Of a stretch of DNA of 31,479 nucleotides, positions 1-31,479 are shown piece after piece. How positions within the stretch are numbered: the stretch's first letter is position 1; each line of letters starts with the position of its first letter. The position numbers were made by a program, and so were the translations under genes. This DNA is from a virus (Duplodnaviria > Heunggongvirae > Uroviricota > Caudoviricetes). Location of the stretch: the IMG/VR virus record IMGVR_UViG_2547132280_000007; one strand, given 5' to 3'. The notes beneath the pieces were generated by a model. That model saw only the letters and a program-made list of their open reading frames with translations, made no database searches and was not told the DNA's origin.

Positions 1-642
1 TTAATCGGACGCTTTTAAATTTTTATTTTTCCCTGCAGAAAAATTAGCTTTCCCGCTGTTTTGCAACTCAACAAGAGGAGATAACCGTCGGTAAACAGCC
101 AAAAGTATCTTTAACTGAACCAGTTCATCTGCCCCCGATAGTTGAACCAAGTTTTTACGTTGTTCTTCACTAAGTGCCATCACAGATTCAAGTGATTTAA
201 CTGCGTCAGAAACAAGTTCAATCTCTTTAATTTGATTCTGTATACGCAGCTTCTCTGATTTCAACTTTGCCCATTCTCTTTGTCGATATGTACGCATCAC
301 CTGATCGTAAACTTTGTTGGCAGCCAGAATACTTCCACCAACAGCAGTAACTAACTCAGCAATCTGCCAAGAGATATCAATAAGAGCAGACAATTCAATA
401 AAGCCAGGAGAGGCATACTGAATTTTTTTCACTACAGGACGTAAATCTGGTGGAGTCGCACTGTAAGCCCCTCTAAAAAAGTTCACTACACTGTGCCCAC
501 CCTCCCAAGGCATTGTTGAATATCCTCTTGATCCTCCTTTTAGGCCATAAAAAAAACCATATAGCTGCAAATACTCTTTCGTTAAGACCGCGAAATCAGC
601 TAACTCCCAACGATTATCAAGCTCAATTATAACTTTTTCCAT
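1..642 (-). CDS. hypothetical protein, 213 aa, AT-rich; moron or flanking gene of unknown function
   Basis: Complete ORF (ATG at 642, stop at 1-3) with GGTGG about 6 nt upstream of the ATG. Roughly 38% GC against about 52% for the phage backbone. No motif recognised; C-terminal half looks coiled-coil-like (heptad-rich, K/E/Q/L). Confidence 0.5.
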   Translation of the reverse strand: MEKVIIELDNRWELADFAVLTKEYLQLYGFFYGLKGGSRGYSTMPWEGGHSVVNFFRGAYSATPPDLRPVVKKIQYASPGFIELSALIDISWQIAELVTAVGGSILAANKVYDQVMRTYRQREWAKLKSEKLRIQNQIKEIELVSDAVKSLESVMALSEEQRKNLVQLSGADELVQLKILLAVYRRLSPLVELQNSGKANFSAGKNKNLKASD

Positions 643-745
643 TTTCCACCAACCTGTCCAACTTTAAAAAGTTACTTTTAAGTATATGATAAACATAGTT
701 TATTAAACGTGATCCACTACTTTTAATGAAGAATATTCCCCAAAA

Positions 746-780
746 CAGAAAGCCCCTCGACTGAGGGGCTTTCTGTTTGT
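746..780 (-). terminator. intrinsic terminator hairpin downstream of ogr
   Basis: Perfect 13-bp inverted repeat cagaaagcccctc / gaggggctttctg with 4-nt loop gact (746-775). On the minus strand it is followed by TTTTG; on the plus strand by TTTGT, so it may act in both directions. Confidence 0.6.
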
Positions 781-782
781 AA

Positions 783-1001
783 TTACATCCACATAATTTG
801 CTGCCCTGACGGCAACGGGTGCGGCCTCACGGCGTGGACTTCTCCCGGCTTCACGATGTATCGCTGTACCGACTCATAAGTGATGAACGTAGCGCTGCAA
901 TTCACGTTCTGGCACTGGTGATAACGCTCTTTTGTCGTGTCAGTGATATAGCGACTTGTACGCGCATGTGCGGCATGCTGGCATAAAGGACAATGAAACA
1001 T
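783..1001 (-). CDS. ogr: Ogr late-gene transcription activator (zinc-finger), 72 aa
   Basis: Translation MFHCPLCQHAAHARTSRYITDTTKERYHQCQNVNCSATF... with the C-x2-C...C-x4-C zinc motif matches P2 Ogr as recalled. Start chosen at the internal ATG (1001) because GGAAGAGG lies 7-8 nt upstream; the track ORF extends to 1082. Confidence 0.9.
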   Translation of the reverse strand: MFHCPLCQHAAHARTSRYITDTTKERYHQCQNVNCSATFITYESVQRYIVKPGEVHAVRPHPLPSGQQIMWM

Positions 1002-1081
1002 CGCGAGCACCTCTTCCGGTTTTGTTAATGGTGCCATTTTATTTAATTTATCCTTATAAAACAAACAGATAAAACAAAACA
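1002..1081 (-). promoter_or_regulatory. AT-rich intergenic region upstream of ogr; candidate ogr promoter
   Basis: 80-bp AT-rich spacer between the D stop and the ogr start, containing TAAAAT-like and TTGTTT-like hexamers on the minus strand. Position-based only. Confidence 0.3.
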
Positions 1082-2245
1082 TTAATCATCATCTTCTGTT
1101 TCGTACTCCACATCAGAAAGCCTGACCTCAAGCTCTAAGGACGTCGTGAAGCCGCTATTATTCAGAAAATGTGTCACCTTAGTGATTGTCCAGTCCTGCT
1201 CGTCTATGACGCGCTTAAAGCCTGACACTCTGACCGGTGTTTCCGTGTAAATATCAGCACGACCAGTGGCAAGGCTGATGGAGAACTCCGCGACGCCCCG
1301 TTGCAGTTTGTCCCACTTCGCCTGAGCGGCGCGCATGGCCTGCGCTTTCGTGGCATATACCGTGGTCAGGGCAAAAACGTTGTCAGCCTCACCTGCCATG
1401 TATTCACCTTCGCGCGCTTCCGGTACTTTTGACGCTTTCTTCTGCGTGACTGGTTTCGCTTTCGGGTGCTCCAGTGCGCGCAGGTGTTTCTCTTTCTTTT
1501 TGCGTTTCAGTTTTACCTTCTGCTTTTGTGGCTTCGGGTCTTTGGTGTGTAACCACTTTGCCGTTACGCCGGTATAGGCTCCACGGTCAGCAATCGCAAA
1601 ATGATGGCGGTCGCCGTCGCTGCGGGTGATGGTAATCTGCGGGATTTTTTTACCGCTGGCCGTCACCCCCTGCCCTGCTTTGAGAAACAGCAGTTTTCCC
1701 ATTTTTACCGACACCTCGCCGCCGTTGCGTTCAGCAAGACGGGTCAGGAATTTCACATCAGACTCCTGCGACTGGTCGATGTGCGGGATTTTAATTCCGG
1801 CCAGTGACGGAGCGACACTGGCTTCCAGCCTGTTACGGGAGGCTATCGCCTCAACAATCGCACCGAGCGTGGTGTCATGCCAGGAGCCTTCCCGGCGGGA
1901 ATTGAGCGTCCCACGAAAATCTGCACTCCGGGCACGGATGGTGACCACATCCGGTGCGCCCCGGTGTTCAACCTCATCAACGGTAAATTTCCCTTTGCAT
2001 ACCAGGGCAAAGCCTTTCCAGCCGATATACACCGTCAGGACAGCGCCACGAATCGGCAGCCCGACCTGCCCGTCGGCATCGTTCAGTTCAATATCAAGCT
2101 GGTCAGCCTCAAAGCCCCGGTTATCCGTCAGGGTCATGCTCATCAGACGGTCGCTGATATTGCCGGTAATATCCCTGCTGTCGAGCATCAGCATGTAATC
2201 CGGCGTCAGCGTACTGCCTGCATCAAATGTCAGCGCATCCAGCAT
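1082..2245 (-). CDS. D: tail protein gpD, 387 aa
   Basis: Position and length as in the P2 FI-FII-E-T-U-D operon; start overlaps the U stop. Confidence 0.85.
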   Translation of the reverse strand: MLDALTFDAGSTLTPDYMLMLDSRDITGNISDRLMSMTLTDNRGFEADQLDIELNDADGQVGLPIRGAVLTVYIGWKGFALVCKGKFTVDEVEHRGAPDVVTIRARSADFRGTLNSRREGSWHDTTLGAIVEAIASRNRLEASVAPSLAGIKIPHIDQSQESDVKFLTRLAERNGGEVSVKMGKLLFLKAGQGVTASGKKIPQITITRSDGDRHHFAIADRGAYTGVTAKWLHTKDPKPQKQKVKLKRKKKEKHLRALEHPKAKPVTQKKASKVPEAREGEYMAGEADNVFALTTVYATKAQAMRAAQAKWDKLQRGVAEFSISLATGRADIYTETPVRVSGFKRVIDEQDWTITKVTHFLNNSGFTTSLELEVRLSDVEYETEDDD

Positions 2246-2724
2246 TATCCCGCCCCCGTCATACCCGTGAATCTGGTCGCCATACTGCCAGCCTTACCGA
2301 TGAGCGATTCCGCCTGTTTACCGATATCGCCATAAAGCGCGGCCAGTGATTCGTCAACGCGGGTGAGCGACAGCGTAAAATCAATTTTTCGGGGTGTGCC
2401 GTCTGCAAAGAAAATACTCCCTGTTTCACTCACCTTGCTGATGACATACATGCCGTAAATCATGCCAGTGCCATCCAGCAACGGCCACGCCCGGCCTTCA
2501 TCTGCCATCAGCCTGAGCGTGGTCATCGTCAGCTTTCCGCCGGTCAGTTCGGGATAAAGCACACCGGCAAGCGTCATGTTTTCCTCACCCACACCGAGAA
2601 ACTGGTAGGCCTCCCGTTTACCGATACGGGAATTTGACGGCCAGCGATAATCTGATTCACGCTGCATGGTCTGGTGTGGCAGCGTCTGGCGCATAAAAAC
2701 AAACATACCTAACGCGAGCATCAT
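2245..2724 (-). CDS. U: tail protein gpU, 159 aa
   Basis: Synteny (between T and D) and size match P2 gpU. Confidence 0.85.
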   Translation of the reverse strand: MMLALGMFVFMRQTLPHQTMQRESDYRWPSNSRIGKREAYQFLGVGEENMTLAGVLYPELTGGKLTMTTLRLMADEGRAWPLLDGTGMIYGMYVISKVSETGSIFFADGTPRKIDFTLSLTRVDESLAALYGDIGKQAESLIGKAGSMATRFTGMTGAG

Positions 2725-2738
2725 TTTTCGTCACCTCC

Positions 2739-5186
2739 TTAACCGTCATGCATCATGCTGGCACGGGCGCGCGCACGTTTATCCCGCTCGTATTTTTCGA
2801 GCGCATCCTGTAACTGGCGGTCAAGCTGTGTCCCCGGCGCAGTACCACCCGTCAGGCTGATGTGATATTCGTTTTTACTCTGGTCCACATAAGAGCGGCC
2901 AGCCGGTGCCGTGACCGGCTGATAAGCCTGATAGCCTGCATAAGAGCTGGTCGCCGGAATATAACCACCGGTGCCATACGTGGCGGCATGAGTTCTGGCG
3001 GCGGTCTGGTCAAGTGTGTCTGACTCTTTGTTGATAACACCGAGTTTTTCCAGTACCCAGTCAATACCGCTGCGCAGTTTGTTGAACGCATTAAGCGGCA
3101 GCATCAGCGCGTCAGCCAGTGCCTGCCCGAACATGACGCCCGTGTCACGGCAACGGTTCAGGGTGTCCTGTGTGGCTTTAACCGGAGCAATCAGGTTTGT
3201 AAACCACTGCCACGCGGCCTGTAACTTTTCGCCCAGCCAGTCAAACACCGGCTTAAGTGGCGTGAACAGCTCCCCCACCGGCGCAAATGCCGCTTTCAGC
3301 CCTTCAACCACACCGCCAAAGAATGCGCTGACAGGCTCCCAGTATTTACGGATAAGCAACGCCCCGGCGACAATGGCAGCCACCACGGCCACAACCGGCC
3401 AGCTAATCGCACCGATGGCCGTCATAACGGCACTACCAACCGTCGTGAAGATTGCCCCCATTGCGCCTGCTGCCGCGATAATGGCATTGATGCCGGTGAT
3501 AACCGGCCAGGCTACAAGGCCAATGGCACCGATGATGCCAGTCAGCGCCAGTGCACCGCCGGCAATGAGGCCGATGGTTGACGCCAGTGATTTGTTTTTC
3601 TGTATCCAGCCGTCGAGTTTTAACACATACTTTGTGGCCGTCTGCGTGAGCTTACGCAGCGCGCCTTCCTGCTGGTCAAACAGGTCAGTCCCCACAGCCT
3701 CATAAGCGGACTGAAACTCCTTAAAGTCACCGCCGAGGTTATCCTGCATGATTTTAACCAGCTCTTCCGTTTTACTGTCCGAGGCTTTCAGCGTGGCGGT
3801 CAGCGTATCCAGTTTTCCGCTTGCTGCCGCTGCCAGTAAAACGTTCGCTGATTTCAGGGCTTCCTCACCAAAAATGGTTTTAAGGTATTCCCCCTTCTGA
3901 GACGTTCCCAGCTTGTGTTTATCAAAGCTGGCCTGAATCTCTTTCAGAATGGTGAACAACGGACGCATATTTCCCTTTTTGTCCGAGGTTTTAACGCCAA
4001 GCTCTTTGAGTGCATCCCATGCTTTTCCAGTCGGAGCCTGTAATCGGGTGACAACGGCACTACTACCCGTACCCGCCATTGACCCCCTGATGTTATTGTC
4101 ATGCAGCACACCGGTCATGGCTGCTGCCTGCTCAAGACTTACACCTGCCGTTCTTGCGACCGGACCGAGGTAAGTCAGTGCATCACTGAGTCCCTGAAAA
4201 TCAGCCGCCGACTTATTCATCGTTGCCGACAACACGTCGCCCACATGGCTGACATCATCATTTGACAGTTGAAAGGATGCCTTAGTCCCCAGCAACAGTT
4301 GCGCGTTTTCTTCCATCGACCGCTGATTCGCCAGCGCCATATTCAGCGTGACCGGCGTTGCCGCCTGAATGGCATCAACATCCCCACCCGCTTTCGCGAT
4401 GATTATCTGTGCACCGACCGCATCATCCGCCGAGGCGGCGGTATTGTCGCCGAGCTGGCGCGCCTGTTTGCGTAGTGCGGTCATTTCGGCGGAGTCTTTT
4501 GCCACTCCGAGCACGGCCTGCAATTCTGAGTTTTTCTGCGCAAACTCATAACCGGGCATCAGCAACTTAACTCCGGCCATCGTTCCCGCCGCCGCAATCC
4601 CCACACCGGCAGCGCCCACTGAGGCCATATTTCCGGCCAGTTCCTTTCCGGCCTGATAACGCTGTTTGACTGCGTTAAGTTTGGCCTGTTGCGCACTGAC
4701 ACGCGCCAGCGCGTCACGCTGACGGTTAAGTTGTGCGATGGTTTCACTGATACGGTTTTTCAGTCCCTGCTCATCATGTGCAAGATTGCGGGTATTAATT
4801 CCCACAGCGGCCAGTTCCCGCTGCTGGCGTTTAACGGAATCCGTCAGGCGGTTATATTTCGCCTGTAAGTCCTCCGCCGCACGCTTTGCGGATTCCAGCA
4901 CTTTCGCCTGAGCACGGGTCGGTCGTTCGGTGTTTTTAAACTGTGTGGCAAGGGCTTCGGCCTCCTGCCGTGCCTTTTCAAGTGCATGACCAGTTACGGC
5001 AAGCTGTGCGCTGGTCTTACGGAATCCCTCAATACGGGATACCTGACCGTTCAGCTCGCGCAGTGATTTTTGTGTTTCCCGGATATCCCCCGACAGCGAC
5101 TTGCTCGCTGTACGGATGGATTTAAACGGGCGGGATGCCTGGTCAACAGCCCTGAGCAATACCTGTAATTTTACATTGTTACTCAT
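2739..5186 (-). CDS. T: tail tape measure protein gpT, 815 aa
   Basis: 815 aa; coiled-coil N-terminal region, central hydrophobic Gly/Ala-rich segments; located directly downstream of E/E'. Confidence 0.9.
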   Translation of the reverse strand: MSNNVKLQVLLRAVDQASRPFKSIRTASKSLSGDIRETQKSLRELNGQVSRIEGFRKTSAQLAVTGHALEKARQEAEALATQFKNTERPTRAQAKVLESAKRAAEDLQAKYNRLTDSVKRQQRELAAVGINTRNLAHDEQGLKNRISETIAQLNRQRDALARVSAQQAKLNAVKQRYQAGKELAGNMASVGAAGVGIAAAGTMAGVKLLMPGYEFAQKNSELQAVLGVAKDSAEMTALRKQARQLGDNTAASADDAVGAQIIIAKAGGDVDAIQAATPVTLNMALANQRSMEENAQLLLGTKASFQLSNDDVSHVGDVLSATMNKSAADFQGLSDALTYLGPVARTAGVSLEQAAAMTGVLHDNNIRGSMAGTGSSAVVTRLQAPTGKAWDALKELGVKTSDKKGNMRPLFTILKEIQASFDKHKLGTSQKGEYLKTIFGEEALKSANVLLAAAASGKLDTLTATLKASDSKTEELVKIMQDNLGGDFKEFQSAYEAVGTDLFDQQEGALRKLTQTATKYVLKLDGWIQKNKSLASTIGLIAGGALALTGIIGAIGLVAWPVITGINAIIAAAGAMGAIFTTVGSAVMTAIGAISWPVVAVVAAIVAGALLIRKYWEPVSAFFGGVVEGLKAAFAPVGELFTPLKPVFDWLGEKLQAAWQWFTNLIAPVKATQDTLNRCRDTGVMFGQALADALMLPLNAFNKLRSGIDWVLEKLGVINKESDTLDQTAARTHAATYGTGGYIPATSSYAGYQAYQPVTAPAGRSYVDQSKNEYHISLTGGTAPGTQLDRQLQDALEKYERDKRARARASMMHDG

Positions 5187-5606
5187 TCGTGTTTCCGCTT
5201 CGCCGGAGCGCCTTTTCGCGCCATGTGATGAGTTCGGTCAGGCTCATGGGATACAGTTCTGATGGCGGCCAGTGAAATATCACTGCCACATCCGCCATCA
5301 GGTCATCGACCGAGAGATTTTTCGGAAACGTTACTGCACCGAGTTCGGCGACAAAAAACCGACCACCTTACCGGCCAGTGCCACAAGGTCAGGCAGTTCC
5401 AGCGCGGCGACCTCCTGCTCGGTCAGCATCGGTGCCGTCATGCGCGGCAGCACTTTAATCAGTGCATCGACTTCGGAGTTTGCGACCGCAGCCAGACTGA
5501 CACCGCGCAGCGTCCCGGCATTGGGTTTCATCAGCGTGACCTGTTCGATAACCTGCTCACCACGCTTGACCGGATTGTCCAGGGTAATGACATTTTCTTT
5601 GTTCAT
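5179..5606 (-). CDS. E+E': gpE+E' tail assembly chaperone extension made by -1 programmed frameshift
   Basis: Hand translation: after the heptamer T_TTT_TTG (5358..5352, minus strand) the -1 frame reads VAELGAVTFPKNLSVDDLMADVAVIFHWPPSELYPMSLTELITWREKALRRSGNTNE and stops at TAA 5181-5179, overlapping the T start (ATG at 5186). Confidence 0.75.
5331..5606 (-). CDS. E: tail assembly chaperone gpE, 91 aa
   Basis: 91-aa ORF between FII and T, ending ...GFLSPNSVQ; contains the slippery site near its 3' end. Confidence 0.85.
   Translation of the reverse strand: MNKENVITLDNPVKRGEQVIEQVTLMKPNAGTLRGVSLAAVANSEVDALIKVLPRMTAPMLTEQEVAALELPDLVALAGKVVGFLSPNSVQ
5352..5358 (-). other. -1 programmed ribosomal frameshift slippery heptamer T_TTT_TTG
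   Basis: Minus-strand sequence GGTTTTTTGTCG located 7 codons before the gpE stop; the -1 frame downstream is open for 57 codons. Confidence 0.75.
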
Positions 5607-5662
5607 GGTTTTCTCACTTCTGAATCAGGGTTAACCGGCCAGCCAGGCTGACCGGATGAAAA

Positions 5663-6181
5663 TCACAGGCCGATATTGCGGCGGTGTTGCTCCAGCCGGT
5701 CGACGCCGTTCACCTTCTCAATCATGTTGATGGTGTCAATTTCGACCAGCTCCTTACCGTCCATCGTCAGCCGGAAATAGGTGCAGACCACGGAGATTTT
5801 CGACTCAGTGTCTTCTCCCTGTTTACCCTCGCCGGTGTCGATTTCTTTCTGACGTCCACGCATGACCACTTCGACGGCCACCGTTTCGCCGGTATCGTCG
5901 CGCTGGTAAGAGCCTGCAAAACGAATCGGCACGGCATCCACACCGGTTGCGGCGTAAAGCTCCCAGATAACCGAATCCGGGAAGCCACCGAGCGACCACT
6001 CCATTGACAGCGCATCGTCATCAAGGCCGAGGTCTACCGGTGCGCTGCCGTTCATTCCCGCACCGCGATAGTTTTCGAGCTTACGGGTCAGTTTTGGTAG
6101 CGTGACGGACTTCGCGACGCCCTGATAGCTGTAGCCGTTCAGAAAGACGTTCATTAACTTGAGTTTGCGCGGCATTGCCAT
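5663..6181 (-). CDS. FII: tail tube protein gpFII, 172 aa
   Basis: Synteny and length as P2 FII. Confidence 0.9.
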   Translation of the reverse strand: MAMPRKLKLMNVFLNGYSYQGVAKSVTLPKLTRKLENYRGAGMNGSAPVDLGLDDDALSMEWSLGGFPDSVIWELYAATGVDAVPIRFAGSYQRDDTGETVAVEVVMRGRQKEIDTGEGKQGEDTESKISVVCTYFRLTMDGKELVEIDTINMIEKVNGVDRLEQHRRNIGL

Positions 6182-6193
6182 CGGTCAGGCTCC

Positions 6194-7384
6194 TTAATTG
6201 CTGTTAACCGAGGTGACCAGATTTGCCAGGTATTTATCGGTAATACGCTGGCGCAGGGTCAGGTTTTCAAGAGGAGGCACCGGGGTATAGTCGTAGTCGA
6301 TATACAGTTTTCCGGCCTTGAGGGTTTCCGCATCGTTGGATTCTTCGCTGAACCAGCAGGTCGCATCCACGATATAGCCGTTTGTTTTCAGCTCACGGAA
6401 TTTGGCATTGATGCCGTCAACGATGTCGCGAATCAGCGTTGCGGTGATGGGCTTATCCACAGCCCACATGTGCGCCTCAGCCATCGTGTCGGCCAGCACC
6501 TGCGCAGTGCGGGTGTAGTTTTCAAAGAGGAACAGCGGGTCATCAGAGCAGGTACGGTTACCCCAGAAGCGGAAACCGTCGCGGCGAATCAGCGTAGTGA
6601 CACCTGACTCGTTAAGAAGGTCAGCATCGGTGCCGGACTCCTGCAAATCCCAGAATACAGATGCGCTGATGCCGGTAACACCGTTTACCCCGACGTTGGA
6701 CAGCGTTTTATGCCAGCCCTGCTCCTGGTCGATTTTAGCGCGCAGCCCCAGTGCACGGGCGGTGGCATACGCGGTGGCGGTGGTACTGGTGACCGTATCC
6801 CATGCGAGGAAATCCGGCCAGATGACCATCAGCTCACGCTGGCTGAAATTCTGACGGTAGGCTTTCACCTCGGAAATGGTTTTACAGCCCCATGCGCTGA
6901 TATACCCGAAAGCGCGCAGCTTCTGACAGACTGATGCCAGTGCAACAGCCACCTCTTTGGTATCCAGTCCCGGCACGCCGAGAATACGCGGTTTTACACC
7001 GGTTACCGACTCCGCCGCCAGCAGGGCTTTCAGTCCGGTGTACTGACCGTTTTCGTCGGTGGTGCCGATGATATTGGAAACGGTCTGCGCGAGTTTCGTT
7101 TCTTCGTCTTCGCCGGTGCCGTCTTCCACACGCACGACAACGGTGACCGGTTTTGACTGGTCGGCGATGGCCTGTAACGATGCCGCCAGCGTGCCTTTTT
7201 TACCGGCCTTCGCAATTGCGCTCTGCACATTGGTAATCAGCACCGGTTTATTGAGGGGGAAGGTTTCCGCATCTGCATCGCTGGCCGTGCAGACCATGCC
7301 GACAATGGCCGTGGATACGGTGGAAATGACGCGGGTGCCGTCGTTAATCTCCAGCACCTGCACGCCGTGATGATAGTCACTCAT
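6194..7384 (-). CDS. FI: contractile tail sheath protein gpFI, 396 aa
   Basis: 396 aa, first gene of the FI-FII-E-T-U-D operon. Confidence 0.9.
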   Translation of the reverse strand: MSDYHHGVQVLEINDGTRVISTVSTAIVGMVCTASDADAETFPLNKPVLITNVQSAIAKAGKKGTLAASLQAIADQSKPVTVVVRVEDGTGEDEETKLAQTVSNIIGTTDENGQYTGLKALLAAESVTGVKPRILGVPGLDTKEVAVALASVCQKLRAFGYISAWGCKTISEVKAYRQNFSQRELMVIWPDFLAWDTVTSTTATAYATARALGLRAKIDQEQGWHKTLSNVGVNGVTGISASVFWDLQESGTDADLLNESGVTTLIRRDGFRFWGNRTCSDDPLFLFENYTRTAQVLADTMAEAHMWAVDKPITATLIRDIVDGINAKFRELKTNGYIVDATCWFSEESNDAETLKAGKLYIDYDYTPVPPLENLTLRQRITDKYLANLVTSVNSN

Positions 7385-7480
7385 CCGTTTAACTCCGTGG
7401 TTAATGGGTGAGTGGTATTTTCAGTTGTGCAGGGCATGAGATGCTATTTGACCTGGCTGGTCAGGGGATGAAACAACAGA
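7385..7480 (-). promoter_or_regulatory. candidate Ogr-dependent late promoter region upstream of FI
   Basis: Non-coding spacer between the terminator at 7481-7506 and the FI start. No consensus element was identified with confidence. Confidence 0.3.
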
Positions 7481-7506
7481 TAAAAAAGGCGGGCAATCAG
7501 CCCGCC
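7481..7506 (-). terminator. intrinsic terminator ending the V-W-J-I-H-G operon
   Basis: Stem ggcgggc (7488-7494) / gcccgcc (7500-7506) with loop aatca; on the minus strand followed by TTTTTT (7482-7487). Confidence 0.65.
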
Positions 7507-7714
7507 TGTATTTATTGCGGTATTTCCGACCATTCAGGATTTGCAGGATCCACACGACCAGAAAGACAGCTACTGATTAATCAGGCCAATAAATACATGA
7601 ACAGTAAGCAATAGCCCGGCAGGTCTGAGGTACTGGCGCAATATAATTTGTGGCTGGATTACCTGTACGCACCGGAGCGGTCCGATACTTCCGGTACGTC
7701 AGATATTGAATGGC

Positions 7715-8125
7715 CTACGCCTCCTGCAGTTCAGGCCAGATGACATCCGGTGCGGTGCTGGTATCTGTTGCCGTCACAGCGTCGATATAATCCAGCACAA
7801 CGTTAAGTCGGGTAGTTTCTTCTTGCGTCAGTTTGCGCCCGGCCTGCAGCTTTAACTGAATCACGCTGATATTGGCCATTGCTGCGTCTATCAGCGACTG
7901 TTTTTTCTGTTCAGCGTCAGCTACCAGTTCATCATGAGAACGTTCCGGAGGGAGCGGCGCAGTAAATACCCCGTCTGAATACCCCCAGCCGATTCCGGGA
8001 TGCTCACTGATATCAGAAATATCAATGAGCTGCTGATTATCCGGCACTGTGAATTCAGCCTCGCCATCCCAGACAATGACATTCACAACCATCCCATTTT
8101 CAATAACTGCATATGACGCATTCAT
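7715..8125 (-). CDS. G: tail fibre assembly chaperone (gpG-position), 136 aa
   Basis: Start ATG overlaps the H stop (TAATG) with GAGGAG 9 nt upstream. Shorter than P2 gpG (about 175 aa), consistent with an exchanged host-range cassette. Confidence 0.75.
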   Translation of the reverse strand: MNASYAVIENGMVVNVIVWDGEAEFTVPDNQQLIDISDISEHPGIGWGYSDGVFTAPLPPERSHDELVADAEQKKQSLIDAAMANISVIQLKLQAGRKLTQEETTRLNVVLDYIDAVTATDTSTAPDVIWPELQEA

Positions 8126-10290
8126 TATGCAAACTCCTCGATAATACAAATCCCAGCGGCACCTTTCCCGCCTGTCATACTGGTTCCGCTATAACCGGCA
8201 TCGTATGCACCACCTCCGCCTGAACCATATGCCTTACCGCTAACGCCACCGCCAGCGCCTGCGCGTCCACCGCCACCCCAGTACGATGTTCCGCCTTCAC
8301 CACTGACGCTGATATTTCCGGACTGACCGTCGCCTCCATTTCCACCAGTGATGCGGATATCGCCAGTACTCGGCACACCTCCGTTACCGCCGTTTGTGTT
8401 TGTAATTCCCACTTTCCCGCCACCTGCGCCACCAGGAGCAATTAACGATGCGAATACGCTATTCCCGCCACTGGTGCCGTTCGTCGCACTAACACCACCG
8501 GCCCCACCTGCGCCGATAGTGACTGGATAACTATTCTGTATCGGGGTCATTATTGAAATTATTGTTCCACCGGCCCCACCGCCAGCACCGAAAAACGTTT
8601 CATTATTGGATATAGCCTTGCAGCCGCCCCCTCCGCCACCGCCGCCCGTTATTGTGACCCTAATCCGTTTTGTTCCTGGCGTCGGGGTGTACGTACCTGA
8701 TGACGTGAAAACCCGGGTATTCACCAAGCGTCCCACGTATCCACTTGCATCGCTCAAGCCAAGGTCAGCAGCAGTAGGTTTAATATGTGAACTGTAAATT
8801 ACATATACAGTTCCATCTGTCAGGCCTGTTGGTTTATTCGCTGTATAAGATGGTGATGTATGAATCGTTACGCTGGCGTTACTGGTATAATCCCACTGAA
8901 TATTAACACGTGTGGTGTAATTACCTATTTCAACATAAACATCATAGGTATCACCGGATGTATTCACCCATGCAAAATTAGTAAATCCAACCGATGTCCG
9001 TCGCCATAACGCACCAGTAAGACCTTTTGGATTCCCATTTCCCGCACGAAGAACAAGTTCAGATATACCAGCCTGCATAGGGGAGTTAACATTATATCCA
9101 GAACCACCAATCAGACTTATGTAAACCACGGAACTGGCCTGTGGCATGGTTACAGTTGCCAGCCTGAACCATCCTGTACCACCACTAAAAGACATGGTTG
9201 TTGAATTTGTTGCTCCAATATTGCGCAGGAATAATCTTTTATCAGGAATATCCGCGCCGTTCTGATCTTTCTGAAGACGTTTTTCAGCATTGTCATAGGC
9301 AGACTTCACCGCTTTCGGTGTTGCGGCCAGCGTTTCAGAAGTGCTATTGGTGGCGCTGCTGAGCTGGACAAGGCCTTTTCGCGCTGTGGTCGCGTCCTGT
9401 GCGGTATATTTCCCGTTAGCAAGGTCATATGCTGTCTTAACCGCCTTTGGCGTTGCCGCAAGCGTTTCAGAATCGCTGTTGGTGGCGCTACTGAGCTGGA
9501 CAAGACCTTTTCGCGCTGTGGTCGCGTCCTGTGCGGTATATTTCCCGTTAGCAAGGTCATATGCTGTCTTTACCGCCTTTGGCGTTGCCGCAAGCGTTTC
9601 AGAATCGCTGTTGGTGGCGCTACTGAGCTGGACAAGACCTTTTCGCGCTGTGGTCGCGTCCTGTGCAGTATATTTCCCGTTAGCAAGATCATACGCGACC
9701 TTTACCGCTCTCGGCGTTGCGGCCAGTGTTTCAGACGTGCTGTTGGTTGCGCTGCTTAACTGAGTAAAACCTTTTGCGGTCAGCGATGCATCCGGGTGTC
9801 GTCGTGAATGTTCGTGTTCTGAGATTTTGTCATCCACATATTTACGGGTCGCCAGTACTACCGACGGGTCGATTTTCAGCGTGATGGCTTCGGTATTCGA
9901 GACAACCAGAATCATGCGGATAGTCTGGGTACGACCACTGCCTTCCTGCAACTGCGGTTTGTACGTTTCCGGGCAGTTCGCCACCGCAATGAGTACGCCT
10001 TCATCATCATAAAGCCCAATCTCACGGATCCAGAATCCTCCCTCGTTTTCAGGGATAATTTGCTCCGCAATAATCTGGCTCTGATTGTTAGGGTCAACAC
10101 TCAGAAGATTCAGCGGTGCAATGCGTTTCTGGTTAATCAGTTTTGTCTGTGCCGGGTCTGGTGTCGGTAATACACCATTCGCATCACCAACGGCCATTTG
10201 CGTCAGATTCAGCTTACTGCCGAGCATCGTCGCGTTAGCCAGTCGTGCTGCGCCCTGATTAGTCAGAATGGCGTAGTATTTCACTGTCAT
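8125..10290 (-). CDS. H: tail fibre protein gpH, 721 aa, mosaic: P2-like N-terminus, four ~40-aa repeats, glycine-rich C-terminal domain
   Basis: The N-terminus MTVKYYAILTNQGAARLANATMLG... is the conserved P2 H baseplate-attachment region. The middle has four copies of GLVQLSSATNSxSETLAATPKAVKxAYDLANGKYTAQDATTARK. The C-terminus is Gly-rich (GGGGGGGCK..., GAGGGAGG, GGNGGDGQSG). Confidence 0.85.
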   Translation of the reverse strand: MTVKYYAILTNQGAARLANATMLGSKLNLTQMAVGDANGVLPTPDPAQTKLINQKRIAPLNLLSVDPNNQSQIIAEQIIPENEGGFWIREIGLYDDEGVLIAVANCPETYKPQLQEGSGRTQTIRMILVVSNTEAITLKIDPSVVLATRKYVDDKISEHEHSRRHPDASLTAKGFTQLSSATNSTSETLAATPRAVKVAYDLANGKYTAQDATTARKGLVQLSSATNSDSETLAATPKAVKTAYDLANGKYTAQDATTARKGLVQLSSATNSDSETLAATPKAVKTAYDLANGKYTAQDATTARKGLVQLSSATNSTSETLAATPKAVKSAYDNAEKRLQKDQNGADIPDKRLFLRNIGATNSTTMSFSGGTGWFRLATVTMPQASSVVYISLIGGSGYNVNSPMQAGISELVLRAGNGNPKGLTGALWRRTSVGFTNFAWVNTSGDTYDVYVEIGNYTTRVNIQWDYTSNASVTIHTSPSYTANKPTGLTDGTVYVIYSSHIKPTAADLGLSDASGYVGRLVNTRVFTSSGTYTPTPGTKRIRVTITGGGGGGGGCKAISNNETFFGAGGGAGGTIISIMTPIQNSYPVTIGAGGAGGVSATNGTSGGNSVFASLIAPGGAGGGKVGITNTNGGNGGVPSTGDIRITGGNGGDGQSGNISVSGEGGTSYWGGGGRAGAGGGVSGKAYGSGGGGAYDAGYSGTSMTGGKGAAGICIIEEFA
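9300..9790 (-). repeat. four tandem direct repeats, 120-bp period, inside H
   Basis: Units starting near 9311, 9441, 9561 and 9681 are near-identical; copies 2 and 3 differ by only a few bases. They encode the 40-aa tail-fibre repeat. Confidence 0.85.
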
Positions 10291-10898
10291 GCGTTTACTC
10301 TCAGGTTATCAATTAAATGAATGACCGAGGCCGGGAAATAATCCCCTCCGACAATAATGGCCTCCGGGGTGTAGGGATAAACCGTCAGGGCGTCACCGTG
10401 ATAGCATCCCGTTCCGGCAAAAATGTTGCCGGTTGTACTTAAACTGATAGCCAGTCCCGTCAGATGGCGGCTCGCCGGTTTTGCATCAGCAACGAGACGT
10501 TCCAGCTCCAGATACATTTCTTCGGTAATACCCTGCTCAAGCACGCCAACAACGATACGGAACGTCCCCGGCTCCTCGTTGAGCTGCCACCACTCCCTCA
10601 CTTCAATCAGATAGCCGAGCGGCTCCACAACACGCCGGATTGCGCCGACAGTACCCTTATGACAGTGGATGAAATAGGCATCGCGGATAACGGCGCGTTT
10701 TGTCGCTTCCGGCCACTTTTCATCCCACCTGTCGACCGAAAAGGCCCACGCCAGCCACGGCAGCAGATTTGCCGGGCAGGTGTCCGGGTTCCACAGCTCA
10801 CGAATACTGACCGGCGTTTTTTCAATTTCCGCACAGGCTTTTGCGGCAGCAATTTCAAGCGGTGATGAGCCGGTCGGCAGCAGTCGCGAATCACTCAT
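10287..10898 (-). CDS. I: baseplate protein gpI
   Basis: Synteny between J and H; the track ORF is 203 aa (P2 gpI is shorter, so the true start may be internal). Confidence 0.8.
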   Translation of the reverse strand: MSDSRLLPTGSSPLEIAAAKACAEIEKTPVSIRELWNPDTCPANLLPWLAWAFSVDRWDEKWPEATKRAVIRDAYFIHCHKGTVGAIRRVVEPLGYLIEVREWWQLNEEPGTFRIVVGVLEQGITEEMYLELERLVADAKPASRHLTGLAISLSTTGNIFAGTGCYHGDALTVYPYTPEAIIVGGDYFPASVIHLIDNLRVNA

Positions 10899-11799
10899 CC
10901 GAGCCTCCGGTCACGACGCGGTATTCGGTACAGAAAGACGCCTGCGTACTGTTGAGCACGATGTCGGCCAGTGGTGAAGCCAGTTCAACACGCTGCACGC
11001 CCTCCACATGCAAAGCGGCATAAATGGCAGACAGACGGATGTCGCGCCCCAGCCGGTGCTGTGCCGTGATATACGCTTCCAGTTTTTTCACGGCAGCAGC
11101 GCGGATGGGTTCGCTTTCGGGACCAGGGTAAAGGTAAAGCGTGGCGTTTATCTGATATTCAACAATGGCGGCAGACTGCACGGTCACGCGGTCGGCCACC
11201 GGCCTGACGTCCTCGCCATTCAGGGCGTTGCGCACCACAGCCAGCAGGTCTTCAGATGCCACACCGTTATTTTCACGTGACAGCACAGAGATGGTGACAC
11301 AGGCCGGAGACGGACTGGTGACAGAGATATCCGCGACACGCCCGTCGGCACTGCGACCATGATACTGATAGGCTCCCACCGACCCGGCGACGCTTAAGCC
11401 TTCAAACGCCTGCTGAATACGCAGACGATAATCGGTGTCAGACTCCATCACTGCCGGTGTCGGCGGGATAGTCGAATCATCTGCCGGGGTGATAGTCAGG
11501 CGCGTGGTGTTGTAATTGGCACCAATCACATCAAGGTCATTATCGGCTGCACAGGCCAGCATCACCGCCCGTGCAGCCTCATTCACACGCTGACGCCAGA
11601 TAAGCTCGCGATACGCATTTTCCTCCAGCAGTTTGACGAGAGGCTCGGATTCCAGCGTCAGGGTACGGGCGACCGCCTCCTGCTGGTCTTCCGGGTAAAG
11701 GGAAATCAGTGTCGCCTTGCGTTCGGCAAGAATGGTTTCAAAGTCCAGCTCCTCAACCACATCCGGTGCGGGTAGCTGGTTCAGGTCGATAATCGGCAT
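10891..11799 (-). CDS. J: baseplate wedge protein gpJ, 302 aa
   Basis: 302 aa, same as P2 gpJ; synteny W-J-I. Confidence 0.85.
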   Translation of the reverse strand: MPIIDLNQLPAPDVVEELDFETILAERKATLISLYPEDQQEAVARTLTLESEPLVKLLEENAYRELIWRQRVNEAARAVMLACAADNDLDVIGANYNTTRLTITPADDSTIPPTPAVMESDTDYRLRIQQAFEGLSVAGSVGAYQYHGRSADGRVADISVTSPSPACVTISVLSRENNGVASEDLLAVVRNALNGEDVRPVADRVTVQSAAIVEYQINATLYLYPGPESEPIRAAAVKKLEAYITAQHRLGRDIRLSAIYAALHVEGVQRVELASPLADIVLNSTQASFCTEYRVVTGGSDE

Positions 11800-11803
11800 G
11801 GTT

Positions 11804-12151
11804 TCAACTCACAGGGATGGTTAACGAAAGTGGCTGGCCGGTGTCGTTGTGCTGACCGGTTAACGTGACCGTCATTCGCCCGTCAAAACTGCGCGCCGTG
11901 GTGACGGATGACAGGGTGACGCGGGGTTCCCATTTCAGCACCGCCATGTAACAGGCGACCTTAATCTGCAACTCAAGCGCCGGGGTCTGCGGCTGGTCAA
12001 TCATTGACGCCAGCAACGAGCCGTAATCACGACGCATCACCCGTGAGCCGACCGGCGTGCGCAGGATATCGCCGATACTCTGGCTGATATGCTCAAGGTC
12101 AGTGACAGTCAGGCCATCACTGCGATTCATTCCGAGATAACGCGCAGTCAT
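11804..12151 (-). CDS. W: baseplate protein gpW (gp25-like), 115 aa
   Basis: 115 aa; overlaps the V stop. Confidence 0.85.
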   Translation of the reverse strand: MTARYLGMNRSDGLTVTDLEHISQSIGDILRTPVGSRVMRRDYGSLLASMIDQPQTPALELQIKVACYMAVLKWEPRVTLSSVTTARSFDGRMTVTLTGQHNDTGQPLSLTIPVS

Positions 12152-12783
12152 AGAGGTCCCCCGGTTGTGCCGCCGCTGTCGCCGGGGTGTTTATGGGTAT
12201 GCAGTACCTTACCGTTTGATGAGAGTTCACCGCCGGTGTGTTCAATGTTGCCGCGCATCGTCCCGCCCTTCTGTACTTCCAGCGTGCCGGTAGTCAGTTT
12301 GTTAGTGCAGACCACTTCCGGTGTGTCCAGGGTGACACGGGTTGACGCTTTCACCGTGACCACCGGTACCGTGGCAGTAACAGAATCAGAAGCCGTCACG
12401 CTGGCCGTTTTAATTCCGCTTACCATGAGTGCACTGGTTTCGGGTTCATACTCAATCACCGCCCCGTCAGGGAAACGGATATGCAGGGCATCCGCCGACA
12501 CAGACGGCGAGGGGTTATCGCCGGAATAAATCCCCGGCAGAACGAACGCCGTGTCGAGTTCACCGCCCACGGCCAGAATCAGCACCTGTTCCCCCTCGGA
12601 AGGTGCCCACCACGTGCGCGAACGTCCGGCGCGATGGGTCAGCCACTGAAGCCAGTCGGTGCACATGCCGCCGGTCTGCACACGGCAGCGACCGGCGTTA
12701 AGGTCGGTTTCGACGATAATGCCGGTGCGTATCATGTTGCGCAGTGCGCGCGCGAGTTCCTGAATATTTGCGAGAGTGTTCAT
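12148..12783 (-). CDS. V: baseplate central spike gpV, 211 aa
   Basis: 211 aa as in P2; first gene of the V-W-J-I-H-G operon. Confidence 0.85.
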   Translation of the reverse strand: MNTLANIQELARALRNMIRTGIIVETDLNAGRCRVQTGGMCTDWLQWLTHRAGRSRTWWAPSEGEQVLILAVGGELDTAFVLPGIYSGDNPSPSVSADALHIRFPDGAVIEYEPETSALMVSGIKTASVTASDSVTATVPVVTVKASTRVTLDTPEVVCTNKLTTGTLEVQKGGTMRGNIEHTGGELSSNGKVLHTHKHPGDSGGTTGGPL

Positions 12784-12849
12784 AACGGGAAGGATGCCGC
12801 CGGGTCATACCGGCGGCAATGTGACGATGAGGTGTCGGGAATGGCACAA

Positions 12850-13302
12850 CTAACGGTCGAGGTGAGCCAGGATAATCTCTTCAATCATCTGCACATCCTC
12901 ACCGGTAAAGCCGAGCAGAGGACGCGCCGGATAATCAATTTTCTTACCGTCTTTCCGGTTTTCTTCCGACAGACCGAACTGATGCACACTAGCGATTTTC
13001 GGCGACTTCCCGCCGTAAAATTCCATTGATGCCTGCTGCGGGCTGGCGCGGATATGCAAAAAACGACTGGTAATAAGTTTCGCAAACATTTTTCGCTTAA
13101 CGCGACCGGTCTTTTTTCTGGCGCTCTGCTGCTGGCGTGGCACGTAGGGTGTGCCGTCCGGGGCTTTCTGTGCCATCACCCGACGCTGCTGACTCTGCCG
13201 CAGACGTTTCGCCAGTTCGGCACTCAGTCGTCGACGCCCTGACGGTGACAGCGACTCAATCAGTCCGGTCAGCCGGTCTTCAAAACGCTTAAACTCATTC
13301 AT
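12850..13302 (-). CDS. S: tail completion protein gpS, 150 aa
   Basis: 150 aa; synteny R-S. Confidence 0.85.
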   Translation of the reverse strand: MNEFKRFEDRLTGLIESLSPSGRRRLSAELAKRLRQSQQRRVMAQKAPDGTPYVPRQQQSARKKTGRVKRKMFAKLITSRFLHIRASPQQASMEFYGGKSPKIASVHQFGLSEENRKDGKKIDYPARPLLGFTGEDVQMIEEIILAHLDR

Positions 13303-13762
13303 CCCACTTGCTCACCAGTTCGCCATTGATATAAAGCTCCATCGGGCGGGTGACCGGCTCCGGCGGCGTGGGCTCCGGGATATTCTTCACATGCAGTGCG
13401 CCGTCGACCTCACTGACCAGCGTGCGCTCGGTCAGCATCAGGCTGATGCTGATATCAAAGCTGCTGTCATTGTTGATGTCTGCATAAAACGTGAAGCCCT
13501 TTTTCTGGCCTTCGTCGGTGGTCATGATGTCGGGCTGATTTTCCCGCAGCCACGCCAGCACCGGCACGATGAGCAGGTCAAAATCACCGGTAAAGTCGGT
13601 CACAATGACATTGAGCGTGTAACGCTTTTCAAATGACAGCGACGTCGCCAGTGTGGAGGCAATACTCCCGTTATCCACGAATATCCGCAGCATCTCGGGG
13701 CTGGTTTTCAGCACCGTGACGGCATCAGTCAGCGCCCTGCGCAGGCTGTCGGGTTTGAGCAT
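13295..13762 (-). CDS. R: tail completion protein gpR, 155 aa
   Basis: 155 aa; synteny after the lysis cassette. Confidence 0.85.
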   Translation of the reverse strand: MLKPDSLRRALTDAVTVLKTSPEMLRIFVDNGSIASTLATSLSFEKRYTLNVIVTDFTGDFDLLIVPVLAWLRENQPDIMTTDEGQKKGFTFYADINNDSSFDISISLMLTERTLVSEVDGALHVKNIPEPTPPEPVTRPMELYINGELVSKWDE

Positions 13763-14015
13763 CGTTTTCGTCCTGACAGTGTTTAATCATTTTTACCTGG
13801 CTGGCACAGCGTGCCAGCGCGTTCTCAAGCTGCCGGATATCGGCACTTAAATCGCCGTTCGTCTGCGGGTCACTGCCCGGCATCGGGCAAAGACTCACTT
13901 TCGGGCAGGCGTTGTGGACAATCACTGGCGTCTGCGCAGGCCGGGCGCTGGTGCAACCGGCGCACAGCATCAGGCAGGTCAGCACCGTACCAGCGGCGAA
14001 AATCTTCGTTTTCAT
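13725..14015 (-). CDS. lysC: LysC, Rz1-like outer-membrane lipoprotein spanin, 96 aa, embedded in the lysB reading frame region
   Basis: Internal ATG at 14015 gives MKTKIFAAGTVLTCLMLCAGC with a lipobox (LCAGC); it lies in an alternative frame inside lysB, the classic Rz/Rz1 arrangement. Confidence 0.7.
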   Translation of the reverse strand: MKTKIFAAGTVLTCLMLCAGCTSARPAQTPVIVHNACPKVSLCPMPGSDPQTNGDLSADIRQLENALARCASQVKMIKHCQDENDAQTRQPAQGAD

Positions 14016-14295
14016 TGAGTAACCTCGTGATGGTTTTCTCGCGCTGTGCTTCACGCTTCGCGGCGTTCTCCAGTTCCTGACGCAGTGCCACCTGCGCCAG
14101 CTCGTTTTTGTCTGCCCTGGTAAGGGCAACATGAAGCTGGTTTTTCAGCATGGTGATGGTCGTCTGCTGCCCGCTGGCGACATTGTTCGCCCTGTCCAGT
14201 GAGGCGCGCAGTCTGGCGTTTTCATGCTTCGCCAGAAACAGCCCCGCCACCGCCAGCGATAACAACACGACCAGTGCAATCATCAGCTTTGACAT
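13870..14295 (-). CDS. lysB: LysB, Rz-like inner-membrane spanin, 141 aa
   Basis: N-terminal TM helix (MSKLMIALVVLLSLAVAGLFLA) followed by a charged coiled-coil region; 141 aa. Confidence 0.8.
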   Translation of the reverse strand: MSKLMIALVVLLSLAVAGLFLAKHENARLRASLDRANNVASGQQTTITMLKNQLHVALTRADKNELAQVALRQELENAAKREAQREKTITRLLNENEDFRRWYGADLPDAVRRLHQRPACADASDCPQRLPESESLPDAGQ

Positions 14296-14708
14296 AGTTC
14301 CCGCCCCTCAAGACGCTGACGGCAGGCCGTGCGTATCAGCCGGAAAAACAGCGACGCCACGAGATAAATCAGCGCGGTAAAAATCCACCCGGCAGCGACC
14401 AGCGCGATAAACGTCGCCACCATCACCACCAGAGCCGCCGCCCGTCTGCGCCACGGCACCGGCTGCAAAAACAGCGCCGTGACAATCTTCACGGCCAGCG
14501 ATTCCGGCGGCAGCTCCCGCCCGTAGCGTTCCAGCACATACTCAGTGGCATACACGCCGACACCACCGGCAACCACACAGATAACCGTCGCCAGAATCGC
14601 CCAGGCGGCGACAAAACTGACGGCCACGCTCTGCGGGTAAATCAGGGACAGTGCCAGCATCAGCGCCAGCGACACGTTCAGTATCAGTGAAAGGGATAAT
14701 TTCTTCAT
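14283..14708 (-). CDS. lysA: LysA lysis-timing membrane protein, 141 aa
   Basis: Hydrophobic multi-TM protein immediately downstream of K; 141 aa. Confidence 0.75.
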   Translation of the reverse strand: MKKLSLSLILNVSLALMLALSLIYPQSVAVSFVAAWAILATVICVVAGGVGVYATEYVLERYGRELPPESLAVKIVTALFLQPVPWRRRAAALVVMVATFIALVAAGWIFTALIYLVASLFFRLIRTACRQRLEGRELCQS

Positions 14709-14722
14709 GGTGTTTACTCCGT

Positions 14723-15220
14723 TTAAGCCGGTACGCCGCCGGCGGTACGCCAGACGGTGACCAGTTTTTCCAGTGAATGCTCACGCTGACCGTAACCGGC
14801 ACCCGGCAGGGACGCCCAGATATTGCGACAGCGTGAAATGGCGCGCTCAATGCGTCCCGTCCGGATGTCATTCAGTGCACCACGTTCGCGGATCAACTGA
14901 ATGGCGAGTCTGTCCTGTGACAACGGACTGAAATCAGGCAGGGCAAGCTGTTTGCGGTAATGCGGCCAGAACAGGTAAAGCTGCTGATAGCGACCGGAGG
15001 CCGTGGATTTTTCACCGCGACGGTTAAACACCTTCGCCGGTCGGCCATGCGCGAACGGGTGGTCACTGTAGTCGGTGAAGATTTCCGGCTTTCCGTCCAG
15101 TCCGGTGACTATCACGTCATAGCCCCGGTTTTTCGTCAGCGGATGATTCGCCGTCCCTTCGGACACGGCCAGCATGTCGAGAAAGGCGGCGATATTCTGA
15201 TGCGTGTTAATAACCGGCAT
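14723..15220 (-). CDS. K: endolysin gpK (lambda R-like lysozyme family), 165 aa
   Basis: 165 aa; follows the holin with a stop/start overlap. Confidence 0.85.
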   Translation of the reverse strand: MPVINTHQNIAAFLDMLAVSEGTANHPLTKNRGYDVIVTGLDGKPEIFTDYSDHPFAHGRPAKVFNRRGEKSTASGRYQQLYLFWPHYRKQLALPDFSPLSQDRLAIQLIRERGALNDIRTGRIERAISRCRNIWASLPGAGYGQREHSLEKLVTVWRTAGGVPA

Positions 15221-15501
15221 TACGGTTTCCCCCTGCCCTTAAAACGGCGCTGAATGGCAATCTCAATCACCTGATAGCCGGCGATACCCAGCATGGAGCC
15301 GATGCCGCACACCGCAGGCAGTGACAGGTCAGGAAACTGCACCAGAACAACACCGGCAACCATCGAGACAAAACCACCGAGCAACATGCGCCCGATAAAC
15401 AGACGCGGGGTGATGGGTTCACCACCGGCAAGCACCTTGCCGACAACAATCAGCACCCCAATCATGAAAAGCGACAGGACGCTTTTTTCTTCTGCTGTCA
15501 T
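15220..15501 (-). CDS. Y: holin gpY, 93 aa
   Basis: 93 aa with hydrophobic TM segments and a charged C-terminus (RRFKGRGKP). Confidence 0.85.
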   Translation of the reverse strand: MTAEEKSVLSLFMIGVLIVVGKVLAGGEPITPRLFIGRMLLGGFVSMVAGVVLVQFPDLSLPAVCGIGSMLGIAGYQVIEIAIQRRFKGRGKP

Positions 15502-15504
15502 GCG

Positions 15505-15708
15505 TTACTCCCACAGATTGACAGTTTCAGCCACGGGCGCGGTCTGAACGTCGGGCAGTTCGACGGCGGTGCCGTGCGGCAGCACCGCACCCAGTTCAGC
15601 CAGTCCCGGATTTGCGGCGAGCACGGCCTCGACCACACCCTCAGTGCGCCCGTAATACCGGACACAGATGGCGTCGAGCGTGTCGCCCTGTAGCGCAAAG
15701 GTCTTCAT
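15505..15708 (-). CDS. X: tail protein gpX, 67 aa
   Basis: Internal start MKTFALQGDTLDAICVRYYGRTEGVVE...; its ATG overlaps the L stop (TGATG). The track ORF extends to 15777. Confidence 0.8.
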   Translation of the reverse strand: MKTFALQGDTLDAICVRYYGRTEGVVEAVLAANPGLAELGAVLPHGTAVELPDVQTAPVAETVNLWE

Positions 15709-16217
15709 CAGATTTGACTCACAATGCAGCGCGGCTTGTCCTGGATTCGCGCCACTGCCCAGCGCATATCCCGCCACAGCTCATCAATGGTGCTGTCAAT
15801 GCTGTCGGCCTTCTTGTCGCCTTTGGCACTGGCATCCACGCCGCGATAACGCTCATAAAGCGATGCGGTCGCCATCGCACACACGGCGCGCTCGTAGTAA
15901 AAAACTTTGATGCTTTCACCGTCGATGTCGTCCGCCGGGACTTCCGCCAGACGCGTAAAACCGGCGGCAATTTTCTGTTCGCGGTACTCGTACAGCTCCG
16001 CATTCGTCTCCGCCATGCCTGACTTGATGGCCTCACGCAGACGGGCGGGGGCGACGGTCTGCTCAAGGCGCATACGTTCCCGGACGCGCTTCGGGTCGAT
16101 ATCGGGAAAAAAGAACGTGTTTTTAATCACCGGCTCGTCGCCTGCCGGTTGCGGGATGACCACCGTACCCTCACCGGACACGGGAGCCTCCTTTCGCGGA
16201 ATAATCAGCGTCATCAT
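15708..16217 (-). CDS. L: head completion protein gpL, 169 aa
   Basis: Start at MMTLIIPRKEAP... with GAGG 6 nt upstream; the track ORF extends to 16277. Confidence 0.8.
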   Translation of the reverse strand: MMTLIIPRKEAPVSGEGTVVIPQPAGDEPVIKNTFFFPDIDPKRVRERMRLEQTVAPARLREAIKSGMAETNAELYEYREQKIAAGFTRLAEVPADDIDGESIKVFYYERAVCAMATASLYERYRGVDASAKGDKKADSIDSTIDELWRDMRWAVARIQDKPRCIVSQI

Positions 16218-16316
16218 GACTACCTCAGAAAAGTCGGGCGGTGGACGCCGGTACAGTGTCAGGTGATTCACCCACACTGACCGGCGTGCCGCCCTGGCGC
16301 GGGGCGCATTCGGTTG

Positions 16317-17066
16317 TTAACTGGCTTTCTTTTTCGGGCGTCCACGTTTTTCCTGTGTCACGCTCCGGGTCTTACGCGGGGCGCGGGTGACCGCTTTTGG
16401 CTCCGGCTTCGGCTTCGGCTTCGGTTTCAGCTCCCGCTCCAGTCGTTCAATCTCTTTTTTGACGCCTGCCTGACAGTCGAGCTGTGTCGCACGTTGCAGG
16501 TGCGCCAGCGCACCGGCGGCATCACCACCGTCACGCAGAAACAGACCGGTAATTTTGTGCAGCTTTGCGCGCACTTCATCAGGCATGTCAGCCGTGGCGG
16601 TCAGTTCAAGGGTCTCCGTCAGCAGGCGGGTATCCACAGACTCACCGGCAGCGTGAGCGCGCATGGCCGCAAGCGCTACCTCCTCGGTGAACATGTACGG
16701 CGGGGTACGGCGGTGTTTACCCGGCATGGTCAGACCGTACTTCAGGGCATAACGGGCAATCTCCAGCGCACCGGCAATATCGCCGGTATCCAGACGCCAC
16801 AGCATGACCGTCATCAGAATGTCATCCTGTGCACCTTTGCCCTGCTCCAGCACACCGTTCACCCACGGCAACCAGAACGGCAGCAGTTCGCGCTTTTTCG
16901 CGGCCTTAAGCTCTTTTGAATAAATCGCTTTCAGTGTGCGCTGGTCTGCGGCCAGCTTGACCAGCATCTGCTCATAGACAGTTGCATGTCGCAGCGGGGC
17001 GGCTTCCCGCTGCGCGGTCATCGCTGCCGAGACCCGCATCATGTGGCGCTGTGCGGGACTCGTCAT
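16317..17066 (-). CDS. M: terminase small (endonuclease) subunit gpM, 249 aa
   Basis: Synteny N-M-L; the C-terminus contains a KPKPKPKPEPK tract. Confidence 0.85.
   Translation of the reverse strand: MTSPAQRHMMRVSAAMTAQREAAPLRHATVYEQMLVKLAADQRTLKAIYSKELKAAKKRELLPFWLPWVNGVLEQGKGAQDDILMTVMLWRLDTGDIAGALEIARYALKYGLTMPGKHRRTPPYMFTEEVALAAMRAHAAGESVDTRLLTETLELTATADMPDEVRAKLHKITGLFLRDGGDAAGALAHLQRATQLDCQAGVKKEIERLERELKPKPKPKPEPKAVTRAPRKTRSVTQEKRGRPKKKAS
16399..16428 (-). repeat. hexanucleotide tandem repeat (GGCTCC GGCTTC x3 GGTTTC) encoding (KP)n in gpM
   Basis: Read directly at 16399-16428 on the plus strand. Confidence 0.8.
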
Positions 17067-17069
17067 CGG

Positions 17070-18143
17070 TTACGCTCCCGGCTCTGCGGTCGCTTTAGCC
17101 GGTGTGGAGAAGTCACCGACCTTAATTTTTTCCACCAGACAACCGGCGGCGTAGTCTTCCACCACGTAATCAATGTTCATTGACTCGTAGTTCTCCACGC
17201 GGTCGAGTTTCGGGTTTTCCACAATCACGCGGCGATGGCTGTCATCCATGTAGTAGATGGACAGGTTTTCCAGCTTCGTAATGAGCATCGCATCCGCCGG
17301 GAAGTACGGGACGCGTACCGCCGGCAGGTTACCGATGCGTTTCTGACTGATGATGACGTCAGCGGCCAGCATTTCGCTGTTGTCCTGCTCTTTGTTGACG
17401 ATGGGGAAATACTTGTCCGCCAGTAGCTGACGCCCCACAATCACCACAAGGTCAGGGTCTTCCTGATACCACGGTTCAATCAGGTTGTTGGTCGCATCCA
17501 TCACCAGTGCGTCAAGGCTGGCATAATCACCGCCCTTACCCACGCGGATAACCTCAGAGGTGGTGTGCCCTTCCTCATCAGTGACCTTGCTCATCACGCG
17601 CGCCGGTGCTTCATTGCGGTATTTCTGCAGCCAGCCGACCGCCACATCCTGCAGCATCGGATTGCTGCTGCGGTCAGAGGTTTCGGCACGCTTCACGCCG
17701 TTAAAACCGGCCATGATGAAATCAAGGGACTGGCGTTTGATAATGGCGTTACGGATACGGAGCTGGAAATCCTGATAACGCGCCCACAGGTCAAGCGTTT
17801 TGTAGCGGATATAAAAATCGAAGTTAATCTGGTCGCATTCGTACTTGTTTGACGCCAGCTTCGAGAAGTCCTTTGGCTGACGCTCGGTGCCACCGGCGGT
17901 GTCGGTGGTGCTGGCGATGGAGCCGGTGACACCGATGCCAATTTTTTCCCCTTTCATTTCGCTGACCGGCACAATATTGATGCGGGTCAGAAAGTCAGAG
18001 GACTCCTGCATGGTGTTCATCAGGGTCTGGGTGACCGACGGTTCAACGGTGAATTTTTTCGACACATCACCGGCGTCGATGCCGTTCAGTTCGGCAACAC
18101 GGGACAGGTAGGCATTAAATTTAAAGCGGGTTTCCTGGCGCAT
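17070..18143 (-). CDS. N: major capsid protein gpN, 357 aa
   Basis: 357 aa, as P2 gpN. Confidence 0.9.
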   Translation of the reverse strand: MRQETRFKFNAYLSRVAELNGIDAGDVSKKFTVEPSVTQTLMNTMQESSDFLTRINIVPVSEMKGEKIGIGVTGSIASTTDTAGGTERQPKDFSKLASNKYECDQINFDFYIRYKTLDLWARYQDFQLRIRNAIIKRQSLDFIMAGFNGVKRAETSDRSSNPMLQDVAVGWLQKYRNEAPARVMSKVTDEEGHTTSEVIRVGKGGDYASLDALVMDATNNLIEPWYQEDPDLVVIVGRQLLADKYFPIVNKEQDNSEMLAADVIISQKRIGNLPAVRVPYFPADAMLITKLENLSIYYMDDSHRRVIVENPKLDRVENYESMNIDYVVEDYAAGCLVEKIKVGDFSTPAKATAEPGA

Positions 18144-18201
18144 AGTTTTTCCTGAAATTAAGGGTTAATCGTGAAGGTTTTCCCGGACTGACTGACGCCG
18201 G

Positions 18202-19056
18202 TCAGCAGTTCGTCATCAGCGTGTCACCGCCACCGCCGGTGGCTTTGCTGCGGCGCTGCTGGGTCAGACTTTCGGTGTGGTCGAGACTGTTTTTCAGGCG
18301 GGTGAATGCCTGGCTGGTTTCATCCGCCCTGTCAGTCACCTCCTGCTTAAGTGCGGAAAAGGCGGTTTCCATCTCAGCGAGGCGCTGCTCAGTGGCGCTC
18401 AGTTTTTCCTGCACATGTTCAGCAACAGCGGTCACCGCTTCATGCACGTCATTCAGACGGGCATCATCGCTGGCCTGTTTGCGGCCAAAAATGGACTTCA
18501 CCTTTTCGGTCAGGGCGGTGAACACGGTTTCAGGCAGGTCTTCAAATTCCAGCTCAACAGGCGTTGCCACTGAAATCAGGTTTTCAGGGCTTAATTTGAA
18601 GCGGTTCAGGGGGTTGTGTTTTGCCGTGCGGCAGAATTCCAGGTATTCCGTGCCGAGGCTTGCCGGGTCATCGGTGACGGCCAGCCCCACCAGATAACAT
18701 TTGCCGGTGTTGGCAAAGTTCGGCTGAATTTCCATTGAGGTGTAGACCTTCTGCGCGGCCTTGTTCATCGCGATAAGGTCATCGGTCGGGGTGATTTTCG
18801 CAAACAGCGCCCATTTGCCTTTCAGCGCCGAGTCATCGTCAATCTTTTCGGCCTTCAGTTCGGCCACATCGCCATAACGCTTAAAAATACCGTCAGGCAG
18901 GATGCCGCGCAGATGTTCCAGGTTAATGCGGCAACCGTAGACACGCGGGTCAAAGGTTTCGGCCATTTCCTGAATATCCTGCGCACTGATGACACGCCCG
19001 TCACAGGTGTCACCCTCAACGCCGATACGAAAGAATTTTGAGACTTTTTTTGCCAT
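18202..19056 (-). CDS. O: capsid scaffolding protein gpO, 284 aa
   Basis: Start at MAKKVSKFFRIGVEGDTCDGR... (ATG at 19056); the track ORF extends to 19122. Confidence 0.85.
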   Translation of the reverse strand: MAKKVSKFFRIGVEGDTCDGRVISAQDIQEMAETFDPRVYGCRINLEHLRGILPDGIFKRYGDVAELKAEKIDDDSALKGKWALFAKITPTDDLIAMNKAAQKVYTSMEIQPNFANTGKCYLVGLAVTDDPASLGTEYLEFCRTAKHNPLNRFKLSPENLISVATPVELEFEDLPETVFTALTEKVKSIFGRKQASDDARLNDVHEAVTAVAEHVQEKLSATEQRLAEMETAFSALKQEVTDRADETSQAFTRLKNSLDHTESLTQQRRSKATGGGGDTLMTNC

Positions 19057-19229
19057 TGTCAGGAGTCCTGAATAGTGATTAGAGGAGTCACATGTCGGCA
19101 TCAGTTTCCCGACGATGCGCATCCTCCGCCATCAGTCCCGGATGGCTTATCACTGACACAACAGCACCTTAGCGAATCGCGGGGCGCGACTCAGTAGCCT
19201 TGCCGTGTATTCATCACGGCGAGGTATTC
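19057..19229. promoter_or_regulatory. divergent late promoter region between O and P
   Basis: 173-bp non-coding spacer between the divergent O and P starts; contains the dyad GTCGG-N10-CCGAC (about 19094-19113). Confidence 0.5.
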
Positions 19230-21002
19230 ATGACCATCACCACAGACACCACTCTTTTACACGACCCGCGTCGTCAGGCGGCGCTGCTGTACTGGCAGGG
19301 ATTTTCCGTGCCGCAGATTGCCGCCATGTTGCAGATGAAACGCCCGACGGTGCAGAGCTGGAAACAGCGCGACGGCTGGGACAGCGTTGCCCCCATCAGC
19401 CGTGTCGAAATGAGTCTGGAAGCGCGGCTGACCCAGCTCATCATCAAACCGCAGAAAACCGGCGGTGACTTCAAGGAAATTGACCTGCTCGGACGCCAGA
19501 TTGAACGACTGGCACGGATAAACCGCTACAGTCAGACCGGCAACGAGGCAGACCTTAATCCGAACGTCGCTAACCGCAACAAAGGCGGGCGTCGCAAACC
19601 GAAAAAGAATTTTTTCAGTGACGAGGCCATCGAAAAGCTGGAGCAGATTTTCTTTGAGCAGTCTTTCGACTATCAGTTGCACTGGTATCGCGCCGGGCTT
19701 GAGCACCGCATCCGCGATATCCTGAAATCCCGCCAGATTGGCGCAACGTTTTATTTTTCCCGCGAGGCGCTGCTGCGTGCCCTGAAAACCGGTCATAACC
19801 AGATTTTTCTGTCGGCCAGTAAAACGCAGGCGTATGTGTTCCGCGAATACATCATCGCCTTTGCCCGTCTGGTTGACGTTGACCTGACCGGTGACCCGAT
19901 TGTCCTGGGCAATAACGGCGCAAAACTGATTTTTCTCGGCACCAACTCCAACACCGCACAGAGCCATAACGGTGACCTGTACGTCGACGAGATTTTCTGG
20001 ATCCCGAATTTTCAGGTACTGCGTAAGGTGGCATCAGGTATGGCCTCACAGAGTCACCTGCGCTCGACCTATTTCTCCACCCCGTCCACGCTGGCGCACG
20101 ACGCCTACCCGTTCTGGTCGGGTGAACTGTTTAACCGGGGACGCGCCAGCGCCGCTGAACGCGTGGAAATCGACGTCAGTCATAACGCCCTTGCCGGTGG
20201 GCTTCTCTGTGCGGACGGCCAGTGGCGGCAGATTGTCACCATTGAGGACGCCCTGAAAGGCGGCTGCACATTGTTCGACATTGAGCAGCTTAAACGCGAA
20301 AACAGCGCCGACGATTTTAAAAACCTGTTCATGTGTGAATTTGTTGACGACAAGGCATCGGTGTTCCCGTTCGAGGAGCTGCAACGCTGCATGGTCGACA
20401 CGCTGGAAGAATGGGAAGACTATGCGCCGTTTGCCGCAAATCCGTTCGGCTCACGTCCGGTATGGATTGGTTACGACCCGTCACACCGTGGCGACAGCGC
20501 CGGATGCGTGGTACTGGCACCGCCGGTGGTGGCCGGTGGCAAATTCAGAATACTTGAGCGTCACCAGTGGAAAGGCATGGACTTTGCCACCCAGGCGGAA
20601 TCCATCCGCAAACTCACCGAAAAATACAACGTCGAATACATCGGAATTGATGCCACCGGCCTCGGTGTCGGCGTGTTCCAGCTCGTGCGCTCGTTCTATC
20701 CCGCCGCGCGCGATATCCGCTACACGCCGGAAATGAAAACCGCAATGGTGCTCAAGGCAAAAGACGTTATCCGCCGTGGCTGTCTGGAATATGACGTCAG
20801 CGCCACCGACATCACCAGCTCGTTTATGGCTATCCGCAAGACCATGACCAGCAGCGGACGCAGTGCCACCTATGAGGCCAGCCGCAGCGAGGAAGCCAGC
20901 CACGCCGACCTCGCCTGGGCGACCATGCACGCCCTGTTAAATGAGCCACTCACCGCCGGTATCAGCACCCCGCTGACATCCACCATTCTGGAGTTTTACT
21001 GA
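19230..21002 (+). CDS. P: terminase large (ATPase) subunit gpP, 590 aa
   Basis: Start at MTITTDTTLL... (ATG 19230, GAGGT 4 nt upstream) gives 590 aa, the P2 gpP length. Confidence 0.9.
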   Translation: MTITTDTTLLHDPRRQAALLYWQGFSVPQIAAMLQMKRPTVQSWKQRDGWDSVAPISRVEMSLEARLTQLIIKPQKTGGDFKEIDLLGRQIERLARINRYSQTGNEADLNPNVANRNKGGRRKPKKNFFSDEAIEKLEQIFFEQSFDYQLHWYRAGLEHRIRDILKSRQIGATFYFSREALLRALKTGHNQIFLSASKTQAYVFREYIIAFARLVDVDLTGDPIVLGNNGAKLIFLGTNSNTAQSHNGDLYVDEIFWIPNFQVLRKVASGMASQSHLRSTYFSTPSTLAHDAYPFWSGELFNRGRASAAERVEIDVSHNALAGGLLCADGQWRQIVTIEDALKGGCTLFDIEQLKRENSADDFKNLFMCEFVDDKASVFPFEELQRCMVDTLEEWEDYAPFAANPFGSRPVWIGYDPSHRGDSAGCVVLAPPVVAGGKFRILERHQWKGMDFATQAESIRKLTEKYNVEYIGIDATGLGVGVFQLVRSFYPAARDIRYTPEMKTAMVLKAKDVIRRGCLEYDVSATDITSSFMAIRKTMTSSGRSATYEASRSEEASHADLAWATMHALLNEPLTAGISTPLTSTILEFY

Positions 21003-22036
21003 TGAGCAAGAAAAAAGGGAAAACACCGCAACCTGCGGCAAAAAAAATGACCGCCAGCGCCCCGAAAATGGAGGCATTCACCTTTGGTGAGCCGGTGCCG
21101 GTACTCGACCGGCGTGACATTCTGGATTACGTCGAGTGCATCAGTAACGGCAGATGGTATGAGCCACCGGTCAGCTTTACCGGTCTGGCGAAAAGCCTGC
21201 GTGCTGCCGTGCATCACAGCTCACCGATTTACGTCAAACGTAATATTCTGGCCTCGACATTTATCCCGCATCCATGGCTTTCCCAGCAGGATTTCAGCCG
21301 CTTTGTGCTGGATTTTCTGGTATTTGGTAATGCATTTCTGGAAAAGCGTTACAGCACCACCGGTAAAGTTATCAGGCTGGAAACCTCACCGGCAAAATAT
21401 ACCCGCCGTGGTGTGGAAGAGGATGTTTACTGGTGGGTGCCGTCCTTCAACGAGCCGACAGCCTTCGCGCCCGGCTCCGTGTTTCACCTGCTGGAGCCGG
21501 ATATTAATCAGGAGCTGTACGGCCTGCCGGAATATCTCAGCGCCCTTAACTCTGCCTGGCTGAATGAGTCGGCCACGCTGTTCCGCCGCAAGTATTACGA
21601 AAATGGCGCACATGCCGGATACATCATGTACGTCACTGATGCCGTGCAGGATCGCAACGATATCGAAATGCTTCGCGAAAACATGGTCAAGTCGAAAGGC
21701 CGCAACAACTTTAAAAATCTGTTTCTCTATGCCCCGCAGGGGAAAGCCGACGGCATTAAAATTATCCCGCTCAGTGAAGTGGCAACGAAGGACGATTTTT
21801 TTAATATCAAAAAAGCCAGCGCCGCTGACCTGCTGGACGCGCACCGCATCCCCTTTCAGTTGATGGGCGGCAAGCCGGAGAACGTCGGGTCGCTGGGTGA
21901 TATTGAGAAAGTGGCAAAGGTCTTTGTCCGCAATGAACTTATCCCGTTACAGGACAGGATTCGGGAAATAAACGGCTGGCTCGGCCAGGAGGTCATCCGC
22001 TTTAAAAACTACTCACTGGACACTGACAACGGCTGA
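21002..22036 (+). CDS. Q: portal protein gpQ, 344 aa
   Basis: 344 aa; start overlaps the P stop (TGATG). Confidence 0.9.
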   Translation: MSKKKGKTPQPAAKKMTASAPKMEAFTFGEPVPVLDRRDILDYVECISNGRWYEPPVSFTGLAKSLRAAVHHSSPIYVKRNILASTFIPHPWLSQQDFSRFVLDFLVFGNAFLEKRYSTTGKVIRLETSPAKYTRRGVEEDVYWWVPSFNEPTAFAPGSVFHLLEPDINQELYGLPEYLSALNSAWLNESATLFRRKYYENGAHAGYIMYVTDAVQDRNDIEMLRENMVKSKGRNNFKNLFLYAPQGKADGIKIIPLSEVATKDDFFNIKKASAADLLDAHRIPFQLMGGKPENVGSLGDIEKVAKVFVRNELIPLQDRIREINGWLGQEVIRFKNYSLDTDNG

Positions 22037-22041
22037 ACATC

Positions 22042-22063
22042 GCCGCCTGCGGGCGGCTTTTTT
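22042..22063 (+). terminator. intrinsic terminator after Q
   Basis: gccgcc-tgcg-ggcggc stem-loop (22042-22057) followed by TTTTTT (22058-22063). Confidence 0.7.
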
Positions 22064-22205
22064 ACACCCCGTCATCACGCCCTCACACGCTCACCACCGC
22101 ACAAAACACCCCGTAGACACACCAACGCCCCGGCGCACAATCTAAACGCCATCAAGACGCGCTCAGACGCTGAAAAAATAAAATCAGCACCACCGCCAGC
22201 GCGCA

Positions 22206-22224
22206 GTGCTTTCCCCGCCTCGCC
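22206..22224. other. cos: cos cohesive-end site (19 nt)
   Basis: gtgctttccccgcctcgcc is the reverse complement of GGCGAGGCGGGGAAAGCAC, which I recall as the P2 19-nt cohesive end. It lies about 170 bp past the Q stop, the expected position. Confidence 0.6.
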
Positions 22225-22299
22225 CGCCCGCTTCATGGGGCGGTTTTAATGCAGTTGCATGAGTACGTTGGAACCGCACTGGTGCTGACGATACCCAAT

Positions 22300-22320
22300 C
22301 AAACCTTGCTGTATAATTAC
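22300..22320 (+). promoter_or_regulatory. candidate sigma70 promoter for the cargo operon
   Basis: TG immediately followed by a perfect TATAAT (22310-22317), about 130 nt upstream of the cargo gene start; the -35 element is weak. Confidence 0.3.
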
Positions 22321-22450
22321 TTGCGAATTCACGCACATCAACGCGAATCTTACATCATGAATAATTCATTTATGGCTACAGAATGAGTATATTGCATGTT
22401 ATGAAATAACTTTGTGCTCCTTCTCGTGGACATGTTCAACGGAGATCCAG

Positions 22451-23572
22451 ATGATTGCTGATTCAGAAATACTTTATGTTCCGCTAGATGATTTGGAACT
22501 TGACACAGAAAACCCAAGACTTCCTGAAGGCGTGTCTCGTGACCAATTGGGAATGATTAACTACATAGCAACCTCAACATCTATCGAAGACTTAATGAGT
22601 GCTATTGCGGAAAATGGTTTTTTCCCTGGAGAACCATTGATTGTCATTCCTGATAGTGGAGCGCCGGGGAAGTACATTGTAGTTGAAGGAAACCGTCGCC
22701 TATCCGCGGTCAAATTATTACGCGATCCGACACTATGTGAAAATCCAAGTGCTCGACTACGAGAAATTGCATCAAATGCAAAACATACGGTCGATCGTGT
22801 TCCTGTCATTGAGCGCCAAACAAGAGAAGAGATTCTTCCGTACCTTGGTTTCAGACATATTACTGGTGTCAAACAATGGGAACCCTTATCAAAAGCTCGA
22901 TATATTAAACAGCTTTTTGATTATACCAATGCAAATCTGGATCCAATGCTACGCTACTATGAGGTTGCCAGAGCTATTGGCAGTCGTAGGGATCATATCA
23001 AGCGTAACCTAGACGCTTTAGCGGTGTATGAAATCATTAAAAAAAATGATTTTTATGGTATTGAAAAGCTAGATGAAGAAACGATTAAATTTTCAGTATT
23101 ATCAACAGCACTTGCTGATGAGCGGTTAGGCCAGTTTGTCGGAGTTTCAATCGAAGACGATGGAGACACAATACCAAGTCATCCTATCATCAATTCTAAG
23201 AGTTTAAAGAACAAAGAAATAAAAGAACTAACTGAATGGTTATATAAAAAAGGCGAGGATAAAAAAACTCGTGTAGGAGAATCACGTAATTTAAGAGAAC
23301 TAGCTGCTGTTGTAAGTAGCCCTAAGGCATTGGAGCAATTCCGAATGGGGGCTCCACTCGCAGTTGCCTATCAATTGACATCTGATATTACTAAGGACTT
23401 TCTCCAGTTACTTTATCAAGTTGAAGCAGCTTTGATAGATGCAGCAGGCATGGTTGCCACGGTAGAGTATGATAGACAGGCCCATGAAGTAGCACGAAGA
23501 ATCAATAAACATATTAAGCTTATAGGTTCTGAAATAGCAGAGAAAAATAGCAGAGGTGATGATGACTTTTGA
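22451..23572 (+). CDS. ParB/Srx-like N-terminal domain protein, 373 aa (cargo gene 1)
   Basis: Start at ATG 22451 with GGAG 6-7 nt upstream. The N-terminal 150 aa follow the ParB N-domain pattern: LDDLELDTENPR, IVVEGNRRLSAVKLL (GxRR box), VPVIER. AT-rich. Confidence 0.7.
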   Translation: MIADSEILYVPLDDLELDTENPRLPEGVSRDQLGMINYIATSTSIEDLMSAIAENGFFPGEPLIVIPDSGAPGKYIVVEGNRRLSAVKLLRDPTLCENPSARLREIASNAKHTVDRVPVIERQTREEILPYLGFRHITGVKQWEPLSKARYIKQLFDYTNANLDPMLRYYEVARAIGSRRDHIKRNLDALAVYEIIKKNDFYGIEKLDEETIKFSVLSTALADERLGQFVGVSIEDDGDTIPSHPIINSKSLKNKEIKELTEWLYKKGEDKKTRVGESRNLRELAAVVSSPKALEQFRMGAPLAVAYQLTSDITKDFLQLLYQVEAALIDAAGMVATVEYDRQAHEVARRINKHIKLIGSEIAEKNSRGDDDF

Positions 23573-24551
23573 AGTAGGAGTTATGCATCCCAACTCTCCT
23601 CATTTGTTTGCAGATTTAGCCGAGTTACTCACGGTAATTAATTATACCGGACGTAACTCACTACATAAAAATGATTTAGATTCAGTAAGAAAATTCGGCA
23701 TAACAAGCGTTGAAGAAATTGATGAAGAATGTAATTCTGAAGAAGAAATTAATGGAGACGCTGAGAGAAATGATCGTTTTGAAGAGCAACTCGAAGATGT
23801 TTGGACACAACTCGAATATAGAGAAAGTGCTCTTGGAAAAATATATCCATTTATAATTTCAGGTGATGAGATAATTATTAAAGAAAATCTAAACCAACAA
23901 CAACGAATATATGTTTTTCTTCTTTGCTGCTCTAGACTTAGATCCTTTAAGTCGATTAAAGGAGCAGCACAACGTTGGGCAAAGAGCTTTGCCAGAGTAT
24001 GTAAAGTAGCAATGATTTCTCTCTTACCTGCACATGGCACCGTAAGAATTTTTGATGCTAACTCCGATGATAGGCAAAATTATTATGGAACAAATCTTCG
24101 GACAGCTCTACAAACTTTAGGAAAAGATCTTGGAGTTTGTAGTTTAAACACAAGGGAAATAAATAGAGCTCCCACATCTGGTGATGCCGGGTTTGACCTA
24201 ATTGCTACAGTGGAATTTCCTGATGGTCAAACTAGCAACTATGGAATTCTTGGTCAATGTGGTGCACAAGAAACAGGGTGGCCAAGCAAAACATTAGAGG
24301 CTAACGTGTTAAAACTGACCACCTATTTCCAAATTGCGTTCCAGCATCCATCAACAATGTTCACGCCTGTTTTCTATCGGGAAGCAAATGGCGAATGGGT
24401 AAGCACACACGCAACCGCTGGGGTATTATTATTAGATAGGTTGAGAATCATATATCTACTTGATAAGGCAAACCAATGGGAAGCGATAACTACCTCTGAT
24501 TGGTTTCGCGAATTTGAGGAAGAGCTTTATACATTAAATCCAGAGCCTTAA
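23562..24551 (+). CDS. hypothetical protein, about 329 aa, translationally coupled to gene 1 (cargo gene 2); possible nuclease or effector
   Basis: Overlaps the gene 1 stop by 11 nt. Start is uncertain (GTG 23556, ATG 23559/23562 or ATG 23583); AGAGG lies 5 nt before ATG 23562. No confident motif seen. Confidence 0.6.
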   Translation: MTFEVGVMHPNSPHLFADLAELLTVINYTGRNSLHKNDLDSVRKFGITSVEEIDEECNSEEEINGDAERNDRFEEQLEDVWTQLEYRESALGKIYPFIISGDEIIIKENLNQQQRIYVFLLCCSRLRSFKSIKGAAQRWAKSFARVCKVAMISLLPAHGTVRIFDANSDDRQNYYGTNLRTALQTLGKDLGVCSLNTREINRAPTSGDAGFDLIATVEFPDGQTSNYGILGQCGAQETGWPSKTLEANVLKLTTYFQIAFQHPSTMFTPVFYREANGEWVSTHATAGVLLLDRLRIIYLLDKANQWEAITTSDWFREFEEELYTLNPEP

Positions 24552-24558
24552 TAGCTTA

Positions 24559-25503
24559 TCAATCCCATAATTCTATTGGCAATGCCTTCGTTACAGCTTC
24601 AAAAAGCGGCGGAGGCACTGCATTACCAACCACCGTGTATTTCATGCCAAGACTTGCAGCATTTGTTTCTGGAAACACTAGATCCTCAAACCCTTGTAAT
24701 AGTGCTGCCTCTCGAAAACTGAATCTGCGAGCTCTCCGATCCTCAACAAATCTCCATTCATCAGTTCTTACTTTCTCCATCGGAGGACTGACAGGATGCA
24801 ACGGCATATGCCTTGCATTAGCAACTATTGTCTTTGAAATTTGATCCCAATCCTGGCGACGATTGCGAGACATATAATACCAATGGAATCCCATATCATA
24901 AAATTCACCTTCTGGCCATTCAGGTAAATGCCCTATAGCATCTTTAATAGTAACATAGTTGACGCCAGTTGCTGGCCCATGAGTTGGCTGAGGGAACTCG
25001 TACTTAACTTTGAAATCATTACGGATTCCTACGATAAATATTCTTTTTCTTTCCTGCGCTACTCCATATTCAGCCGCATTTAAAACTTTTGCGGAAACAG
25101 TATAACCTGCTTCAGTAAAAACCCTGATCTGGTCAGATAACAAATGCTCAAAATTTTTTCTAACCATACCAGACACGTTTTCTACTATAAAAGCTTTAGG
25201 CTTTATATTGTTTAAAGCTCTAGCAAACTCTAAATAAAGAGTATTAATTTTTCGATCGGCTTTACGCGCACCACCCTGGCTGAATCCCTGACATGGATAA
25301 CAACCTACCAGCAAATCAGATTTAGGAAAAGTAGTTACATCAGCAATATTGCCTAATATGTAATCAGTTTCTGGATGATTGGCAATATAAACATCGCGCG
25401 CATACGGCAAGATATCGTTGGCCATAAGCACATCAAAGCCGGCTCTCAAAACCCCCGCATCGGAACCACCGCATCCAGAAAAAAGTGAAACTACTGTTGG
25501 CAT
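24559..25503 (-). CDS. DNA (cytosine-5)-methyltransferase, 314 aa
   Basis: C5-MTase motifs in canonical order: I SLFSGCGG, IV GCYPCQGFS (catalytic Pro-Cys), VI FIVENV, VIII QERKRIFIVG, X VVGNAVPP. Strong SD (GGAGGGGATA) before the ATG. Confidence 0.85.
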   Translation of the reverse strand: MPTVVSLFSGCGGSDAGVLRAGFDVLMANDILPYARDVYIANHPETDYILGNIADVTTFPKSDLLVGCYPCQGFSQGGARKADRKINTLYLEFARALNNIKPKAFIVENVSGMVRKNFEHLLSDQIRVFTEAGYTVSAKVLNAAEYGVAQERKRIFIVGIRNDFKVKYEFPQPTHGPATGVNYVTIKDAIGHLPEWPEGEFYDMGFHWYYMSRNRRQDWDQISKTIVANARHMPLHPVSPPMEKVRTDEWRFVEDRRARRFSFREAALLQGFEDLVFPETNAASLGMKYTVVGNAVPPPLFEAVTKALPIELWD

Positions 25504-25704
25504 TATCCCCTCCTAAAACCGACCGCGTATTATAGCGAAAGCCTCCGTATATAGAAGCAGGTTTTGAACAAGATTATGTTCTCACTTTTTAACAACTGTG
25601 GCCATAAAAAATTAGCTCAATATGAAAAACAGATTAATTCATTGTTTTTCATAGAAAAATTCCACAAACACTATAACATTCCCACAACACTGCAGTAGTA
25701 GTCA

Positions 25705-27981
25705 TTATTGTTTAATTGAAAAAACCGACCACTCATTAGCGACCGGATACGTGAATTTTTTCCCGTCATAATTTACGGTTGCCCCACGCGCCAGCGCCTC
25801 AAGCTCCCATCGCTGCGGCCTGATACCGTTCTGAGCAAGGTCAACGCGGATACGGGTAATTTGCATTCGTTCCGACCGGGTCAGTCTGGCCGATGGTGCC
25901 ATTTCATGCGGTTTTAACGGGCTTCCGTTTCTTTGCTGGCGATTTGGTGTTCTCAGGCCATGTTTTAATGCACCTCTGAGCGCCCTCACGACCTCCGGGT
26001 CATTCCATTCGATGACACCGTCATCAACCAGATTAAGCACTGCTGCGGCGTGCTCAGAAGGTGTGGGGGCTGGTAACGAAGTATCACCACCGGTGAGCTT
26101 TCCACAGTTATTGACAGGACTCCGAGGCGCGGCGATGCCGCTTTTTAAAGTCAAAGGCTCAACGACCGGAACTTTCGGCACAATGCGCCAGTCCGTCGTT
26201 CTGGTGATATGAATATGACGCGCGCCGAGATGCGGCGCGTAAATGCCGACCACTCTCTCGACTTCTTCCTCGTACTCGTTAACGTCATCCGACGGGCTAC
26301 GGGCAACCCTGACAGTCTGACAATCGCGCGGGACATTTGCCCCACCCTGCGCGCTGATATACAACGCAAAATCACCACTGTCTGCGGCAGCGCGAGCAGC
26401 CTCGACGCGTTCGTCAAACTCATCAGCAATACTGACGCCGCGAGGCAATTTGCGTAGTTCACGGTAAGCCCCCATTGTCGGCAGTCCAACCGTTTTAAAT
26501 TGCGGGATGCGCCACGTTGACGCCCATGCGGTAACAGCCGCGGCAGTATCTTTAAGCGGCTTACCGGTATCGTTATCGAGCTGACCATCCAGTGCATAGC
26601 CGTCGATATTTTTTGAAATGTATTTCGCGATATATCCCGCAGCACCGCCCCGGTTAAGGTGCTTTGCCTGAAAACGGTTTCGCGCGGCTCCTCTTTCGTC
26701 ACCATCCTCTTTGAGCGCATAGCGACGCATGATTTCGATAATCTGGTTACGCTGGCGTGGATTACAAAAAAGCATCATATGCCAGTGCGGCGTTCCGTCG
26801 TGGTGTGGCTCGACGACACGCAAACCGTAGACCTGTAAATCATTATCCTTAAATGCCGTGCGCATCAGGCTCCAGATGCGGCAGAGATAACGCTGCGCAT
26901 CCTTTGGATTAAATGCCTCATCGTTCCAGCCGTGATTAAGCTGAACGGTTTTACTTTCGCCTTTTCTGACCTGACGAGTCGGGTGATACTTTGACGGCGC
27001 GGTCAGCGTGATAAACATCCCCACATCACCCTCTGCGGCGGCGTAACGCTCAATACCGGCAATGGTGTTCATCAGCTCCATCCGGCGAATTTCAGGATTA
27101 GAAATACTGCCCATCACCTTACTGATAAGGTCGATGCGCTCGCCGGTTTCCCTGTTTTCAAGGTCACACGATTTAAGAAATTCCAGATTTGCCTGGCGGC
27201 GCGCACGCACATCACGAATGGCGTGTTTACTGGCATAAGGAGAACGGTCTTTATTGACCTCCCCGACAGCTATCAGTAACGCTTCATGCCAGCGCATACG
27301 CTGGCCTTTAAGCTGATGAGTCCACCACTCATCGTTAAACAGACGGGCAATGGCAGAATATGCCTGCCTCGTGGTCATCTGCCCTTTACGGTATTTTTTC
27401 CAGTAGAGCGGGGATATATTGAAAGCACGTGCAGCGCCAGCAACATGACCATAGAGGTGAGCCTGCGCCTCATCCGTAAACAGCGATTCTTTTTCGCCAT
27501 GCGCATCCACCCAGGCATCGCTGAGTTCCTCATACATCATGAAAAGCTGCGATGAGATACGGGCAACAAACTTTTTCAGCTCCTTGTCATTCATTCCCGG
27601 CAGGCGCGCATAGTGGTCACGCTCTGCCAGAAACAGTAACGACGCGTCGGTGTTCATTTCATGGCGCTGATTCACACGCTCAATGCGCGGCCATAAACGA
27701 CGCTGAAAAGTGGATGTGAGGAAATAAAACCCGTGCACCGGGCTTTTATTGCGCCGGATGTAGTCATAGCGTGAAGTAAACAGCGAGCGCAAAAAGTAAG
27801 GCAGGCGGTTAATCGTGGATAAAACACCCTGCACCTGACGCATCTCGTCACGTGTAAGGGGTCTTTCGCGCCCGACAGCCTCGCGTGGCGCGTTCCATGC
27901 ATAAGCACCGGTAAACGCCTTACCGGTGCCTGCGGCAAATACTGACGGAGGGACAAAACGCCCGGAGGCTTTAACGGCCAT
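25705..27981 (-). CDS. A: replication initiation protein gpA (rolling-circle nickase)
   Basis: Large protein directly after B and the small ORFs. Start chosen at MAVKASGRFVPP... (ATG 27981, coupled to the upstream ORF stop); the track ORF extends to 28023. Confidence 0.85.
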   Translation of the reverse strand: MAVKASGRFVPPSVFAAGTGKAFTGAYAWNAPREAVGRERPLTRDEMRQVQGVLSTINRLPYFLRSLFTSRYDYIRRNKSPVHGFYFLTSTFQRRLWPRIERVNQRHEMNTDASLLFLAERDHYARLPGMNDKELKKFVARISSQLFMMYEELSDAWVDAHGEKESLFTDEAQAHLYGHVAGAARAFNISPLYWKKYRKGQMTTRQAYSAIARLFNDEWWTHQLKGQRMRWHEALLIAVGEVNKDRSPYASKHAIRDVRARRQANLEFLKSCDLENRETGERIDLISKVMGSISNPEIRRMELMNTIAGIERYAAAEGDVGMFITLTAPSKYHPTRQVRKGESKTVQLNHGWNDEAFNPKDAQRYLCRIWSLMRTAFKDNDLQVYGLRVVEPHHDGTPHWHMMLFCNPRQRNQIIEIMRRYALKEDGDERGAARNRFQAKHLNRGGAAGYIAKYISKNIDGYALDGQLDNDTGKPLKDTAAAVTAWASTWRIPQFKTVGLPTMGAYRELRKLPRGVSIADEFDERVEAARAAADSGDFALYISAQGGANVPRDCQTVRVARSPSDDVNEYEEEVERVVGIYAPHLGARHIHITRTTDWRIVPKVPVVEPLTLKSGIAAPRSPVNNCGKLTGGDTSLPAPTPSEHAAAVLNLVDDGVIEWNDPEVVRALRGALKHGLRTPNRQQRNGSPLKPHEMAPSARLTRSERMQITRIRVDLAQNGIRPQRWELEALARGATVNYDGKKFTYPVANEWSVFSIKQ

Positions 27982-28246
27982 ATGAGCCAAAAGCCTCTGA
28001 ACAACGCTTGCTGAGTTGCTCAACCTGCGCGTTTAAATCAGCAAAAGATTTTGCGCTTCCGGTCAGAATATCGTGATGCATCAGGCCGGAAACGAGCTGG
28101 CTTAATTTCGGGTAATAACCAACCACTGCCAGCCATTCCTGACCGGCGTTTTTACCGCTTTCCGCTCTCTTTCTCTCGTGGAGAATAAACTGAAAGCTGT
28201 CACTGGTAACGACATAACGTTCGCCAATTTCAATACGAATACTCAT
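27971..28246 (-). CDS. small early protein, 91 aa (P2 orf83-position)
   Basis: Synteny between B and A; overlapping stop/start with neighbours. Confidence 0.6.
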   Translation of the reverse strand: MSIRIEIGERYVVTSDSFQFILHERKRAESGKNAGQEWLAVVGYYPKLSQLVSGLMHHDILTGSAKSFADLNAQVEQLSKRCSEAFGSYGR

Positions 28247-28467
28247 GCCATTCTCCGGTAATGTTTGTTTTTTGCTTCAAAGACTGACTGACAGGAAACA
28301 CAACGCGTGGCTGACGGATAAGCCGCACGACGGGCAGCAGGTATTGGCGCGTCACACTCTTCGCAAACCAGCGCAGAAGCACCGCAATGTTTTACCCTTG
28401 CCGCGTTAATCTGGCGCTCCAGTAATTCAGCCTGTTGTTCCTGAATAAAATCTACGTTGTCCGGCAT
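28243..28467 (-). CDS. TraR/DksA-like C4 zinc-finger protein, 74 aa (P2 orf82-position)
   Basis: Two CxxC pairs: CEEC and CVSC separated by about 17 aa. Confidence 0.65.
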   Translation of the reverse strand: MPDNVDFIQEQQAELLERQINAARVKHCGASALVCEECDAPIPAARRAAYPSATRCVSCQSVFEAKNKHYRRMA

Positions 28468-28469
28468 TA

Positions 28470-28772
28470 TCAGCTCCTTTTATCGTTAAGTTTCCTGGAT
28501 ACATCAGCGCAATAAATGACAAGTTCTGTCGTTAATTTTGTCAGTTCATCCACGGAGGAAATTTGCTTGTGAAATACAGCGCGTTTCACAAGTAAATTGA
28601 CCACATCAGACAGGAGGTTTAATTCGTTCTGATAAATCGCGATAACAGATTCAGTTATTTCGTGTTTTTCTTTATCAAGCCTAAGTTGAATAAGAGACAA
28701 ATCGCCATTTTTCATAACGGAGATTTTTAAGGCATTGTTCAGTAATACAACTGAACGAGAACAGGACATCAA
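28470..28772 (-). CDS. small early protein, 100 aa (P2 orf81-position)
   Basis: Synteny; overlapping stop/start with neighbours. Confidence 0.55.
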
Positions 28773-28993
28773 AGCACCTCCCCGCGAGACAATCCGATAT
28801 TGTGAAATTTTTCCGACTCCTGACTGAGCAGCTCGACTATCTCCACGCGGGATAACTCCGCCTTTGTGATGTGGCGAATCATGGCGTCAAGATGAGAAGA
28901 AAAGCGCGTCGCTGCATCGGCCTGTGCTTCGGTTCTGGCCTGTTGCAGCAGTAATGCGTATTTACCGCACTGATTTTCAGAAACTGTATGCAT
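28769..28993 (-). CDS. small early protein, 74 aa (P2 orf80-position)
   Basis: Synteny immediately downstream of B. Confidence 0.55.
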
Positions 28994-29056
28994 GACTTTC
29001 TCCAGGCAAAAAGAAGCCCCGCACGATTAAGTGCGTTAAAAACTCTGGTTAATTAT

Positions 29057-29557
29057 TTAATGCAGATATTGCTCTGGTTTAACCGACGTCAGAATTGTCG
29101 GTGCATACTCAAACAGGCTGAATAATTCACGTAATGCACGGAATAAGGCATCACGCCAGTAACATGATTCTTCATTAATTCGCCAGTATGGCTGGTTGAA
29201 TTCTTTTTCAGTCAATCCGGCATGCATAAATAAAGTACGGCGCTGACTGACTGTTAAAAAACTAATATATGCATACTCACTTGCACCGACCTGACGGCGT
29301 TTTGAGAATGCCCCACGCAGTTCATCAATTGCACAAACCAGCCGTTCACGTTCGACGTCGTTCATTTCTTCAAAACGCATCGTTGCGTGACGTTGTTTTA
29401 ACTGCGCATGGAAGCAAACCGTTAACCGTTCGCGCTCCATCATCTGATTATAATAATCACATGTATCCTGCCAGCGAGGGACGGCAAGATGCTTACCAAT
29501 TATCCGGCGCATAGCTGCTGGCTGTTTTTCAACGAGATTAAGCGTCATCACTGTCAT
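29057..29557 (-). CDS. B: replication protein gpB (helicase-loader-like), 166 aa
   Basis: Start at the third codon (MTVMTLNL...) gives the P2 gpB length; the track ORF extends to 29563. Confidence 0.8.
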   Translation of the reverse strand: MTVMTLNLVEKQPAAMRRIIGKHLAVPRWQDTCDYYNQMMERERLTVCFHAQLKQRHATMRFEEMNDVERERLVCAIDELRGAFSKRRQVGASEYAYISFLTVSQRRTLFMHAGLTEKEFNQPYWRINEESCYWRDALFRALRELFSLFEYAPTILTSVKPEQYLH

Positions 29558-29724
29558 TTCCATACCCTCCGGCTTTTCAGAAAGGTCAGAGCCTTCTTTA
29601 ACGGACTCTGTTTTTTGGTGCGGATAATGATTCCCTTGCGCCCCTTCCCGTGGGTGATGGTGAAGTCAATCGCCCTGGGGCTTTCGTTACGCAGTAACTG
29701 AGCAATACAACGCGGCTCATTCAT
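29554..29724 (-). CDS. small ORF between cox and B (P2 orf78-position)
   Basis: Start MNEPRC... at ATG 29724 (GGATGGGG upstream); its stop overlaps the B start. Small and basic; weak evidence. Confidence 0.4.
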   Translation of the reverse strand: MNEPRCIAQLLRNESPRAIDFTITHGKGRKGIIIRTKKQSPLKKALTFLKSRRVWK

Positions 29725-29726
29725 AA

Positions 29727-30014
29727 TCACAACCCCATCCACAAGAGCCATGCATCACGCTGTTCAACCGGTCGGTTATAAAACGCCTCACGTACAGCGC
29801 GATTAAACTCAGGAATGAAAACCCATTTTTCACCGGCACGAGCCTTCGGTTTGCAAGGATCACGCAATTCAATAATTGGTAATTTATTTGCTTTCACCAT
29901 TTCACTGACGGCTGTCTTTGGCTTCCCTAATAAATCAGCAAATTTATCCACATGAACCGCATCAAGCGGATACTGAATCACATAATTTTCAGCGTCCATA
30001 TATGGTACCCTCAT
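29727..30014 (-). CDS. cox: Cox-like excisionase / early-promoter repressor, 95 aa
   Basis: First gene of the leftward early operon, divergent from C. ...RDPCKPKARAGEKWVFIPEFN...WLLWMGL parallels the P2 Cox pattern as recalled, but is clearly diverged. Confidence 0.7.
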   Translation of the reverse strand: MRVPYMDAENYVIQYPLDAVHVDKFADLLGKPKTAVSEMVKANKLPIIELRDPCKPKARAGEKWVFIPEFNRAVREAFYNRPVEQRDAWLLWMGL

Positions 30015-30076
30015 AGGATCCAGCCCTTTCTAAACCACTCAAAACCGTTTAGACGCTGGTTTATTCTCAAATCAAT

Positions 30077-30094
30077 GGAACCTATATAGGTTCC
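30077..30094. promoter_or_regulatory. 18-bp perfect palindrome GGAACCTATATAGGTTCC; candidate operator
   Basis: Read directly from the sequence. Confidence 0.55.
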
Positions 30095-30114
30095 AGTTTT
30101 GAGGGAATTTAGTC

Positions 30115-30124
30115 CCTATATAGG
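30115..30124. promoter_or_regulatory. second CCTATATAGG copy, 34 bp downstream of the first; candidate operator
   Basis: Direct repeat of the 10-bp palindromic core, ending 11 bp before the C start. Confidence 0.5.
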
Positions 30125-30135
30125 CACCATGTCAA

Positions 30136-30429
30136 ATGAAATTAAGCGAAAAGATTAAGGCCTTGCGTGAGGCTGAAGGGCTAAGCCAATCAAAATTCTG
30201 TGAAATCATAGAGTTACCGCTAAGCACACTTAAAAAATATGAAGGAGGAAACTTTGAACCCGGTGGCACAGCTTTGCTAAAAATCACTATGCATCCCACA
30301 TTCCAAAAATATGCTCTATGGCTTATGACAGATAAAACCGCGCCGGACGCAGGACAAATCGCACCGGCTCTCGCGCACATTGGGCCAGAGTCAACAGAGT
30401 CCAACCACTCCGCGAAAAGGATTGGCTAA
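30136..30429 (+). CDS. C: immunity repressor C, 97 aa
   Basis: The C-terminal ...YALWLMTDKTAPDAGQIAPALAHIG... resembles the P2 C repressor as recalled; divergently oriented to cox. Confidence 0.75.
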   Translation: MKLSEKIKALREAEGLSQSKFCEIIELPLSTLKKYEGGNFEPGGTALLKITMHPTFQKYALWLMTDKTAPDAGQIAPALAHIGPESTESNHSAKRIG

Positions 30430-30498
30430 CTCTATATAAAGATTACATTTTCACCATTTGCTACCAAGATGGTGAATACAGCGCCGGAGGGCTTTCTT

Positions 30499-31479
30499 AT
30501 GGCAATTAAGAAGCTCGATGATGGTCGCTATGAAGTGGACATTAGACCTCGCGGTCGCGACGGAAAACGCATCCGCAGGAAATTCGAAAGAAAAGCTGAA
30601 GCACTAGCATTTGAGCGATACACAATCGCCAATGCCAGTCAGAAAGAATGGGGAGGCCAGCGAGCAGACCGCCGAACTTTGAGTGAGTTGCTGGACATCT
30701 GGTGGAAATATCACGGGCAAAACCACGAGCATGGAACAAAAGAGTTTAATCATCTACTCAAAACCATCAGCGGCATAGGTGATATACCAGTGAGCCGGAT
30801 GAGCAAAAGGGCTTTGATGGATTATCGTTCCATGCGACTACGTGATGGTATCAGTGCCGCAACGATAAACCGTGACATGTACCGATTATCCGGCATGTTC
30901 ACAAAATTAATTCAATTGGATGAATTTTCCGGGCAACACCCAATTCACGGACTGCCGCCACTGGCGGAGGCCAACCCTGAAATGACGTTCCTGGAAAAAG
31001 CAGAAATCGCAAAACTGTTAAATGTTTTGGCTGGTGATGACTTACTTGTCGCGCTTTTATGTCTGAGCACTGGAGGAAGATGGACGGAAGTTGCCACGCT
31101 AAAACCAGCACAGATTACAAATTGCAGGGTTACCTTCCTGAAAACCAAAAACGGTAAAAAGCGAACCGTGCCGATTTCTGAGGAACTGGAGAAAAAAGTT
31201 AAAGAGGAGGCCAGCGCCAAATTATTCAAAGTTGATTATGAGAAATTTTGCGGGATTTTACGCAGAGTGAAACCTGATATACCACCCAATCAGGCAACCC
31301 ACATCCTGCGGCATACATTCGCAAGCCATTTCATGATGAATGGGGGCAATATAATCGCACTGCAACAGATTCTGGGACATGCGAGCATTCAGCAGACGAT
31401 GGCCTATGCGCACCTTGCGCCTGACTACCTGCAAAATGCCGTCGCTCTGAATCCACTAAAAGGCGGAGTGACGTTATAA
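30499..31479 (+). CDS. int: tyrosine integrase, 326 aa
   Basis: Start MAIKKLDDGRYEVDIRP... (GGAGGG 7 nt upstream); C-terminal catalytic motifs HILRHTFASHF and GHASIQQTMAYAHL (Tyr). The stop is the last codon of the window. Confidence 0.9.
   Translation: MAIKKLDDGRYEVDIRPRGRDGKRIRRKFERKAEALAFERYTIANASQKEWGGQRADRRTLSELLDIWWKYHGQNHEHGTKEFNHLLKTISGIGDIPVSRMSKRALMDYRSMRLRDGISAATINRDMYRLSGMFTKLIQLDEFSGQHPIHGLPPLAEANPEMTFLEKAEIAKLLNVLAGDDLLVALLCLSTGGRWTEVATLKPAQITNCRVTFLKTKNGKKRTVPISEELEKKVKEEASAKLFKVDYEKFCGILRRVKPDIPPNQATHILRHTFASHFMMNGGNIIALQQILGHASIQQTMAYAHLAPDYLQNAVALNPLKGGVTL

Follow-up and report, generated by a model that had tools for sequence, protein, structure and literature searches.

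A predicted short-form relative of PD-T4-10B is the sole gene of a moron that separates the ogr terminator from the Int P-arm in a P2-like Escherichia coli prophage

An AT-rich open reading frame (ORF) at one end of a P2-like prophage was found to be the sole gene of a 760-bp moron that is bordered by the ogr terminator on one side and by the Int P-arm on the other. The carrier prophage is integrated at the cpxP terminator of Escherichia coli, between cpxP and fieF. Judged from its homology, the 213-aa product belongs to the PD-T4-10B family, of which it is a naturally short version that consists of the conserved C domain only. In the explanation that we favor, and to which we give about an even chance of being correct, this solo PD-T4-10B C-domain moron is an antitoxin-independent gene for lysogen defense or superinfection exclusion that would work in an abortive-infection mode. 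The gene would then be expressed from the lysogen, serve in defense or exclusion and act without an antitoxin, as we infer from the comparisons presented below.

We know of no mechanism for PD-T4-10, an experimentally found defense system of E. coli. The system was recovered from E. coli ECOR65 by functional selection and is described as two overlapping ORFs that confer abortive-infection defense against T-even phages (Vassallo et al. 2022, Nat Microbiol; PMC9519451). In that study, the B protein (RCO36088.1) is toxic and is neutralized by A (RCO36089.1), A could not be deleted, and deletion of B abolishes resistance to T4 (PMC9519451). A later preprint places PD-T4-10 among the systems derived from P2 hotspots (Egorov and Atkinson 2024, bioRxiv 10.1101/2024.10.15.618418).

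Results

The open reading frame and its surroundings

The window, by which is meant the whole 31,479-nt stretch of DNA that was analyzed (IMG/VR record IMGVR_UViG_2547132280_000007), contains or is flanked by the following features. Coordinates are those of the window, beyond whose ends the att repeats and the arm motifs are located.

1..642, minus strand: coding sequence of the 213-aa protein (ATG at 642-640, TAA at 3-1; from the ORF list)
643..748, minus strand: AT-rich upstream part of the moron, 106 bp, presumed promoter and 5′ UTR
749..780, minus strand: rho-independent terminator of the ogr transcript and the F operon, right-hand boundary of the insertion
783..1001, minus strand: ogr (ogrK in the annotation of NZ_CP025859.1), late-gene activator and the core gene that immediately precedes the moron
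1082-2245, minus strand: gene D, upstream of the ORF and on the same strand
30499..31479, plus strand: integrase gene (annotated phage integrase), at the opposite end of the prophage
-128..-82 and 31596..31642: the two copies of the att core repeat, the second of them beyond int
-32 and -21, and +17 and +28 beyond the window end and int stop codon: tandem GTCCACA motifs with 11-bp spacing

In agreement with the first-pass annotation, which was made from these letters alone and described an AT-rich 213-aa ORF of a composition foreign to the phage backbone, the GC content is 39.7% for the ORF and 29.2% for positions 643-748, compared with 52.4% for the remaining window. For the 760-bp insertion as a whole, the value is 38.2%, to be compared with the same 52.4%. 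Only one further stretch of the window is equally AT-rich; it is located at ~22.3-25.3 kb and is a known, classical P2 cargo hotspot. The ORF also has, as had been proposed, a Shine-Dalgarno sequence of its own within this AT-rich upstream region: a Shine-Dalgarno-like GGTGG is found at 650-646, 3 nt ahead of the ATG. Further upstream, a -10-like hexamer, TATACT, is located at 686-681. A sigma-70 scan gave no strong promoter upstream of the ORF, and expression in the lysogen is for this reason something that we only infer. On the downstream side, a terminator-like hairpin followed by a run of T residues, ~100 bp from the ORF, is the attR copy of the cpxP terminator. The search for an RNA antitoxin or riboswitch in Rfam returned matches that were all below threshold and that fell on the att and terminator hairpins. 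Within the 760-bp insertion there is no second ORF with any family match, and the adjacent, co-transcribed cognate antitoxin by which a type II toxin-antitoxin pair is recognized is missing from the locus. The RefSeq entry for the product, WP_000416606.1, is annotated as a "hypothetical protein", and a literature search with this accession retrieved no papers.

The terminator at 749-780 is identical to the annotated terminator of P2 (AF063097 24265-24288). In the P2 record, the Int P-arm, the IHF site and the attP core are all found within 5-70 bp of the ogr terminator and no gene intervenes, which bears out the earlier statement that P2 has no gene between ogr and its attachment site: the Int P-arm and attP follow the terminator directly.

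Attachment sites and distribution of the insertion

The window is 100% identical to part of the genome of E. coli 504239 (NZ_CP025859.1), where its neighbors are fieF on one side and cpxP on the other. This genome contains an exact direct repeat of 47 bp, GATAAAAAAAACCCCCACATCATGTGGGGGAAGACAGGGATGGTGTC, which corresponds to the cpxP terminator and is the att core. The core is positioned ~82 bp past the ORF stop codon, and the first host gene beyond this end of the prophage is fieF. The tandem GTCCACA motifs look like Int arm sites, and the left pair is situated between the ORF stop codon and the left att core. Because the att repeats flank both the ORF and int, the ORF lies inside the integrated element.

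The distribution of the junction was examined by searching a 201-bp probe, which runs from the arm into the 3′ end of the ORF, against 5426 complete E. coli genomes. The same att arm is present in 664 of these genomes; in 160 of the 664, the match extends into the ORF, and in the remaining ~500 arm-bearing genomes it ends after the arm. Three ORF-less prophages that were inspected have the same fieF-proximal arm, with ogr 41 bp away. The insertion was mapped by alignment to positions 8989..9748 of locus L001, which correspond to window positions -11..748: here, 760 bp replace 9 bp (ACCATAAAT), and homology to the moron-less prophages restarts at the ogr terminator, 749-780. The ORF is carried by 163 of the 5426 complete genomes (~3%), and all of its occurrences in E. 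coli are chromosomal (167/167). Of the 163 carrier genomes, 161 have a best match of 99% identity or more, and 160 have the ORF joined to the phage arm. This pattern suggests a single acquisition, which was probably followed by spread along with this prophage lineage.

A moron is a cassette that some related phages have and others lack. The present insertion shows this presence/absence polymorphism at a precise junction between otherwise collinear phages, and its base composition deviates from that of its carrier. The first-pass annotation had considered the ORF to be either a moron or the first flanking gene; the att mapping together with the presence/absence data decides for the moron. The only point in favor of a first host gene that flanks the prophage is that the ORF is at the very end of the window. 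From the ORF it is another 82 bp to the att core, with the Int arm motifs in between, and hardly any credence is left for this explanation; with the ORF inside the 47-bp att repeats and missing from ~500 genomes with the same arm, a host flanking gene is ruled out. Two observations had also been named in advance as evidence against a phage-borne accessory gene, namely its presence at the same locus in strains that lack the prophage and a match to a conserved host gene. Both were looked for, and neither was found.

The position of the ORF directly downstream of ogr, on the same strand and with the terminator alone in between, makes late read-through from the ogr terminator into the ORF possible. 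Together with the lack of a detected strong promoter, this arrangement would suit a cargo gene unrelated to defense, or a phage-lifecycle accessory, that is expressed mainly through late F/ogr read-through and that serves lytic growth or lysogenic conversion. Such a role is considered distinctly unlikely. The ~500 prophages with the same arm do without the ORF, and those three that were inspected are otherwise collinear at that end; in addition, homologues of the protein are found in non-phage settings, for example in integron cassettes, and the protein is homologous to a validated defense toxin.

The slot relative to known P2 cargo regions

Like the classical P2 morons and defense cargo (old, tin and Z/fun) and the cargo of the P2 hotspots described in several studies (Rousset 2022, PMC9122126; Vassallo et al. 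2022; Egorov and Atkinson 2024; PMC13586616), the insertion is an AT-rich, foreign stretch between conserved P2 genes. It also resembles them in being carried by a fraction of otherwise collinear prophages and in encoding a homologue of a defense gene. The classical P2 hotspots are the gpA-gpQ region, which holds old and tin, and Z/fun (PMC9519451; bioRxiv 10.1101/2024.10.15.618418). The ORF differs from this cargo in that it is in neither of the classical hotspots: its slot runs from the ogr terminator to the Int P-arm. A third hotspot is described as "between a tail protein and CI" in the preprint (bioRxiv 10.1101/2024.10.15.618418), and int-att and "downstream of GpL" cargo regions are named in another article (PMC13586616). 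These regions are broad and only loosely delimited, and they include the ogr-terminator/Int P-arm slot. A specific mention of the slot was not found in the text consulted of PMC9122126, PMC9519451, PMC13586616 and bioRxiv 10.1101/2024.10.15.618418.

Other P2-like prophages also have homologues in this place, where the late operon ends with ogr or gpD. In a Kosakonia prophage, the homologue (77% identity) is found in the order gpD-ogr-gene and is followed by a sulfatase gene, which is taken to be a host gene; on an IMG/VR contig, the order is gpD-gene (72% identity). On an HP1/P2-like contig, a homologue is located at the contig end, downstream of the tail-fiber genes.

Family assignment of the 213-aa protein

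The protein matches the PADLOC PD-T4-10_B profile PDLC04024 with an E value of 1.3e-34 (residues 3-201 aligned to positions 139-346 of the 353 in the profile), and it matches two further PADLOC profiles, PDLC04025 (E 7e-23, positions 28-231 of 244) and PDLC04026 (E 3e-19). Essentially the whole protein is aligned to PDLC04024, though the match is confined to the C-terminal two thirds of that profile. Scans against Pfam, PHROGs and NCBIfam returned nothing significant, and Pfam DUF6575 is absent from the protein. The earlier remark that the ORF has no recognizable motif thus holds for these three collections and is corrected by the PADLOC match. The guess made at the same time, that the gene could function in abortive infection or superinfection exclusion, is supported by homology: along its full length, the protein is homologous to the C domain of PD-T4-10B, the toxic partner in an abortive-infection system that has been validated by experiment.

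A profile of the 213-aa protein, searched over 1.84 billion cluster representatives, matched 785 representatives that are of two architectures. The short architecture (~205-240 aa) consists of the C domain alone, and the long architecture (~320-400 aa) has the C domain at its C-terminus. Short forms account for 204 of the 247 aligned domains. Because the nearest neighbor has the same architecture in 226 of the 247 proteins, architecture follows the sequence clusters. Long forms cover the full PADLOC B profile, and the 213-aa protein is 31-38% identical to their C domains. None of the 7 matches to a long-form query, which was aimed at the PD-T4-10B of ECOR65, was from E. coli.

Homology to the C-terminal ~210 aa of PD-T4-10B-type proteins extends over all 213 aa of the protein, which shares with them the core PW-GG-S-VNF, Y-SPG and K...RR. 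The differences from PD-T4-10 are in what surrounds this core. Canonical B proteins are ~340-360 aa in length and combine a DUF6575-like N domain (~130 aa) with the C domain, whereas the present protein, of 213 aa, is the C domain alone. In DUF6575 (PF20215) proteins, the N-terminal part is the domain that is fused to the C domain in canonical PD-T4-10B, and the present protein is without any DUF6575 region. Canonical A overlaps B; here, the corresponding position is taken up by non-coding, AT-rich DNA (106 bp), beyond which comes the ogr terminator. Rather than forming an overlapping two-ORF operon, the gene stands solo at the ogr-att junction. Because the A gene and the full-length B architecture are both missing, the ORF should not be filed as PD-T4-10, and because A is missing, the rules of PADLOC and DefenseFinder would call no system at this ORF.

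Conservation and selection

In the family alignment, the residues W12, Y24, Y28, G48, G49, S51, Y76, A77, S78, P79, G80, K178, R185 and R186 are invariant. The residues that define the domain (D9, W12, Y28, P45, W46, G48, G49, S51, F55, Y76, S78, P79, G80, Y112, K178, R185 and R186) are as well conserved in short forms as they are in long ones, and the 213-aa protein has all of them. No invariant acidic, His or Cys residue that would suggest catalysis is present in the family alignment. In comparisons with the nearest relatives, synonymous sites are saturated (pS 0.72-0.9), pN is 0.12-0.27, and dN/dS, where it could be computed, is ~0.06. These values indicate that purifying selection on the gene is strong. 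Since it is matched by 785 representatives and is under purifying selection, the ORF is a real gene and no chance reading frame. The start codon and the N-terminus, MEKVII..., are kept in homologues of 72-77% identity, each of which has its own conserved upstream region, and the upstream region of the ORF is partly conserved ahead of homologues of 60-77% identity.

These results bear on whether the ORF is a decayed, 5′-truncated and non-functional remnant of a two-gene PD-T4-10 locus. A remnant would be expected to match the main B profile in its C-terminal two thirds only and to be without an A gene, as is the case here. The conserved start codon, N-terminus and upstream region, the 204 short-form representatives, the strong purifying selection and the match to the 244-position B profile of PADLOC from 28 to 231 would not be expected of one, and a remnant is regarded as highly improbable; the conserved start, the 204 short forms and the purifying selection effectively refute a pseudogene. 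The protein is, on this comparative evidence, a genuine member of a short-form subfamily and no truncated PD-T4-10B.

The same comparison of short and long forms applies to an anti-defense decoy, in which the free C domain would co-assemble with a PD-T4-10B protein of the host or of a rival element, poison it and thereby shield the P2-like phage. A phage-encoded, truncated homologue of a defense protein, with a long helix that suits oligomerization, could in principle behave in this manner. The core residues are nevertheless conserved as in the long forms, the short form is commoner than the long form in the retrieved set and is common in non-phage cassettes, and the identity to long-form C domains is just 31-38%. 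A decoy is therefore held to be very unlikely.

Predicted structure

An AlphaFold2 model was built from a 29-sequence alignment and has a mean pLDDT of 85. The elements predicted in this model are listed by residue number.

2-8: strand
14-36 and 49-61: helices
70-86: beta-hairpin, which bears the YASPG turn
88-103: helix
105-154: 50-residue helix
159-168 and 173-195: helices

The coiled-coil C-terminus that had been predicted from the translation is loosely supported by the model, in which the 50-residue helix is followed by two more helices. The conserved set comprises aromatic residues, two Gly/Ser-rich turns and a Lys...Arg-Arg helix, and it may form a binding pocket rather than an active site for hydrolysis. 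In almost all family members, the helix after the hairpin is the most hydrophobic segment. The top 19-residue Kyte-Doolittle window reaches at least 1.6 in 66% of the family, with a maximum of 2.6; at 1.35, the corresponding helix of the 213-aa protein is only borderline hydrophobic. A search of the family profile against PDB sequences found no solved structure.

Long forms, the N domain and antitoxin A

The N-terminal extension of the long forms (~130 residues) matches the N-terminal part of Pfam DUF6575 in 7 of the 10 long forms tested. Another long form has EAD1 and TRADD-N (TRADD-like-N) adaptor domains instead of the DUF6575 part; these adaptor domains usually carry effector domains. At every long-form locus that was inspected, a gene for ~128-148 aa overlaps or abuts B on its upstream side. 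This upstream gene matches the A-family model or PADLOC PD-T4-10_A at five distinct loci, at one of them with an E value of 1.2e-18. At a sixth locus, the abutting upstream ORF, of 128 aa, missed the A model at E 1e-3 and is 17% identical in the A alignment. In the window, six-frame HMM searches gave only noise for the A family (E at least 7) and nothing for the N domain. The same searches at ~50 short-form loci found neither A nor the N domain, with the sole exception of a prophage contig on which a separate, full-length DUF6575 gene is located near the short form, on the opposite strand. A co-occurs solely with proteins that contain the N domain. Furthermore, a weakly A-like gene (hhalign probability 73%, E 3e-5) abuts a full-length DUF6575 protein that has a different C-terminus. 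In these co-occurrences, antitoxin A tracks the N domain and not the C domain.

Neighbors of the short forms

A Vibrio homologue of 47% identity is a single-gene integron cassette between 136-nt VCR-type repeats, in an array of 11 repeats. The gene can therefore travel as a solo, self-contained mobile module. The vehicle differs from the present one: the Vibrio gene belongs to the cassettes of sedentary chromosomal integrons, whereas here the gene is carried by a prophage moron and not by an attC cassette. Other homologues have neighbors of the kinds found in defense loci. At three distinct Pseudomonas prophage loci, a DUF4917/SIR2-like protein, the PADLOC candidate PDC-S21, is encoded 26-27 bp downstream of the homologue; a TIR-domain protein is encoded 25 bp downstream of one short form, a PRTase-CE protein 33 bp downstream of another, and a reverse transcriptase 79 bp downstream of one homologue. 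Clustering of the neighbors at 54 loci for a recurrent partner gave only P2 gpD, ogr and the Pseudomonas DUF4917 genes; a partner common to the whole family did not emerge, and the defense-gene neighbors could merely mirror shared cargo hotspots.

These arrangements, and the behavior of A, raise the main alternative, in which the C domain has a sensor or adaptor role and the toxicity of PD-T4-10B resides in the DUF6575-like N domain, which A would guard. Short forms would then use a separate effector (SIR2, TIR or PRTase), and the present gene would be an orphan or the partner of a host-encoded effector. Several observations are in line with this division of labor. A is found only alongside N-domain proteins, and the weakly A-like gene precedes a full-length DUF6575 protein with another C-terminus; short forms from three lineages are located 25-33 bp upstream of SIR2-like, TIR and PRTase-CE proteins; the conserved residues resemble a binding pocket and not a catalytic site; and integron cassettes tolerate solo copies. 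Most short-form loci, the present one included, are nevertheless without a recurrent partner, and the att site directly follows the ORF in this prophage. Moreover, PADLOC lists PDC-S21 as a single-gene candidate, and the EAD1/TRADD-N fusion puts the C domain where effectors normally sit. On balance, a sensor or adaptor that depends on a separate effector is thought to be unlikely.

Discussion

The results presented above are most readily accommodated by the solo C-domain moron as a lysogen defense or exclusion gene that needs no antitoxin. What is new is the solo short form of the PD-T4-10B family; PD-T4-10 itself and the 244-position B profile of PADLOC were already known. Because PADLOC already has this profile, short relatives had not gone unseen. 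Literature searches for papers that discuss or test short PD-T4-10B relatives found none.

A mechanism can be sketched from the predicted fold, although it is weakly supported. In the resting state, the protein would be a soluble alpha/beta-plus-helical fold. Infection would lead to oligomerization through the long helix, 105-154, upon which the conserved hydrophobic helix (~88-110) would be exposed to, or inserted into, the inner membrane. As an alternative to this membrane step, the Gly/Ser/aromatic/Lys-Arg-Arg pocket might bind a phosphate-bearing ligand. In both cases, the infected cell would be stopped and the infection aborted. The solo state of the domain weighs on the favored explanation in two ways: if the C domain is toxic, the tolerance of solo copies is unexplained, and if it is non-toxic, the solo protein may lack an effector.

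A broader and more tentative proposal, which we consider possible and hold with clearly less conviction than the role of the moron in defense or exclusion, is that the ~210-aa domain is a complete, antitoxin-independent, single-gene anti-phage module, either latently membrane-active or ligand-sensing, that has been disseminated by integron cassettes and at the ends of P2-like prophages. PD-T4-10 would then be this module with a regulatory add-on, composed of the DUF6575-like N domain and A.

As such, a defense-like moron in a P2 prophage is to be expected. The present example places a cargo slot of P2-like phages precisely, from the ogr terminator to the Int P-arm. In 163 of 5426 complete E. 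coli genomes, it also provides a defense candidate that ought to escape rule-based annotation, as the system looks incomplete. In the retrieved set, solo genes for the C domain of the "toxin" are far more frequent than the validated A+B pair. The existence of a solo "toxin" domain without its antitoxin leads to a testable question, namely which half of PD-T4-10B is toxic and which half A neutralizes. If the domain is indeed an antitoxin-independent module, the view of PD-T4-10 would have to be revised, and the short forms would define a single-gene defense family.

Attachment site and boundaries of the insertion

The att core of the prophage is a 47-bp exact repeat whose two copies both lie outside the window (negative coordinates denote bases before its start):

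-128 to -82 (8872-8918 of L001, a stretch of the E. coli locus that spans this end of the window): att core, first copy
31596 to 31642 (reverse complement of L002, a second stretch of this locus): att core, second copy

The rho-independent terminator of cpxP is contained in this core. As a consequence, one copy still terminates cpxP after integration, and the other comes to lie ~100 bp downstream of the 213-aa ORF, in a position to act as the terminator of that gene. In addition, GTCCACA motifs are found in tandem on both prophage arms and look like arm-binding sites of Int.

A second element straddles the stop codon of the 213-aa ORF, immediately within the left end of the 760-bp insertion:

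1 to 13 plus the 9 bases before the window (L001 8992-9013): AGCGTCCG-TTTAAT-CGGACGCT, a perfect inverted repeat with an 8-bp stem

On the + strand, the T-rich run 3' of this repeat gives it the look of a terminator. The repeat could be the joint of the insertion or, alternatively, a terminator against transcription incoming from the host side.

Other regions of the prophage

The classical P2 hotspot #1 of this prophage also carries cargo:

22412 to 25503: hotspot #1 cargo, AT-rich (35-41% GC)
23556 to 24551: 331-aa ORF overlapping the gene for a 386-aa protein
24559 to 25503, - strand (convergent): C5 DNA cytosine methyltransferase, DruM2/MTase_II-like (E 1e-113)

The 386-aa protein matches the PADLOC profile PD-Lambda-5_A (E 6.6e-29), the match being confined to the first ~277 positions of this 440-position profile, and the PADLOC scan returned no match for the 331-aa ORF. 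In the tail-fibre region, the RefSeq annotation of 7531-8065 (L001 16531-17065) shows a pair of partial tail-fibre-assembly pseudogenes that are oriented oppositely. Both adjoin the tail-fibre gene, and the pair has the appearance of a relic of an invertible tail-fibre segment.

Probable occurrence in Salmonella and a variable loop

The upstream region of the moron (window 643-780) is matched at 97% identity by the Salmonella phage STYP1 (KX833211.1). This record was deposited as a complete genome and ends at 28946, exactly where the ORF would start; it was probably cut inside the cassette. Based on this match and on the partial proteins from Salmonella enterica in the 90% cluster of the window's protein, the cassette is probably also present in Salmonella prophages. 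Lengths of 161 or 170 aa are given for some database entries of the protein's cluster and are probably due to alternative start calls or to variants.

About 14 residues that are present in the closest relatives (73-77% identity; columns 79-92 of the family alignment) are missing from the E. coli protein. The gap falls at residues 37-40, in the loop that joins helix 1 to the PW-GG-S motif. This loop is variable, and the AlphaFold2 confidence is lowest there (pLDDT 63-73).

Antitoxin-type proteins and their possible partners

PD-T4-10A-type proteins from six loci (L017, L018, L019, L053, L054 and L074) were aligned. Cys18, Arg34, Phe46, Cys66, Ser72, Gly113 and His124 (numbering of the L019 protein) are invariant, and most of the proteins contain a GHFD motif. 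No Pfam family was matched. The Cys/Cys/His pattern could correspond to metal binding.

A further arrangement is observed on a prophage contig:

IMGVR_UViG_2529292737_000003, 1758 to 6743: three-item locus (L069), all three within 5 kb

Here, a full-length DUF6575 protein (437 aa) is abutted upstream by a 154-aa gene that weakly resembles PD-T4-10A (hhalign probability 73%). The locus also holds a short-form homologue of the window's protein, followed 79 bp downstream by a reverse-transcriptase gene, and the group looks like a small defence island. Taken together, this gene set suggests that the DUF6575 N domain is what the antitoxin A pairs with, irrespective of which C-terminal domain accompanies it.

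Follow-up and report, generated by a model that had tools for sequence, protein, structure and literature searches.

Fiber and chaperone pairs related to the locus reported here are known from phages Mu, P2 and Pam3. In Mu, the fiber proteins S/S' are served by the Tfa chaperones U/U', in which a variable N-domain binds the fiber tip and a conserved C-domain oligomerizes; a modular model of Tfa was reportedly put forward by North et al. in 2019. In P2, the tail fiber gene H is followed by gene G, which encodes a Tfa-type chaperone. The fiber gp24 of Pam3 carries a TNF-like and glycine-rich fold with about 12 motifs, and its partner gp25, encoded directly downstream, is built from a small beta domain at the N-terminus, followed by a linker and a helical C-domain (7ypx, 7yfw; PMC9608196). 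A Pam3 gp24-like fiber with a glycine-rich domain, TFP_Y, has also been described in the Klebsiella phage SCNJ1-Y. Host-range mutations map in the glycine-rich domain, the TFP_Y protein blocks LPS-triggered DNA ejection, and this domain type sets host range and recognizes LPS (PMC12671077).

We analyzed a stretch of 31,479 nt of viral DNA (Caudoviricetes, IMG/VR record IMGVR_UViG_2547132280_000007), referred to below as the window, which comes from a P2-like E. coli prophage. We consider it probable (roughly 0.85) that the 3' third of the H gene and the gene that follows it form a portable tip and chaperone cassette, grafted onto a P2-type fiber.

Domain organization of the tail fiber H

H, the homolog of P2 H, is located between gene I and the sheath gene. 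It is a mosaic of four parts, a P2-type collar, four 44-aa repeats, a Mu S'-like shaft and a glycine-rich tip:

8125-10290, minus strand: tail fiber gene H, a 721-aa ORF made up of four modules
9841-10290, minus strand: module 1 (aa 1-150), P2-type tail-collar or baseplate-attachment domain, matching PF12571 over residues 1-150 (E 1.3e-62)
9277-9786, minus strand: module 2 (aa 169-338), four copies of a 44-aa phage tail fiber repeat, matching PF03406 in four stretches
8767-9273, minus strand: module 3 (aa 340-508), variable shaft segment of the Mu S' type, with 89% amino acid identity to the S'v ORF of the Yersinia Muvirus vB_YpM_5
8128-8766, minus strand: module 4 (aa 509-721), TNF-like and glycine-rich tip of the Pam3 gp24 type, matching PF21722, with about 12 glycine-rich motifs

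A Pfam profile search of H returned PF12571, four matches to PF03406, and PF21722, and the match to PHROG 6202 ('tail fiber protein') spans the full length. H is 100% identical to RefSeq WP_000216969.1, a 'tail fiber protein' of E. coli TW11681. An NCBIfam search of H and G assigned no family. The 5' end of H, together with gene I, shows 95.5–97% DNA identity to P2-like coliphages. At the DNA level, module 2 is a tandem array with a period of 132 bp and 3.5 copies (9292-9753, TRF); P2 aligns with two of the four repeat copies, and relatives are about 133 bp shorter in this region. Module 3 gave no match to any Pfam family. Its DNA identity is 91.7%, its homology to the S'v ORF of vB_YpM_5 ends at ...IKPTAA (aa 508), and a PDB sequence search matched the Mu fiber S/S' to H aa 287-364.

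P2 H aligns at 67% identity to aa 1-250 of H only, a limit that moves to about aa 338 if the additional repeat copies are included. This agrees with the P2-like N-terminal part claimed in the preliminary description. P2 G shares 26% identity with G (E 0.001). Neither H nor G is collinear with its P2 counterpart over the full length, and collinearity is lost past the N-terminal third of H, so the full-length match to P2 that would have contradicted the preliminary description is absent. H contains two junctions, at aa 338/340 and aa 508/509. The swap proposed in the preliminary description is supported, with two junctions in place of one; the first residue of the mobile glycine-rich module is aa 509 (window 8766), which puts its start some 66 nt upstream of the earlier boundary at 8700. 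The C-terminus of gp090 of phage Goslar is 70% identical to H from about aa 500-509, and close homologs vary strongly upstream of about aa 509 but little within the tip domain.

The glycine-rich tip is a folded domain

The last 190 residues of H (aa 531-720, window 8700-8131) contain 64 Gly (34%), against 4–11% in each of the three preceding blocks; positions 8128-8130 encode the last residue, Ala. The glycine dominance reported earlier was thus reproduced, and all four tracts quoted at the time were found: GGGGGGGGCK at aa 549, GAGGGAGG at aa 568, GGNGGDGQSG at aa 649 and GGGGRAGAGGG at aa 672. Two Pro-rich ORFs on the plus strand (8348-8530 and 8606-8797) mirror the GGN codons and do not represent genes.

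A segment with 34% Gly, for which the BLAST low-complexity filter suppresses most matches, could be taken for a linker of low complexity that is disordered, or for an artefact of composition that lacks a defined fold. We give this reading next to no weight. The region matches the Pfam family PF21722 (Gly_rich_2) with 48.2 bits (cut-off 24.3), from aa 530 to 718 and over profile positions 2-224 of 226, which places the Gly enrichment far outside what chance would produce. The tip is matched at E ≤ 1e-3 by 8067 cluster representatives, and the domain is C-terminal in nearly all of the 150 matching representatives listed; in H, it reaches the last residue. In the homolog alignment, the glycine positions are conserved, and variation falls in the intervening segments. 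As a single sequence, the tip matched Pam3 gp24 in the PDB only at E 0.29, while a family profile built from 116 members matched it over the whole domain (7ypx_A, E 3e-22; 7yfw_a, E 6e-22). The AlphaFold (AF2) monomer model of the tip is confident (pLDDT 94.1, pTM 0.88), and in a Foldseek search with this model the Pam3 fiber 7ypx_A ranked first among the PDB matches (E 2.5e-9, TM 0.66), followed by Bxb1 tail-tip proteins and then by the TNF-like/glycine-rich domains of ALK/LTK. The tip is a folded, catalogued domain of the Pam3 gp24 type, with a solved structure for a homolog, and not low-complexity sequence. Searching the full-text literature for PF21722 or Gly_rich_2 returned no publications.

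The tip is very unlikely to belong with the gp38 adhesins of T-even phages (the type known from Salmonella phage S16), which form a polyglycine-II helix sandwich, instead of the Pam3 gp24 family. Neither gp38 nor 6F45 was listed within the top 50 PDB matches from Foldseek, and neither turned up in the PDB sequence and profile searches. Moreover, the H tip is fused to the fiber and is not a separate adhesin capping gp37, and its partner is a Tfa-type chaperone. By analogy with its Pam3 gp24-type relatives, the tip is presumed to be the receptor-binding domain, which would trimerize and bind the receptor through its variable distal segments.

The short chaperone G is intact

The gene at the G position, and a decayed second tfa next to it, were annotated as follows:

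7715-8125, minus strand: G-position gene, an intact Tfa of 136 aa, matching PF02413 (Caudo_TAP)
7955-8125, minus strand: N-terminal beta domain of G (aa 1-57), with five beta strands in the model
7718-7936, minus strand: C-terminal helical domain of G (aa 64-136), with model helices at 64-85, 87-94 and 101-118
7531-7743, plus strand: C-terminal part of a decayed, inverted second tfa, a RefSeq pseudogene with an internal stop and a weak match to the HMM of the G C-domain

The chaperone is 136 aa long, compared with 175 aa for P2 G, as the preliminary description had it. G matches PF02413 with 73.8 bits (cut-off 22.1) over aa 31-132, and PHROG 188 ('tail fiber assembly protein') at E 5e-28. Its ATG overlaps the stop codon of H (TAATG), and a Shine-Dalgarno-like GAGGAG lies 8 nt upstream of the start, an arrangement that points to translational coupling of G to H. 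An alternative TTG start at 8149 was rejected; the whole family starts at the ATG (MNASYAVIENG).

In RefSeq, the PGAP annotation of 7715-8065 reads 'tail fiber assembly protein, incomplete, missing N-terminus', the same call is made in a plasmid and in E. coli IAI1, and the internal stop in the neighboring tfa stub shows that local decay has happened. On these grounds, G might be a truncated pseudogene and the cassette dead, with a fiber that cannot assemble and a region that is the relic of a decaying prophage. This is very unlikely, because G is collinear from Met1 to stop with a large family of 136–138 aa (for example P0281, on 285 contigs) that includes gp089 of the isolated, viable phage Goslar, the start of G is coupled to the stop codon of H with GAGGAG in front, and the surrounding P2 late genes are all annotated intact in RefSeq. 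AF2 also folds both domains of G confidently (monomer model, pLDDT 88.8), with a beta domain at the N-terminus that a linker joins to helices at the C-terminus. The pseudogene label is carried by the short Tfa in all three RefSeq records inspected (TW11681, a 91-kb plasmid and IAI1); its recurrence wherever the short family occurs points to a systematic annotation artefact, and for G the label is wrong. The short length of G is due to a small client-binding N-domain (about 57 aa) and not to truncation.

In a Foldseek search with the G model, the sole significant PDB match was 7ypx chain a, which at 162 aa has the length of Pam3 gp25 (probability 1.00, with a global TM-score of only 0.41). PDB sequence searches with G alone or with a close-family profile gave nothing meaningful (RAD52 and eIF3h at E ~0.2–1), and the N-domain had no sequence match in the PDB. 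The C-domain is the conserved Tfa oligomerization domain: it is 76–82% identical to the Tfa C-termini of HK97, SfIV, pro483 and others, and its profile matches the Mu Tfa U (PDB 5yvq_B, residues 107-175) at E 1.6e-11. By analogy with Pam3 and Mu, the N-domain (aa 1-57) would be the client-specific domain that binds the glycine-rich tip, and G would physically bind the C-terminus of H and be needed for its folding.

Flanking region

Two further features lie downstream of G:

7487-7507, minus strand: terminator-like intrinsic hairpin, with a stem of 8 pairs (7 G-C) followed by TTTTTATCTG
6194-7384: sheath gene FI

The hairpin putatively ends the H-G transcription unit upstream of FI, and in P2 a terminator is annotated at the corresponding position behind G.

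The tfa stub and the 3' end of G share 29 nt in a tail-to-tail overlap. The identical overlap is found in pro483, KP12 and SfIV; in pro483 and KP12 it is accompanied by a nearby DNA invertase gene and an alternative fiber end. Together with the 89% identity of the shaft to a Mu S'v segment that adjoins hin in a Muvirus, this could suggest that the region is an active invertible host-range switch with two alternating tips, like the gin, cin or pin system of Mu, P1 or e14, respectively. Such a switch is extremely improbable here, since the gap of about 330 bp between G and the sheath gene (7385 to 7715) leaves no space for an invertase or a second fiber end, the tfa stub has a stop codon, and the full 26-bp Din-type crossover consensus had no match even with up to 3 mismatches. 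The Din-type core AAACCNNGGTTT had one match with 1 mismatch (8709-8720), which is at chance level. Thus the locus lacks the set of features of an invertible segment, namely a serine invertase, two inverted sites, and an alternative fiber end with its Tfa.

Pairing of tip and chaperone, and spread of the cassette

To the grafted cassette favored here, the distribution of its two parts is directly relevant. A glycine-rich fiber ORF ends 1–5 nt upstream in 77 of the 78 testable viral loci with the N-domain of G, although these loci were recruited partly by an N-domain peptide pattern and include many close relatives, and do not represent 78 independent events. Included in the 77 of 78 is a group with 43–46% identity (L060 and L062-L083), in which the C-domains are of another subtype. 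The N-domain motif YA-I-NG-V-N-I-WDG...GIG-YS is kept in distant pairs, among them L090 and L092, even where the C-domain subtype differs. The N-domain of G is absent from the Tfa proteins of HK97, pro483, SfIV and KP12; these phages and P2 have the shared C-domain only or a distant G, and no glycine-rich fiber. One G homolog (L057, on a 183-kb contig) had no glycine-rich fiber within 3.5 kb. Judging from these loci, the tip is co-inherited with the N-domain of G.

The Escherichia jumbo phage Goslar carries both genes side by side, with amino acid identities of 70% for the tip and 66% for the Tfa, each over the full length. In E. coli, the cassette was found in 263 of 5426 complete genomes, on chromosomes and plasmids. 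On a 91-kb plasmid it lies beside a recombinase remnant, and in a prophage of IAI1 it occurs with baseplate J/gp47 and DUF2612 genes. The cassette is also present in P1-like plasmids and other prophages. On the evidence of these sequences, the tip and G make up a portable pair common to other phage types, in what appears to be ordinary host-range mosaicism. The swapped host-range cassette of the preliminary description gains support from this, because the tip and the short Tfa recur jointly in unrelated phage backbones and the N-domain co-occurs with a glycine-rich fiber.

Proposed function and origin

The Pam3 and Mu structures and the Klebsiella phage suggest a binding mode, a way of trimerization, a receptor role and a chaperone fate for the cassette. 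The TNF-like beta-sandwich of the tip would send out loops of about 12 glycine-rich motifs, packed as a lattice, and the variable non-glycine segments between the motifs, such as CKAISNNETFF, KVGITNTN and QSGNISVS, would be the most likely contacts to the host receptor, which for relatives is known to be LPS. The small N-terminal beta domain of G, specific for this tip, would bind the side of each subunit, and the conserved C-terminal helices would unite three chaperones and thereby bring three fiber C-termini together. The trimer could then fold in register from the tip, and the chaperone would probably be released afterwards, as it is in Pam3; the Mu and lambda chaperones are retained.

Recombination at two conserved flanks, namely the end of the shaft at ...IKPTAA and the Tfa C-domain, probably brought the cassette in. 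Its source may have been an invertible host-range segment of the Mu/P1/e14 type, of which only the dead, inverted tfa stub would be left. More tentatively, and with slightly less than even odds, the tip and its matched short Tfa may constitute one self-sufficient, ancient cartridge that has stayed paired from cyanophages to enterobacterial phages, and that moves freely among P2-, P1-, Mu/e14-like and jumbo phages via these same flanks. In that case, grafting the two genes would suffice to retarget any such fiber, and receptor specificity would reside wholly in the short non-glycine segments that separate the glycine-rich motifs.

The domain, the structure and the chaperone logic have already been published, and the locus reveals no new mechanism. 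It does provide a well-delimited example of host-range change in P2-like prophages, in which the unit that must move is the tip plus a Tfa with the matching N-domain. The junctions and this unit may be useful for engineering P2-, P1- and tailocin-type fibers, and for predicting host range from sequence. The locus also reveals a systematic RefSeq error, in which the intact 136-aa Tfa beside glycine-rich tips is labeled as a pseudogene in each of the three records inspected.

Comparison with known systems

Both partners of the cassette match Pam3 gp24/gp25, in a fold that is TNF-like as well as glycine-rich, with about 12 motifs, in the domain layout of the chaperone and in the gene order. However, gp24 is a minimal 280-aa fiber with a helical N-terminal stalk, while the H tip sits on a 508-aa shaft derived from P2 and Mu, and the two tips share only ~25–28% identity. 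G, with 136 aa, is shorter than gp25, with 162 aa, and their N-domains have no detectable sequence similarity. The hosts also differ, being cyanobacterial for Pam3 and enterobacterial for the H/G prophage. TFP_Y of SCNJ1-Y resembles H in its Pam3 gp24-like glycine-rich domain; it is a short fiber in a different phage, set beside H by description. The extracellular TG domain of ALK/LTK shows a weak but consistent fold resemblance to the tip (Foldseek E 5e-3 to 3e-2), with TM-scores of 0.25–0.32, no sequence similarity and a eukaryotic cytokine-binding role. The Pam3 authors also remarked on an ALK/LTK-type resemblance (PMC9608196).

H and G resemble their P2 counterparts in the gene position from I to the sheath gene, in the N-terminal collar and fiber repeats, and in the Tfa-type chaperone downstream. 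P2 H differs in its number of aligned repeats, two, in its shaft and in its C-terminal end, which is similar to how the Mu S' ORF ends at ...FRPIQKYING, and P2 G is longer by the difference given above. With Mu, the locus shares the S'v-type shaft (aa 340-508), a Tfa C-domain homologous to that of U, and the division of labor between the Tfa domains; neither the tip domain nor the Tfa N-domain is related to its Mu counterpart, and the H/G locus has no invertase. The same cassette, in the same gene order, is found in Goslar, as gp090 (fiber) and gp089 (Tfa, 138 aa, with 66% identity over the full length), where it is joined to a 1324-aa fiber with a different shaft in the backbone of a 237-kb jumbo phage.

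Prophage setting and composition of the fibre gene

The window is a P2-like prophage. Six complete E. coli genomes match its segment 7600-10400 at 100% identity; among them is TW11681, in which the prophage adjoins fieF and pfkA and carries the complete P2 late-gene set.

Features of the H-G unit and its downstream flank
8125-10290 (-): fibre gene H, ORF of 721 aa
9841-10290 (-): H module 1, aa 1-150, P2-type collar (Pfam and alignment with P2 H)
9277-9786 (-): H module 2, aa 169-338, four 44-aa fibre repeats, in the DNA a 132-bp tandem array
8767-9273 (-): H module 3, aa 340-508, 89% identical to the variable S' segment of a Yersinia Muvirus
8128-8766 (-): H module 4, aa 509-721, glycine-rich tip (PF21722, A1 profile against the PDB, Foldseek)
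7715-8125 (-): gene G, tail fibre assembly protein (Tfa)
7531-7743 (+): second tfa stub, dead and inverted, with an internal stop; convergent with G, overlapping its 3' end by 29 nt
7487-7507 (-): strong terminator-like hairpin, closing the H-G unit before the sheath gene

The preliminary description had H starting as in P2, ending in 190 glycine-rich residues and followed by a chaperone shorter than P2 G, and all three observations hold. The last 190 residues contain 64 Gly (34%, versus 4-11% in the preceding blocks), and every quoted tract was found. Alignment with P2 H (669 aa) is limited to aa 1-250, with 67% identity, or extends to about aa 338 if extra repeat copies are counted. The ORF after H encodes 136 aa (P2 G, 175 aa); its ATG begins inside the H stop codon (TAATG), with GAGGAG 8 nt upstream, and its product shows only 26% identity to P2 G (E 0.001). 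Neither H nor G is collinear with its P2 counterpart over the full length.

H is a mosaic of four modules

The Muvirus S' segment matching module 3 adjoins an invertase gene, and its homology to H ends after ...IKPTAA. Goslar, a jumbo phage, shares homology with H from roughly the residue where module 4 begins. Close homologues differ strongly just before aa 509 and little within the tip domain, as a module boundary predicts. This junction evidence places the true cassette at 7715-8766; the swapped cassette proposed earlier is correct in substance, with its left edge, 8700, lying 66 nt inside these limits.

Two further features of H were observed. A 132-bp tandem repeat at 9292-9753 (3.5 copies, 90% match) encodes the four 44-aa fibre repeats, whereas P2 H aligns with two. 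In other E. coli genomes, close relatives are shorter by about 133 bp, which fits one repeat copy fewer; fibre length thus varies with repeat number. Some 45 nt into the glycine-rich module, at 8705-8724, lies a near-palindrome, GTGAAAACCCGGGTATTCAC. One mismatch separates its core from the centre of Din-family inversion sites, a likeness at chance level (mean 1.15 per window).

The glycine-rich tip is a folded, catalogued domain

Pfam family PF21722 (Gly_rich_2) matches aa 530-718 of H with 48.2 bits (cut-off 24.3), and several PHROG tail-fibre families also cover the tip. Searching 1.84 billion cluster representatives with the tip domain gave 8067 matches at E <= 1e-3, and among the matches listed the domain is nearly always at the extreme C-terminus. 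A profile built from 116 of these matches (A1) spanned the entire domain in the cyanophage Pam3 fibre gp24 (7ypx, 7yfw) with E 3e-22; the single tip sequence reached E 0.29 only. The AlphaFold2 model from the A1 alignment (pLDDT 94.1, pTM 0.88) had the Pam3 fibre as its top Foldseek match in the PDB (E 2.5e-9, TM 0.66), followed by mycobacteriophage Bxb1 tail-tip proteins, with weak matches to the ALK/LTK TNF-like/glycine-rich domains. Low-complexity disorder is excluded by the family matches, the gp24 homology and the confident model. Membership of the gp38 adhesin family was also considered, and was unsupported by PDB sequence, profile and Foldseek searches.

Pam3 gp24 is a TNF-like sandwich with loops carrying 12 glycine-rich motifs in a four-layer lattice, and its less conserved distal tip is the proposed receptor binder (PMC9608196). 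About 12 glycine-rich motifs were likewise counted in H. Across 147 distinct homologous domains the Gly positions are near-invariant, and the stretches between them are variable. In a Klebsiella phage, host-range mutations fall in the glycine-rich domain of a gp24-like fibre, and the purified fibre inhibits LPS-triggered DNA ejection (PMC12671077).

G is an intact two-domain chaperone

G matches PF02413 (Caudo_TAP) with 73.8 bits. In its model (pLDDT 88.8), five strands form an N-terminal beta domain (aa 3-55), which a Pro-rich linker joins to C-terminal helices (aa 64-118). The model had a single significant PDB match (E 5e-4, probability 1.00), a chain from the Pam3 fibre complex whose 162 aa equal the length of the Pam3 chaperone gp25. 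A broader profile matched the C-terminal domain of Mu Tfa U (5yvq_B, E 1.6e-11).

RefSeq reads G as a pseudogene. This is contradicted by its collinearity, from Met1 to stop, with a large family of intact proteins, 136-138 aa long (one member present on 285 contigs), by its translational coupling to H, and by the viable phage Goslar. The label 'incomplete, missing N-terminus' was seen on short Tfa genes in three unrelated genomes (L001 9116-9466, L094 4501-4851, L095 4465-4821), and on a 91-kb plasmid the glycine-rich fibre is also labelled 'missing C-terminus'. Recurrence of the pseudogene label in two other genomes suggests that the RefSeq/PGAP labels on the cassette are probably a systematic annotation artefact.

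The tip and the G N-domain are inherited together

Among isolated phages, the only full-length match to G is Goslar gp089 (66% identity, 138 aa), encoded directly after fibre gp090; over its final ~220 residues, gp090 shares 70% identity with the H tip. Other phages, including HK97, SfIV, pro483 and KP12, match G residues 61-136 only (76-82% identity). The tip and the N- and C-domains of G were each given an HMM of their own, and the three were run against 80 viral contigs that the G family had recruited. Of the loci with an N-domain and upstream DNA, 77 of 78 have an ORF that carries a glycine-rich domain at its C-terminus and stops 1-5 nt ahead of the Tfa start, a count that does not represent independent events, because the loci were recruited partly via an N-domain peptide and include many close relatives. 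The paired loci include L060 and the group L062-L083, in which G is 43-46% identical and the C-domain belongs to a different Tfa subtype. HK97, pro483, SfIV and KP12 encode the C-domain but no N-domain, and nothing glycine-rich lies within 7 kb; P2 has neither. Directly after two distant tips, 50% and 40-43% identical to the query, come Caudo_TAP proteins of 145 and 137 aa in which the N-domain motif is retained; in both cases the start codon overlaps the fibre stop codon.

The sole exception is L057, a 183-kb viral contig, where a full-length G homologue (3501-3914, 69% identity) follows a 182-aa non-glycine-rich ORF, with no glycine-rich fibre within 3.5 kb. On a bacterial genome contig (L091, 3337-3540), a 67-aa protein after a third, distant glycine-rich fibre aligns with the Tfa N-domain motif only (...V-N-WDG...IG), without the helical C-domain; it may be a minimal N-domain-only chaperone.

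In the modular Tfa model, a variable N-domain reportedly recognises the client and a conserved C-domain oligomerises. The observed pairing agrees with this model, the recruitment caveat notwithstanding.

A possible fossil switch downstream, and the spread of the cassette

The tail-to-tail overlap between the tfa stub and G recurs in pro483, KP12 and SfIV. In pro483 and KP12 it lies in a segment with a DNA invertase gene nearby, and the pro483 segment also includes an alternative end for the fibre and inverted crossover repeats of 30 nt. In the window, there is no space for an invertase gene at the stub, which carries a stop, and a search found no crossover site. An active inversion switch is thus excluded, and any switch here is a fossil.

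Of 5426 complete E. coli genomes, 263 carry cassette DNA at >= 80% coverage, both in chromosomes and in plasmids. Its contexts include P2-like fibres, a 4.4-kb fibre beside a recombinase remnant on the 91-kb plasmid, and, in strain IAI1, a 355-aa fibre after baseplate J/gp47 and DUF2612 genes. In protein matches, the tip is fused to PF12571 and PF03406 (P2 type) or to PF21446 on ~90-100 kb contigs.

Defence-like genes elsewhere in the window

The genes on the portal side and the large replication gene flank a low-GC island (22412-25503, 34-45% versus ~56% elsewhere), which resembles defence cargo in a P2 variable region. The island encodes a 386-aa PD-Lambda-5_A-like protein (PADLOC E 6.6e-29) and, in an overlapping 331-aa ORF without a Pfam or PADLOC match, a possible partner for it; a gene for a C5 cytosine DNA methylase (PF00145, E 5.5e-65) runs convergently. 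At the window edge, a 213-aa ORF (1-642, -), beside ogr in the RefSeq record and called hypothetical there, matches PADLOC PD-T4-10_B (E 1.3e-34) and has no Pfam match.

Proposed assembly and comparison with known systems

Direct results of the analysis are the identity of the domains, the module junctions, the integrity of the genes and the joint inheritance of tip and chaperone. By analogy with the Pam3 and Mu structures and the Klebsiella work, the G N-domains would bind three nascent tips on their flanks, and the C-terminal helices would bundle and register the fibre trimer from its C-terminus. G would then probably be released, and the distal variable inter-glycine segments could bind a surface receptor, possibly LPS.

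The cassette is common in E. coli and sits here on a P2-like fibre that also bears a Mu-type shaft. In Pam3 gp25, residues 1-55 form a beta-sandwich that binds the fibre tip, and a linker of 8 residues leads to a helical domain for trimerisation (PMC9608196); G has the same plan of N-terminal beta part, linker and helical C-terminal part. With the tip matching gp24 and G the gp25 chain, each protein of the cassette has its counterpart in one and the same solved complex. The swapped unit, fibre tip plus chaperone, belongs to a known and structurally solved kind.

Follow-up and report, generated by a model that had tools for sequence, protein, structure and literature searches.

Four tandem PF03406 units, including a recently duplicated pair, in the tail fibre of a P2-like prophage of Escherichia coli

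Introduction

The tail fibre protein gpH of phage P2 is the textbook example of a fibre carrying PF03406, a curated protein family. Mosaic fibre genes produced by the shuffling of motifs were reportedly described by Haggard-Ljungquist, Halling and Calendar in 1992 (J Bacteriol 174:1462), and Sandmeier is said to have viewed fibre genes in 1994 as rearranged sequence motifs (Mol Microbiol 12:343). Duplications of small domains in the tail-fibre adhesin of phage T4 are likewise said to expand host range, according to Tetart et al. in 1996 (J Mol Biol). In the collagen-like prophage tail fibres of EHEC, rod-like segments vary between alleles by whole repeat periods, and the EPclB architecture of these fibres includes a PF03406 unit (PMC3368898). 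In the literature on P2-like fibres we found no explicit report or tabulation of unit-number polymorphism, and the repeats are not taken up in papers on engineered P2 fibres or on the diversity of P2-like phages.

Here, we have analyzed a repeat array in the tail-fibre gene of a viral DNA stretch of 31,479 nucleotides (IMG/VR record IMGVR_UViG_2547132280_000007), which is referred to as the window throughout. The window represents a P2-like E. coli prophage. Its array belongs to an already known kind of feature, the product of ordinary modular evolution of a phage fibre that involves no new mechanism or system. The reading we favor, to which we assign a probability of about 0.8, is that the proximal shaft of the fibre contains four tandem PF03406 modules, three of which are old while one arose by a recent in-frame duplication.

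The tail-fibre gene and its P2-like setting

Pfam searches of the 721-aa open reading frame identified a PF12571 collar domain at the N-terminus, four PF03406 matches and a PF21722 domain at the C-terminus. The array is located between the collar domain and the glycine-rich distal domain, and the main features of the region are as follows.

8125..10290, minus strand: tail-fibre gene of P2 gpH type, 721 aa (open reading frame with translation, Pfam)
9841..10290, minus strand: N-terminal collar (baseplate-attachment) domain, aa 1-150 (PF12571, E=1.3e-62)
8134..8703, minus strand: glycine-rich distal domain, aa 530-718, the presumed receptor-binding end (PF21722, E=1.7e-12)
7715..8125, minus strand: tail-fibre assembly (chaperone) gene, 136 aa (PF02413, E=2.2e-20)

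According to the Pfam assignments, the fibre gene is placed between a homologue of P2 gpI and the tail-fibre assembly gene, and the genes flanking it encode gpJ, gpI, the fibre-assembly protein and the tail sheath. These neighbours agree with the order V-W-J-I-H-G that characterizes gpH-type genes in P2-like structural operons, and the complete P2-like gene order is also present in near-identical contigs. In our reading of the sequence, the start codon of the assembly gene overlaps the stop codon of the fibre gene; the assembly gene is likewise called in related contigs. The collar domain typical of gpH-type tail fibres of Peduoviridae covers aa 1-150, and residues ~150-170 of P2 gpH, together with its repeat units, are collinear with the window protein. 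On the strength of these sequence features, the 721-aa product is assigned to the tail fibres of the P2 gpH type.

Six complete E. coli genomes contain the fibre gene with 100% identity, under the annotation 'tail fiber protein', and the 721-aa protein is recorded on 116 contigs. In addition, nucleotides 1084-2166 of the gene share 96% identity with fibre genes of E. coli plasmids of ~90 kb; in the one such plasmid examined, the fibre gene is surrounded by phage-like genes.

Organization of the repeat array

Tandem Repeats Finder detected an array at 9292-9753 with a period of 132, 3.5 copies, 90% matches and a score of 707, whereas the single other array in the 31.5-kb window is trivial (score 50). 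The original prediction had described four near-identical 120-bp tandem repeats in this part of the gene, each encoding a 40-aa unit. A tandem array is indeed present there, within the 721-aa reading frame, and it comprises four units at the protein level; however, its period is 132 bp rather than 120 bp, and the unit is accordingly 44 aa and not 40 aa long. Near-identity also applies to the two middle units only, as can be seen from the following list.

9655..9786, minus strand: repeat unit 1, aa 169-212, an old copy that has diverged, within a PF03406 match
9523..9654, minus strand: repeat unit 2, aa 213-256, a member of the recently duplicated pair (matches unit 3 at 131/132 nt)
9391..9522, minus strand: repeat unit 3, aa 257-300, the partner of unit 2 in this pair (matches it at 131/132 nt)
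9259..9390, minus strand: repeat unit 4, aa 301-344, the last of the array (71% nt identity to units 2/3)

Units 2 and 3 encode the same 44 amino acids (44/44) and differ by a single synonymous base, which is A on the coding strand in unit 2 (window position 9571, codon GTA) and T on the coding strand in unit 3 (position 9439, codon GTT). A match of this quality between adjacent segments is far beyond chance. Unit 1 shares 75-76% of its nucleotides with units 2/3, and units 1 and 4 are only 61% identical to each other. Each comparison of an outer with a middle unit shows 10-11 codons with synonymous changes alone, plus 9-12 amino-acid changes. The array is therefore one young pair between two old copies. 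The recent duplication that had been proposed for the array as a whole holds for the middle pair, and a complete-genome relative with one unit fewer (see below) is in line with it, while the outer units are diverged modules of long standing within a conserved domain family.

Membership in PF03406, the 'phage tail fibre repeat' family, is clear: the protein reaches 258.8 bits (cut-off 22) over four stretches, the best of which covers aa 169-209 (profile positions 1-41/42), and the four units follow one another at 44-aa spacing in a protein that carries PF12571. The core of the unit is strongly conserved across phages, with 16 invariant columns in 10 units. Unit 4 has this conserved core followed by a differing tail, AYDNAEKRLQKDQN, that runs into the distal part of the fibre; together with the following linker, it can be aligned with residues 99-176 of the tail-fibre protein S of phage Mu (PDB 5YVQ, 8JU3). 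Two open reading frames called inside the array, an antisense one at 9341-9763 (plus strand) and one in an alternative frame at 9306-9560 (minus strand), are by-products of the repeat.

With regard to the three-dimensional structure of the unit, a PDB search using the whole protein and a profile of 10 units returned only Mu protein S, which contains one unit, and in the Mu papers that we consulted, including the cryo-EM paper, the fold of the PF03406 segment is not described. An AlphaFold2 monomer model of aa 151-367 (pLDDT 42.6, pTM 0.24) was too poor for use. The number of units would presumably set the length of the proximal shaft.

Unit number among relatives

In four complete E. coli genomes, the whole gene is matched over a span that is exactly 132 nt shorter than in the window. 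Two of these genomes (L001 and L002) were examined, and each carries three units that correspond to units 1, 2 and 4. L001 is the closest complete-genome relative, differing by 15 substitutions over 2034 nt after one window unit is removed (99.3% identity). In both of these 3-unit genes, positions 598-653 match positions 730-785 with one mismatch, forming a 56-nt direct repeat, 132 nt apart, that straddles unit boundaries. The base that distinguishes units 2 and 3 is T in the 3-unit complete genomes, as it is in unit 3.

Within the 120 best-matching database proteins, 3-unit proteins (677 aa) fall into 34 clusters with up to 42 aa differences, whereas the 4-unit form (721 aa) is a tight group with no more than 4 aa differences. 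Because the 3-unit form is diverse and the 4-unit form tight, and because the middle units match at 131 of 132 nucleotides, the 4-unit allele appears to be young and derived. The direction of the change, a gain rather than a loss of a unit, is suggested on parsimony only.

A more direct sibling seemed to be available in a 677-aa protein (P0005) that equals the window protein minus one unit and is otherwise identical. The contigs of these apparent siblings (L008-L014), which represent the same prophage at 99.7-99.9% identity and at the same chromosomal site, are all draft or metagenome assemblies. The distinguishing base in their lone middle unit is A in five contigs, T in one and N in another (L009). 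Since the N sits at exactly the one base that separates units 2 and 3, these contigs are probably collapsed 4-unit arrays and not true variants. P0005 was therefore dropped as proof of a sibling allele, and the copy-number argument is based on complete genomes and isolated phages only. In the draft contig L014 (protein P0001), the last unit is a mosaic, with bases of the unit-2/3 type at unit positions 18, 33, 45, 49, 50 and 75 and bases of the unit-4 type at positions 63, 66, 72 and from 78 onward. This pattern goes beyond a simple (k-mer) collapse of the window array and suggests a real exchange between units. Moreover, 17 of 80 IMG/VR contigs terminate within the fibre gene. Short-read assemblies collapse or break at this locus, so unit counts taken from draft genomes are unreliable.

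Variation in unit number extends well beyond the closest relatives. Proteins sharing both flanks with the window protein are 589, 633, 677 or 721 aa long, which corresponds to 1, 2, 3 and 4 units, respectively; the two shortest forms are known only from contigs of at most 173 kb. Further alleles have five 44-aa units, and some combine 44-aa units with His-containing units of 56 aa, in which an HTHPW segment is present; alleles of the latter kind step by 56 aa (from 689 to 745 aa and from 701 to 757 aa). Isolated phages also vary, as P2 gpH has 2 units, fiAA91-ss 3, and both vB_YpM_115 and P2_2H4 have 4, while 500465-2, whose collar domain is related, has none. Of the IMG/VR fibre genes whose collar domain shares at least 92% identity with that of the window, 63 are complete, and the numbers of units among these (genes in brackets) are 0 (17), 1 (7), 2 (26), 3 (10), 4 (1), 5 (1) and 7 (1). 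It had been predicted that the number of copies can change, and the relatives, with 0 to 7 units, indeed do not share an identical copy number.

Adjacent units were also compared at the nucleotide level in nine arrays, from the window and eight other fibre genes. Identities of all other adjacent pairs, including those of the window, range from 59 to 95.5%, being graded between 82 and 95.5% in the five-unit alleles, and units 2/3 of the window are the highest. Ungapped collinearity of related proteins with the window protein ends at aa 148-149 or ~170, and other breaks lie just past the conserved unit core, at ~236-246 or 282-290. Such breaks fit the pattern expected if the units act as joints of a modular protein.

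Origin and stability of the array

We propose that the window encodes a fibre of the P2 gpH type, predicted to be trimeric, in which the array lies between the collar that would bind the baseplate and the glycine-rich distal part that would bind the receptor. In a 3-unit ancestor, the middle unit was probably duplicated in frame (132 bp) to give the fourth unit. The likely route would be unequal exchange between homologous sequences, or slippage during replication, at the short direct repeats found on either side of every unit, for which the 56-nt repeat of the 3-unit allele, with its one mismatch and 132-nt spacing, could have served as the substrate. The same process, together with recombination between different fibre genes at the conserved core, would have led to the range of 0 to 7 units on the same collar. 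Every extra unit presumably lengthens the shaft by one module and would leave receptor specificity unchanged.

Several other explanations of the array have to be considered. If it were an ancient and structurally constrained domain repeat, in which similarity stems from protein-level constraint only and copy number has no dynamics, the conserved core with its invariant columns, the divergence of the outer units from the middle ones (~25-29% of nucleotides, with 10-11 codons changed only synonymously) and the identical arrays of the six complete genomes would all be expected. However, protein constraint cannot account for 131 of 132 identical nucleotides in the middle pair, all synonymous sites included, nor for a complete genome that is 99.3% identical over the rest of the gene with one unit fewer, nor for unit numbers from 0 to 7 in fibres that share this collar domain; this explanation is largely refuted and we regard it as very improbable. 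A different possibility is that a 4-unit array is old, that units 2 and 3 were recently homogenized by gene conversion and that the 3-unit relatives arose by deletion. A conversion tract would then need to span exactly one whole unit, and 3-unit alleles greatly exceed the 4-unit ones, which form a tight cluster, in both number and diversity. The T that the 3-unit complete genomes share with unit 3 is consistent with duplication of a T-type ancestor and a single later mutation. Thus, despite the mosaic last unit of L014, which resembles conversion or recombination between units, and the graded adjacent-unit identities of the five-unit alleles, gene conversion is an unlikely source of the pair. 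Misassembly of the repeat might also have created the copy-number differences or the fourth copy itself, and the N in L009, the A or T in the other draft 3-unit versions and the many IMG/VR contigs that end within the fibre gene are what it would predict. Nevertheless, six genomes deposited as complete share an identical 4-unit gene, whose protein occurs on 116 contigs, the four 3-unit matches mentioned above (H87-H90) are complete genomes with real substitutions elsewhere in the gene, and isolated phages vary both in the number and in the sequence of their units, which leaves an assembly artefact with very little probability. Duplication of the middle unit in a 3-unit ancestor accordingly remains the preferred explanation of the array.

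The remaining question is whether the locus is programmed for hypervariability and frequent switching of fibre length, either as a contingency or phase-variation-like device or as part of a dedicated diversification system. Two near-identical tandem units do form a substrate for deletion and further expansion, and a relic of an inverted alternative fibre-assembly gene adjoins the chaperone gene. This relic, a short reverse-oriented fragment of a fibre-assembly gene at ~7648-7743, is the only remnant of an inverted cassette; an invertase gene is absent between the fibre operon and the sheath gene, no recombinase open reading frame was found between the chaperone gene and the sheath gene, and the locus does not have the organization of an invertible segment of the Mu G or P1 C type. 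There is also no reverse transcriptase among the three hotspot cargo genes. The 132-bp unit is a multiple of three and remains in frame, so changes in copy number provide no on/off switch, and the array is the same in all six complete genomes, neither of which corresponds to a contingency or phase-variable repeat. Invertible segments, retroelements and contingency loci were therefore rejected as models for the array, and programmed switching is considered extremely unlikely. No length heterogeneity was seen within a lineage, the six complete genomes being 100% identical at the 4-unit gene. Because of this identity, the 4-unit array is stable on the sampled timescale, and rapid switching is not indicated.

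Implications

The locus offers a clean small case of fibre evolution through the gain and loss of modules, in which a 132-bp in-frame duplication has been caught one substitution after the event and a near-identical relative without it is available. For the construction of chimeric P2-type fibres, the unit boundaries, just past the conserved SETLAATPKAVK core, are probable sites for joining or lengthening.

A broader and rather speculative idea, which we consider doubtful, is that unit number is a selectable 'reach' setting by which the length of the fibre is adapted to how deep the surface layers of the host are (O-antigen or capsule), and that the unit core is a preferred crossover site for swapping distal receptor-binding modules among P2-like prophages and other phages, including plasmid-borne ones. 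If so, host-range evolution in this family of fibres would turn on the array as its mechanical hinge, and the recent gain of a unit in the lineage that includes strain TW11681, which we take to be ETEC, would be adaptive.

Comparison with known systems

The most similar system is P2 gpH (AF063097), which has the same N-terminal collar domain, is likewise encoded between gpI and the fibre-assembly gene and contains 44-aa PF03406 units starting at about residue 169. The two fibres differ in the number and age of their units, since P2 has two with 59% nt identity, whereas the window has four, one pair of which is 99.2% identical. They also differ in the distal part, where the window has the glycine-rich PF21722 domain with a 136-aa chaperone, and P2 has its own distal domain with the 175-aa gpG.

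Protein S of phage Mu (gp49; PDB 5YVQ, 8JU3, 9KI1) has one PF03406 unit at residues 112-154 and shares the linker 'DNAxxRLxKDxNGADIPxK' with the last unit of the window. Unlike the window protein, it has only this single unit and a different N-terminal attachment domain. In addition, the distal part of the Mu fibre is switched by the invertible G segment, whereas the window has no functional invertible segment and retains a relic only. The resemblance to the T4 adhesin lies in a short module that is duplicated in tandem and in frame, reportedly in T4 and probably here via recombination between repeated motifs. The T4 duplications reportedly occur in the receptor-binding tip and alter host range directly, whereas the duplication in the window affects the proximal shaft, well away from the distal domain. 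The EHEC fibres are lambdoid side fibres whose variable segments consist of collagen triplets and heptad coiled coils, whereas the fibre described here is of P2 type and carries an array of 44-aa units of PF03406.

The window agrees best with the behavior of PF03406 as a shuffled motif, in that relatives differ in unit number and the junctions of homology lie at unit edges. Compared with the PF03406 family as a whole, there is no essential difference, and the window is notable only for one very young copy.

Probable exchange of the distal fibre region with plasmids

In the fibre gene, the distal half (nucleotides 1084-2166, window 8125-9207), which includes the glycine-rich domain, is approximately 96% identical to fibre genes carried by E. 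coli plasmids of approximately 90-124 kb, in which the matching part sits in much longer fibre genes. In the one plasmid that was examined (L105), holin and lysis genes of phage type lie near the fibre gene, whose reading frame of 1566 codons is annotated as an incomplete pseudogene. The homology to plasmids begins immediately 3′ of the linker that follows the repeat array. This pattern points to a recent exchange of the presumed receptor-binding module between a prophage of the P2 type and plasmids of this kind.

Downstream of the 136-aa fibre-assembly gene, the region 7384-7743 contains the following feature:

approximately 7648-7743, plus strand (reverse-oriented), short fragment of another fibre-assembly gene

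The counterpart of this fragment in relatives is an incomplete pseudogene according to the RefSeq annotation. The fragment resembles what would be left of a fibre cassette that was invertible or served as an alternative; this region contains no gene for an invertase.

Unit variants and assembly of the repeat array

Some relatives (loci L003 and L004; fibre proteins P0040, P0057, and P0059) possess a longer unit variant of 56 aa with a His-containing segment at its end ('...AAGKAPVSHTHPWSQITDVPA'). These longer units have been tandemly duplicated in their own right, with protein length rising from 689 aa to 745 aa in one case and from 701 aa to 757 aa in another, and neighbouring copies in L003 are 89% identical at the nucleotide level.

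The repeat array is mis-handled by short-read assemblies. A draft assembly with the same prophage (L009, BDOW01000001.1) has an N at locus position ~10720, the sole base by which the two young units differ. Several contigs (IMG/VR loci L029, L035, L050, and L065) break off within the repeats or soon after them. The number of units read from a draft genome is therefore not reliable.

Accessory genes

Three genes occupy the P2 cargo hotspot (window 22412-25503), which is listed here with its borders:

21002-22036, plus strand, portal gene (one border)
within 22412-25503, 386-aa protein, PADLOC defence model PD-Lambda-5_A (E=6.6e-29), no match in a Pfam search
within 22412-25503, 331-aa protein, gene overlapping that of the 386-aa protein, no match in Pfam or PADLOC
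within 22412-25503, strand opposite to the other two hotspot genes, 314-aa C-5 cytosine DNA methylase (PF00145, E=5.5e-65)
25705-28023, minus strand, replication gene A (other border)

Another ORF, which had no match in a Pfam search, reaches the window start:

1-642, minus strand, 213-aa ORF, PADLOC model PD-T4-10_B (E=1.3e-34)
783-1082, adjoining ogr-like gene

In related contigs, this ORF is flanked by ogr on one side and by chromosomal cation-efflux and phosphofructokinase genes on the other.

Follow-up and report, generated by a model that had tools for sequence, protein, structure and literature searches.

A prophage-borne cassette of a ParB-fold protein, a nuclease-fold partner and a cytosine-5 methylase related to PD-lambda-5

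PD-lambda-5, an experimentally validated system carried by an E. coli prophage, consists of a ParB/HEPN protein and a methyltransferase and is regarded by its authors as a compacted RM+Abi system; in ECOR7 the two proteins are RCQ13837.1 and RCQ13838.1 (Vassallo et al., 2022, PMC9519451). In experiments the pair gave broad phage protection, which was best against T-even phages, the DNA of which is hypermodified, and its cloning required an mrr-deleted host (PMC9519451). The preference for phages with hypermodified DNA argues against plain restriction as the action of this family. PD-lambda-5A is about 430-500 amino acids (aa) long with a weakly HEPN/DUF4145-like C-terminal half, PD-lambda-5B is a D12/Dam-class N6-adenine methylase and the two genes are co-directional. 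A naturally split, three-gene version of the system is found in Vibrio phage ValB1MD-2.

The hotspots of P2-like prophages, where many genes, including the three described here, are still called 'hypothetical', make up a major part of the immune repertoire of E. coli. The hotspot of interest is a proven defence site (PMC9519451, PMC9122126). It is the slot occupied in P2 by tin and old, and the role of the present genes is presumably the same, namely exclusion of other phages by the prophage. In the P2-like Burkholderia phage KL3, a bona fide restriction-modification (R-M) module (EcoRII-C, Vsr and Dcm) adjoins the portal gene (PMC3091744); like the cassette described below, it is mobile, foreign in composition and located beside the portal gene of a P2-like phage. 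In the accessible part of a 2025 survey of the ParB-CTPase fold, orphan ParB-fold proteins are reported to be enriched on prophages and to be able to bind CTP, ATP or GTP, ParB proteins fused to methyltransferase or HNH domains are described and the gp1-gp2-gp3 operon is not mentioned (PMC12704722).

The sequence analysed (31,479 nucleotides, IMGVR_UViG_2547132280_000007; the window) contains a P2-like prophage in which an AT-rich three-gene island fills the interval from cos (about 22225) to gene A (25705). The features are as follows (coordinates, strand, description).

19200-21002, + strand, P2 terminase, left flank
21002-22036, + strand, portal Q, left flank
22225, left boundary of the island and cos end of the phage genome, at the end of the linear Yersinia phage HQ103 record
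22306-22320, + strand, candidate promoter -10 element TTGCTGTATAAT 5' of gp1, read from the sequence, with a weak -35
22451-23572, + strand, gp1, ParB/KorB-like N-domain, helix-turn-helix (HTH) and helical C-terminal domain, 373 aa, WP_000559725.1
23562-24551, + strand, gp2, N-terminal winged helix and C-terminal PD-(D/E)xK fold, 329 aa, WP_000142509.1
24559-25503, - strand, gp3, C5 cytosine DNA methyltransferase, M.HaeIII-like, 314 aa, WP_001143636.1
25509-25534, - strand, gp3 promoter-like -10 TATAAT (25529-25534) and Shine-Dalgarno sequence AGGAGG (25509-25514), read from the sequence
25704, right boundary of the island; the stop codon of gene A starts at 25705
25705-28023, - strand, replication gene A, right flank

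Alignment with HQ103 gave 99.9% identity over 22225-25704. Window position 22225 corresponds to the last base of the linear HQ103 record, so the coordinate at which the earlier note on this DNA began the island is the cos end; the DNA to its left is kept in many P2-like phages. In 500-nt windows the GC content of the island was 0.34-0.43 across 22501-25500, compared with 0.52-0.60 for the backbone from 10501 to 22000. GATC was found 13 times in the island (14 expected) and 12 times in the backbone (111 expected); the avoidance of this site by the backbone is thus absent from the island, which is compositionally foreign relative to the prophage backbone. A consensus scan for promoters and terminators returned counts no higher than in shuffled sequence, and it did not report the -10 candidate of gp1 because of the weak -35; the promoter-like elements listed above were obtained by reading the sequence and not from the scan. 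The earlier note had placed a low-GC island at the tin/old position of a P2-like prophage, with a gene for a ParB-fold protein that overlaps the gene of its partner and a C5 methylase gene that runs convergently. Both the setting and the three identities were borne out. No Old-type or Tin-type name appeared among the family matches of gp1, gp2 and gp3, as judged from those matches alone.

The start of gp1 was placed at the ATG at 22451 (PGAP), which has GGAG 7 nt upstream and matches the N-termini of homologues; the reading frame itself opens at 22412 (TTG). The protein has the ParB-N NTPase fold followed by an HTH; its match to KorB, Spo0J and Pnob8 ParB extends into the DNA-binding domains of these proteins. 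An EGNRR box is invariant among gp1 homologues; its GNRR arginine patch compares with the GERR of ParB. The N-terminal nucleotide-binding fold, the arginine patch and the HTH that follows are those of the CTP-dependent DNA clamps ParB, KorB and Noc, from which gp1 differs by its C-terminal domain, its nuclease-fold and methylase partners and the lack of a ParA or segregation context. The Pfam ParBc family gave no match to gp1 at E <= 0.1, and a PDB sequence search with the family profiles gave a marginal ParB match for gp1 (E 0.016) as its sole result and nothing for gp2. A HEPN fold was not found in gp1 by structure comparison, and an Rx4H-like string in it is not conserved among homologues. 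Public annotations name gp1 a 'ParB/RepB/Spo0J family partition protein'.

The gp2 gene overlaps the end of gp1 by 11 nt. Two independent methods, one of which was a Foldseek search against the PDB, agreed on a winged helix and a restriction-endonuclease fold in the predicted structure. In both searches the best structural match of the nuclease domain was MspJI, and AspBHI also scored; gp2 had no match to a restriction-enzyme family in either Pfam or PADLOC. The catalytic motif of MspJI is D-x20-QxK, the spacing of which resembles that of gp2, D212-x19-Q232-C-G234. At the position of the canonical (D/E/Q)xK lysine, however, every family member has Gly, Ala or Thr. Conserved acidic, Gln and Lys residues are kept in all clades. 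In addition to this motif (D...QxG, not D...QxK), gp2 differs from the Type IV MspJI family by an N-terminal winged helix in place of the SRA-like 5mC-binding domain and by its linkage to a methylase. Nuclease activity of gp2 would require the conserved K243 or a non-standard site, and the nuclease fold may serve only as a DNA binder.

The gp3 gene is convergent with gp2, separated from it by a 7 nt gap. Its product matches PF00145 over the full length of the model (2-322 of 324, E 5.5e-65) and TIGR00675 (E 1.4e-56), and its alignment with M.HaeIII (1dct) spans residues 4-308 and takes in the target-recognition region (E 1.4e-48); the catalytic motifs PCQ and ENV are visible in the translation. 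A search for palindrome avoidance was uninformative as to the target of gp3, as GGCC showed a mild depletion in the backbone (0.71) and none in the island. If expressed from a common prophage, a HaeIII-like C5 methylase would alter the methylome, and methylation of the M.HaeIII type should render the modified DNA McrBC- and Mrr-sensitive in recipient cells. The O145:H28 strain RM13514, which carries a gp1-gp2 pair of the 12474 type, has a PacBio methylome in which only adenine marks are reported.

Comparison with PD-lambda-5, which is likewise prophage-borne and combines a DNA methyltransferase with a protein that carries a ParB-N domain, showed a limited relationship. At least 25 PADLOC PD-Lambda-5_A models matched gp1 (best E 6.6e-29), and hhalign with the PD-lambda-5A-type protein gp27 of Marinobacter phage AS1 gave a probability of 98.8% over about 186 columns. 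The shared part comprises only the N-terminal ParB and HTH region (~200 aa); the shorter gp1 does not align at its C-terminus with the C-terminal half of PD-lambda-5A. The best PADLOC matches of gp3 were DruM and MTase_II, and PD-Lambda-5_B was absent from the best 25 of its 63 matches, whereas true PD-lambda-5B proteins score E 1e-103 to 1e-118 with that model. The present cassette has three genes and a convergent methylase of the C5 class instead of two co-directional genes and an adenine methylase. It is not a PD-lambda-5 system, since only the N-terminal part of gp1 is shared, HEPN is missing, the methylase is of the C5 class and there is an extra gene. It is a relative or sister of PD-lambda-5 with the same ParB and HTH module. 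Derivation of gp2 from PD-lambda-5A by splitting off of its C-terminal half, the situation in ValB1MD-2, was considered and rejected (hhalign probability 0.3-0.5%).

The triad is also present in the P2-like phages Wphi, vB_EcoM-12474 and P. aeruginosa D14A. At these loci the position (portal/cos to gene A), gene order and orientation are the same and the proteins are homologous; they are the same system as the cassette described here. In Wphi (NC_005056) the triad is orf98-orf96-mth, annotated as gp98, gp96 and mth since deposition and without function. The identities to the Wphi proteins are 34% for gp1, 25% for gp2 and 76% for the methylase, so that divergence is mainly in the effector pair. 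The literature searched gave no functional study of the Wphi genes and no characterization of, or experimental evidence for, the cassette. The terms ParB, methyltransferase/methylase and Dcm were not found in searches of Rousset 2022 and of the 2026 P2/P4 survey. The statement of the earlier note that the island matches no named architecture therefore needs to be qualified: Wphi carries the triad and the PD-Lambda-5_A models recognize gp1, but the cassette lies outside PD-lambda-5, and no characterized system with the same gene order was found, the N-terminal module of PD-lambda-5A being all that is shared. Current defence catalogues are expected to miss the triad as a system, since the PADLOC models match gp1 and the methylase and leave gp2 unmatched, and gp3 is not a PD-lambda-5 B component.

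Among 5426 complete E. coli genomes, 48 carry an identical copy of the cassette, and the total for three diverged versions is 188 (about 3.5%); carriers include E. coli W, a strain of industry and the laboratory, and O145:H28 outbreak strains. A genome scan gave 42 loci, which belong to Proteobacteria, Acidobacteriota, Latescibacterota and Dehalococcoidia. Relatives of the cassette occur in at least four phyla. Unrelated mobile contexts of the triad include a Burkholderia prophage beside an integrase, a Pseudomonas integrative island and Methylophilaceae. The recurrence of the triad in many taxa, together with the 48 identical copies, shows the island to be a real module and not a chance assembly. 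In nearly all loci where the contig permits, gp2 follows gp1, and the two genes overlap in most loci examined. In about 26 of the loci (roughly 33 being informative) a C5 methylase is the immediate neighbour, in one or the other orientation and usually 0-20 nt from gp1 or gp2. This adjacency persists while gp1 identity falls from 62% to 35%, and it is seen in at least four phyla and in many settings outside phages. Across the 24 loci at which the triad is complete, gp1 and gp2 diverge together (r = 0.94), with gp1 the better conserved of the two. Methylase divergence does not follow that of the pair (r = 0.09), the methylases being 54-80% identical in 19 of the 24 loci. In Alphaproteobacteria the methylase is swapped for another C5 family; it can lie upstream or downstream of gp1-gp2, and at some loci an HNH gene stands between gp2 and the methylase. 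The remaining loci (about 7 of roughly 33, all on MAG contigs) have an intact gp1-gp2 pair that keeps all conserved gp2 residues and no methylase within the 4-6 kb examined; at least three lie amid housekeeping genes (citrate synthase and LysR; aconitase and GDSL lipase; NadA and GMP synthase). A classical restriction enzyme would be expected to kill its host once the methylase is gone, so two possibilities arise: these MAGs, which are incomplete, may encode a methylase at another site, or methylation is not by itself the gate for cleavage.

On balance, we lean towards reading the island as a self-contained, mobile, R-M-like anti-phage cassette with a ParB-fold NTP switch as its gate; an atypical R-M or defence system, as suggested in the earlier note, stays the best description. 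The prophage would carry the cassette in the tin/old hotspot most likely in order to exclude competing phages. Resident DNA would be marked by gp3, expressed from its own promoter-like element, and this mark may protect it. Translational coupling and co-evolution suggest that gp1 and gp2 probably form one effector complex. From its ParB/KorB N-domain, GNRR patch and HTH, gp1 may be an NTP-gated DNA-binding or sliding sensor, and the PD-(D/E)xK domain of gp2, with the winged helix as DNA-binding domain, would cut DNA licensed by gp1. The effector would thus be encoded by a nuclease-fold gene of its own, whereas in PD-lambda-5 it is the HEPN-like C-terminus of the ParB protein. A loose association of the methylase is compatible with r = 0.09, with the swap in Alphaproteobacteria and with separate convergent transcription.

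The same observations could arise if two independent modules travel together, a methylation-independent gp1-gp2 pair for defence or abortive infection and an orphan C5 methylase that protects phage DNA from host restriction or exerts epigenetic control. The methylase-less pairs (about 20% of loci), the uncoupled methylase identity, its opposite strand and own promoter-like element, its variable side and the intervening HNH genes all fit this arrangement. Chance hitch-hiking is nevertheless unlikely, since methylase adjacency outlasts the divergence of gp1, and PD-lambda-5 always pairs its ParB protein with a methylase and needed the mrr-deleted host (PMC9519451); we regard independent modules as an unlikely explanation that still deserves weight. 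Like a Type II R-M system such as HaeIII, the cassette links a C5 methylase to a DNA-binding, PD-(D/E)xK-fold protein, and it could be an ordinary system of this type with gp2 as the restriction enzyme, gp3 as the methylase and gp1 as a KorB-like transcriptional controller timing the nuclease (an analogue of a C-protein). This is distinctly improbable: gp1, at 373 aa, is the better conserved partner, translationally coupled to gp2 and correlated with it at r = 0.94, and the homologous ParB module of PD-lambda-5 is fused to the effector domain and is hence no stand-alone regulator. An obligatory ParB-fold partner that evolves together with gp2, the missing canonical lysine of gp2 and the pairs without an adjacent methylase (about one in five) set the cassette apart from Type II systems, and the last speak against a plain restriction enzyme.

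The structural matches of gp2 to MspJI and AspBHI, the motif spacing, the viability of methylase-less pairs and the success of PD-lambda-5 against T-even phages (PMC9519451) would also suit a modification-dependent (Type IV-like) gp1-gp2 nuclease directed against modified-cytosine phages, the methylase having a specificity that the nuclease does not recognize or another role. Such a nuclease is very improbable, given a winged helix instead of an SRA-like base-flipping domain, the absent motif lysine and the risk of self-killing that a 5mC-dependent nuclease tightly linked to a C5 methylase would run. Of the modification dependence raised in the earlier note, the MspJI-like fold is a weak hint and the remainder found no support. 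Partition or maintenance of the element by gp1, which would leave the island with no defence system, agrees with the ParB-N fold, the HTH and the public annotation. It was rejected as scarcely credible: the island and related loci lack ParA, with only gp2, the methylase, portal Q and gene A nearby, the element is an integrated P2-type prophage, gp1 is constantly accompanied by a nuclease-fold protein and a DNA methylase, and the TIGR00180 score was 32.8 bits against a cut-off of 58.45.

An extension of the favoured reading, that of an R-M-like cassette with a ParB-fold gate, is put forward tentatively and is rather doubtful. The triad, and by extension PD-lambda-5, would form a distinct restriction-like class in which a ParB-CTPase-fold nucleotide switch replaces the helicase/translocase of Type I/III systems or the GTPase of McrBC. 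The switch would load onto DNA, close or slide there as a clamp and license a partner nuclease, and the self mark set by the methylase would block loading or licensing. If so, this would be the first R-M system with an NTP-switch clamp for its surveillance engine.

The cassette joins two active topics, the roles of the ParB-CTPase fold and methylation-based discrimination of self from non-self. A Wphi lysogen of E. coli W, or the 3.5 kb cassette, offers a tractable genetic system for a ParB-type nucleotide switch in immunity.

The window was assigned to a P2-like prophage. The island at 22225-25704 lies between the following backbone genes.

19200-21002, terminase P, to the left of the island
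21002-22036, portal Q, to the left of the island
25705-28023, minus strand, replication gene A, to the right of the island

Yersinia phage HQ103 has a linear genome record that matches 22225-25704 at 99.9% identity and whose last base corresponds to window position 22225; the start coordinate of the earlier note is therefore the cos end. With these flanks and this cos end, the placement of a real island in the P2 tin/old slot was borne out, as was its reported lower GC content (0.34-0.43 versus 0.52-0.60 in the backbone). GATC is avoided almost completely in the backbone (1-22224 and 25705-31479; 12 observed, 111 expected) and shows no avoidance in the island (13 observed, 14 expected). The island is genuine cargo of foreign origin occupying the tin/old slot. 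Several 6 bp palindromes (CAGCTG, CGGCCG, GGCGCC, GAGCTC and AAGCTT) are entirely absent from the P2 backbone. A terminator-like element, a GC-rich hairpin with a T-run after it, lies on the plus strand at 22224-22243 and coincides exactly with the cos end and the boundary of the island; a second such hairpin is found 3' of the portal gene at 22042-22057.

The observation of a three-gene cargo island was confirmed by ORFs, GC content and flanks; the overlapping partner and convergent C5 methyltransferase were recovered from ORFs, family searches and folds.

22451-23572, plus strand, gp1, ParB/KorB-like protein, 373 aa
23562-24551, plus strand, gp2, nuclease-fold partner, 329 aa, overlapping gp1 by 11 nt
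24559-25503, minus strand, gp3, C5 methylase, 314 aa, convergent with gp2 at a distance of 7 nt

The PGAP start of gp1 was used, which matches the N-termini of its homologues; the longest ORF begins at 22412. A Pfam profile search gave no match for gp1. It was matched by the PADLOC PD-Lambda-5_A models, the best at E = 6.6e-29, with residues 22-295 aligned to positions 7-277 of the 440 in the profile. AlphaFold2 gave a confident model (pLDDT 89.5), which shows a predicted ParB-type NTP-binding domain and an HTH. The arginine-patch box E79-G-N-R-R83 is invariant across 36 gp1 homologues. The last ~140 residues are helical and gave no informative structural match. A HEPN domain in gp1 was considered but gained no support: the Rx4H string RRINKH is not conserved among homologues and no HEPN evidence was found in the fold.

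No match to gp2 was obtained in Pfam, NCBIfam or PADLOC; it was assigned to PHROG 3984, a family of unknown function. Its confidently predicted structure (pLDDT 87.7, pTM 0.89) combines a winged helix with a nuclease fold. In an independent Foldseek search MspJI was the top match (E = 5.7e-3, probability 0.99), followed by BsaWI; these scores are modest, yet consistent with the predicted fold. Residues [D/E]208, D212, D221, Q232, C233, W240, K243 and D292-R-x-R295 are kept in nearly all loci examined, and G210 is conserved with two exceptions. In the model D212 starts a strand and Q232 ends the following one. The start of one strand and the end of the next are the usual site of a D...(D/E/Q)xK motif. 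The position of the motif lysine is occupied by Gly, Ala or Thr in every member; K243 may replace this lysine, or the predicted fold may be non-catalytic.

A complete C5 cytosine methyltransferase is encoded by gp3 (PF00145, E = 5.5e-65; TIGR00675), which is preceded by its own TATAAT and AGGAGG elements. The protein aligns with M.HaeIII from end to end, target-recognition region included (E = 1.4e-48), and a GGCC-related target might be guessed from this alignment. HaeIII-type C5 methylation would be expected to attract restriction by McrBC and Mrr.

The same arrangement, a gp1 homologue, an overlapping gp2 homologue and a convergent PF00145 methylase, was found in a Burkholderia prophage, a Pseudomonas integrative island and a Methylophilaceae genome. 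A wider scan using one genome per species yielded 42 loci from Beta-, Gamma- and Alphaproteobacteria, Acidobacteriota, Latescibacterota and Dehalococcoidia. gp2 follows gp1 in nearly every locus in which the contig continues, and a C5 methylase is adjacent in ~26, either convergent downstream or co-directional upstream. The identities of gp1 and gp2 to the window proteins co-diverge (r = 0.94, n = 24 loci), and the pair therefore behaves as one co-evolving unit. Methylase identity to gp3 is 54-80% in 19 of the 24 loci, independent of how far gp1-gp2 have diverged (r = 0.09); the other loci, for the most part from one alphaproteobacterial clade, carry a different C5 methylase (~30% identity). 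The methylase, for its part, resembles a conserved module that can be exchanged, and the three genes are a conserved mobile unit. In two Methylophilaceae loci (L006, 7165-7929; L007, 3165-4097) an HNH_2 (PF13391) endonuclease gene separates the gp2 homologue from the methylase; the triad is therefore able to take a fourth nuclease gene.

PD-lambda-5 is a validated prophage system whose two genes encode a ParB/HEPN protein and a methyltransferase. It was cloned in an mrr-deleted host and protects broadly, most strongly against T-even phages; its authors termed it a compacted RM+Abi system (Vassallo et al., 2022; PMC9519451). Its A protein (~500 aa) begins with a ParBc domain and weakly resembles DUF4145/HEPN towards its C-terminus; the B protein is a methylase of the D12 (Dam) class. 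A bona fide copy is present in Marinobacter phage AS1 (A, 486 aa; B, E = 4e-103). The gp1 family is homologous to the A-type protein AS1 gp27 over the N-terminal ~200 residues only (probability 98.8%). The gp2 family shows no relationship to the C-half of A, and gp3 belongs to another methylase class than B. On three of the four features by which PD-lambda-5 membership could be tested, the cassette falls outside it. The two share the ParB and HTH module but differ in effector and methylase, which makes the cassette a sister of PD-lambda-5. The earlier note could name no matching architecture: no characterised system with the same gene order was found in the sources searched, but PD-lambda-5, reached through the PADLOC match, is a named relative. 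In Vibrio phage ValB1MD-2 (L053, 3132-5571) PD-lambda-5 is naturally split: A is encoded by two successive genes, matching profile positions 4-238 and 250-502 of 503, and the PD-Lambda-5_B methylase comes after them; the locus adjoins an integrase.

The most likely reading, held with modest confidence, is an R-M-like defence gated by a ParB switch. It is based on the presence of a conserved triad in a proven defence hotspot, the ParB-type NTP-binding fold and HTH of gp1, the winged helix and nuclease fold of gp2, the complete C5 methylase, the overlap and co-evolution of gp1 and gp2, and the homology of the gp1 sensor module to PD-lambda-5A, a validated defence protein. gp3 would mark resident DNA and gp1 and gp2 would form a complex; by analogy with ParB and KorB, gp1 may engage or slide on DNA via nucleotide binding and thereby license gp2 to cut unmarked DNA. 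That this represents a new mechanistic class of restriction, with a ParB-CTPase clamp as its surveillance engine, is a tentative proposal. The interpretation in the earlier note holds in part: an R-M-like or defence function is still favoured, but a named relative and a Wphi annotation exist.

A gp1-gp2 pair without a methylase inside the 4-6 kb examined was found in ~7 of ~33 informative loci, with every conserved gp2 residue intact. At least three of these (L016, L021 and L022, MAG contigs) are inserted between housekeeping genes, and no methylase or mobile-element gene was found among the neighbours scanned.

citrate synthase, pair, LysR
aconitase, pair, GDSL lipase
NadA, pair, GMP synthase

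Such pairs are the main support for regarding gp1-gp2 and the methylase as two independent modules, which we consider unlikely; the loci are MAG contigs, so a methylase may be present elsewhere in the genome. They also speak against a simple restriction enzyme, and a standard Type II system in which gp1 serves as a KorB-like controller appears less likely still. A modification-dependent nuclease is quite improbable, and a partition function for the ParB-like protein can be given hardly any weight.

The triad is already present, unrecognised, in public phage records. In the P2-like phage Wphi (NC_005056), gp98, gp96 and mth are 34%, 25% and 76% identical to gp1, gp2 and gp3; vB_EcoM-12474 phages (gp1 identity 61%) and P. 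aeruginosa phage D14A also carry it. Among 5426 complete E. coli genomes, 188 hold one of three variants: that of the window (48), that of Wphi (104, including the natural Wphi lysogen E. coli W as well as LY180 and KO11FL) or that of 12474 (36, including O145:H28 RM13514 and RM12581). The cassette is not categorically new, given its named relative and the long-standing annotation of the locus in Wphi; it is uncharacterised, widespread and easy to test. The literature searched contained no functional work on the window, Wphi, 12474, D14A or L-413C versions. Term searches of two P2 hotspot surveys retrieved nothing relevant on the cassette; the retrieved passages of a ParB-CTPase fold survey cover ParB fusions to methyltransferase or HNH domains and do not include this operon (PMC12704722). 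At the same hotspot, Yersinia phage L-413C (L052, 207-1199) has a truncated gp1-like ORF (62% identity over 79% of gp1), with gp2 and the methylase deleted; it looks like a decaying cassette copy.

At the opposite prophage end, just beyond ogr (783-1082, minus strand), a 213 aa ORF of ~40% GC lies at 1-642 on the minus strand. It has no Pfam domain, and its expected partner PD-T4-10_A was not found within the window. It matches PADLOC PD-T4-10_B (E = 1.3e-34) and is probably a second defence cargo gene.

Follow-up and report, generated by a model that had tools for sequence, protein, structure and literature searches.

Proteins of the ParB fold with NTPase activity are emerging as DNA sensors in bacterial immunity, with SspE, DndI, GmrSD, Menshen NsnA, and PD-lambda-5 as examples, and their mechanisms are known only for fusions of DUF262 with an HNH nuclease. 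SspE, DndI, and GmrSD all combine a ParB-superfamily NTPase-type domain carrying a DGQQR motif with a fused HNH nuclease, and each of these systems is tied to a modification of DNA (phosphorothioation in the case of SspE and DndI). DndB, an ATP-modulated repressor of the dnd genes, belongs to the same superfamily (PMC4507180; PMC10853773). PD-lambda-5, from Escherichia coli ECOR7, is a validated two-gene system described as “ParB/HEPN + methyltransferase” which confers broad anti-phage protection, T-even phages and their modified DNA included. Its cloning required a host from which the mrr region had been deleted, which implies foreign methylation, and its authors regarded it as a compacted RM+Abi system (PMC9519451).

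The stretch of DNA analyzed here (hereafter the window, 31,479 nt) corresponds to an entire P2-like prophage of E. coli, and its cargo region is 100% identical to that of several complete genomes, e.g., NZ_CP035826. We found in it an exact match to GGCGAGGCGGGGAAAGCAC (0.01 matches expected by chance), the 19-nt cohesive-end sequence of P2, which places cos just ahead of the cargo (Table 1). The linear genome of Yersinia phage HQ103, which encodes an identical ParB-like protein, ends 226 nt upstream of the corresponding gene. In the window, the portal gene Q stops at 22036, and the cassette begins one base past cos and stops short of the replication gene A (gpA, 25705-28023, reverse strand). 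The cargo is thus flanked by cos and gpA and therefore occupies the cos/gpA interval. This interval is the classical tin/old region, the first defense hotspot of P2 and the home of many validated defense systems (Vassallo et al., 2022, PMC9519451; Rousset et al., 2022, PMC9122126).

The cargo, whose GC content is 0.37-0.42 vs. ~0.55 for the phage, consists of a ParB-like gene, an overlapping partner gene on the same strand, and a dcm gene convergent with this pair, the two facing stop codons being separated by 7 nt. A consensus promoter scan of positions 22000-25750 returned 9 sites vs. 9.4 expected, so that we claim no promoter for the cassette, and a consensus terminator scan of the same region did not rise above chance either.

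Table 1. Coordinates, in the window, of the cassette, its boundaries, and the regions of its proteins.
Feature	Position	Strand	Remarks
P2 cos 19-nt cohesive-end sequence	22206..22224	-	Exact match to GGCGAGGCGGGGAAAGCAC; left cargo boundary
Non-coding region upstream of the ParB-like operon	22225..22450	+	TATAAT at 22312-22317; GGAG 8 nt before the ATG
ParB-like gene, 373 aa, WP_000559725.1	22451..23572	+	RefSeq CDS “ParB N-terminal domain-containing protein”
ParB/Srx-fold N-domain, ~aa 1-125	22451..22825	+	ENPR at 22508-22519; EGNRR at 22685-22699
Helical middle, ~aa 126-250	22826..23200	+	ParB-like HTH/DNA-binding module; conserved GSRRDHIKRNLDALAVY and KFSxLSTA motifs
Loop R135-H-I-T-G-x-K-x-W143	22853..22879	+	In the place of ParB box III, by-eye comparison
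C-terminal helical region, ~aa 251-373	23201..23569	+	GESRNLR motif; long helical hairpin aa 312-369; acidic tail
Acidic tail D370-D-D-F373	23558-23569	+	C-terminal end of the ParB-like protein
Partner gene, 329 aa, WP_000142509.1	23562..24551	+	Overlaps the ParB-like gene by 11 nt
Partner PD-(D/E)xK-like core, ~aa 155-300	24024-24461	+	Restriction-endonuclease-like fold, from the model
Partner residues D212 / Q232 / K243	24195 / 24255 / 24288	+	Universal in 76 sequences
C5 cytosine DNA methyltransferase (dcm), 314 aa, WP_001143636.1	24559..25503	-	PF00145 5.5e-65; TIGR00675 1.4e-56
Region upstream of dcm to the gpA stop	25504..25704	-	Presumed dcm promoter; right cargo boundary; from gene coordinates

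Two other parts of the prophage drew our attention. At its far end, with ogr on one side and fieF of the host on the other, positions 1-642 (reverse strand) encode a hypothetical protein of 213 aa (WP_000416606.1) in a stretch of low GC content (~0.42). This protein matched PD-T4-10_B of PADLOC (E = 1.3e-34) over profile positions 139-346 of 353 only, had no match in Pfam, and had no adjoining PD-T4-10_A gene; it may be a second defense cargo or a partial system. Downstream of the tail fiber gene, two RefSeq tail-fiber-assembly pseudogenes (partial, internal stop) lie on opposite strands at ~7531-8065, and the GC skew shifts abruptly at ~7500-9000.

The cassette has been catalogued before. These exact three RefSeq proteins are listed 98 times in the P2-hotspot table of Rousset et al. 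(2022), as “DNA_methylase + hypothetical + ParBc,” in a study whose main text names neither ParB nor a methylase (PMC9122126). We found no functional test of this exact cassette in the text and supplements of Rousset et al. (2022) and Vassallo et al. (2022). Phage Wphi harbors the same type of cassette (gp98/gp96/mth) at the same P2 locus, with 34% identity; for this cassette, as for the entry of Rousset et al. (2022), we recovered catalogue entries and no functional or mechanistic description. Yersinia phage L-413C, the P2-like diagnostic plague phage, has a truncated ParB-like ORF only (locus L086, 207-1199), which aligned to residues 9-303 and abuts orf91 and gene A, the partner and the methylase being gone; this locus is a decayed copy of the cassette. 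No characterized system composed of ParB, REase, and Dcm was found in literature searches, and the ParB-like/REase pair is not described in the searchable text of the reviews of ParB-superfamily sensors or of the reappraisal of Dnd neighborhoods (PMC10853773). The cassette is related to PD-lambda-5 and is one of a growing number of ParB-superfamily defense sensors, hence not categorically new; an obligatory split nuclease-like partner and the exchange of m5C modules for phosphorothioate ones seem not to have been described before.

The preliminary description of the first gene had reported the motifs of a ParB N-domain, and we recovered all of them (E20-NPR, Y75-IVVEGNRRLSAVKLL, and V117-PVIER). 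It had also proposed that the N-terminus belongs to the ParB/Srx group, in good agreement with the ParB/Srx alpha/beta N-domain fold, with its NPR and arginine boxes, that we observed. Its ParB/Srx N-domain leads straight into an HTH-type module, an arrangement also seen in ParB and KorB. It thus shares with the canonical CTPase clamps (ParB, KorB, and Noc) the fold of the N-domain, the NPR and GxRR boxes, and the HTH immediately downstream, whereas box III of canonical ParB (ENLQR) is replaced in this family by an RHITGxKxW loop and the C-terminus differs. The DNA-binding module looks like the HTH of ParB and KorB, which sets the protein apart from SspE, DndI, and GmrSD.

Profile searches, which had been suggested as a check on the ParB assignment, gave a mixed picture. 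The matches to ParB_N of Pfam (PF02195, E = 0.11, 13 bits vs. a gathering score of 26.3) and to TIGR00180 (4.8e-8, 33 bits vs. a cutoff of 58.45) both fell below threshold, whereas the PD-Lambda-5_A model of PADLOC (PDLC04013) matched with E = 6.2e-29, residues 9-282 aligning on profile positions 7-277 of 440. The protein was recognized by over 20 other models of PD-Lambda-5_A as well, most of them covering only the N-terminal ~150 aa. Among 43 family members, 11 matched ParB_N at E ≤ 0.01 and 12 gave marginal matches to GmrSD_N (DUF262; best E 6e-4), which had no match in the protein of the window itself; at the Pfam level, the family thus appears as close to GmrSD_N as to ParB_N. A profile of 43 homologs aligned GNRR to the GERR box of Helicobacter pylori ParB (4umk), with a weak score (E = 0.021).

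A plasmid or prophage partition ParB could be considered, as the protein combines a ParB-fold N-domain with an HTH and some of its homologs are named “chromosome partitioning protein ParB.” We rejected it and regard it as extremely improbable: the TIGR00180 score lies below the cutoff, box III is replaced, no parA is annotated in the window or in the related loci, and the obligatory neighbor is a nuclease-fold protein. In addition, P2 integrates into the chromosome. The preliminary description, which had favored an effector or sensor over a segregation protein, was right in its direction; the neighbors turned out to be a nuclease-like gene and a methylase.

Across 77 homologs from many phyla, N21-P-R23 and E79-G-N-R-R83 are conserved at ≥99%, and D18, N21, P22, R23, E79-G-N-R-R83, and the loop Y131-x-G-x-R-H-I-T-G-x-K-x-W143 at 95-100%. 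The acidic residue preceding the glycine of EGNRR is shared with the enzymatic DGQQR and DGQHR branches. The RHITGxKxW loop is the sole internal low-confidence segment of the structural model: residues 135-140 (22853-22870) have a pLDDT below 50, yet nowhere in the family is conservation higher. This combination suggests, at the level of the model, a mobile catalytic or nucleotide-gating loop.

The C-terminal 220 aa, previously thought to lack an obvious counterpart, did find some: PDLC04013 covers residues 9-282, and the PADLOC candidate PDC-M38A aligned to residues 43-339. From Enterobacteria to Methylomonas, Thiobacillus, Burkholderia, and Pseudomonas, the protein is ~60% identical over its full length, and the family, nearly all of whose proteins have 355-400 aa, comprises 661 clusters at 50% identity for E ≤ 1e-30 and 2070 for E ≤ 1e-10 (1.84 billion representatives). 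The C-terminal end reads DDDF in the close proteobacterial clade (17/77 loci) and EDEL in the dnd-linked clade of Bacteroidota (e.g., L046, L052, and L053). Such an acidic tail, closed by a hydrophobic residue, resembles the C-terminal tip of SSB (DDDIPF) and might serve as a docking peptide, either for the partner or for proteins of the host.

The likeness to PD-lambda-5 concerns first the A protein, which is homologous (E = 6e-29), a relationship drawn from the PADLOC HMMs and from the HHpred table of Vassallo et al. (2022); both systems are moreover linked to a methyltransferase and borne by prophages in E. coli. Several features set them apart. PD-lambda-5A has ~500 aa and a weak C-terminal HEPN-like region, whereas the protein of the window has 373 aa and no such region, its RRINKH sequence (Rx4H, aa 349-354) not being conserved (H replaced by N in most homologs). 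The methylase of the two-gene PD-lambda-5 is of the Dam type (MethyltransfD12), in contrast to the C5 enzyme (PF00145) of the three-gene cassette. The latter also includes one gene more, for an REase-fold protein; this gene is obligatory, is not covered by any PADLOC model, and is absent from PD-lambda-5. With SspE, DndI, and GmrSD, the cassette shares the association of a ParB-superfamily NTPase-type domain with a nuclease-type fold as well as the link to DNA modification, but the nuclease-type fold is here that of a separate PD-(D/E)xK-fold protein and the motif is EGNRR; the ParB-like protein of the window has neither DUF262 at threshold nor a fused DUF1524 HNH nuclease, nor any HNH domain.

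The partner had no match in Pfam, NCBIfam, or PADLOC, and a PDB sequence search with the profile of its family returned nothing meaningful; only the comparison of folds gave matches. Its AF2 model (pLDDT 85.4, pTM 0.88) shows an N-terminal winged helix and a restriction-endonuclease fold. The model was matched to PD-(D/E)xK enzymes with scores of 6.3 for NgoMIV, 6.2 for MspJI, 6.1 for FokI, 5.9 for LlaBIII, and 5.7 for AspBHI, with Cfr10I, SgrAI, HindIII, AgeI, and NucC as further matches, and the Foldseek ranking was headed by MspJI (E = 6e-3, probability 0.98), followed by BsaWI. For a model-based assignment of the nuclease fold, these structural scores are modest. D212, Q232, C233, W240, K243, R293, and R295 are universal among the 76 sequences aligned. 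D212 is located just before a beta strand and Q232 at the end of the next one, a spacing which resembles the D-x20-QxK motif of MspJI. The position of the triad lysine is occupied by a glycine (G234) in 76/76 sequences, and the invariant K243 lies 11 residues downstream of Q232. Migration of the lysine is known in the active sites of REases of the NgoMIV/Cfr10I type.

These features raise the question of which protein would be the effector. The ParB-like protein could play this role itself, either as a ParB/Srx nuclease or as an Osa-like NTP-degrading enzyme, the partner then being a dead REase-fold subunit for recognition or regulation; ParB/Srx superfamily members with nuclease and NTPase activities have been reported (Maindola 2014, in the account given by PMC10853773). 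Such a role would fit the E-G-N-R-R motif, acidic residue included, being conserved at ≥99%, as well as the glycine found at the triad-lysine position in all partners. Against it, one would hardly expect D212, Q232, K243, R293, and R295 to be invariant across phyla in a dead domain, and the REases of the type in which the lysine has migrated rank high in the structural comparison of the partner. We thus consider it unlikely that the ParB-like protein is the effector, and retain the partner as the candidate nuclease.

The third protein, Dcm, has M.HaeIII as its closest solved structure (1.4e-48), with an alignment over the whole length that includes the target-recognition region; judged from sequence, its specificity is assignable as far as “HaeIII-like” and no further. 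The convergent layout with a 7-nt gap is kept from E. coli to Methylomonas. In two other loci (L065 and L081), Dcm is 74-75% identical vs. 32% for the ParB-like protein and 23-26% for the partner, as is usual where the methylase is conserved and the restriction subunits evolve fast. With the Type II R-M systems whose methylase is M.HaeIII-like, the cassette shares the convergence of a methylase gene and an REase-fold gene and the much higher conservation of the methylase relative to the restriction genes, and the adjacent DNA methyltransferase typical of these systems is present in the window. The restriction side, in contrast, consists here of two genes, one of them encoding a ParB-like putative NTPase, and the REase-like core is devoid of the triad lysine. 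At least four complete loci have no modification module within reach.

A scan of one genome per species yielded 80 loci, whose ORFs were analyzed with HMMs from the two alignments; module counts were taken over 83 loci. In every locus long enough to show both, the ParB-like gene was followed by the partner gene on the same strand, and the two overlapped or were at most 17 nt apart. This constant spacing suggests that the two proteins are co-translated and act in a complex. The pair was found, among others, in Proteobacteria, Bacteroidota, Acidobacteriota, Chloroflexota, Actinomycetota, and Firmicutes.

Two types of modification modules accompany the pair. A C5 methylase adjoined it or was near it in 43/83 loci, either convergent downstream, co-directional downstream, or upstream. 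The identities of these methylases to the E. coli enzyme fell into three groups (~57-77%, ~45%, and ~28-31%), pointing to at least three lineages. In 23 of the 83 loci, mostly from Bacteroidota, dndC, dndD, and dndE(i) were located directly upstream of the pair, in the same orientation and operon, and no methylase was present. DndC was recognized there by PAPS_reduct and DndD by AAA_23/SMC, and DndE was either plain or fused to an ATPase. In many loci of Bacteroidota (L038, L039, L048, L055, and others, ~4400-5980), the gene directly upstream of the ParB-like gene encodes a DndE of ~525 aa fused to a HerA/FtsK-like ATPase, the “DndEi” type, whereas other loci have a plain DndE of 130 aa. The dnd-linked ParB-like proteins formed a single clade in the neighbor-joining tree. 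Altogether, a Dcm or Dnd module was present in 66/83 loci; neither was detected in the other 17, several of which are truncated contigs, and tblastn searches for dcm remnants in the loci devoid of methylase found none. Intact pairs without a modification gene within reach were observed in L013, L019, L020, and L025 (also in L005, L011, and L012), amid housekeeping genes such as those for citrate synthase, aconitase, NadA, and GMP synthase.

Some loci optionally have a fourth gene, for an HNH_2 endonuclease (PF13391, ~310-324 aa), which is inserted between the partner and dcm in L010 (8048-8980) and immediately precedes the pair in L047 (3036-4010), L068 (1838-2800), and L069 (1422-2396).

The dnd-linked loci bring in a further possibility, in which the ParB-like protein would be a DndB-like regulator of the neighboring dcm or dndCDE, limiting over-modification instead of sensing foreign DNA, and the partner a separate restriction enzyme. 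DndB sets a precedent for a ParB-superfamily repressor of dnd (PMC4507180; PMC10853773), the ParB-like protein has an HTH, and no dndB was detected ahead of dndC in the dnd-linked loci, so that homologs of the window protein sit in dnd operons apparently lacking this gene. DndB itself was nevertheless rejected as an identity, the motif being EGNRR and neither the protein of the window nor its dnd-linked homologs matching the dndB or DGQHR models of NCBIfam. The gene of this family, in contrast to dndB, is located at the 3′ end of the dnd operon and is always translationally coupled to the nuclease-like gene, even in loci without a modification gene, and its relative PD-Lambda-5_A is required for defense in a two-gene system (PMC9519451). 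A regulator of this kind therefore seems very unlikely to us.

The intact orphan pairs could instead indicate that the pair operates on its own, independently of modification or in a modification-dependent manner (Type IV-like or abortive infection), the methylase being an unrelated anti-restriction or epigenetic phage gene that travels along. The presence of the modification-dependent MspJI and AspBHI among the best structural matches of the partner goes in the same direction, as does the activity of PD-lambda-5 on T-even phages with modified DNA (PMC9519451). The pair is, however, tightly linked to a modification module in 66/83 loci, in fixed layouts (convergent with a gap of 0-10 nt, or within the operon), the dnd-linked proteins are monophyletic, and a Type IV enzyme targeting m5C beside a C5 methylase of its own cassette would destroy self DNA if the two acted in the same sequence context. 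We consider this scenario distinctly unlikely.

That the three genes form a modification-linked defense system of one kind or another is probable in our view. The more precise reading that we prefer, to which we give an even chance of being correct, is that of an R-M-like cassette, with the methylase marking self, the ParB-like protein as sensor or clamp, and the partner as nuclease. The HaeIII-like C5 methylase would mark, and thereby protect, the DNA of the resident chromosome and prophage. The ParB-like protein, with its putative NTP-binding ParB/Srx domain, its HTH, and its helical C-terminus, would act as a DNA-bound, NTP-gated sensor or clamp reading the modification status, and would control or recruit the co-translated winged-helix PD-(D/E)xK partner, which would form a complex with it and cut unmarked incoming DNA, presumably including that of phages. 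The cassette would then be a lysogenic-conversion cargo of the P2 cos/gpA hotspot and, functionally, a split version of the SspE, DndI, and GmrSD effectors, in which a ParB-like NTPase is associated with a nuclease, as well as a three-gene relative of PD-lambda-5. The observation at the basis of the preliminary description is thus confirmed, and its interpretation partly supported; the protein is better viewed as one subunit of a conserved three-gene cassette.

Such an R-M-like logic predicts that modification modules are exchanged while the reader/nuclease pair stays constant, and the interchangeable modules track the phylogeny of the pair. Also in favor of this reading are the position of the cassette in the hotspot, the homology to PD-Lambda-5_A, the ParB/Srx fold with its HTH and invariant EGNRR, the REase fold of the partner with its conserved D212, Q232, and K243, the strict pairing of the two genes, the conserved convergent layout, and the contrast between a conserved methylase and restriction genes that evolve fast. 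The intact orphan pairs, the missing triad lysine of the partner, and the modest scores of its nuclease fold count against the R-M-like reading or leave it unsettled, as does the fact that a single family of pairs would have to read both m5C and phosphorothioate.

The interest of the cassette is that of a compact, phage-borne three-gene model that is experimentally tractable in E. coli, in which the putative sensor and the putative nuclease are separate proteins and the putative self-mark is a simple C5 methylation. Beyond this locus, and much more tentatively, the pair might represent a widespread and unrecognized class of restriction modules in which a ParB-type NTP-gated clamp replaces the helicase, translocase, or fused reader of known R-M types, coupled in the course of evolution to self-marks of different chemistry: to m5C (at least three methylase lineages), to phosphorothioate (DndCDE), and, in the relatives of PD-lambda-5, to m6A. 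If true, many dnd operons of Bacteroidota would have in this pair the restriction partner that they seem to lack. As a sister clade is found inside dndCDE operons, the family could therefore explain what restricts DNA in many phosphorothioation systems without DndFGH, a question raised previously (PMC10853773). The same family could be used to test whether CTP/NTP-switch clamps have been recruited for the discrimination between self and non-self.

What the first reader, a model, noticed from the sequence alone, without database searches (positions are those of the whole stretch)
23562..24551. Uncharacterised ~330-aa partner protein translationally coupled to the ParB-like gene
The ORF overlaps the gene 1 stop by 11 nt, implying coupled expression. 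It has an acidic N-terminal segment (EEIDEECNSEEEINGDAERNDRFEEQLED) and no motif I recognise. It could be the nuclease or effector of the module, or the restriction enzyme partner of the adjacent MTase.
Basis: inference. Interest (0 to 1): 0.7.

Follow-up and report, generated by a model that had tools for sequence, protein, structure and literature searches.

The report
Predicted nuclease of prophage restriction-like module
This unnamed 329-residue prophage gene most likely encodes the DNA-cutting subunit of a compact three-gene restriction-modification-like anti-phage module (ParB-like nucleotide switch, nuclease, cytosine methylase) that had been catalogued in P2-like phages but never given a function.

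Summary
The ORF is real. It runs 23562-24551 (+), 329 aa, identical to RefSeq WP_000142509.1. Its start overlaps the stop of the upstream ParB-like gene by 11 nt, and this tight junction recurs in homologous loci.

No Pfam, NCBIfam or PADLOC model matches it. It belongs to a large uncharacterised family (PHROG 3984; 1245 cluster-50 representatives).

An AlphaFold2 model (pLDDT 83.7) has a winged-helix-like N-terminal half. Its C-terminal half has a restriction-endonuclease (PD-(D/E)xK) fold.

A family profile hits one solved protein, MspJI. The hit aligns D212 and Q232 to MspJI's D…QxK motif. The canonical lysine is Gly here, but invariant K243 replaces it. Across 288 homologs a lysine sits at one position or the other, never both, which argues for an active nuclease.

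A ParB/KorB-like protein with an intact EGNRR motif is always upstream. A HaeIII-like C5 methylase is adjacent in 46 of 50 loci, and in a distant clade where Vsr follows it in two of three loci.

The locus is the P2 gpQ-gpA defence hotspot. Rousset 2022 lists this exact arrangement, and files a related trio as an untested "RM-like system". PD-λ-5 (ParB/HEPN + methylase) is a validated relative.

It is a new variant of a known kind.

The parts
22290..25700 (.). Low-GC cargo island in the P2 gpQ(portal)-gpA(replication) hotspot, holding the three-gene module
   Evidence: GC is 34-43% across 22500-25500, against 52-59% in the flanks. Backbone similarity to other P2-like phages stops at about 22261-22289. 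The portal gene is at 21002-22036 and the gpA-like gene at 25705-28023. Rousset 2022 defines this gpA-gpQ hotspot.
22451..23572 (+). ParB/KorB-like NTP-switch-fold protein (373 aa from ATG 22451; the mechanical ORF extends to TTG 22412). It has an N-terminal ParB-CTPase fold with NPR and EGNRR (box II) motifs, a ParB-type HTH, and a helical C-terminal domain ending in an acidic DDDxF tail.
23553..23560 (+). Shine-Dalgarno-like GAGGTGAT ahead of the target start, inside the 3' end of the ParB-like gene
   Evidence: Read directly from the sequence. Function is inferred.
23562..24551 (+). The finding: a 329-aa protein (WP_000142509.1; PHROG 3984) with a winged-helix-like N-terminal half, an acidic linker and a C-terminal PD-(D/E)xK-type nuclease domain
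23718..23804 (+). Acidic, variable-length linker (residues 53-81)
   Evidence: The alignment shows length variation here. pLDDT is 64-71.
24024..24461 (+). Predicted nuclease core (about residues 155-300). Candidate active-site codons are D208 (24183-24185), D212 (24195-24197), Q232 (24255-24257), G234 at the canonical Lys position (24261-24263), K243 (24288-24290) and E246 (24297-24299).
   Evidence: The profile-to-MspJI alignment puts D212 and Q232 opposite the Asp and Gln of MspJI's D...QxK motif (residue numbers D334 and Q355 are from memory). D212 and Q232 were invariant in 258 sequences, and K243 was present in 252 of 258. K234 and K243 are mutually exclusive in 288.
24559..25503 (-). 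Convergent C5 cytosine DNA methyltransferase (314 aa; WP_001143636.1), HaeIII-like. Its stop codon lies 7 nt from the target's stop.
   Evidence: PF00145 5.5e-65. TIGR00675 dcm 1.4e-56. M.HaeIII 1.4e-48 over the full length including the target-recognition region (MSRNR).

Best explanation
**What it is.** The gene encodes the DNA-cleaving effector subunit of a compact three-gene, methylation-based restriction-like defence module. The module sits as cargo in the gpQ-gpA hotspot of a P2-like prophage.

**Domains.** The protein has a winged-helix-like N-terminal region, presumably for DNA or partner binding. An acidic linker follows. The C-terminal domain is a PD-(D/E)xK nuclease of the MspJI/Mrr type. 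Its catalytic Asp (D212) and Gln (Q232) are canonical. The catalytic Lys has moved from the QxK position (G234 here) to K243.

**Proposed mechanism.**
- The protein is made in a fixed ratio with the upstream ParB/KorB-like protein through an 11-nt overlapping junction, and works as a complex with it.
- The ParB-like protein contributes an NTP-dependent switch or clamp and a ParB-type HTH that finds or scans DNA.
- The nuclease cuts DNA that lacks the mark laid down by the adjacent HaeIII-like C5 methylase, which protects the host and prophage genomes.

**Shown here.**
- The ORF, its start and the overlap.
- Family conservation.
- Predicted folds of both proteins.
- Motif alignment to MspJI.
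- Lysine covariation.
- Obligate ParB-like neighbour.
- Near-obligate C5 methylase neighbour, with Vsr in a remote clade.
- Hotspot location.

**Inferred.** Nuclease activity, complex formation, the NTP requirement, methylation sensitivity and anti-phage function.

For: **Sequence.**
- The profile of distant family members hits only MspJI in the PDB (E 0.016). It aligns sGDaGlD...GQC to SSGDGGVD...GQAK.
- One family member hits PADLOC mREase_II at 3e-4.

**Functional site.**
- D212 and Q232 were invariant in 258 sequences.
- In 288 sequences, 274 have K243 and no K234, 13 have canonical QCK and no K243, one has neither, and none has both.
- On the first 258 sequences, Fisher p = 6.5e-10, uncorrected for phylogeny.

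**Partner.**
- A ParB-like gene lies immediately upstream in every locus with enough upstream DNA.
- This includes the 25%-identity relatives Wphi gp98/gp96 and Pseudomonas phage D14A.
- It also includes the QCK clade (hhalign probability 100%, E 3.7e-61).
- EGNRR and NPR motifs are kept.
- The fold is KorB/ParB-like.

**Methylase.**
- It is adjacent in 46/50 loci with enough downstream DNA.
- It is more conserved (64-88% identity) than the target (39-60%), as is usual for restriction-modification pairs.
- In the QCK clade it is co-directional and, in L057 and L058, followed by Vsr.

**Defence context.**
- The locus is the gpA-gpQ hotspot and a low-GC island.
- Rousset 2022 Table S5A lists this exact protein trio. 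Table S5B system #2 is annotated 'RM-like system', with 1136 occurrences. It shows as one of its representative proteins a sequence 58% identical to the target.
- PD-λ-5 (ParB/HEPN + methyltransferase, same hotspot) is an experimentally validated relative of the ParB-like component.
Against: - The loop carrying K243 is the least confident part of the nuclease domain (pLDDT 62-64). I could not read model coordinates to check that K243 reaches the active site.
- The lysine swap may be a single evolutionary event in one deep clade.
- Four GTDB loci (L002, L007, L012, L014) have the ParB-like/target pair but no methylase within 2.5-6 kb (6 kb except L007). All invariant residues were checked and intact in L002, L012 and L014. 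L007 was not in that alignment. A classical restriction enzyme without its methylase should be lethal.
- PD-λ-5 protects best against T-even phages, whose cytosines are hypermodified. That is hard to reconcile with simple cutting of unmethylated sites.
- No experiment exists for this protein. It has no PADLOC model, and I found no entry for it among the systems Rousset tested.
Confidence: 0.6

Rival explanations
1. The protein is a catalytically dead nuclease-fold DNA-binding or specificity subunit. It would read the sequence or methylation state. Cleavage or another effector activity would reside in the ParB-like protein, since the ParB N-terminal domain has been called a 'ParB-like nuclease domain'.
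For: - The canonical QxK lysine is replaced by Gly or Ala in 242 of 258 members, including this one.
- The K243 loop has low confidence.
- Some sources name the upstream family 'ParB-like nuclease domain-containing protein'.
Against: - Strict mutual exclusivity of K234 and K243, with none of 288 sequences having both and one having neither, is what lysine relocation in a working site predicts. A decaying site would not show it.
- D208, D212, Q232 and W240 are invariant or nearly so across members down to 24% identity.
- The ParB-like protein keeps the NTP-binding P-motif (EGNRR), typical of switch or clamp proteins.
Confidence: 0.14
2. The pair is a modification-dependent (type IV-like) restriction system analogous to GmrSD or MspJI. 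A ParB-fold NTPase plus a nuclease would attack foreign modified DNA. The adjacent methylase would not be its protective partner.
For: - The closest sequence and structure matches are the modification-dependent enzymes MspJI and AspBHI. One family member hits PADLOC 'methyl-directed' mREase_II.
- From background knowledge, GmrSD-type enzymes pair a ParB-like DUF262 NTPase domain with a nuclease.
- Methylase-less pairs exist.
- The relative PD-λ-5 works best on T-even phages with hypermodified cytosine.
Against: - The match to MspJI covers only the catalytic domain. The N-terminal half gives winged-helix matches, not the SRA-like domain.
- A C5 methylase is adjacent in 46/50 loci, and in the remote clade it is followed by Vsr in two of three loci. 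That is the signature of a resident m5C modification system, and an m5C-dependent nuclease beside it would be suicidal.
- The methylase is the most conserved of the three genes.
Confidence: 0.1
3. It is an abortive-infection effector. Vassallo et al. suggested 'RM+Abi' for PD-λ-5. The ParB-like sensor would detect infection and unleash the nuclease on all cellular DNA, killing the cell. The methylase would act only as an antidote or addiction element.
For: [quoted passage not shown]
- In the same hotspot, the effector position is taken by HEPN RNase-type proteins in sister arrangements ('DUF262 + DNA_methylase + HEPN').
Against: - No evidence of toxicity or of a trigger is available.
- A winged-helix-like domain plus a restriction-type nuclease, with a site-specific HaeIII-like methylase and Vsr, fits site-directed restriction more simply.
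Confidence: 0.1
4. It is a prophage or plasmid maintenance (partition or regulatory) accessory of a ParB-type protein, with no role in defence.
For: - Several sources annotate the upstream gene as a chromosome or plasmid partitioning protein.
- The winged-helix-like domain could be regulatory.
Against: - No ParA-type ATPase is in the module.
- The partner has a nuclease fold, not an ATPase fold.
- A methylase is always attached.
- The module is hotspot cargo that alternates with known defence systems.
- It also occurs on chromosomes outside phages.
Confidence: 0.03

Closest known systems
PD-λ-5 (Vassallo et al. 2022, PMC9519451): ParB/HEPN protein plus methyltransferase, from a P2-like prophage hotspot in ECOR7
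   Same: - The ParB-like component is in the same family (PADLOC PD-Lambda-5_A 6.6e-29).
- Both sit in a hotspot next to the P2 portal gene and are linked to a DNA methyltransferase.
- The authors interpreted it as a compact RM-type defence.
   Different: - PD-λ-5 has two genes, about 2.46 kb by the first pair of coordinates in the supplementary table. Its effector is described as a HEPN region fused to ParB.
- Here the ParB-like protein matches only profile positions 7-277 of 440 and has no conserved Rx4-6H motif.
- Here the effector is a separate 329-aa protein with a PD-(D/E)xK fold that matches no PD-Lambda-5 model.
Rousset et al. 2022 (PMC9122126): P2 hotspot system #2, 'RM-like system'
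   Same: - Table S5A lists this exact trio, WP_001143636 + WP_000142509 + WP_000559725, as 'DNA_methylase + hypothetical + ParBc'.
- Table S5B system #2 shows as a representative a protein 58% identical to the target.
   Different: - That work is only a catalogue entry. The target is 'hypothetical'.
- The group is defined by HEPN and methylase Pfams and mixes variants.
- The system does not appear among the cloned and tested ones: no ParB or methylase term occurs in Table S2.
MspJI/AspBHI family and Mrr-type PD-(D/E)xK catalytic domains
   Same: - The GDxGxD...GQx motif aligns with MspJI's catalytic Asp and Gln. The residue numbers D334 and Q355 are from memory.
- A minority clade keeps the canonical QCK.
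   Different: - There is no SRA-like modification-reading N-terminal domain. The N-terminal half is winged-helix-like instead.
- The canonical Lys is replaced by Gly, with K243 as the likely substitute.
- It has an obligate ParB-like partner and a resident C5 methylase, which modification-dependent enzymes do not have.
Classical type II restriction-modification systems with C5 methylases (for example HaeIII or NgoMIV) and Vsr
   Same: - A nuclease-fold gene sits tail-to-tail with a C5 methylase whose recognition region resembles M.HaeIII.
- The methylase is more conserved than the nuclease.
- Vsr is linked in a remote clade.
- NgoMIV, SgrAI and HindIII are among the fold matches.
   Different: - A ParB-CTPase-fold protein is invariably co-encoded and overlaps the nuclease gene. 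No classical type II enzyme is known to me to need such a partner (background knowledge).
- Some loci lack the methylase.
GmrSD/BrxU/SspE-type enzymes (DUF262 ParB-like NTPase plus DUF1524 nuclease)
   Same: They share the logic of a ParB/Srx-fold NTP-binding module coupled to a nuclease module in defence (background knowledge). DUF262-containing arrangements occupy the same P2 hotspot.
   Different: - The nuclease here has a PD-(D/E)xK fold, not His-Me/DUF1524.
- The ParB-like protein gave no Pfam hit at all, and its homologs carry PF02195 rather than DUF262. It resembles KorB/ParB with an HTH.
- The components are separate proteins, and a methylase is attached.

Membership tests
PD-(D/E)xK nuclease superfamily (MspJI/Mrr-like catalytic domain) | Restriction-endonuclease-like alpha/beta core fold | tested here: met
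PD-(D/E)xK nuclease superfamily (MspJI/Mrr-like catalytic domain) | Catalytic Asp, and Glu/Gln of the (D/E/Q)xK motif, on adjacent strands | tested here: met
   D212 and Q232 align to the Asp and Gln of MspJI's catalytic motif. Both were invariant in 258 family members.
PD-(D/E)xK nuclease superfamily (MspJI/Mrr-like catalytic domain) | Catalytic Lys two residues after the Glu/Gln (xK of the motif) | tested here: inconclusive
   In this protein the position is Gly234, so the canonical form is not met. However, K243 is present whenever K234 is absent (274 of 275), and absent in all 13 members with canonical QCK. This suggests a relocated lysine.
PD-(D/E)xK nuclease superfamily (MspJI/Mrr-like catalytic domain) | Metal-dependent phosphodiester cleavage | not testable with these tools
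   This needs biochemistry.
MspJI family (type IIM modification-dependent enzymes) | N-terminal SRA-like domain that flips and reads 5-methylcytosine | tested here: not met
Classical type II restriction-modification system | Cognate DNA methyltransferase encoded next to the nuclease | tested here: met
   A C5 methylase lies 7 nt away, convergent. It is adjacent in 46/50 related loci and in 3/3 loci of the QCK clade. It is absent in L002, L007, L012 and L014.
Classical type II restriction-modification system | The nuclease acts without an NTP-binding accessory subunit | tested here: not met
   A ParB-CTPase-fold gene with an intact P-motif is immediately upstream in every locus with enough upstream DNA. 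The two genes overlap in most loci examined. The requirement itself is inferred from the gene linkage.
Classical type II restriction-modification system | Cleavage blocked by the cognate methylation | not testable with these tools
   This needs cleavage assays on methylated and unmethylated DNA. The methylase specificity is only guessed (GGCC-like) from similarity to M.HaeIII.
PD-λ-5 (PADLOC/DefenseFinder definition: A = ParB/HEPN, B = methyltransferase) | A protein with a ParB-like N-terminal region | tested here: met
   This concerns the neighbour gene 22451-23572, not the finding itself. It hits 25+ PD-Lambda-5_A models, best 6.6e-29.
PD-λ-5 (PADLOC/DefenseFinder definition: A = ParB/HEPN, B = methyltransferase) | HEPN effector region fused to the ParB part | tested here: not met
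   The matches stop at profile position 277 of 440. The only Rx4H string (RRINKH) is not conserved in the family. The target protein matches no PD-Lambda-5 model.
PD-λ-5 (PADLOC/DefenseFinder definition: A = ParB/HEPN, B = methyltransferase) | Methyltransferase partner of the PD-Lambda-5_B family | not tested
   A C5 methylase is present. Its top PADLOC hits are DruM2 and MTase_II. Only 25 of its 63 hits were shown, so a PD-Lambda-5_B match could not be seen.
ParABS partition system | ParA-type ATPase partner and a segregation role | tested here: not met
   No ParA-like gene is in the island. The co-translated partner has a nuclease fold.

The most novel reading that the evidence does not exclude
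The ParB/KorB-like protein and this nuclease together would form a new class of restriction enzyme. A nucleotide-gated ParB-type sliding clamp would replace the helicase-like motors of type I and type III enzymes. The clamp would load at unmethylated recognition sites through its HTH, close on binding CTP or another NTP, and diffuse along the DNA. It would carry or activate the relocated-lysine PD-(D/E)xK subunit, perhaps docked through the ParB-like acidic C-terminal tail. This would explain why the system is so compact, why the pair is inseparable, and why sister systems swap the nuclease for HEPN effectors.
Probability: 0.2. Interest if true: 0.8.

Novelty: new variant of a known kind. Interest (0 to 1): 0.55.

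Why it matters
**Abundance.** Modules of this type are abundant. Rousset's 'RM-like system' is the second most frequent cargo of the E. coli P2 hotspot, with 1136 of 18,150 loci. This exact version is in 48 of 5426 complete E. coli genomes.

**Spread.** Titled GTDB records with the target family span Gammaproteobacteria and Betaproteobacteria. A remote clade sits in a neighbourhood with SusC-like genes.

**Annotation gap.** Its middle gene has no annotation in Pfam, NCBIfam or PADLOC, and PHROGs lists it as 'unknown function'.

**What the assignment gives.** A nuclease fold, a candidate active site (D212, Q232, K243) and an obligate ParB-CTPase-fold partner yield concrete mutants and assays.

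**Link to current work.** It connects phage defence to the recently recognised diversity of ParB-CTPase-fold switches (PMC12704722). If the ParB-like protein gates or delivers the nuclease, this would be a restriction mechanism without a known precedent.

**Practical use.** Defence-annotation tools could add a model for this family.

Tried and rejected
- **Family libraries.** Pfam, NCBIfam and PADLOC scans of the target gave nothing meaningful, only W_rich_C at E 0.089. Scanning 38 distant members gave no Pfam hit and a single weak PADLOC mREase_II hit.
- **Close-homolog profile against the PDB.** This gave only spurious coiled or acidic matches (a GCN4 fusion, TFIIA). The more diverse profile was needed to reach MspJI.
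- **HEPN in the ParB-like protein.** The only Rx4H string (RRINKH) is not conserved, so HEPN was rejected.
- **PDC-M38A as a fusion of both proteins.** Its profile is 715 positions long and matches the ParB-like protein. The target does not match it, so this was rejected.
- **The search for related loci with the diverse alignment.** It failed because no stretch was conserved enough.
- **Literature searches.** Searching the main text of papers for the three WP accessions found nothing. They turned up only in Rousset's supplement. Searches for a mechanistic study of ParB + nuclease + methylase systems found only surveys.
- **GGCC avoidance in the window.** There are 125 sites against 170 expected. 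The deficit is too mild and unspecific to say anything about methylase specificity.
- **Bridging to annotated families.** The last homology search, seeded with the QCK clade, returned only 32 unannotated proteins and no bridge to a named restriction-enzyme family.
- **Active-site geometry.** I could not inspect model coordinates, so the position of K243 relative to D212 and Q232 is untested.
Full report
**Observation**

The window is a P2-like (Peduovirus) prophage. It is 97% identical over most of its length to Yersinia phage HQ103. The terminase gene is at 19200-21002, the portal gene gpQ at 21002-22036, and the replication gene gpA at 25705-28023 on the minus strand.

Three genes lie between gpQ and gpA:
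- a ParB-like gene at 22451-23572 (+);
- the finding at 23562-24551 (+);
- a convergent C5 cytosine methylase at 24559-25503 (-).

The start at ATG 23562 is supported in two ways. RefSeq annotates it (WP_000142509.1, 329 aa). The N-terminus MxFxIG is conserved in 38 homologs. The ParB-like stop is at 23570-23572, so the 11-nt overlap is real. A GAGGTGAT string precedes the start. Mechanical ORF calls place the genes overlapping at the junction in most of ten related loci examined.

In the family it is a variable-length linker with low model confidence.

The three genes form a low-GC island, 34-43% against 52-59% in the flanks. Similarity to other P2-like backbones ends at about 22261-22289.

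**What the protein is**

No Pfam, NCBIfam or PADLOC model matches it. PHROGs places it in phrog_3984, 'unknown function'.

The family is nonetheless large. There are 252 hits in the indexed search, all named 'hypothetical' where a name is given. There are 1245 cluster-50 representatives at E<=1e-3, and the 150 listed are mostly 300-365 aa, apart from shorter fragments.

Foldseek ranks MspJI first (probability 0.93), followed by BsaWI and NgoMIV.

Sequence gives independent support. A profile of distant family members (24-49% identity) has a single PDB hit, MspJI (E 0.016). It aligns the family's sGDaGlDlV...fGQCac with MspJI's SSGDGGVDFIG...LGQAKC. That stretch is MspJI's D...QxK catalytic motif, which I know from background knowledge of the MspJI structure papers. 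One family member also hits PADLOC's methyl-directed type II restriction-enzyme model (3e-4).

**Is the active site alive?**

In this protein, and in most of the family, the canonical lysine position is Gly or Ala (QCG or QCA).

I aligned 288 family members and tabulated that position (234) against the invariant-looking K243, nine residues downstream:

| K at 234 (canonical) | K at 243 | Members |
|---|---|---|
| no | yes | 274 |
| yes (QCK) | no | 13 |
| no | no | 1 |
| yes | yes | 0 |

On the first 258 sequences, Fisher p = 6.5e-10, not corrected for phylogeny. D212 and Q232 were invariant in those 258. The QCK members form a deep clade; six compared are only 29-37% identical to each other. 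The switch may therefore be a single old event. Even so, the pattern is what relocation of a required catalytic lysine predicts, and not what decay of a dead site predicts.

The K243 loop is also the least confident part of the domain (pLDDT 62-64).

**Surroundings**

*The methylase.* It is most like M.HaeIII over its whole length, including the recognition region (1.4e-48). This suggests, weakly, a GGCC-like specificity.

*Synteny across 55 loci from GTDB genomes, IMG/VR, GenBank phages and E. coli.*
- The ParB-like gene is immediately upstream of the target in every locus with enough upstream DNA.
- A C5 methylase is adjacent in 46 of 50 loci with enough downstream DNA.
- The methylase is always the most conserved gene, at 64-88% identity against 39-60% for the target.

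*Remote relatives.* The trio persists in relatives only ~25% identical: phage Wphi gp98-gp96-mth and Pseudomonas phage D14A. It also persists in the QCK clade. There the methylase is co-directional and, in two of three loci, followed by a Vsr mismatch endonuclease, a typical companion of m5C systems.

*Exceptions.* Four chromosomal loci in MAGs (L002, L007, L012, L014) have the pair without a methylase. Two are labelled Methylococcaceae, one Methylovulum and one Crenothrix. The three I aligned (L002, L012, L014) keep all invariant residues. One Methylophilaceae locus has an extra HNH gene.

**Mechanism**

My best reading has confidence about 0.6. The protein is the nuclease subunit of a three-component restriction-modification-like defence module. 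I propose that:
- the overlap with the ParB-like gene fixes the stoichiometry of a complex;
- the ParB-like protein supplies NTP-dependent switching and DNA engagement;
- the target supplies cleavage through D212, Q232 and K243;
- the methylase marks self DNA.

The first block below is shown; the second is inferred.
- Shown: gene structure, conservation, predicted folds, motif alignment, lysine covariation, synteny and the hotspot context.
- Inferred: activity, complex formation, NTP dependence, methylation sensitivity and the defence phenotype.

Rival readings:

| Rival | Confidence | Main difficulty |
|---|---|---|
| Dead nuclease fold acting as a specificity subunit | 0.14 | Disfavoured by the covariation |
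| Modification-dependent type IV-like pair | 0.10 | Fits the MspJI resemblance and the methylase-less loci, but clashes with the resident m5C methylase and Vsr, and with the absence of an SRA domain |
| Abortive-infection effector | 0.10 | Suggested for PD-λ-5 by its discoverers; nothing here shows toxicity or a trigger |
| Partition or maintenance | 0.03 | No ParA; nuclease-fold partner |

**Comparison with the known**

The locus is the gpA-gpQ hotspot of Rousset et al. 2022. It is also the portal-adjacent P2 hotspot of Vassallo et al. 2022.

Rousset's Table S5A lists exactly this trio of accessions as 'DNA_methylase + hypothetical + ParBc', with at least 98 rows in the stored part. It shows a protein 58% identical to the target as a representative. 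I found no sign that it was cloned or tested.

PD-λ-5 is 'ParB/HEPN, methyltransferase', a two-gene system that needed an mrr-deleted host. It is the nearest validated relative. It shares only the ParB-like part and the logic. The effector here is a different, separate protein.

The finding is therefore not a member of PD-λ-5 as defined, nor of the MspJI family, because there is no SRA domain. It is also not a classical type II enzyme, because of its obligate NTP-switch partner.

It is best described as a new variant of restriction-modification-like defence systems. The gene arrangement was already catalogued, but the middle gene had no assigned function.

**Verdict**

- Novelty: new variant of a known kind.
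- Interest is moderate (0.55). The system is abundant and untested, and it now has a concrete active-site hypothesis.
- The more novel possibility is that a ParB-type nucleotide-gated clamp delivers a nuclease. It remains open, at a probability of about 0.2.

Noticed in passing
window 23562-23572: The T-run at 23567-23570 encodes the C-terminal Phe of the ParB-like protein (tail ...DDDF*) and Phe3 of the target (MTF...) in two frames. Both residues look strongly conserved in their families. That conservation cannot be separated from the overlap constraint, so the acidic DDDxF tail as a docking motif is only a guess.
   Followed up: partly
L002, L007, L012, L014 (MAGs: two labelled Methylococcaceae, one Methylovulum, one Crenothrix): The ParB-like/target pair occurs with no C5 methylase within 2.5-6 kb (6 kb except L007, whose contig ends 2.6 kb downstream). 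Some neighbours are housekeeping genes (GMP synthase, NadA, PPTase). All invariant residues are intact in L002, L012 and L014; L007 was not in that alignment. This does not fit a simple restriction-modification model.
   Followed up: partly
L003 6997-7929 (Methylophilaceae): An extra 310-aa HNH_2 endonuclease gene lies between the target homolog and the methylase. It hits PADLOC HNH at 1.3e-27 and REase_II at 2e-15.
   Followed up: partly
L057 3896-7415 and L058: A remote clade keeps the canonical QCK lysine. Its operon is co-directional: ParB-like, target homolog, C5 methylase, then Vsr. L057 sits in a neighbourhood with SusC-like genes (CarboxypepD_reg/Plug, DUF3575), which I read as Bacteroidota-like.
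   Followed up: yes
Rousset 2022 Table S5A (same P2 hotspot, other E. coli genomes): [quoted passage not shown] This suggests a modular family: a ParB-fold NTPase, an interchangeable effector (HEPN or PD-(D/E)xK), and a C5 methylase.
   Followed up: no
window 22412-22451: The mechanical ORF for the ParB-like gene starts at TTG 22412 (386 aa). RefSeq and the homolog alignment support ATG 22451 (373 aa).
   Followed up: yes
window 22042-22057 and 22224-22243: Two terminator-like hairpins follow the portal gene, just before the point where similarity to other P2-like phages ends (about 22261-22289). They mark the hotspot's left edge.
   Followed up: partly
whole window: GGCC, the site of the methylase's closest solved relative M.HaeIII, occurs 125 times against about 170 expected from a Markov model. 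CCGG is not depleted (253 against 219). The deficit is too weak to interpret.
   Followed up: partly
L021 (phage Wphi 26998-32684): The long-known Wphi genes orf98, orf96 and mth are a ~25-34% identity version of the same trio. gp98 carries the EGNRR motif and hits PD-Lambda-5_A at 3e-24.
   Followed up: yes

Follow-up and report, generated by a model that had tools for sequence, protein, structure and literature searches.

The 7-bp gap between two convergent genes of a P2-like prophage is probably the internal joint of a compact, mobile, restriction-modification (R-M)-like cassette of three genes, with the overlap of the transcripts' 3' ends arising as a by-product that could possibly have a regulatory role. 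In the arrangement we propose, a plus-strand unit would encode a ParB-like, probably NTP-dependent DNA-binding protein together with a translationally coupled, winged-helix/PD-(D/E)xK nuclease-like protein (C2), and a minus-strand unit would supply a dedicated HaeIII-like m5C methylase with promoter-like signals of its own. As judged from two censuses of related loci, the tight, terminator-less joint is a hallmark of the family and no local accident. All coordinates refer to the window, i.e. the whole 31,479-nucleotide stretch of DNA that was analyzed (Table 1).

A three-gene cassette in the P2 cargo hotspot

In the window, which represents a P2-like prophage, the cassette lies between the portal gene (21002-22036) with cos and gene A (25705-28023), the interval of variable genes in P2-like phages that has been described as a cargo hotspot (PMC9519451). 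Homology to other P2-like phages ends near position 22260, roughly 220 bp beyond the portal gene. G+C content is 0.34-0.45 in the cargo vs 0.51-0.58 in the backbone, which marks the region as acquired. Among 5,426 complete E. coli genomes, 48 carry this allele; in the best 25 of those 48, and in Yersinia phage HQ103, the 3.7 kb are conserved at an identity of at least 99.6%. Strains TW11681 and 67-1 are examples of carriers. Rousset et al. (2022) mentions neither ParB nor a methylase.

The first cassette gene encodes a protein with a ParB/Srx N-terminal NTP-binding fold, a ParB-type helix-turn-helix (HTH) and a helical C-terminal part. C2, the second, combines a winged-helix domain with a PD-(D/E)xK restriction-endonuclease-like domain. 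Its first 11 nt are shared with the end of the ParB-like gene, and the two look like one operon. C2 has the conserved motifs SGDxGxD and GQCGAQE, which include invariant acidic residues, and the ParB-like protein has a GNRR motif. The third product matches the cytosine-5 methyltransferase profiles PF00145 (5.5e-65, full length) and TIGR00675 dcm (1.4e-56), aligns to M.HaeIII over residues 4-308 (1.4e-48) and displays the motifs FSGCGG, PCQ, ENV and QERKR in its translation; like the methylase of a Type II R-M system, it has a complete set of catalytic motifs. Its specificity can be assigned no more finely than HaeIII-like over the full length. We infer that C2 acts as a nuclease and that the methylase is protective. 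The pair does look like an R-M-type module, in that a dedicated m5C methylase faces a putative nuclease operon; the convergent orientation and cargo status that a sequence-only reading gave to both genes were borne out.

Table 1. Cassette genes, features of the joint and candidate expression signals, in window coordinates
Feature	Position	Strand	Remarks
Cassette gene 1, ParB-like protein	22451-23572	+	373 aa
Cassette gene 2, C2 (cargo gene 2 of the sequence-only reading)	23562-24551	+	329 aa
Cassette gene 3, cytosine-5 DNA methyltransferase	24559-25503	-	314 aa
TAA stop of C2	24549-24551	+	
Spacer TAGCTTA between the convergent stops	24552-24558		7 bp, without hairpin or T-run
TGA stop of the methylase	24559-24561	-	Reads TCA on the + strand
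Local hairpin in the methylase 3' coding region	24579-24621	+	Codons of the conserved GNAVPPP motif
Candidate -10 hexamer of the ParB-C2 operon	22312-22317	+	TGTATAAT context; consensus guess
Putative methylase -10 hexamer TATAAT	25534-25529	-	Perfect hexamer, weak -35; consensus match only
Putative methylase Shine-Dalgarno AGGAGG	25514-25509	-	Upstream of the ATG at 25503; consensus match only
Terminator-like hairpin and T-run in the last codons of gene A	25725-25746	-	

The joint itself, positions 24549-24561, reads TAATAGCTTATCA (TAA + TAGCTTA + TCA). The two stops and the 7 bp between them, as originally read, were confirmed from the letters, from the open reading frames (ORFs) and from the RefSeq/PGAP annotation of 100%-identical E. 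coli chromosomes, where the same intervals and strands are called as a hypothetical protein and a DNA cytosine methyltransferase, respectively.

The earlier claim that the joint lacks a terminator is upheld by three approaches. A consensus scan predicted no terminator there or in the vicinity; a separate scan for hairpins followed by a U-run was likewise negative for the 300 nt beyond each stop, on both strands; and the 161 nt spanning the joint folded with z-scores of -1.8 and -0.5 relative to shuffles, neither being significant. When the hairpin and U-run scan was applied to the window and 10 diverse relatives, no terminator-like site lay close to the joint, the sole two matches being located more than 240 nt into coding sequence. 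RNAalifold detected 0 conserved pairs over 27 aligned joints, and a search of Rfam gave 0 matches at the joint at E <= 1.

A terminator could in principle be hidden within the coding 3' ends, for example as a bidirectional hairpin at 24579-24621, in which case the transcripts would barely overlap. This hairpin is stable, occurring in both the minimum free energy (MFE) fold and the centroid of the plus strand, and its complement forms on the minus strand. On neither strand is it followed by a U-tract, and on the minus strand it precedes the methylase stop codon, such that termination there would cut the mRNA short. The fold z-scores are unremarkable, the stem falls in GNAVPPP codons, and no pairs are conserved in the 27 relatives. 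The hairpin was therefore rejected as a terminator, and we regard a cryptic terminator in general as very improbable.

Linkage of the three genes and conservation of the gap

Two censuses place the joint in the context of its relatives. In the first, seeded with the methylase, orthologues 69-100% identical were collected from viral contigs, 69 of which were informative. All 69 adjoin a ParB+C2 pair. The genes are convergent in 68, the gap is at most 9 bp in 64 of these 68, and it usually ranges from -4 to +9 bp, with -4, at which the stop codons overlap, being the most common value. The second census, seeded with C2, comprised 58 lineages, 54 of them informative. An m5C methylase adjoins C2 in 49 of the 54 and is convergent in 45; among these independent lineages the gap has a median of 3 bp, is 10 bp or less in 32, and is a 4-nt overlap in eight. 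Wherever a related locus reaches far enough, the ParB-like gene is found together with C2.

Taken alone, convergent gaps of 7 bp are not rare. Among 39 other convergent pairs in the flanks of related loci, a crude ORF-based estimate of the background, nine (~23%) are separated by no more than 10 bp; the median distance is 55 bp. The excess of such gaps in the cassette (32/45 vs 9/39) has a Fisher p of 1.2e-5.

The linkage spans two deeply diverged ParB/C2 subfamilies and islands outside phages, such as an integrase-flanked island in Pseudomonas with the same layout. In some relatives another gene is inserted at the joint. The extra gene then abuts or overlaps its convergent neighbor by a few to ~20 nt, whether an HNH gene facing the methylase (L006, L041 and L049) or vsr convergent with C2 (L040). 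One lineage (L100/L174) is the sole relative with a terminator-like palindrome, a perfect one that lies in a gap of 41 bp. An HTH_31/HTH_3 gene upstream of the methylase occurs only in the HNH-containing variant L006/L007.

Departures from the convergent layout are few. An orthologous methylase lies upstream and co-directional in three C2 lineages, and a different m5C methylase lies downstream and co-directional in one. In five further C2 lineages, no methylase is present within 1.1 kb or more, and ParB-C2 may therefore need no cognate methylase, which weakens a strict R-M logic. The methylase is linked to the nuclease-like gene throughout, as is obligate in Type II R-M systems; in the reverse direction, these five lineages make the requirement weaker.

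These censuses bear on the simplest alternative, in which an independent orphan methylase, serving for example in anti-restriction or gene regulation, sits by coincidence beside an unrelated two-gene cargo and the small gap is due to chance. Orphan methylases are common in phages, and both the background rate of tiny gaps and the five methylase-less ParB-C2 lineages would fit such a coincidence. It is contradicted by the adjacency of ParB+C2 to all 69 informative orthologues, across two diverged subfamilies and non-phage islands. The closest methylases found elsewhere, on plasmids, are less than 40% identical, and in one variant vsr accompanies the methylase, as is expected of an active m5C methylase retained with its module. 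We consequently rejected the orphan methylase on the strength of the linkage census, and coincidence is hardly credible. The sequence-only description, in which cargo gene 2 and the methylase were distinct items of cargo, must be revised for the same reason, as the census shows them to be parts of one conserved cassette.

Transcript overlap: by-product or control

With neither room nor a terminator at the joint, each transcript is expected to enter the opposing gene, and the 3' ends thus overlap. On this geometry, and with no terminator predicted nearby, the overlap of the convergent transcripts that the sequence-only reading proposed is very likely. Its extent may be limited. The read-through RNAs are untranslated and contain more C than G, with a C/G ratio of 1.2-2.0 antisense to the methylase and of 1.18 overall antisense to C2. 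Rho terminates untranslated RNA that is C-rich and G-poor, within a few hundred nucleotides. The overlap may therefore be short, and a limitation of read-through by Rho-dependent termination is plausible.

Where the two transcripts begin can be suggested with less assurance. A consensus scan found nine promoter-like sites vs 8.7 expected from shuffles. The best of these, with 10 of 12 matches, lies at 22741-22714 on the minus strand within the ParB-like gene, and the overall rate equals that of the shuffles. The scan missed the TATAAT hexamer of the methylase because of its poor -35 element. The candidate -10 hexamer of the ParB-C2 operon lies between cos and the start of the ParB-like gene, in DNA specific to the cassette, and in the P2 annotation mapped transcript starts of the old-tin mRNA are found at the equivalent position. 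Promoter predictions for both units are weak consensus matches at the shuffle rate and are left here as guesses. Beyond the other end of the methylase unit, the hairpin and T-run, which occupy the final codons of gene A, could shield the methylase gene from the early (A) operon.

We favor an explanation based on compaction. The units abut or overlap in nearly all relatives, which suggests that nothing is functionally needed between them. Deletion bias and limited cargo space would strip spare DNA from the joint, and tight linkage would keep the methylase and its partners co-inherited. Read-through would probably end within the opposing gene via Rho and/or polymerase collision. As a side effect, each unit is likely to dampen the expression of the other to some extent, and a dedicated regulatory role of the overlap is possible.

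A competing explanation, which we hold to be possible though the less probable of the two, is that convergent transcription has been selected as a means of control, a more specific form of what the sequence-only reading proposed. Read-through would dampen the opposing unit by polymerase collision and/or by cleavage of the 3' RNA duplex, and would set the nuclease:methylase ratio or delay the nuclease upon entry of the prophage into a new cell, replacing the absent C protein. The persistence of the layout in both censuses, with gaps mostly of -4 to +9 bp despite the divergence of the proteins, argues for such control, as does the lack of predicted intrinsic terminators near the joints of the window and the 10 relatives. 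The window cassette also has no HTH controller gene (none between 22037 and 25704), and the HNH variant has one upstream of its methylase. Regulation by antisense RNA and collision has, moreover, been documented for EcoRI and Eco29kI (PMC12707154; PMC3141266).

Several observations argue against selected control: the four lineages in which the adjoining methylase is co-directional, the lineage with a palindrome in a 41-bp gap, and the lack of conserved structure in 27 joints or of any Rfam match. The general role of Rho implies that C-rich, untranslated read-through should end within a few hundred nucleotides, and ~23% of unrelated convergent pairs have similarly tiny gaps. It counts against the favored explanation, in turn, that the conservation of the tiny gap over 45-68 lineages could equally mean that read-through is selected; sequence comparison cannot separate compaction from function.

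In a stronger form, which we judge to be rather unlikely, the overlapping stops would be a functional part of an uncharacterized class of R-M-like defense, in which a ParB-type NTP-dependent DNA clamp and a winged-helix/PD-(D/E)xK nuclease are combined with a dedicated m5C methylase, and terminator-less convergent transcription takes the place of a C protein. The nuclease:methylase balance would thereby be set or timed, for example such that the methylase wins during establishment in a naive cell.

Should the overlap prove to be a mere by-product, the result amounts to housekeeping, explaining an odd-looking junction and joining two cargo genes into one module. The useful outcome is the definition of that module, a ParB-like/nuclease-like/m5C-methylase cassette in the main defense hotspot of P2-like prophages, which ranges from the allele of the window through a sister family of the Wphi type to islands of other Proteobacteria. 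If the nuclease:methylase ratio does turn out to be tuned by convergent read-through, the establishment problem, for which classical R-M systems rely on C proteins, would here have a simple solution that needs no protein. PADLOC matched individual proteins only (the ParB N-domain and the methylase) and no complete known system. The cassette is a candidate for defense assays and for a ParB-type role in self/non-self discrimination.

Comparison with known systems

The gp98-gp96-mth genes of phage Wphi (NC_005056 / AY135739) resemble the cassette in hotspot position, gene order and orientation. The mth product is 76% identical to the methylase of the window, and gp96 and mth overlap by 4 nt tail-to-tail. 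E. coli W carries the Wphi version. The ParB-like and C2-like proteins of Wphi are just 34% and 25% identical to those of the window, which therefore places them in a sister subfamily. The Wphi, E. coli prophage and HQ103 versions are annotated merely as hypothetical or as 'DNA cytosine methylase', and we found no functional or transcriptional studies of any of the three in the literature; searches for a ParB-like and cytosine methyltransferase cassette likewise found nothing. The old-tin locus of P2 is, like the cassette, lysogenic-conversion or defense cargo, and its operon likewise begins beside cos and heads toward gene A. Its tin gene meets orf91, which is co-directional with A, tail-to-tail at a gap of 38 bp, larger than that of the window. 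The P2 proteins (the Old nuclease and Tin) are unrelated to those of the cassette, and orf91 is no partner of old or tin, unlike the methylase of the window, whose linkage to its partners is near-obligate.

GmrSD, SspE and BrxU are restriction enzymes in which an NTPase of the ParB/Srx fold is combined with a nuclease and which act on the modification status of DNA. They consist of DUF262 and DUF1524 (His-Me) domains, usually in one polypeptide, are modification-dependent and, to our knowledge, have no cognate methylase. Neither Pfam nor PADLOC searches gave a match to any of the three. Druantia type II was considered on the basis of its DruM2 model, which matches the methylase at 1.1e-113, and was rejected, as DruE, DruF and DruG are absent. 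No large helicase or DUF1998 gene lies beside the methylase, whose neighbors are ParB-like/C2 and gene A.

Among Type II R-M systems with C proteins, Esp1396I and AhdI have convergent methylase and nuclease units with their own outer promoters (PMC2691842, PMC2275141), and the window shares this convergent layout. In Esp1396I, a putative bidirectional terminator is located between the genes and the C protein binds at both promoters (PMC2691842); the joint of the window, in contrast, has neither spare space nor a predicted terminator, and there is no C-protein gene. The nuclease side also differs from both systems, being a ParB-like and winged-helix/PD-(D/E)xK pair and no single classical restriction endonuclease. 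In EcoRI and Eco29kI, antisense transcription and polymerase collision modulate the restriction gene (PMC12707154; PMC3141266). These systems are co-directional R-to-M operons with dedicated reverse promoters inside the R gene (PMC12707154), and their antisense RNAs are short and cover the 5' end, whereas any antisense RNA of the window would arise as 3' read-through of an entire convergent gene. The R-M precedent for antisense cross-regulation to which the sequence-only reading had appealed is therefore a loose analogy only, since it depends on internal reverse promoters and not on convergent ends (PMC12707154).

The nearest validated system is PD-lambda-5, a prophage defense system described as 'ParB/HEPN, methyltransferase' (Vassallo et al. 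2022, PMC9519451) and termed a compacted 'RM+Abi' by its authors (PMC9519451). Its cloning needed a host without the mrr region (PMC9519451), which implies that its methylase is active. Like the cassette, it is carried by a prophage and combines a protein bearing a ParB-N domain with a DNA methyltransferase. PADLOC models of PD-Lambda-5_A match the ParB-like protein of the window, at best with 6.6e-29, a similarity mostly of the ParB-N domain over about the first 160 profile positions. A homologue search with the ParB-like protein returned close orthologues only and did not reach PD-lambda-5_A itself. The ParB-like protein of the window has no fused HEPN domain, and PD-lambda-5 consists of two genes, whereas the cassette has three, including a separate C2, which no PADLOC model matched. 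The methylase matched 63 PADLOC families; the best 25 of these include DruM2, MTase_II, DrmMII and oMTase and do not include PD-Lambda-5_B. By its sequence, the cassette is an uncharacterized relative of PD-lambda-5. The latter shows that modules of a ParB-like protein and a methylase defend against phages, and by analogy the cassette of the window is probably anti-phage as well.

The convergent joint in the window and across the family

The cassette in the window, composed of a ParB-like gene, C2 and an m5C methylase gene (see table), contains a tail-to-tail joint at 24549-24561 that was read directly as TAATAGCTTATCA. On both of the genes that meet there, the ORF list concurs with RefSeq, which annotates them in identical E. 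coli chromosomes. A consensus scan found no terminator at the joint, a separate custom scan found no hairpin followed by a U-run within 300 nt past either stop, and RNA folding across the joint was no better than in shuffled controls (z -1.8 and -0.5). The 7-bp convergent gap without a terminator that the sequence-only reading had described is thus borne out by the sequence, ORFs, annotation, scans and folding scores. The joint itself would not surprise a specialist; what it really represents is the hallmark of a ParB-like/nuclease/m5C-methylase cassette that is widespread, uncharacterised and carried in the P2 defence hotspot.

Coordinates of the cassette, its joint and flanking features (window positions unless a locus is named)
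Feature	Position	Strand	Remarks
Portal gene	21002-22036		
Candidate promoter of ParB-like gene	22310-22317		TGTATAAT; consensus guess; P2 old-tin transcript starts map to the same position
Gene 1, ParB-like protein	22451-23572	+	NCBIfam parB_part 5.4e-8; PADLOC PD-Lambda-5_A 6.6e-29
Gene 2, C2	23562-24551	+	RefSeq hypothetical protein; 11-nt overlap with gene 1
C2 stop	24549-24551	+	TAA
Spacer	between the two stops		TAGCTTA, 7 bp
Methylase stop	24559-24561	-	TGA (TCA on the + strand)
Gene 3, cytosine-5 methyltransferase	24559-25503	-	Complete; RefSeq DNA cytosine methyltransferase; PF00145 5.5e-65; M.HaeIII full-length 1.4e-48
Candidate methylase promoter	25534-25529	-	Perfect TATAAT; consensus guess; AGGAGG also upstream of ATG
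Replication gene A	25705-28023		
Terminator-like hairpin and T-run	25746-25725	-	Last ~15 codons of gene A, just upstream of putative methylase promoter
HNH-variant cassette, related locus L006	6997-7929; 7935-8876; 9343-9663	+; -; -	L006 coordinates

Stop-to-stop gaps were compared across the family, with lineages defined as C2 clusters at 90% identity. Among 45 convergent C2 lineages the median gap was 3 bp, with gaps of <=10 bp in 32 and <=41 bp in 40, and the stops overlapped by 4 nt (e.g., CTAG or TTAA) in eight. When the methylase served as the seed, the gap was <=9 bp in 64/68 loci and the commonest value was -4. Other convergent ORF pairs from the same loci, which provide a crude estimate of background, had a median gap of 55 bp, with 23% at <=10 bp (Fisher p = 1.2e-5 against cassette gaps). 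A 7-bp gap is thus unremarkable alone, whereas the tight joint is a conserved hallmark of the cassette. The cassette, with stops that abut or overlap so consistently, is a reasonable starting point for experiments.

The five large gaps among these lineages are not empty: three hold an HNH_2 gene, one a vsr gene, and that of locus L055 a 997-bp insert. In the variant cassettes of loci L006, L041 and L049, the HNH_2 endonuclease encoded between C2 and the methylase has 310-320 aa, and its gene meets the methylase gene with a 5-bp gap, a 2-bp gap and a 21-nt overlap, respectively. L006 and L007 carry a small HTH (C-protein-like) gene upstream of the methylase. At L040, a vsr (very-short-patch repair) gene (4770-5189, - strand) lies directly downstream of the methylase and ends 11 bp from the C2 stop, an arrangement that fits an active m5C methylase with a risk of T:G mismatches. 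The lineage of L100/L174 was the only one seen with a perfect palindrome between the convergent stops (AAAGGCCACAT-AATAAA-ATGTGGCCTTT between A/T runs, in a 41-bp gap). This is plausibly a bidirectional terminator, so the family would be able to accommodate one at the joint.

Linkage and logic of the cassette

The C2-seeded set consisted of 102 loci from genomes, metagenomes and viral contigs, representing 58 lineages (54 informative). Wherever the contig extends far enough, a ParB-like gene lies directly upstream of C2 and mostly overlaps it. The orthologous methylase is downstream and convergent in 45/54 lineages, and upstream and co-directional in three; in one lineage (L056) the methylase downstream is a different m5C enzyme and co-directional, and five lineages have no methylase within 1.1 kb or more. 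The methylase-seeded set contained 70 distinct orthologues (69-100% identity) in viral contigs, and all 69 informative ones adjoin the ParB-C2 pair, 68 of them convergently. Since the nearest plasmid methylases are also <40% identical to that of the cassette, the methylase is a dedicated component and not a passer-by; that these genes are neighbors by coincidence is disfavored as extremely improbable.

A sister version occupies the same site in phage Wphi, where gp98 is 34% identical to the ParB-like protein, gp96 25% to C2, and mth 76% to the methylase. Across the window (24559-25503), Wphi (L105; 2328-3266) and loci L106-L185, the methylase retains 69-100% identity where the ParB-like protein drops to ~38-45% and C2 to ~30-35%. 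Window-type and Wphi-type ParB/C2 subfamilies are deeply diverged and have essentially the same methylase, which could reflect effectors that diversify while the methylation target stays fixed, or an exchange of modules at the tail-to-tail joint.

The GNRR motif of the ParB-like protein, counterpart of the ParB GxxR nucleotide-binding box, is invariant, and PF02195 is on record for many orthologues. C2 has no family match in Pfam, NCBIfam or PADLOC, and its signature SGDxGxD...GQCGAQE...K..E is invariant. We infer an R-M logic for the cassette from the obligate linkage as seen from the methylase, an REase-like fold, the vsr and HNH variants, the validated PD-lambda-5 precedent, and a ParB-C2 pair that immediately follows a Type I hsdS gene at locus L009. 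A strict R-M logic is opposed by the five C2 lineages with no nearby methylase and by an atypical C2 catalytic motif. L009 (1584-3332, + strand) belongs to a Methylococcaceae lineage without the m5C methylase, and its position next to HsdS is typical of accessory defence genes; no methylase was found by tblastn in the related L043/L044.

The joint is probably best read as a boundary inside one compact, R-M-like cassette, in which a putative nuclease operon (ParB-like gene and C2) would face its dedicated m5C methylase. The spacer would be minimal for two reasons: no functional element is required in it, and mobile cargo favors small size and tight linkage. Overlap of the 3' ends and some mutual interference would be consequences. 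It is also conceivable, if rather unlikely, that selection acts on convergent read-through itself, as a means of setting the ratio or timing of nuclease and methylase where a C protein is lacking. Such selection is compatible with how strikingly the joint is conserved, but the sequence offers it no positive support, and read-through is not indispensable, since co-directional and terminator-bearing variants exist.

Transcription across the joint

The 3' ends of both transcripts very likely overlap, since a 7-bp spacer that has no hairpin gives neither polymerase a site for intrinsic termination ahead of the opposing gene. The overlap proposed in the sequence-only reading accordingly stands on geometry, and the antisense cross-regulation that it added, by analogy with some R-M systems, is unproven. 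A scan of the window and 10 diverse relatives found no terminator-like site near the joint; its only two hits lie >240 nt inside coding sequence. A cryptic terminator within the coding region is disfavored, and we consider it very improbable. At L025, an Acidovorax MAG locus, a strong terminator-like hairpin (GGATGGCCCTCAAA...TTTGAGGGCCATTC, then a T-run) lies on the - strand ~240 nt upstream of the C2 stop; antisense within the coding region of the C2 homologue, it could truly terminate read-through from the methylase, or else indicate that the gene is disrupted. Over 27 aligned joints there was no conserved RNA structure, and the joint had no Rfam match.

Both predicted read-through RNAs are untranslated, C-rich and G-poor, with a C/G of 1.2-2.0 along the initial 360 nt of the RNA opposing the methylase gene, and of 1.18 for the whole RNA opposing C2. 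Such RNA is a target of Rho termination in E. coli, which leads us to predict that the overlaps would span tens to a few hundred nt and fall short of full-length antisense RNAs. The hairpin within gene A may insulate the methylase from the early operon.

The P2 cargo hotspot and known systems

The window is a P2-like (Peduovirus) prophage, as its gene order and products match (terminase, portal, replication gene A and terminal integrase). The 3.7-kb portal-to-gene A segment occurs in 48/5,426 complete E. coli genomes (99.6-100% identity in the best 25 of 48) and, at 99.9% identity, in Yersinia phage HQ103; only its first ~220 bp on the cos side (22037-22260) are common to other P2-like phages. 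The G+C of the cargo (22260-25704) is 0.34-0.45 versus 0.51-0.58 for the phage backbone, consistent with horizontal acquisition of the entire cassette as a unit. The cos-proximal region contains two terminator-like hairpins (22042-22057, past the portal gene, and 22224-22243), and the linear HQ103 genome ends there at ~22225.

The insertion site corresponds to the old/tin hotspot for cargo genes reported in Rousset et al. 2022 and Vassallo et al. 2022 (PMC9519451). In P2 itself the old-tin operon begins beside cos and is read toward A-orf91; there tin and orf91 end 38 bp apart, and genes that meet convergently are therefore normal for this hotspot. The P2-like Yersinia phage L-413C (L104; NC_004745) and vB_EcoM-12474 phages have a ParB-like gene ~67% identical over residues 9-233. 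In L-413C (207-1199; 1155-1607) it stands alone: it is apparently truncated, at 330 aa, neither C2 nor the methylase accompanies it, and it runs 45 nt into the convergent orf91. It resembles the leftover of a cassette from which C2 and the methylase were lost together.

The methylase also matches DruM2, but Druantia was ruled out because its partner genes are absent. Among validated systems the closest is PD-lambda-5 ('ParB/HEPN, methyltransferase'), which was termed a compacted RM+Abi system and whose cloning used a host lacking the mrr region (PMC9519451). Both share a ParB-N domain and a methylase partner; unlike PD-lambda-5, the cassette has three genes, no detectable HEPN domain and a C2 without a PADLOC model, and is a variant, not a member. 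The convergent R-M systems Esp1396I and AhdI have C proteins (PMC2691842; PMC2275141), and Esp1396I has a putative bidirectional terminator between its units (PMC2691842). Antisense regulation in EcoRI and Eco29kI involves internal reverse promoters in co-directional operons (PMC12707154).

Follow-up and report, generated by a model that had tools for sequence, protein, structure and literature searches.

A C5 cytosine methyltransferase in the P2 defence hotspot as the probable modification component of a three-gene, restriction-modification-like cassette

The DNA analysed here, a 31,479-nucleotide stretch from a virus of the Caudoviricetes (IMG/VR record IMGVR_UViG_2547132280_000007; hereafter the window), carries a C5 cytosine DNA methyltransferase gene that converges with two neighbouring genes. 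The initial annotation allowed two roles for its product: the modification half of a restriction-modification (R-M)-like unit formed with the convergent genes, or an orphan methylase protecting phage DNA. Our analysis favours the former, and the methyltransferase probably supplies the modification function in a three-gene R-M-like anti-phage cassette seated in the P2 hotspot. The gene in question is as follows:

24559 to 25503, minus strand: C5 cytosine DNA methyltransferase (MTase), M.HaeIII-like; ATG start, 314 aa

The MTase is a real, ordinary, full-length C5 cytosine methyltransferase and is already annotated as one, identical copies carrying the RefSeq label 'DNA cytosine methyltransferase' (WP_001143636.1). 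A Pfam scan placed PF00145 (DNA_methylase) over residues 3–308, equivalent to profile positions 2–322 of 324, with E = 5.5e-65 and 220.4 bits (cut-off, 22 bits), and the NCBIfam model TIGR00675 (dcm) scored 192.5 bits, above its cut-off of 100.65 bits; the full-length HMM matches place the protein in both families. All six canonical motifs are present, as the initial annotation had stated, and stand in canonical order: I FSGCG (F8), IV PC-Q (P70-C71-Q72, with Cys71 as the catalytic cysteine), VI ENV (108), VIII QERKR (150), IX RRFSFRE (259) and X GNA (293). The variable region with the target-recognition domain (TRD), between motifs VIII and IX, spans 104 aa, in agreement with the short recognition region described at the outset. 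The top PADLOC match of the MTase was DruM2 of Druantia type II (1.1e-113), an assignment that we rejected. In Druantia type II, DruM occurs with DruF, DruG and the large helicase DruE, of about 1,800 aa or more; here the other Druantia genes are absent, the MTase is flanked by gene 2 and gpA, and the largest open reading frame of the whole window encodes 815 aa.

The MTase aligns end to end with M.HaeIII (PDB 1dct/3ubt), a GGCC-specific type II C5 cytosine methyltransferase. Residues 4–308 match M.HaeIII (1dct) with E = 1.4e-48; overall identity is 37.5%, falling to about 30% within the variable region. The two proteins, of 314 and 330 aa, share the motif order I-IV-VI-VIII-TRD-IX-X. The description of the MTase as compact is fair, because a 10-residue insertion of M.HaeIII is missing from it. 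Both enzymes contain the TRD segment MSRNR...W...T..A..R...LHP, and the MTase has equivalents of HaeIII R225, R227 and R243, which we take to be contact residues of the solved enzyme; the TRD core is kept across 38 distinct trios of the MTase and its two neighbours. The protein looks like an active enzyme of the M.HaeIII type, and its target is probably GGCC or a close relative, judging from 30–37% identity to one solved enzyme and from these presumed contact residues. GGCC itself is only mildly under-represented (125 sites observed versus 170 expected), and the backbone shows much stronger depletion of GATC, GGNCC and several 6-mers, with or without the cassette. Because many other palindromes are depleted regardless of the cassette, site avoidance is uninformative about the MTase target, and the inference from GGCC avoidance was dropped. 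The two enzymes also differ in their company: M.HaeIII is partnered by a single-chain endonuclease, whereas the partners of the MTase are a ParB-like protein and a separate nuclease-like protein, encoded by the two convergent genes:

22451 to 23572, plus strand: gene 1, ParB/Srx-fold N-terminal domain, HTH DNA-binding domain and C-terminal helices; 373 aa
23562 to 24551, plus strand: gene 2, putative nuclease effector with a PD-(D/E)xK restriction-endonuclease-like fold; 329 aa, weak fold match

The gene 1 product combines a ParB/Srx fold with an HTH domain and carries an invariant GNRR box; both its N-domain fold and its GxxR/GxRR nucleotide-binding box place it among ParB/Srx proteins. PD-Lambda-5_A models in PADLOC match its ParB-N domain and the region that follows (best E = 6.6e-29, profile positions 7–277 of 440), and the resemblance covers the first two thirds of PD-lambda-5 A. 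A HEPN domain was looked for in gene 1 and none was found. Gene 2, which overlaps gene 1 by 11 nt, gave a weak match to the PD-(D/E)xK restriction-endonuclease-like fold, with a conserved acidic/Lys motif present, and its top fold match is MspJI, a modification-dependent enzyme. Gene 2, adjacent to the MTase, is a candidate for the endonuclease gene that adjoins the methylase in type II R-M systems. Searches of gene 2 against Pfam, NCBIfam, PADLOC, PHROGs and PDB sequence profiles returned nothing or 'unknown function' only, and none of the PADLOC models matched it; the non-methylase proteins of the cassette stand as 'unknown function' in Pfam, PHROGs and PADLOC.

The three genes lie in an accessory insert whose surroundings are those of a P2-type phage:

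21002 to 22036, plus strand: portal gene Q, one flank of the hotspot; Pfam Phage_portal E = 3.3e-14, RefSeq 'phage portal protein'
22206 to 22224, no strand assigned: P2-type cos cohesive-end sequence; exact match, reverse complement of GGCGAGGCGGGGAAAGCAC
22262 to 25704, no strand assigned: accessory insert with three genes, between cos and gene A; low GC, 3.4 kb
25509 to 25534, minus strand: TATAAT hexamer (25534–25529) and AGGAGG Shine-Dalgarno sequence (25514–25509) of the MTase; consensus matches, putative
25705 to 28023, minus strand: P2 gene A (replication endonuclease), bordering the hotspot on the side opposite gene Q; Pfam Phage_GPA E = 8e-122
25725 to 25746, minus strand: terminator-like hairpin with a T-run, within the 3' end of gene A and upstream of the MTase; pattern scan, putative

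The sequence GGCGAGGCGGGGAAAGCAC is what we take to be the P2-type cos, and Yersinia phage HQ103, whose genome is linear, has its terminus at query position 226, equivalent to window position 22225. GC content is 0.37–0.42 (about 40%) in the insert versus about 0.55 in the backbone, and other P2-like phages match the query only to about position 22260 and then again at the end of gene A. Horizontal acquisition of the three-gene cassette is likely, as part of the explanation that we favour. The interval between gene A and the portal gene of P2 phages is a defence hotspot according to Vassallo 2022 (PMC9519451) and Rousset 2022, and anti-phage activity of its cargo has been demonstrated time and again (PMC9519451); the insert occupies this known, cos-proximal slot. 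The position next to cos in the P2 defence hotspot, the ParB-like nature of gene 1 and the kinship with PD-lambda-5 add to what the initial annotation had described.

The initial annotation had placed the MTase directly downstream of gene A on the same strand. This arrangement was confirmed, with a gap of 201 nt between the two genes, and on the other side the convergent gene 1–gene 2 pair ends at 24551, which leaves 7 nt to the stop codon of the MTase. The TATAAT hexamer upstream of the MTase is a perfect match, and the AGGAGG ribosome site is the MTase's own; read-through into the MTase from the early operon is possible.

Linkage among the three genes proved constant in the viral loci, in E. 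coli and in the MTase look-ups. The MTase adjoins gene 2 in 27 of 27 IMG/VR loci, with gene 1 upstream in all 26 that have enough flank, and among 5426 complete E. coli genomes each of the 48 with any part of the window-type cassette holds all three genes. Three-gene cassettes of the wider family occur in about 3.5% of these genomes (48 + 104 + 36 of 5426), including the 'restriction-minus' workhorse strains E. coli W (Wphi type) and Crooks/ATCC 8739 (window type, 97.4% identical), and none of the 188 carriers showed a remnant consisting of the MTase alone. All five MTase homologues that were looked up (73–90% identical) adjoin ParB-like and gene-2-like genes in P2/186-like prophages, and the same trio stands beside integrases in elements of Burkholderia, Pseudomonas and Methylophilaceae; the look-ups span prophages and islands of several genera, Klebsiella included, and the cassette family is very common in P2/186-like prophages of Klebsiella and Enterobacter. 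The convergent layout is fixed, the MTase stop lying either 7 nt from the gene 2 stop or in a 4-nt overlap with it. The three genes transfer together between mobile elements that are unrelated to one another, and the MTase is very probably no orphan. Because it is always linked to these two neighbours in a defence slot, the MTase is most likely the self-protecting half of a restriction-like anti-phage system.

Within the trio, genes 1 and 2 form the tighter pair. Their pairwise identities correlate with r = 0.97, compared with r of about 0.55–0.60 for the MTase against genes 1/2; genes 1 and 2 co-evolve, and they are probably translationally coupled, a point that belongs to the favoured explanation as a whole. 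MTase modules are swapped between, or common to, diverged gene 1/2 variants, and more distant gene 1/2 relatives adjoin unrelated C5 methylases (29–47% identity). Because unrelated C5 methylases stand beside these distant relatives and PD-lambda-5 has an m6A methylase, the nuclease pair is not tied to one mark.

An adjacent C5 MTase is present in about 26 of 34 species-representative genome loci, and at least 8 of these roughly 34 loci (L015, L019, L022, L026-28, L045 and L056) hold a gene 1–gene 2 pair with intact motifs but lack an MTase for about 5 kb around it. One such pair lies between the type IV genes GmrSD and Mrr, and the genomes concerned include Crenothrix sp. D3 and Methylococcales MAGs. 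On its own, a classical restriction enzyme would not be expected to survive, barring cover by an unlinked methylase. The MTase-less pairs are therefore not predicted by a strict R-M model, in which the endonuclease never occurs without its protecting methylase, although an unlinked methylase elsewhere in those genomes is possible; they are the main caveat to our interpretation. The interpretation in the initial annotation is supported in part. Conserved trio linkage strongly supports an R-M-like unit with the MTase as its modification half, and the restriction-endonuclease-like fold of gene 2 also speaks for it; the MTase-less pairs speak against R-M in the strict sense. Three natural disruptions were found, all in gene 1 or gene 2 and none in the MTase, a distribution that is not significant (p about 0.33). 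E. coli W and Crooks, the two lab strains with cassettes of this family, are without mcrBC and mrr (PMC3032704), which amounts to two data points. In the literature searched, we found no experiment on the three-gene cassette and nothing specific on Tn-seq essentiality of the methylase or on a methylome motif in carrier strains; a Pectobacteriaceae Tn-seq paper and an M.BatI paper were set aside, as they concern other methylases.

The cassette is a variant of an already known kind of system. PD-lambda-5 (Vassallo et al. 2022; E. coli ECOR7) is a validated two-gene anti-phage system that consists of a ParB/HEPN protein and a methyltransferase and was labelled by its authors a compacted prophage 'RM+Abi' (PMC9519451). 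Its cloning required an mrr-deleted host, it defends against 9 of 10 phages tested, and its protection is greatest against the T-even group, phages with DNA that is resistant to ordinary R-M (PMC9519451); this preference hints at a mechanism beyond simple restriction. A ParB-like protein and a DNA methyltransferase are found together in both systems, and gene 1 has the ParB-like N-terminal region of PD-lambda-5 A. The two part company elsewhere. PD-lambda-5 A measures about 430–500 aa and has a C-terminal HEPN/DUF4145-like region, whereas gene 1 encodes 373 aa and gave no HEPN match; PD-lambda-5 B is a D12-class (Dam-like) N6-adenine methylase (MethyltransfD12 at 99.9% probability), whereas the window methylase is a C5 enzyme; and the window cassette has a separate PD-(D/E)xK-fold gene where PD-lambda-5 has a fused HEPN effector.

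Other known systems share parts of this design. Phage Wphi (AY135739) has a diverged cassette, gp98-gp96-Mth, at this hotspot too, and the abundant P2/186-like prophage versions of Klebsiella and Enterobacter belong with it; gene order and the convergent layout are as in the window. The Wphi methylase Mth, for which 'DNA cytosine methylase' is the sole annotation, shares 76% identity with the window MTase, and the TRDs of the two are nearly identical, whereas the Wphi-type partners are 33% (ParB-like) and 25–27% (nuclease-like) identical to those in the window. GmrSD/BrxU/SspE-type enzymes, in which a ParB-fold DUF262 NTPase is joined to a nuclease in phage defence (PMC12373910), likewise bring a nucleotide-binding module of ParB fold together with a DNA nuclease. 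As type IV enzymes made of a single chain, they have a DGQQR motif and an HNH/DUF1524 nuclease, target modified DNA and lack a cognate methylase, whereas the window cassette has an EGNRR box, a nuclease chain of its own with a PD-(D/E)xK fold, and a linked methylase. Classical type II R-M systems borne by P2/P4 elements, such as EcoRII-C/Vsr/M.EcoRII in Burkholderia phage KL3 (PMC3091744) and EcoO109I on P4-like satellites (PMC9122126), also place a methylase and a nuclease at a cos- or portal-proximal accessory locus. These have a recognisable single REase family, often with Vsr; the restriction side of the window cassette, in contrast, consists of two co-evolving proteins of uncharacterised families with no Vsr, where a classical type II endonuclease is a single protein.

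The explanation that we favour, and hold to be fairly probable, can be laid out as a sequence of steps. The MTase would mark host and prophage DNA with 5mC throughout, at a short site that is probably GGCC or closely related to it. The ParB-like gene 1 protein, with its NTP-binding ParB/Srx domain and HTH, would engage DNA that lacks this mark, possibly by a nucleotide-dependent switch like that of other ParB-fold proteins, and would then license the gene 2 nuclease to cut. Unmethylated incoming phage DNA would be attacked and self DNA spared. The cassette would accordingly be a relative of PD-lambda-5 in which a separate DNase replaces the fused HEPN effector and a C5 methylase replaces the Dam-like one.

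A different reading, which we regard as doubtful, is that the system is composite or not based on restriction: the gene 1–gene 2 pair would be triggered by a phage protein, by modified phage DNA (compare GmrSD) or by replication intermediates, possibly causing abortive infection, and the methylase would be a linked but mechanistically separate accessory, shielding the phage from other restriction systems, keeping a competing system in check or providing the kind of second 'RM' layer that has been proposed for PD-lambda-5. The intact pairs without a nearby methylase, including the one between type IV genes, fit this reading, as do the merely moderate tracking of genes 1/2 by the MTase, the swapping of modules between variants, the modification-dependent MspJI as top fold match of gene 2, and the T-even preference and 'RM+Abi' label of PD-lambda-5 (PMC9519451). 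It sits poorly with a methylase that is never missing from the viral loci and cassette-bearing E. coli genomes and with the fixed convergent layout; a modification-dependent nuclease beside an active 5mC methylase would self-destruct, and no trigger candidate is evident.

That the trio is instead an addiction module, stabilising the prophage by post-segregational killing of cells that lose it, with defence incidental or absent, seems improbable to us. Selfish type II R-M units typically consist of a nuclease and a protective methylase in transcription units that converge and overlap, an arrangement that the cassette would share, and the natural disruptions are confined to the nuclease-side genes. 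Against this stand the anti-phage record of hotspot cargo (PMC9519451) and the defence provided by PD-lambda-5, the closest validated relative; addiction and defence are in any case compatible with each other. Least probable of all is the orphan alternative, which makes the MTase a lone shield of P2-like DNA against host GGCC-type restriction, or a regulator of phage or host genes, and the convergent genes unrelated cargo. Orphan C5 methylases are common on phages (PMC8936443), the MTase follows early gene A with promoter-like and ribosome-binding signals of its own, and the 118 GGCC sites retained in the phage backbone would gain protection. ParB-like and gene-2-like genes nevertheless flank every close homologue examined, the cassette-bearing E. 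coli genomes yielded no methylase-only remnant, and the trio travels as a unit between unrelated mobile elements; the constant presence of the trio in viral loci, E. coli genomes and look-ups alike thus disfavours an orphan enzyme.

Returning to the R-M-like cassette, a broader proposal is possible and is offered tentatively: the ParB-like protein may be a nucleotide-switched DNA clamp that senses methylation state and licenses the PD-(D/E)xK nuclease, and the cassette, PD-lambda-5 and roughly 1,200 sequence clusters of their relatives may make up a distinct, widespread R-M-like class with a constant sensor and interchangeable effector (HEPN or DNase) and methylase (m6A or m5C).

The interest of the locus lies in the cassette as a unit, and not in a routine methylase alone. 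If the favoured explanation is true, it would account for self/non-self discrimination by PD-lambda-5-type systems and would add a ParB-fold-dependent branch to restriction-modification. In practical terms, the cassette would pose a barrier, and leave a 5mC mark, when carrier strains are transformed or phages are used against them.

The window comprises a complete prophage of the P2-like type (Peduovirus), with an integrase-side ORF at its right end, and the cassette formed by gene 1, gene 2 and the C5 cytosine methylase is a 3.4-kb insert between cos and replication gene A, with a GC content of ~40% versus ~55% in the backbone. The features of this region are as follows:

21002..22036, + strand: portal gene Q
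22206-22224: P2 cohesive-end sequence (cos)
22451..23572, + strand: gene 1, ParB-like, 373 aa, true start at the ATG at 22451
23562..24551, + strand: gene 2, putative nuclease with a possible PD-(D/E)xK-like fold, 329 aa, overlapping gene 1 by 11 nt
24559..25503, - strand: C5 cytosine methylase, 314 aa (Pfam PF00145, TIGR00675)
25705..28023, - strand: replication gene A
25725-25746, - strand: terminator-like hairpin plus T-run in the last codons (last 40 nt) of gene A

Yersinia phage HQ103, whose linear genome terminates at the cos site, holds a 99.9% identical copy of this cassette; other P2-like phages align with the query only up to ~22260 and resume at the end of gene A. The cassette occupies a defence-hotspot position: Vassallo 2022 (PMC9519451), citing Rousset 2022, describes the A-cos-portal interval as a P2 hotspot with many validated systems, filled in P2 itself by old and tin.

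The backbone (window 1-22250 plus 25705-31479) strongly avoids palindromes. GATC occurs 12 times against ~101-110 expected and GGNCC 9 times against ~116; CGGCCG, GGCGCC, GGGCCC and CGATCG have zero counts, and CCGCGG and TGGCCA occur once each. The 3.45-kb cassette is not GATC-depleted and holds 13 of the window's 25 GATC sites. Window positions 1-1000 have a GC content of 0.416, below that of the neighbouring prophage genes.

The ORF at 24559..25503 almost certainly encodes a C5 methylase. Nearly the full PF00145 profile is covered (E = 5.5e-65; 220 bits against a cut-off of 22), the TIGR00675 'dcm' match exceeds its curated cut-off, and identical RefSeq proteins are labelled 'DNA cytosine methyltransferase'. 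The top solved-structure match was M.HaeIII (1dct), aligned over residues 4-308 (E = 1.4e-48) with an identity of 37.5% overall and ~30% in the variable region. The initial annotation had described a compact enzyme with all motifs and a short target-recognition region (TRD), and this proved correct: all six motifs occur in order (FSGCG at 8, PC(Q) with Cys71, ENV at 108, QERKR at 150, RRFSFRE at 259 and GNA at 293), motif VIII is separated from motif IX by 104 residues, and a 10-residue insertion of M.HaeIII is missing. The protein is an intact M.HaeIII-type methylase and, by itself, an unremarkable addition to a family that is already very well known. Its top PADLOC match was DruM2 of Druantia (1.1e-113); all other Druantia components are missing, and the match reflects only general C5-methylase similarity. 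The TRD segment MSRNR...T..A..R..LHP aligns with that of HaeIII, including R225, R227 and R243, which a 1995 structure paper on HaeIII reportedly lists as DNA-contact residues. The probable target is GGCC or a similar sequence.

As had been proposed, the methylase lies downstream of gene A (201 nt) on the same strand, and genes 1 and 2 converge on it. Its start is preceded by a strong AGGAGG site and, 26 nt upstream, a perfect TATAAT; the terminal hairpin of gene A sits just upstream of this promoter-like region. Based on these signals and the terminator-like hairpin, autonomous expression of the methylase appears at least as likely as read-through from gene A. The convergent stop codons of the methylase and gene 2 are 7 nt apart in the window, and in some relatives they share 4 nt, an arrangement that implies overlapping antisense transcription. 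In other convergent restriction-modification (R-M) units such transcription sets the methylase-to-nuclease ratio, and by analogy it could do so here.

Gene 1 encodes a ParB-fold/HTH protein that is translationally coupled to the gene 2 product, which has a putative nuclease fold. Searching gene 1 against Pfam returned nothing above threshold, and the protein matched 25 PADLOC PD-Lambda-5_A models (best E = 6.6e-29, profile positions 7-277 of 440) as well as the candidate model PDC-M38A. Its AlphaFold model, built with 30 homologues as input, reached pLDDT 88 and consists of three parts, the last a C-terminal helical hairpin; the box E79-G80-N81-R82-R83 is invariant. Gene 2 had no match in Pfam, NCBIfam or PADLOC, and PHROGs places it in a family of unknown function. 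The sole supported Foldseek match of its structure model (pLDDT 85.7, pTM 0.88) was MspJI (E = 0.017), and the motif SGDxGxD ... QC ... (W)xxK ... DRxR is kept family-wide among relatives down to 24% identity. A profile search recovered 1,222 cluster representatives; of the 150 listed, most are free-standing proteins of ~310-350 aa and some are shorter fragments.

The linkage of the methylase to this pair is very tight in mobile elements, and the three-gene arrangement is fixed in phages. Among IMG/VR contigs, a C5 methylase adjoins gene 2 in 27/27 loci (26 convergent, one upstream), with gene 1 upstream in all 26 loci with enough flank. Look-ups starting from five methylase homologues (73-90% identical) in P2/186-like prophages of Klebsiella, Enterobacter and E. 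coli, some present in hundreds of assemblies, placed 5/5 downstream of gene A and convergent with a ParB-like gene of 357-373 aa plus a gene of 308-341 aa. Integrase genes also neighbour the trio in a lambdoid prophage of Burkholderia, an island in Pseudomonas and a Methylophilaceae element. At two Methylophilaceae loci (L003:7165-7929 and L004:3165-4097), gene 2 and the methylase are separated by an additional endonuclease gene of the HNH_2 type (PF13391).

Cassettes of this family, counting all variants, occur in 188 of 5426 complete E. coli genomes. The window type is found in 48, all three genes being present in every one. The version in phage Wphi, gp98-gp96-Mth, has diverged and is complete in 104 further genomes; Mth is 76% identical to the window methylase, and the partner proteins show only 33% and 25-27% identity to genes 1 and 2. 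Another 36 genomes combine a Wphi-like methylase (93% nucleotide identity) with window-like genes 1 and 2, and this shuffled module, seen in E. coli O145:H28 RM12581 (L097) and 35 others, lies in the same hotspot beside genes of 372 and 330 aa. In pairwise comparisons of 38 distinct trios, the identities of gene 1 and gene 2 correlate at r = 0.97, so the two behave as one co-evolving unit, whereas those of the methylase correlate with either gene at only r ~0.55-0.60. Because the methylase is much better conserved (mean identity 74% versus 55% and 48% for genes 1 and 2) and its TRD core is near-invariant, one methylation specificity appears to serve rapidly diverging pairs.

The initial annotation had left two readings, an orphan methylase protecting phage DNA or the modification half of an R-M-like unit. 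The first is disfavoured because the enzyme is tied to the gene 1-gene 2 pair in phages and E. coli, and the methylase very likely functions together with that pair. The second is better supported by the same linkage, but not in its strict form. When one genome per species was scanned, 43 loci (~34 with enough flank) were recovered from Proteobacteria, Chloroflexota, Acidobacteria, Bacteroidota, Actinobacteria and Campylobacterota, with constant gene 1 to gene 2 order and a neighbouring C5 methylase in only ~26 of the ~34. At the most distant loci this methylase is just 29-47% identical, so it probably has another specificity. In at least eight loci (L015, L019, L022, L026-L028, L045, L056) the pair has intact motifs and no methylase within ~5 kb: it lies between GmrSD and Mrr (Mrr_cat) genes in L056, next to genes for a type I HsdS and an AAA ATPase in L015, directly 5' of an IS605/607 element in L019, and amid housekeeping genes of Methylococcales in L026-L028. 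A strict type II R-M model expects solitary methylases and never solitary nucleases; the methylase-less pairs are the reverse of this prediction. Either an unlinked methylase covers them, or lack of methylation does not by itself make the pair lethal.

Three natural disruptions were found, each hitting gene 1 or gene 2 and leaving the methylase intact (3/3), a bias that is not significant (n = 3, p ~0.33). An IS5-like ISKpn26 lies inside the gene-2-type ORF of strain 98206 (L096); the gene-2-type ORF of strain M25631H (L098) is split and gene 1 of NCTC8623 (L059) is frameshifted by a 1-nt indel, sequencing error being possible in both. This pattern fits a protective methylase as supporting but weak evidence. 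McrBC and Mrr would attack Gm5C-containing DNA, and a cassette of this family is present in P2-like prophages of E. coli W (NC_017635.1) and ATCC 8739/Crooks (NZ_CP043852.1). Both are 'safe' laboratory strains described as restriction-minus, with no hsdMRS, mcrBC or mrr (Archer 2011, PMC3032704), which lends weak support to a 5mC-marking methylase; E. coli W has a putative 5mC-restriction locus elsewhere (PMC3032704).

The nearest characterised relative is PD-lambda-5, a two-gene system from a functional selection in E. coli ECOR7, listed as 'ParB/HEPN, methyltransferase', the cloning of which required an mrr-deleted host (PMC9519451). Its A protein and gene 1 of the window cassette have the ParB-plus-HTH portion in common. 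In PD-lambda-5, A has DUF4145/HEPN-like matches near its C-terminus and B is a D12-class (Dam-like) N6-adenine methylase, whereas the window has a separate gene of putative DNase fold and a C5 methylase. Since two defining features, the fused HEPN region and the N6-adenine methylase, are missing, the cassette should not be filed as a PD-lambda-5 member. A related mode of action is the most plausible for the window cassette. The methylase would place 5mC on host and prophage DNA; the gene 1 protein would recognise DNA without this mark, possibly by means of a nucleotide-dependent switch like that of ParB-fold proteins that bind CTP, and would then recruit or activate the putative gene 2 nuclease. 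On balance, we favour protection of self DNA from the pair by methylation.

Our literature search found no paper characterising the trio. PD-lambda-5 exemplifies a defence theme that pairs a methylase with a ParB-like protein, and the cassette is a widespread, uncharacterised variant of that theme. It does not overturn expectations for the P2 hotspot, and its gene 1 and gene 2 proteins represent a sizeable family without known function.
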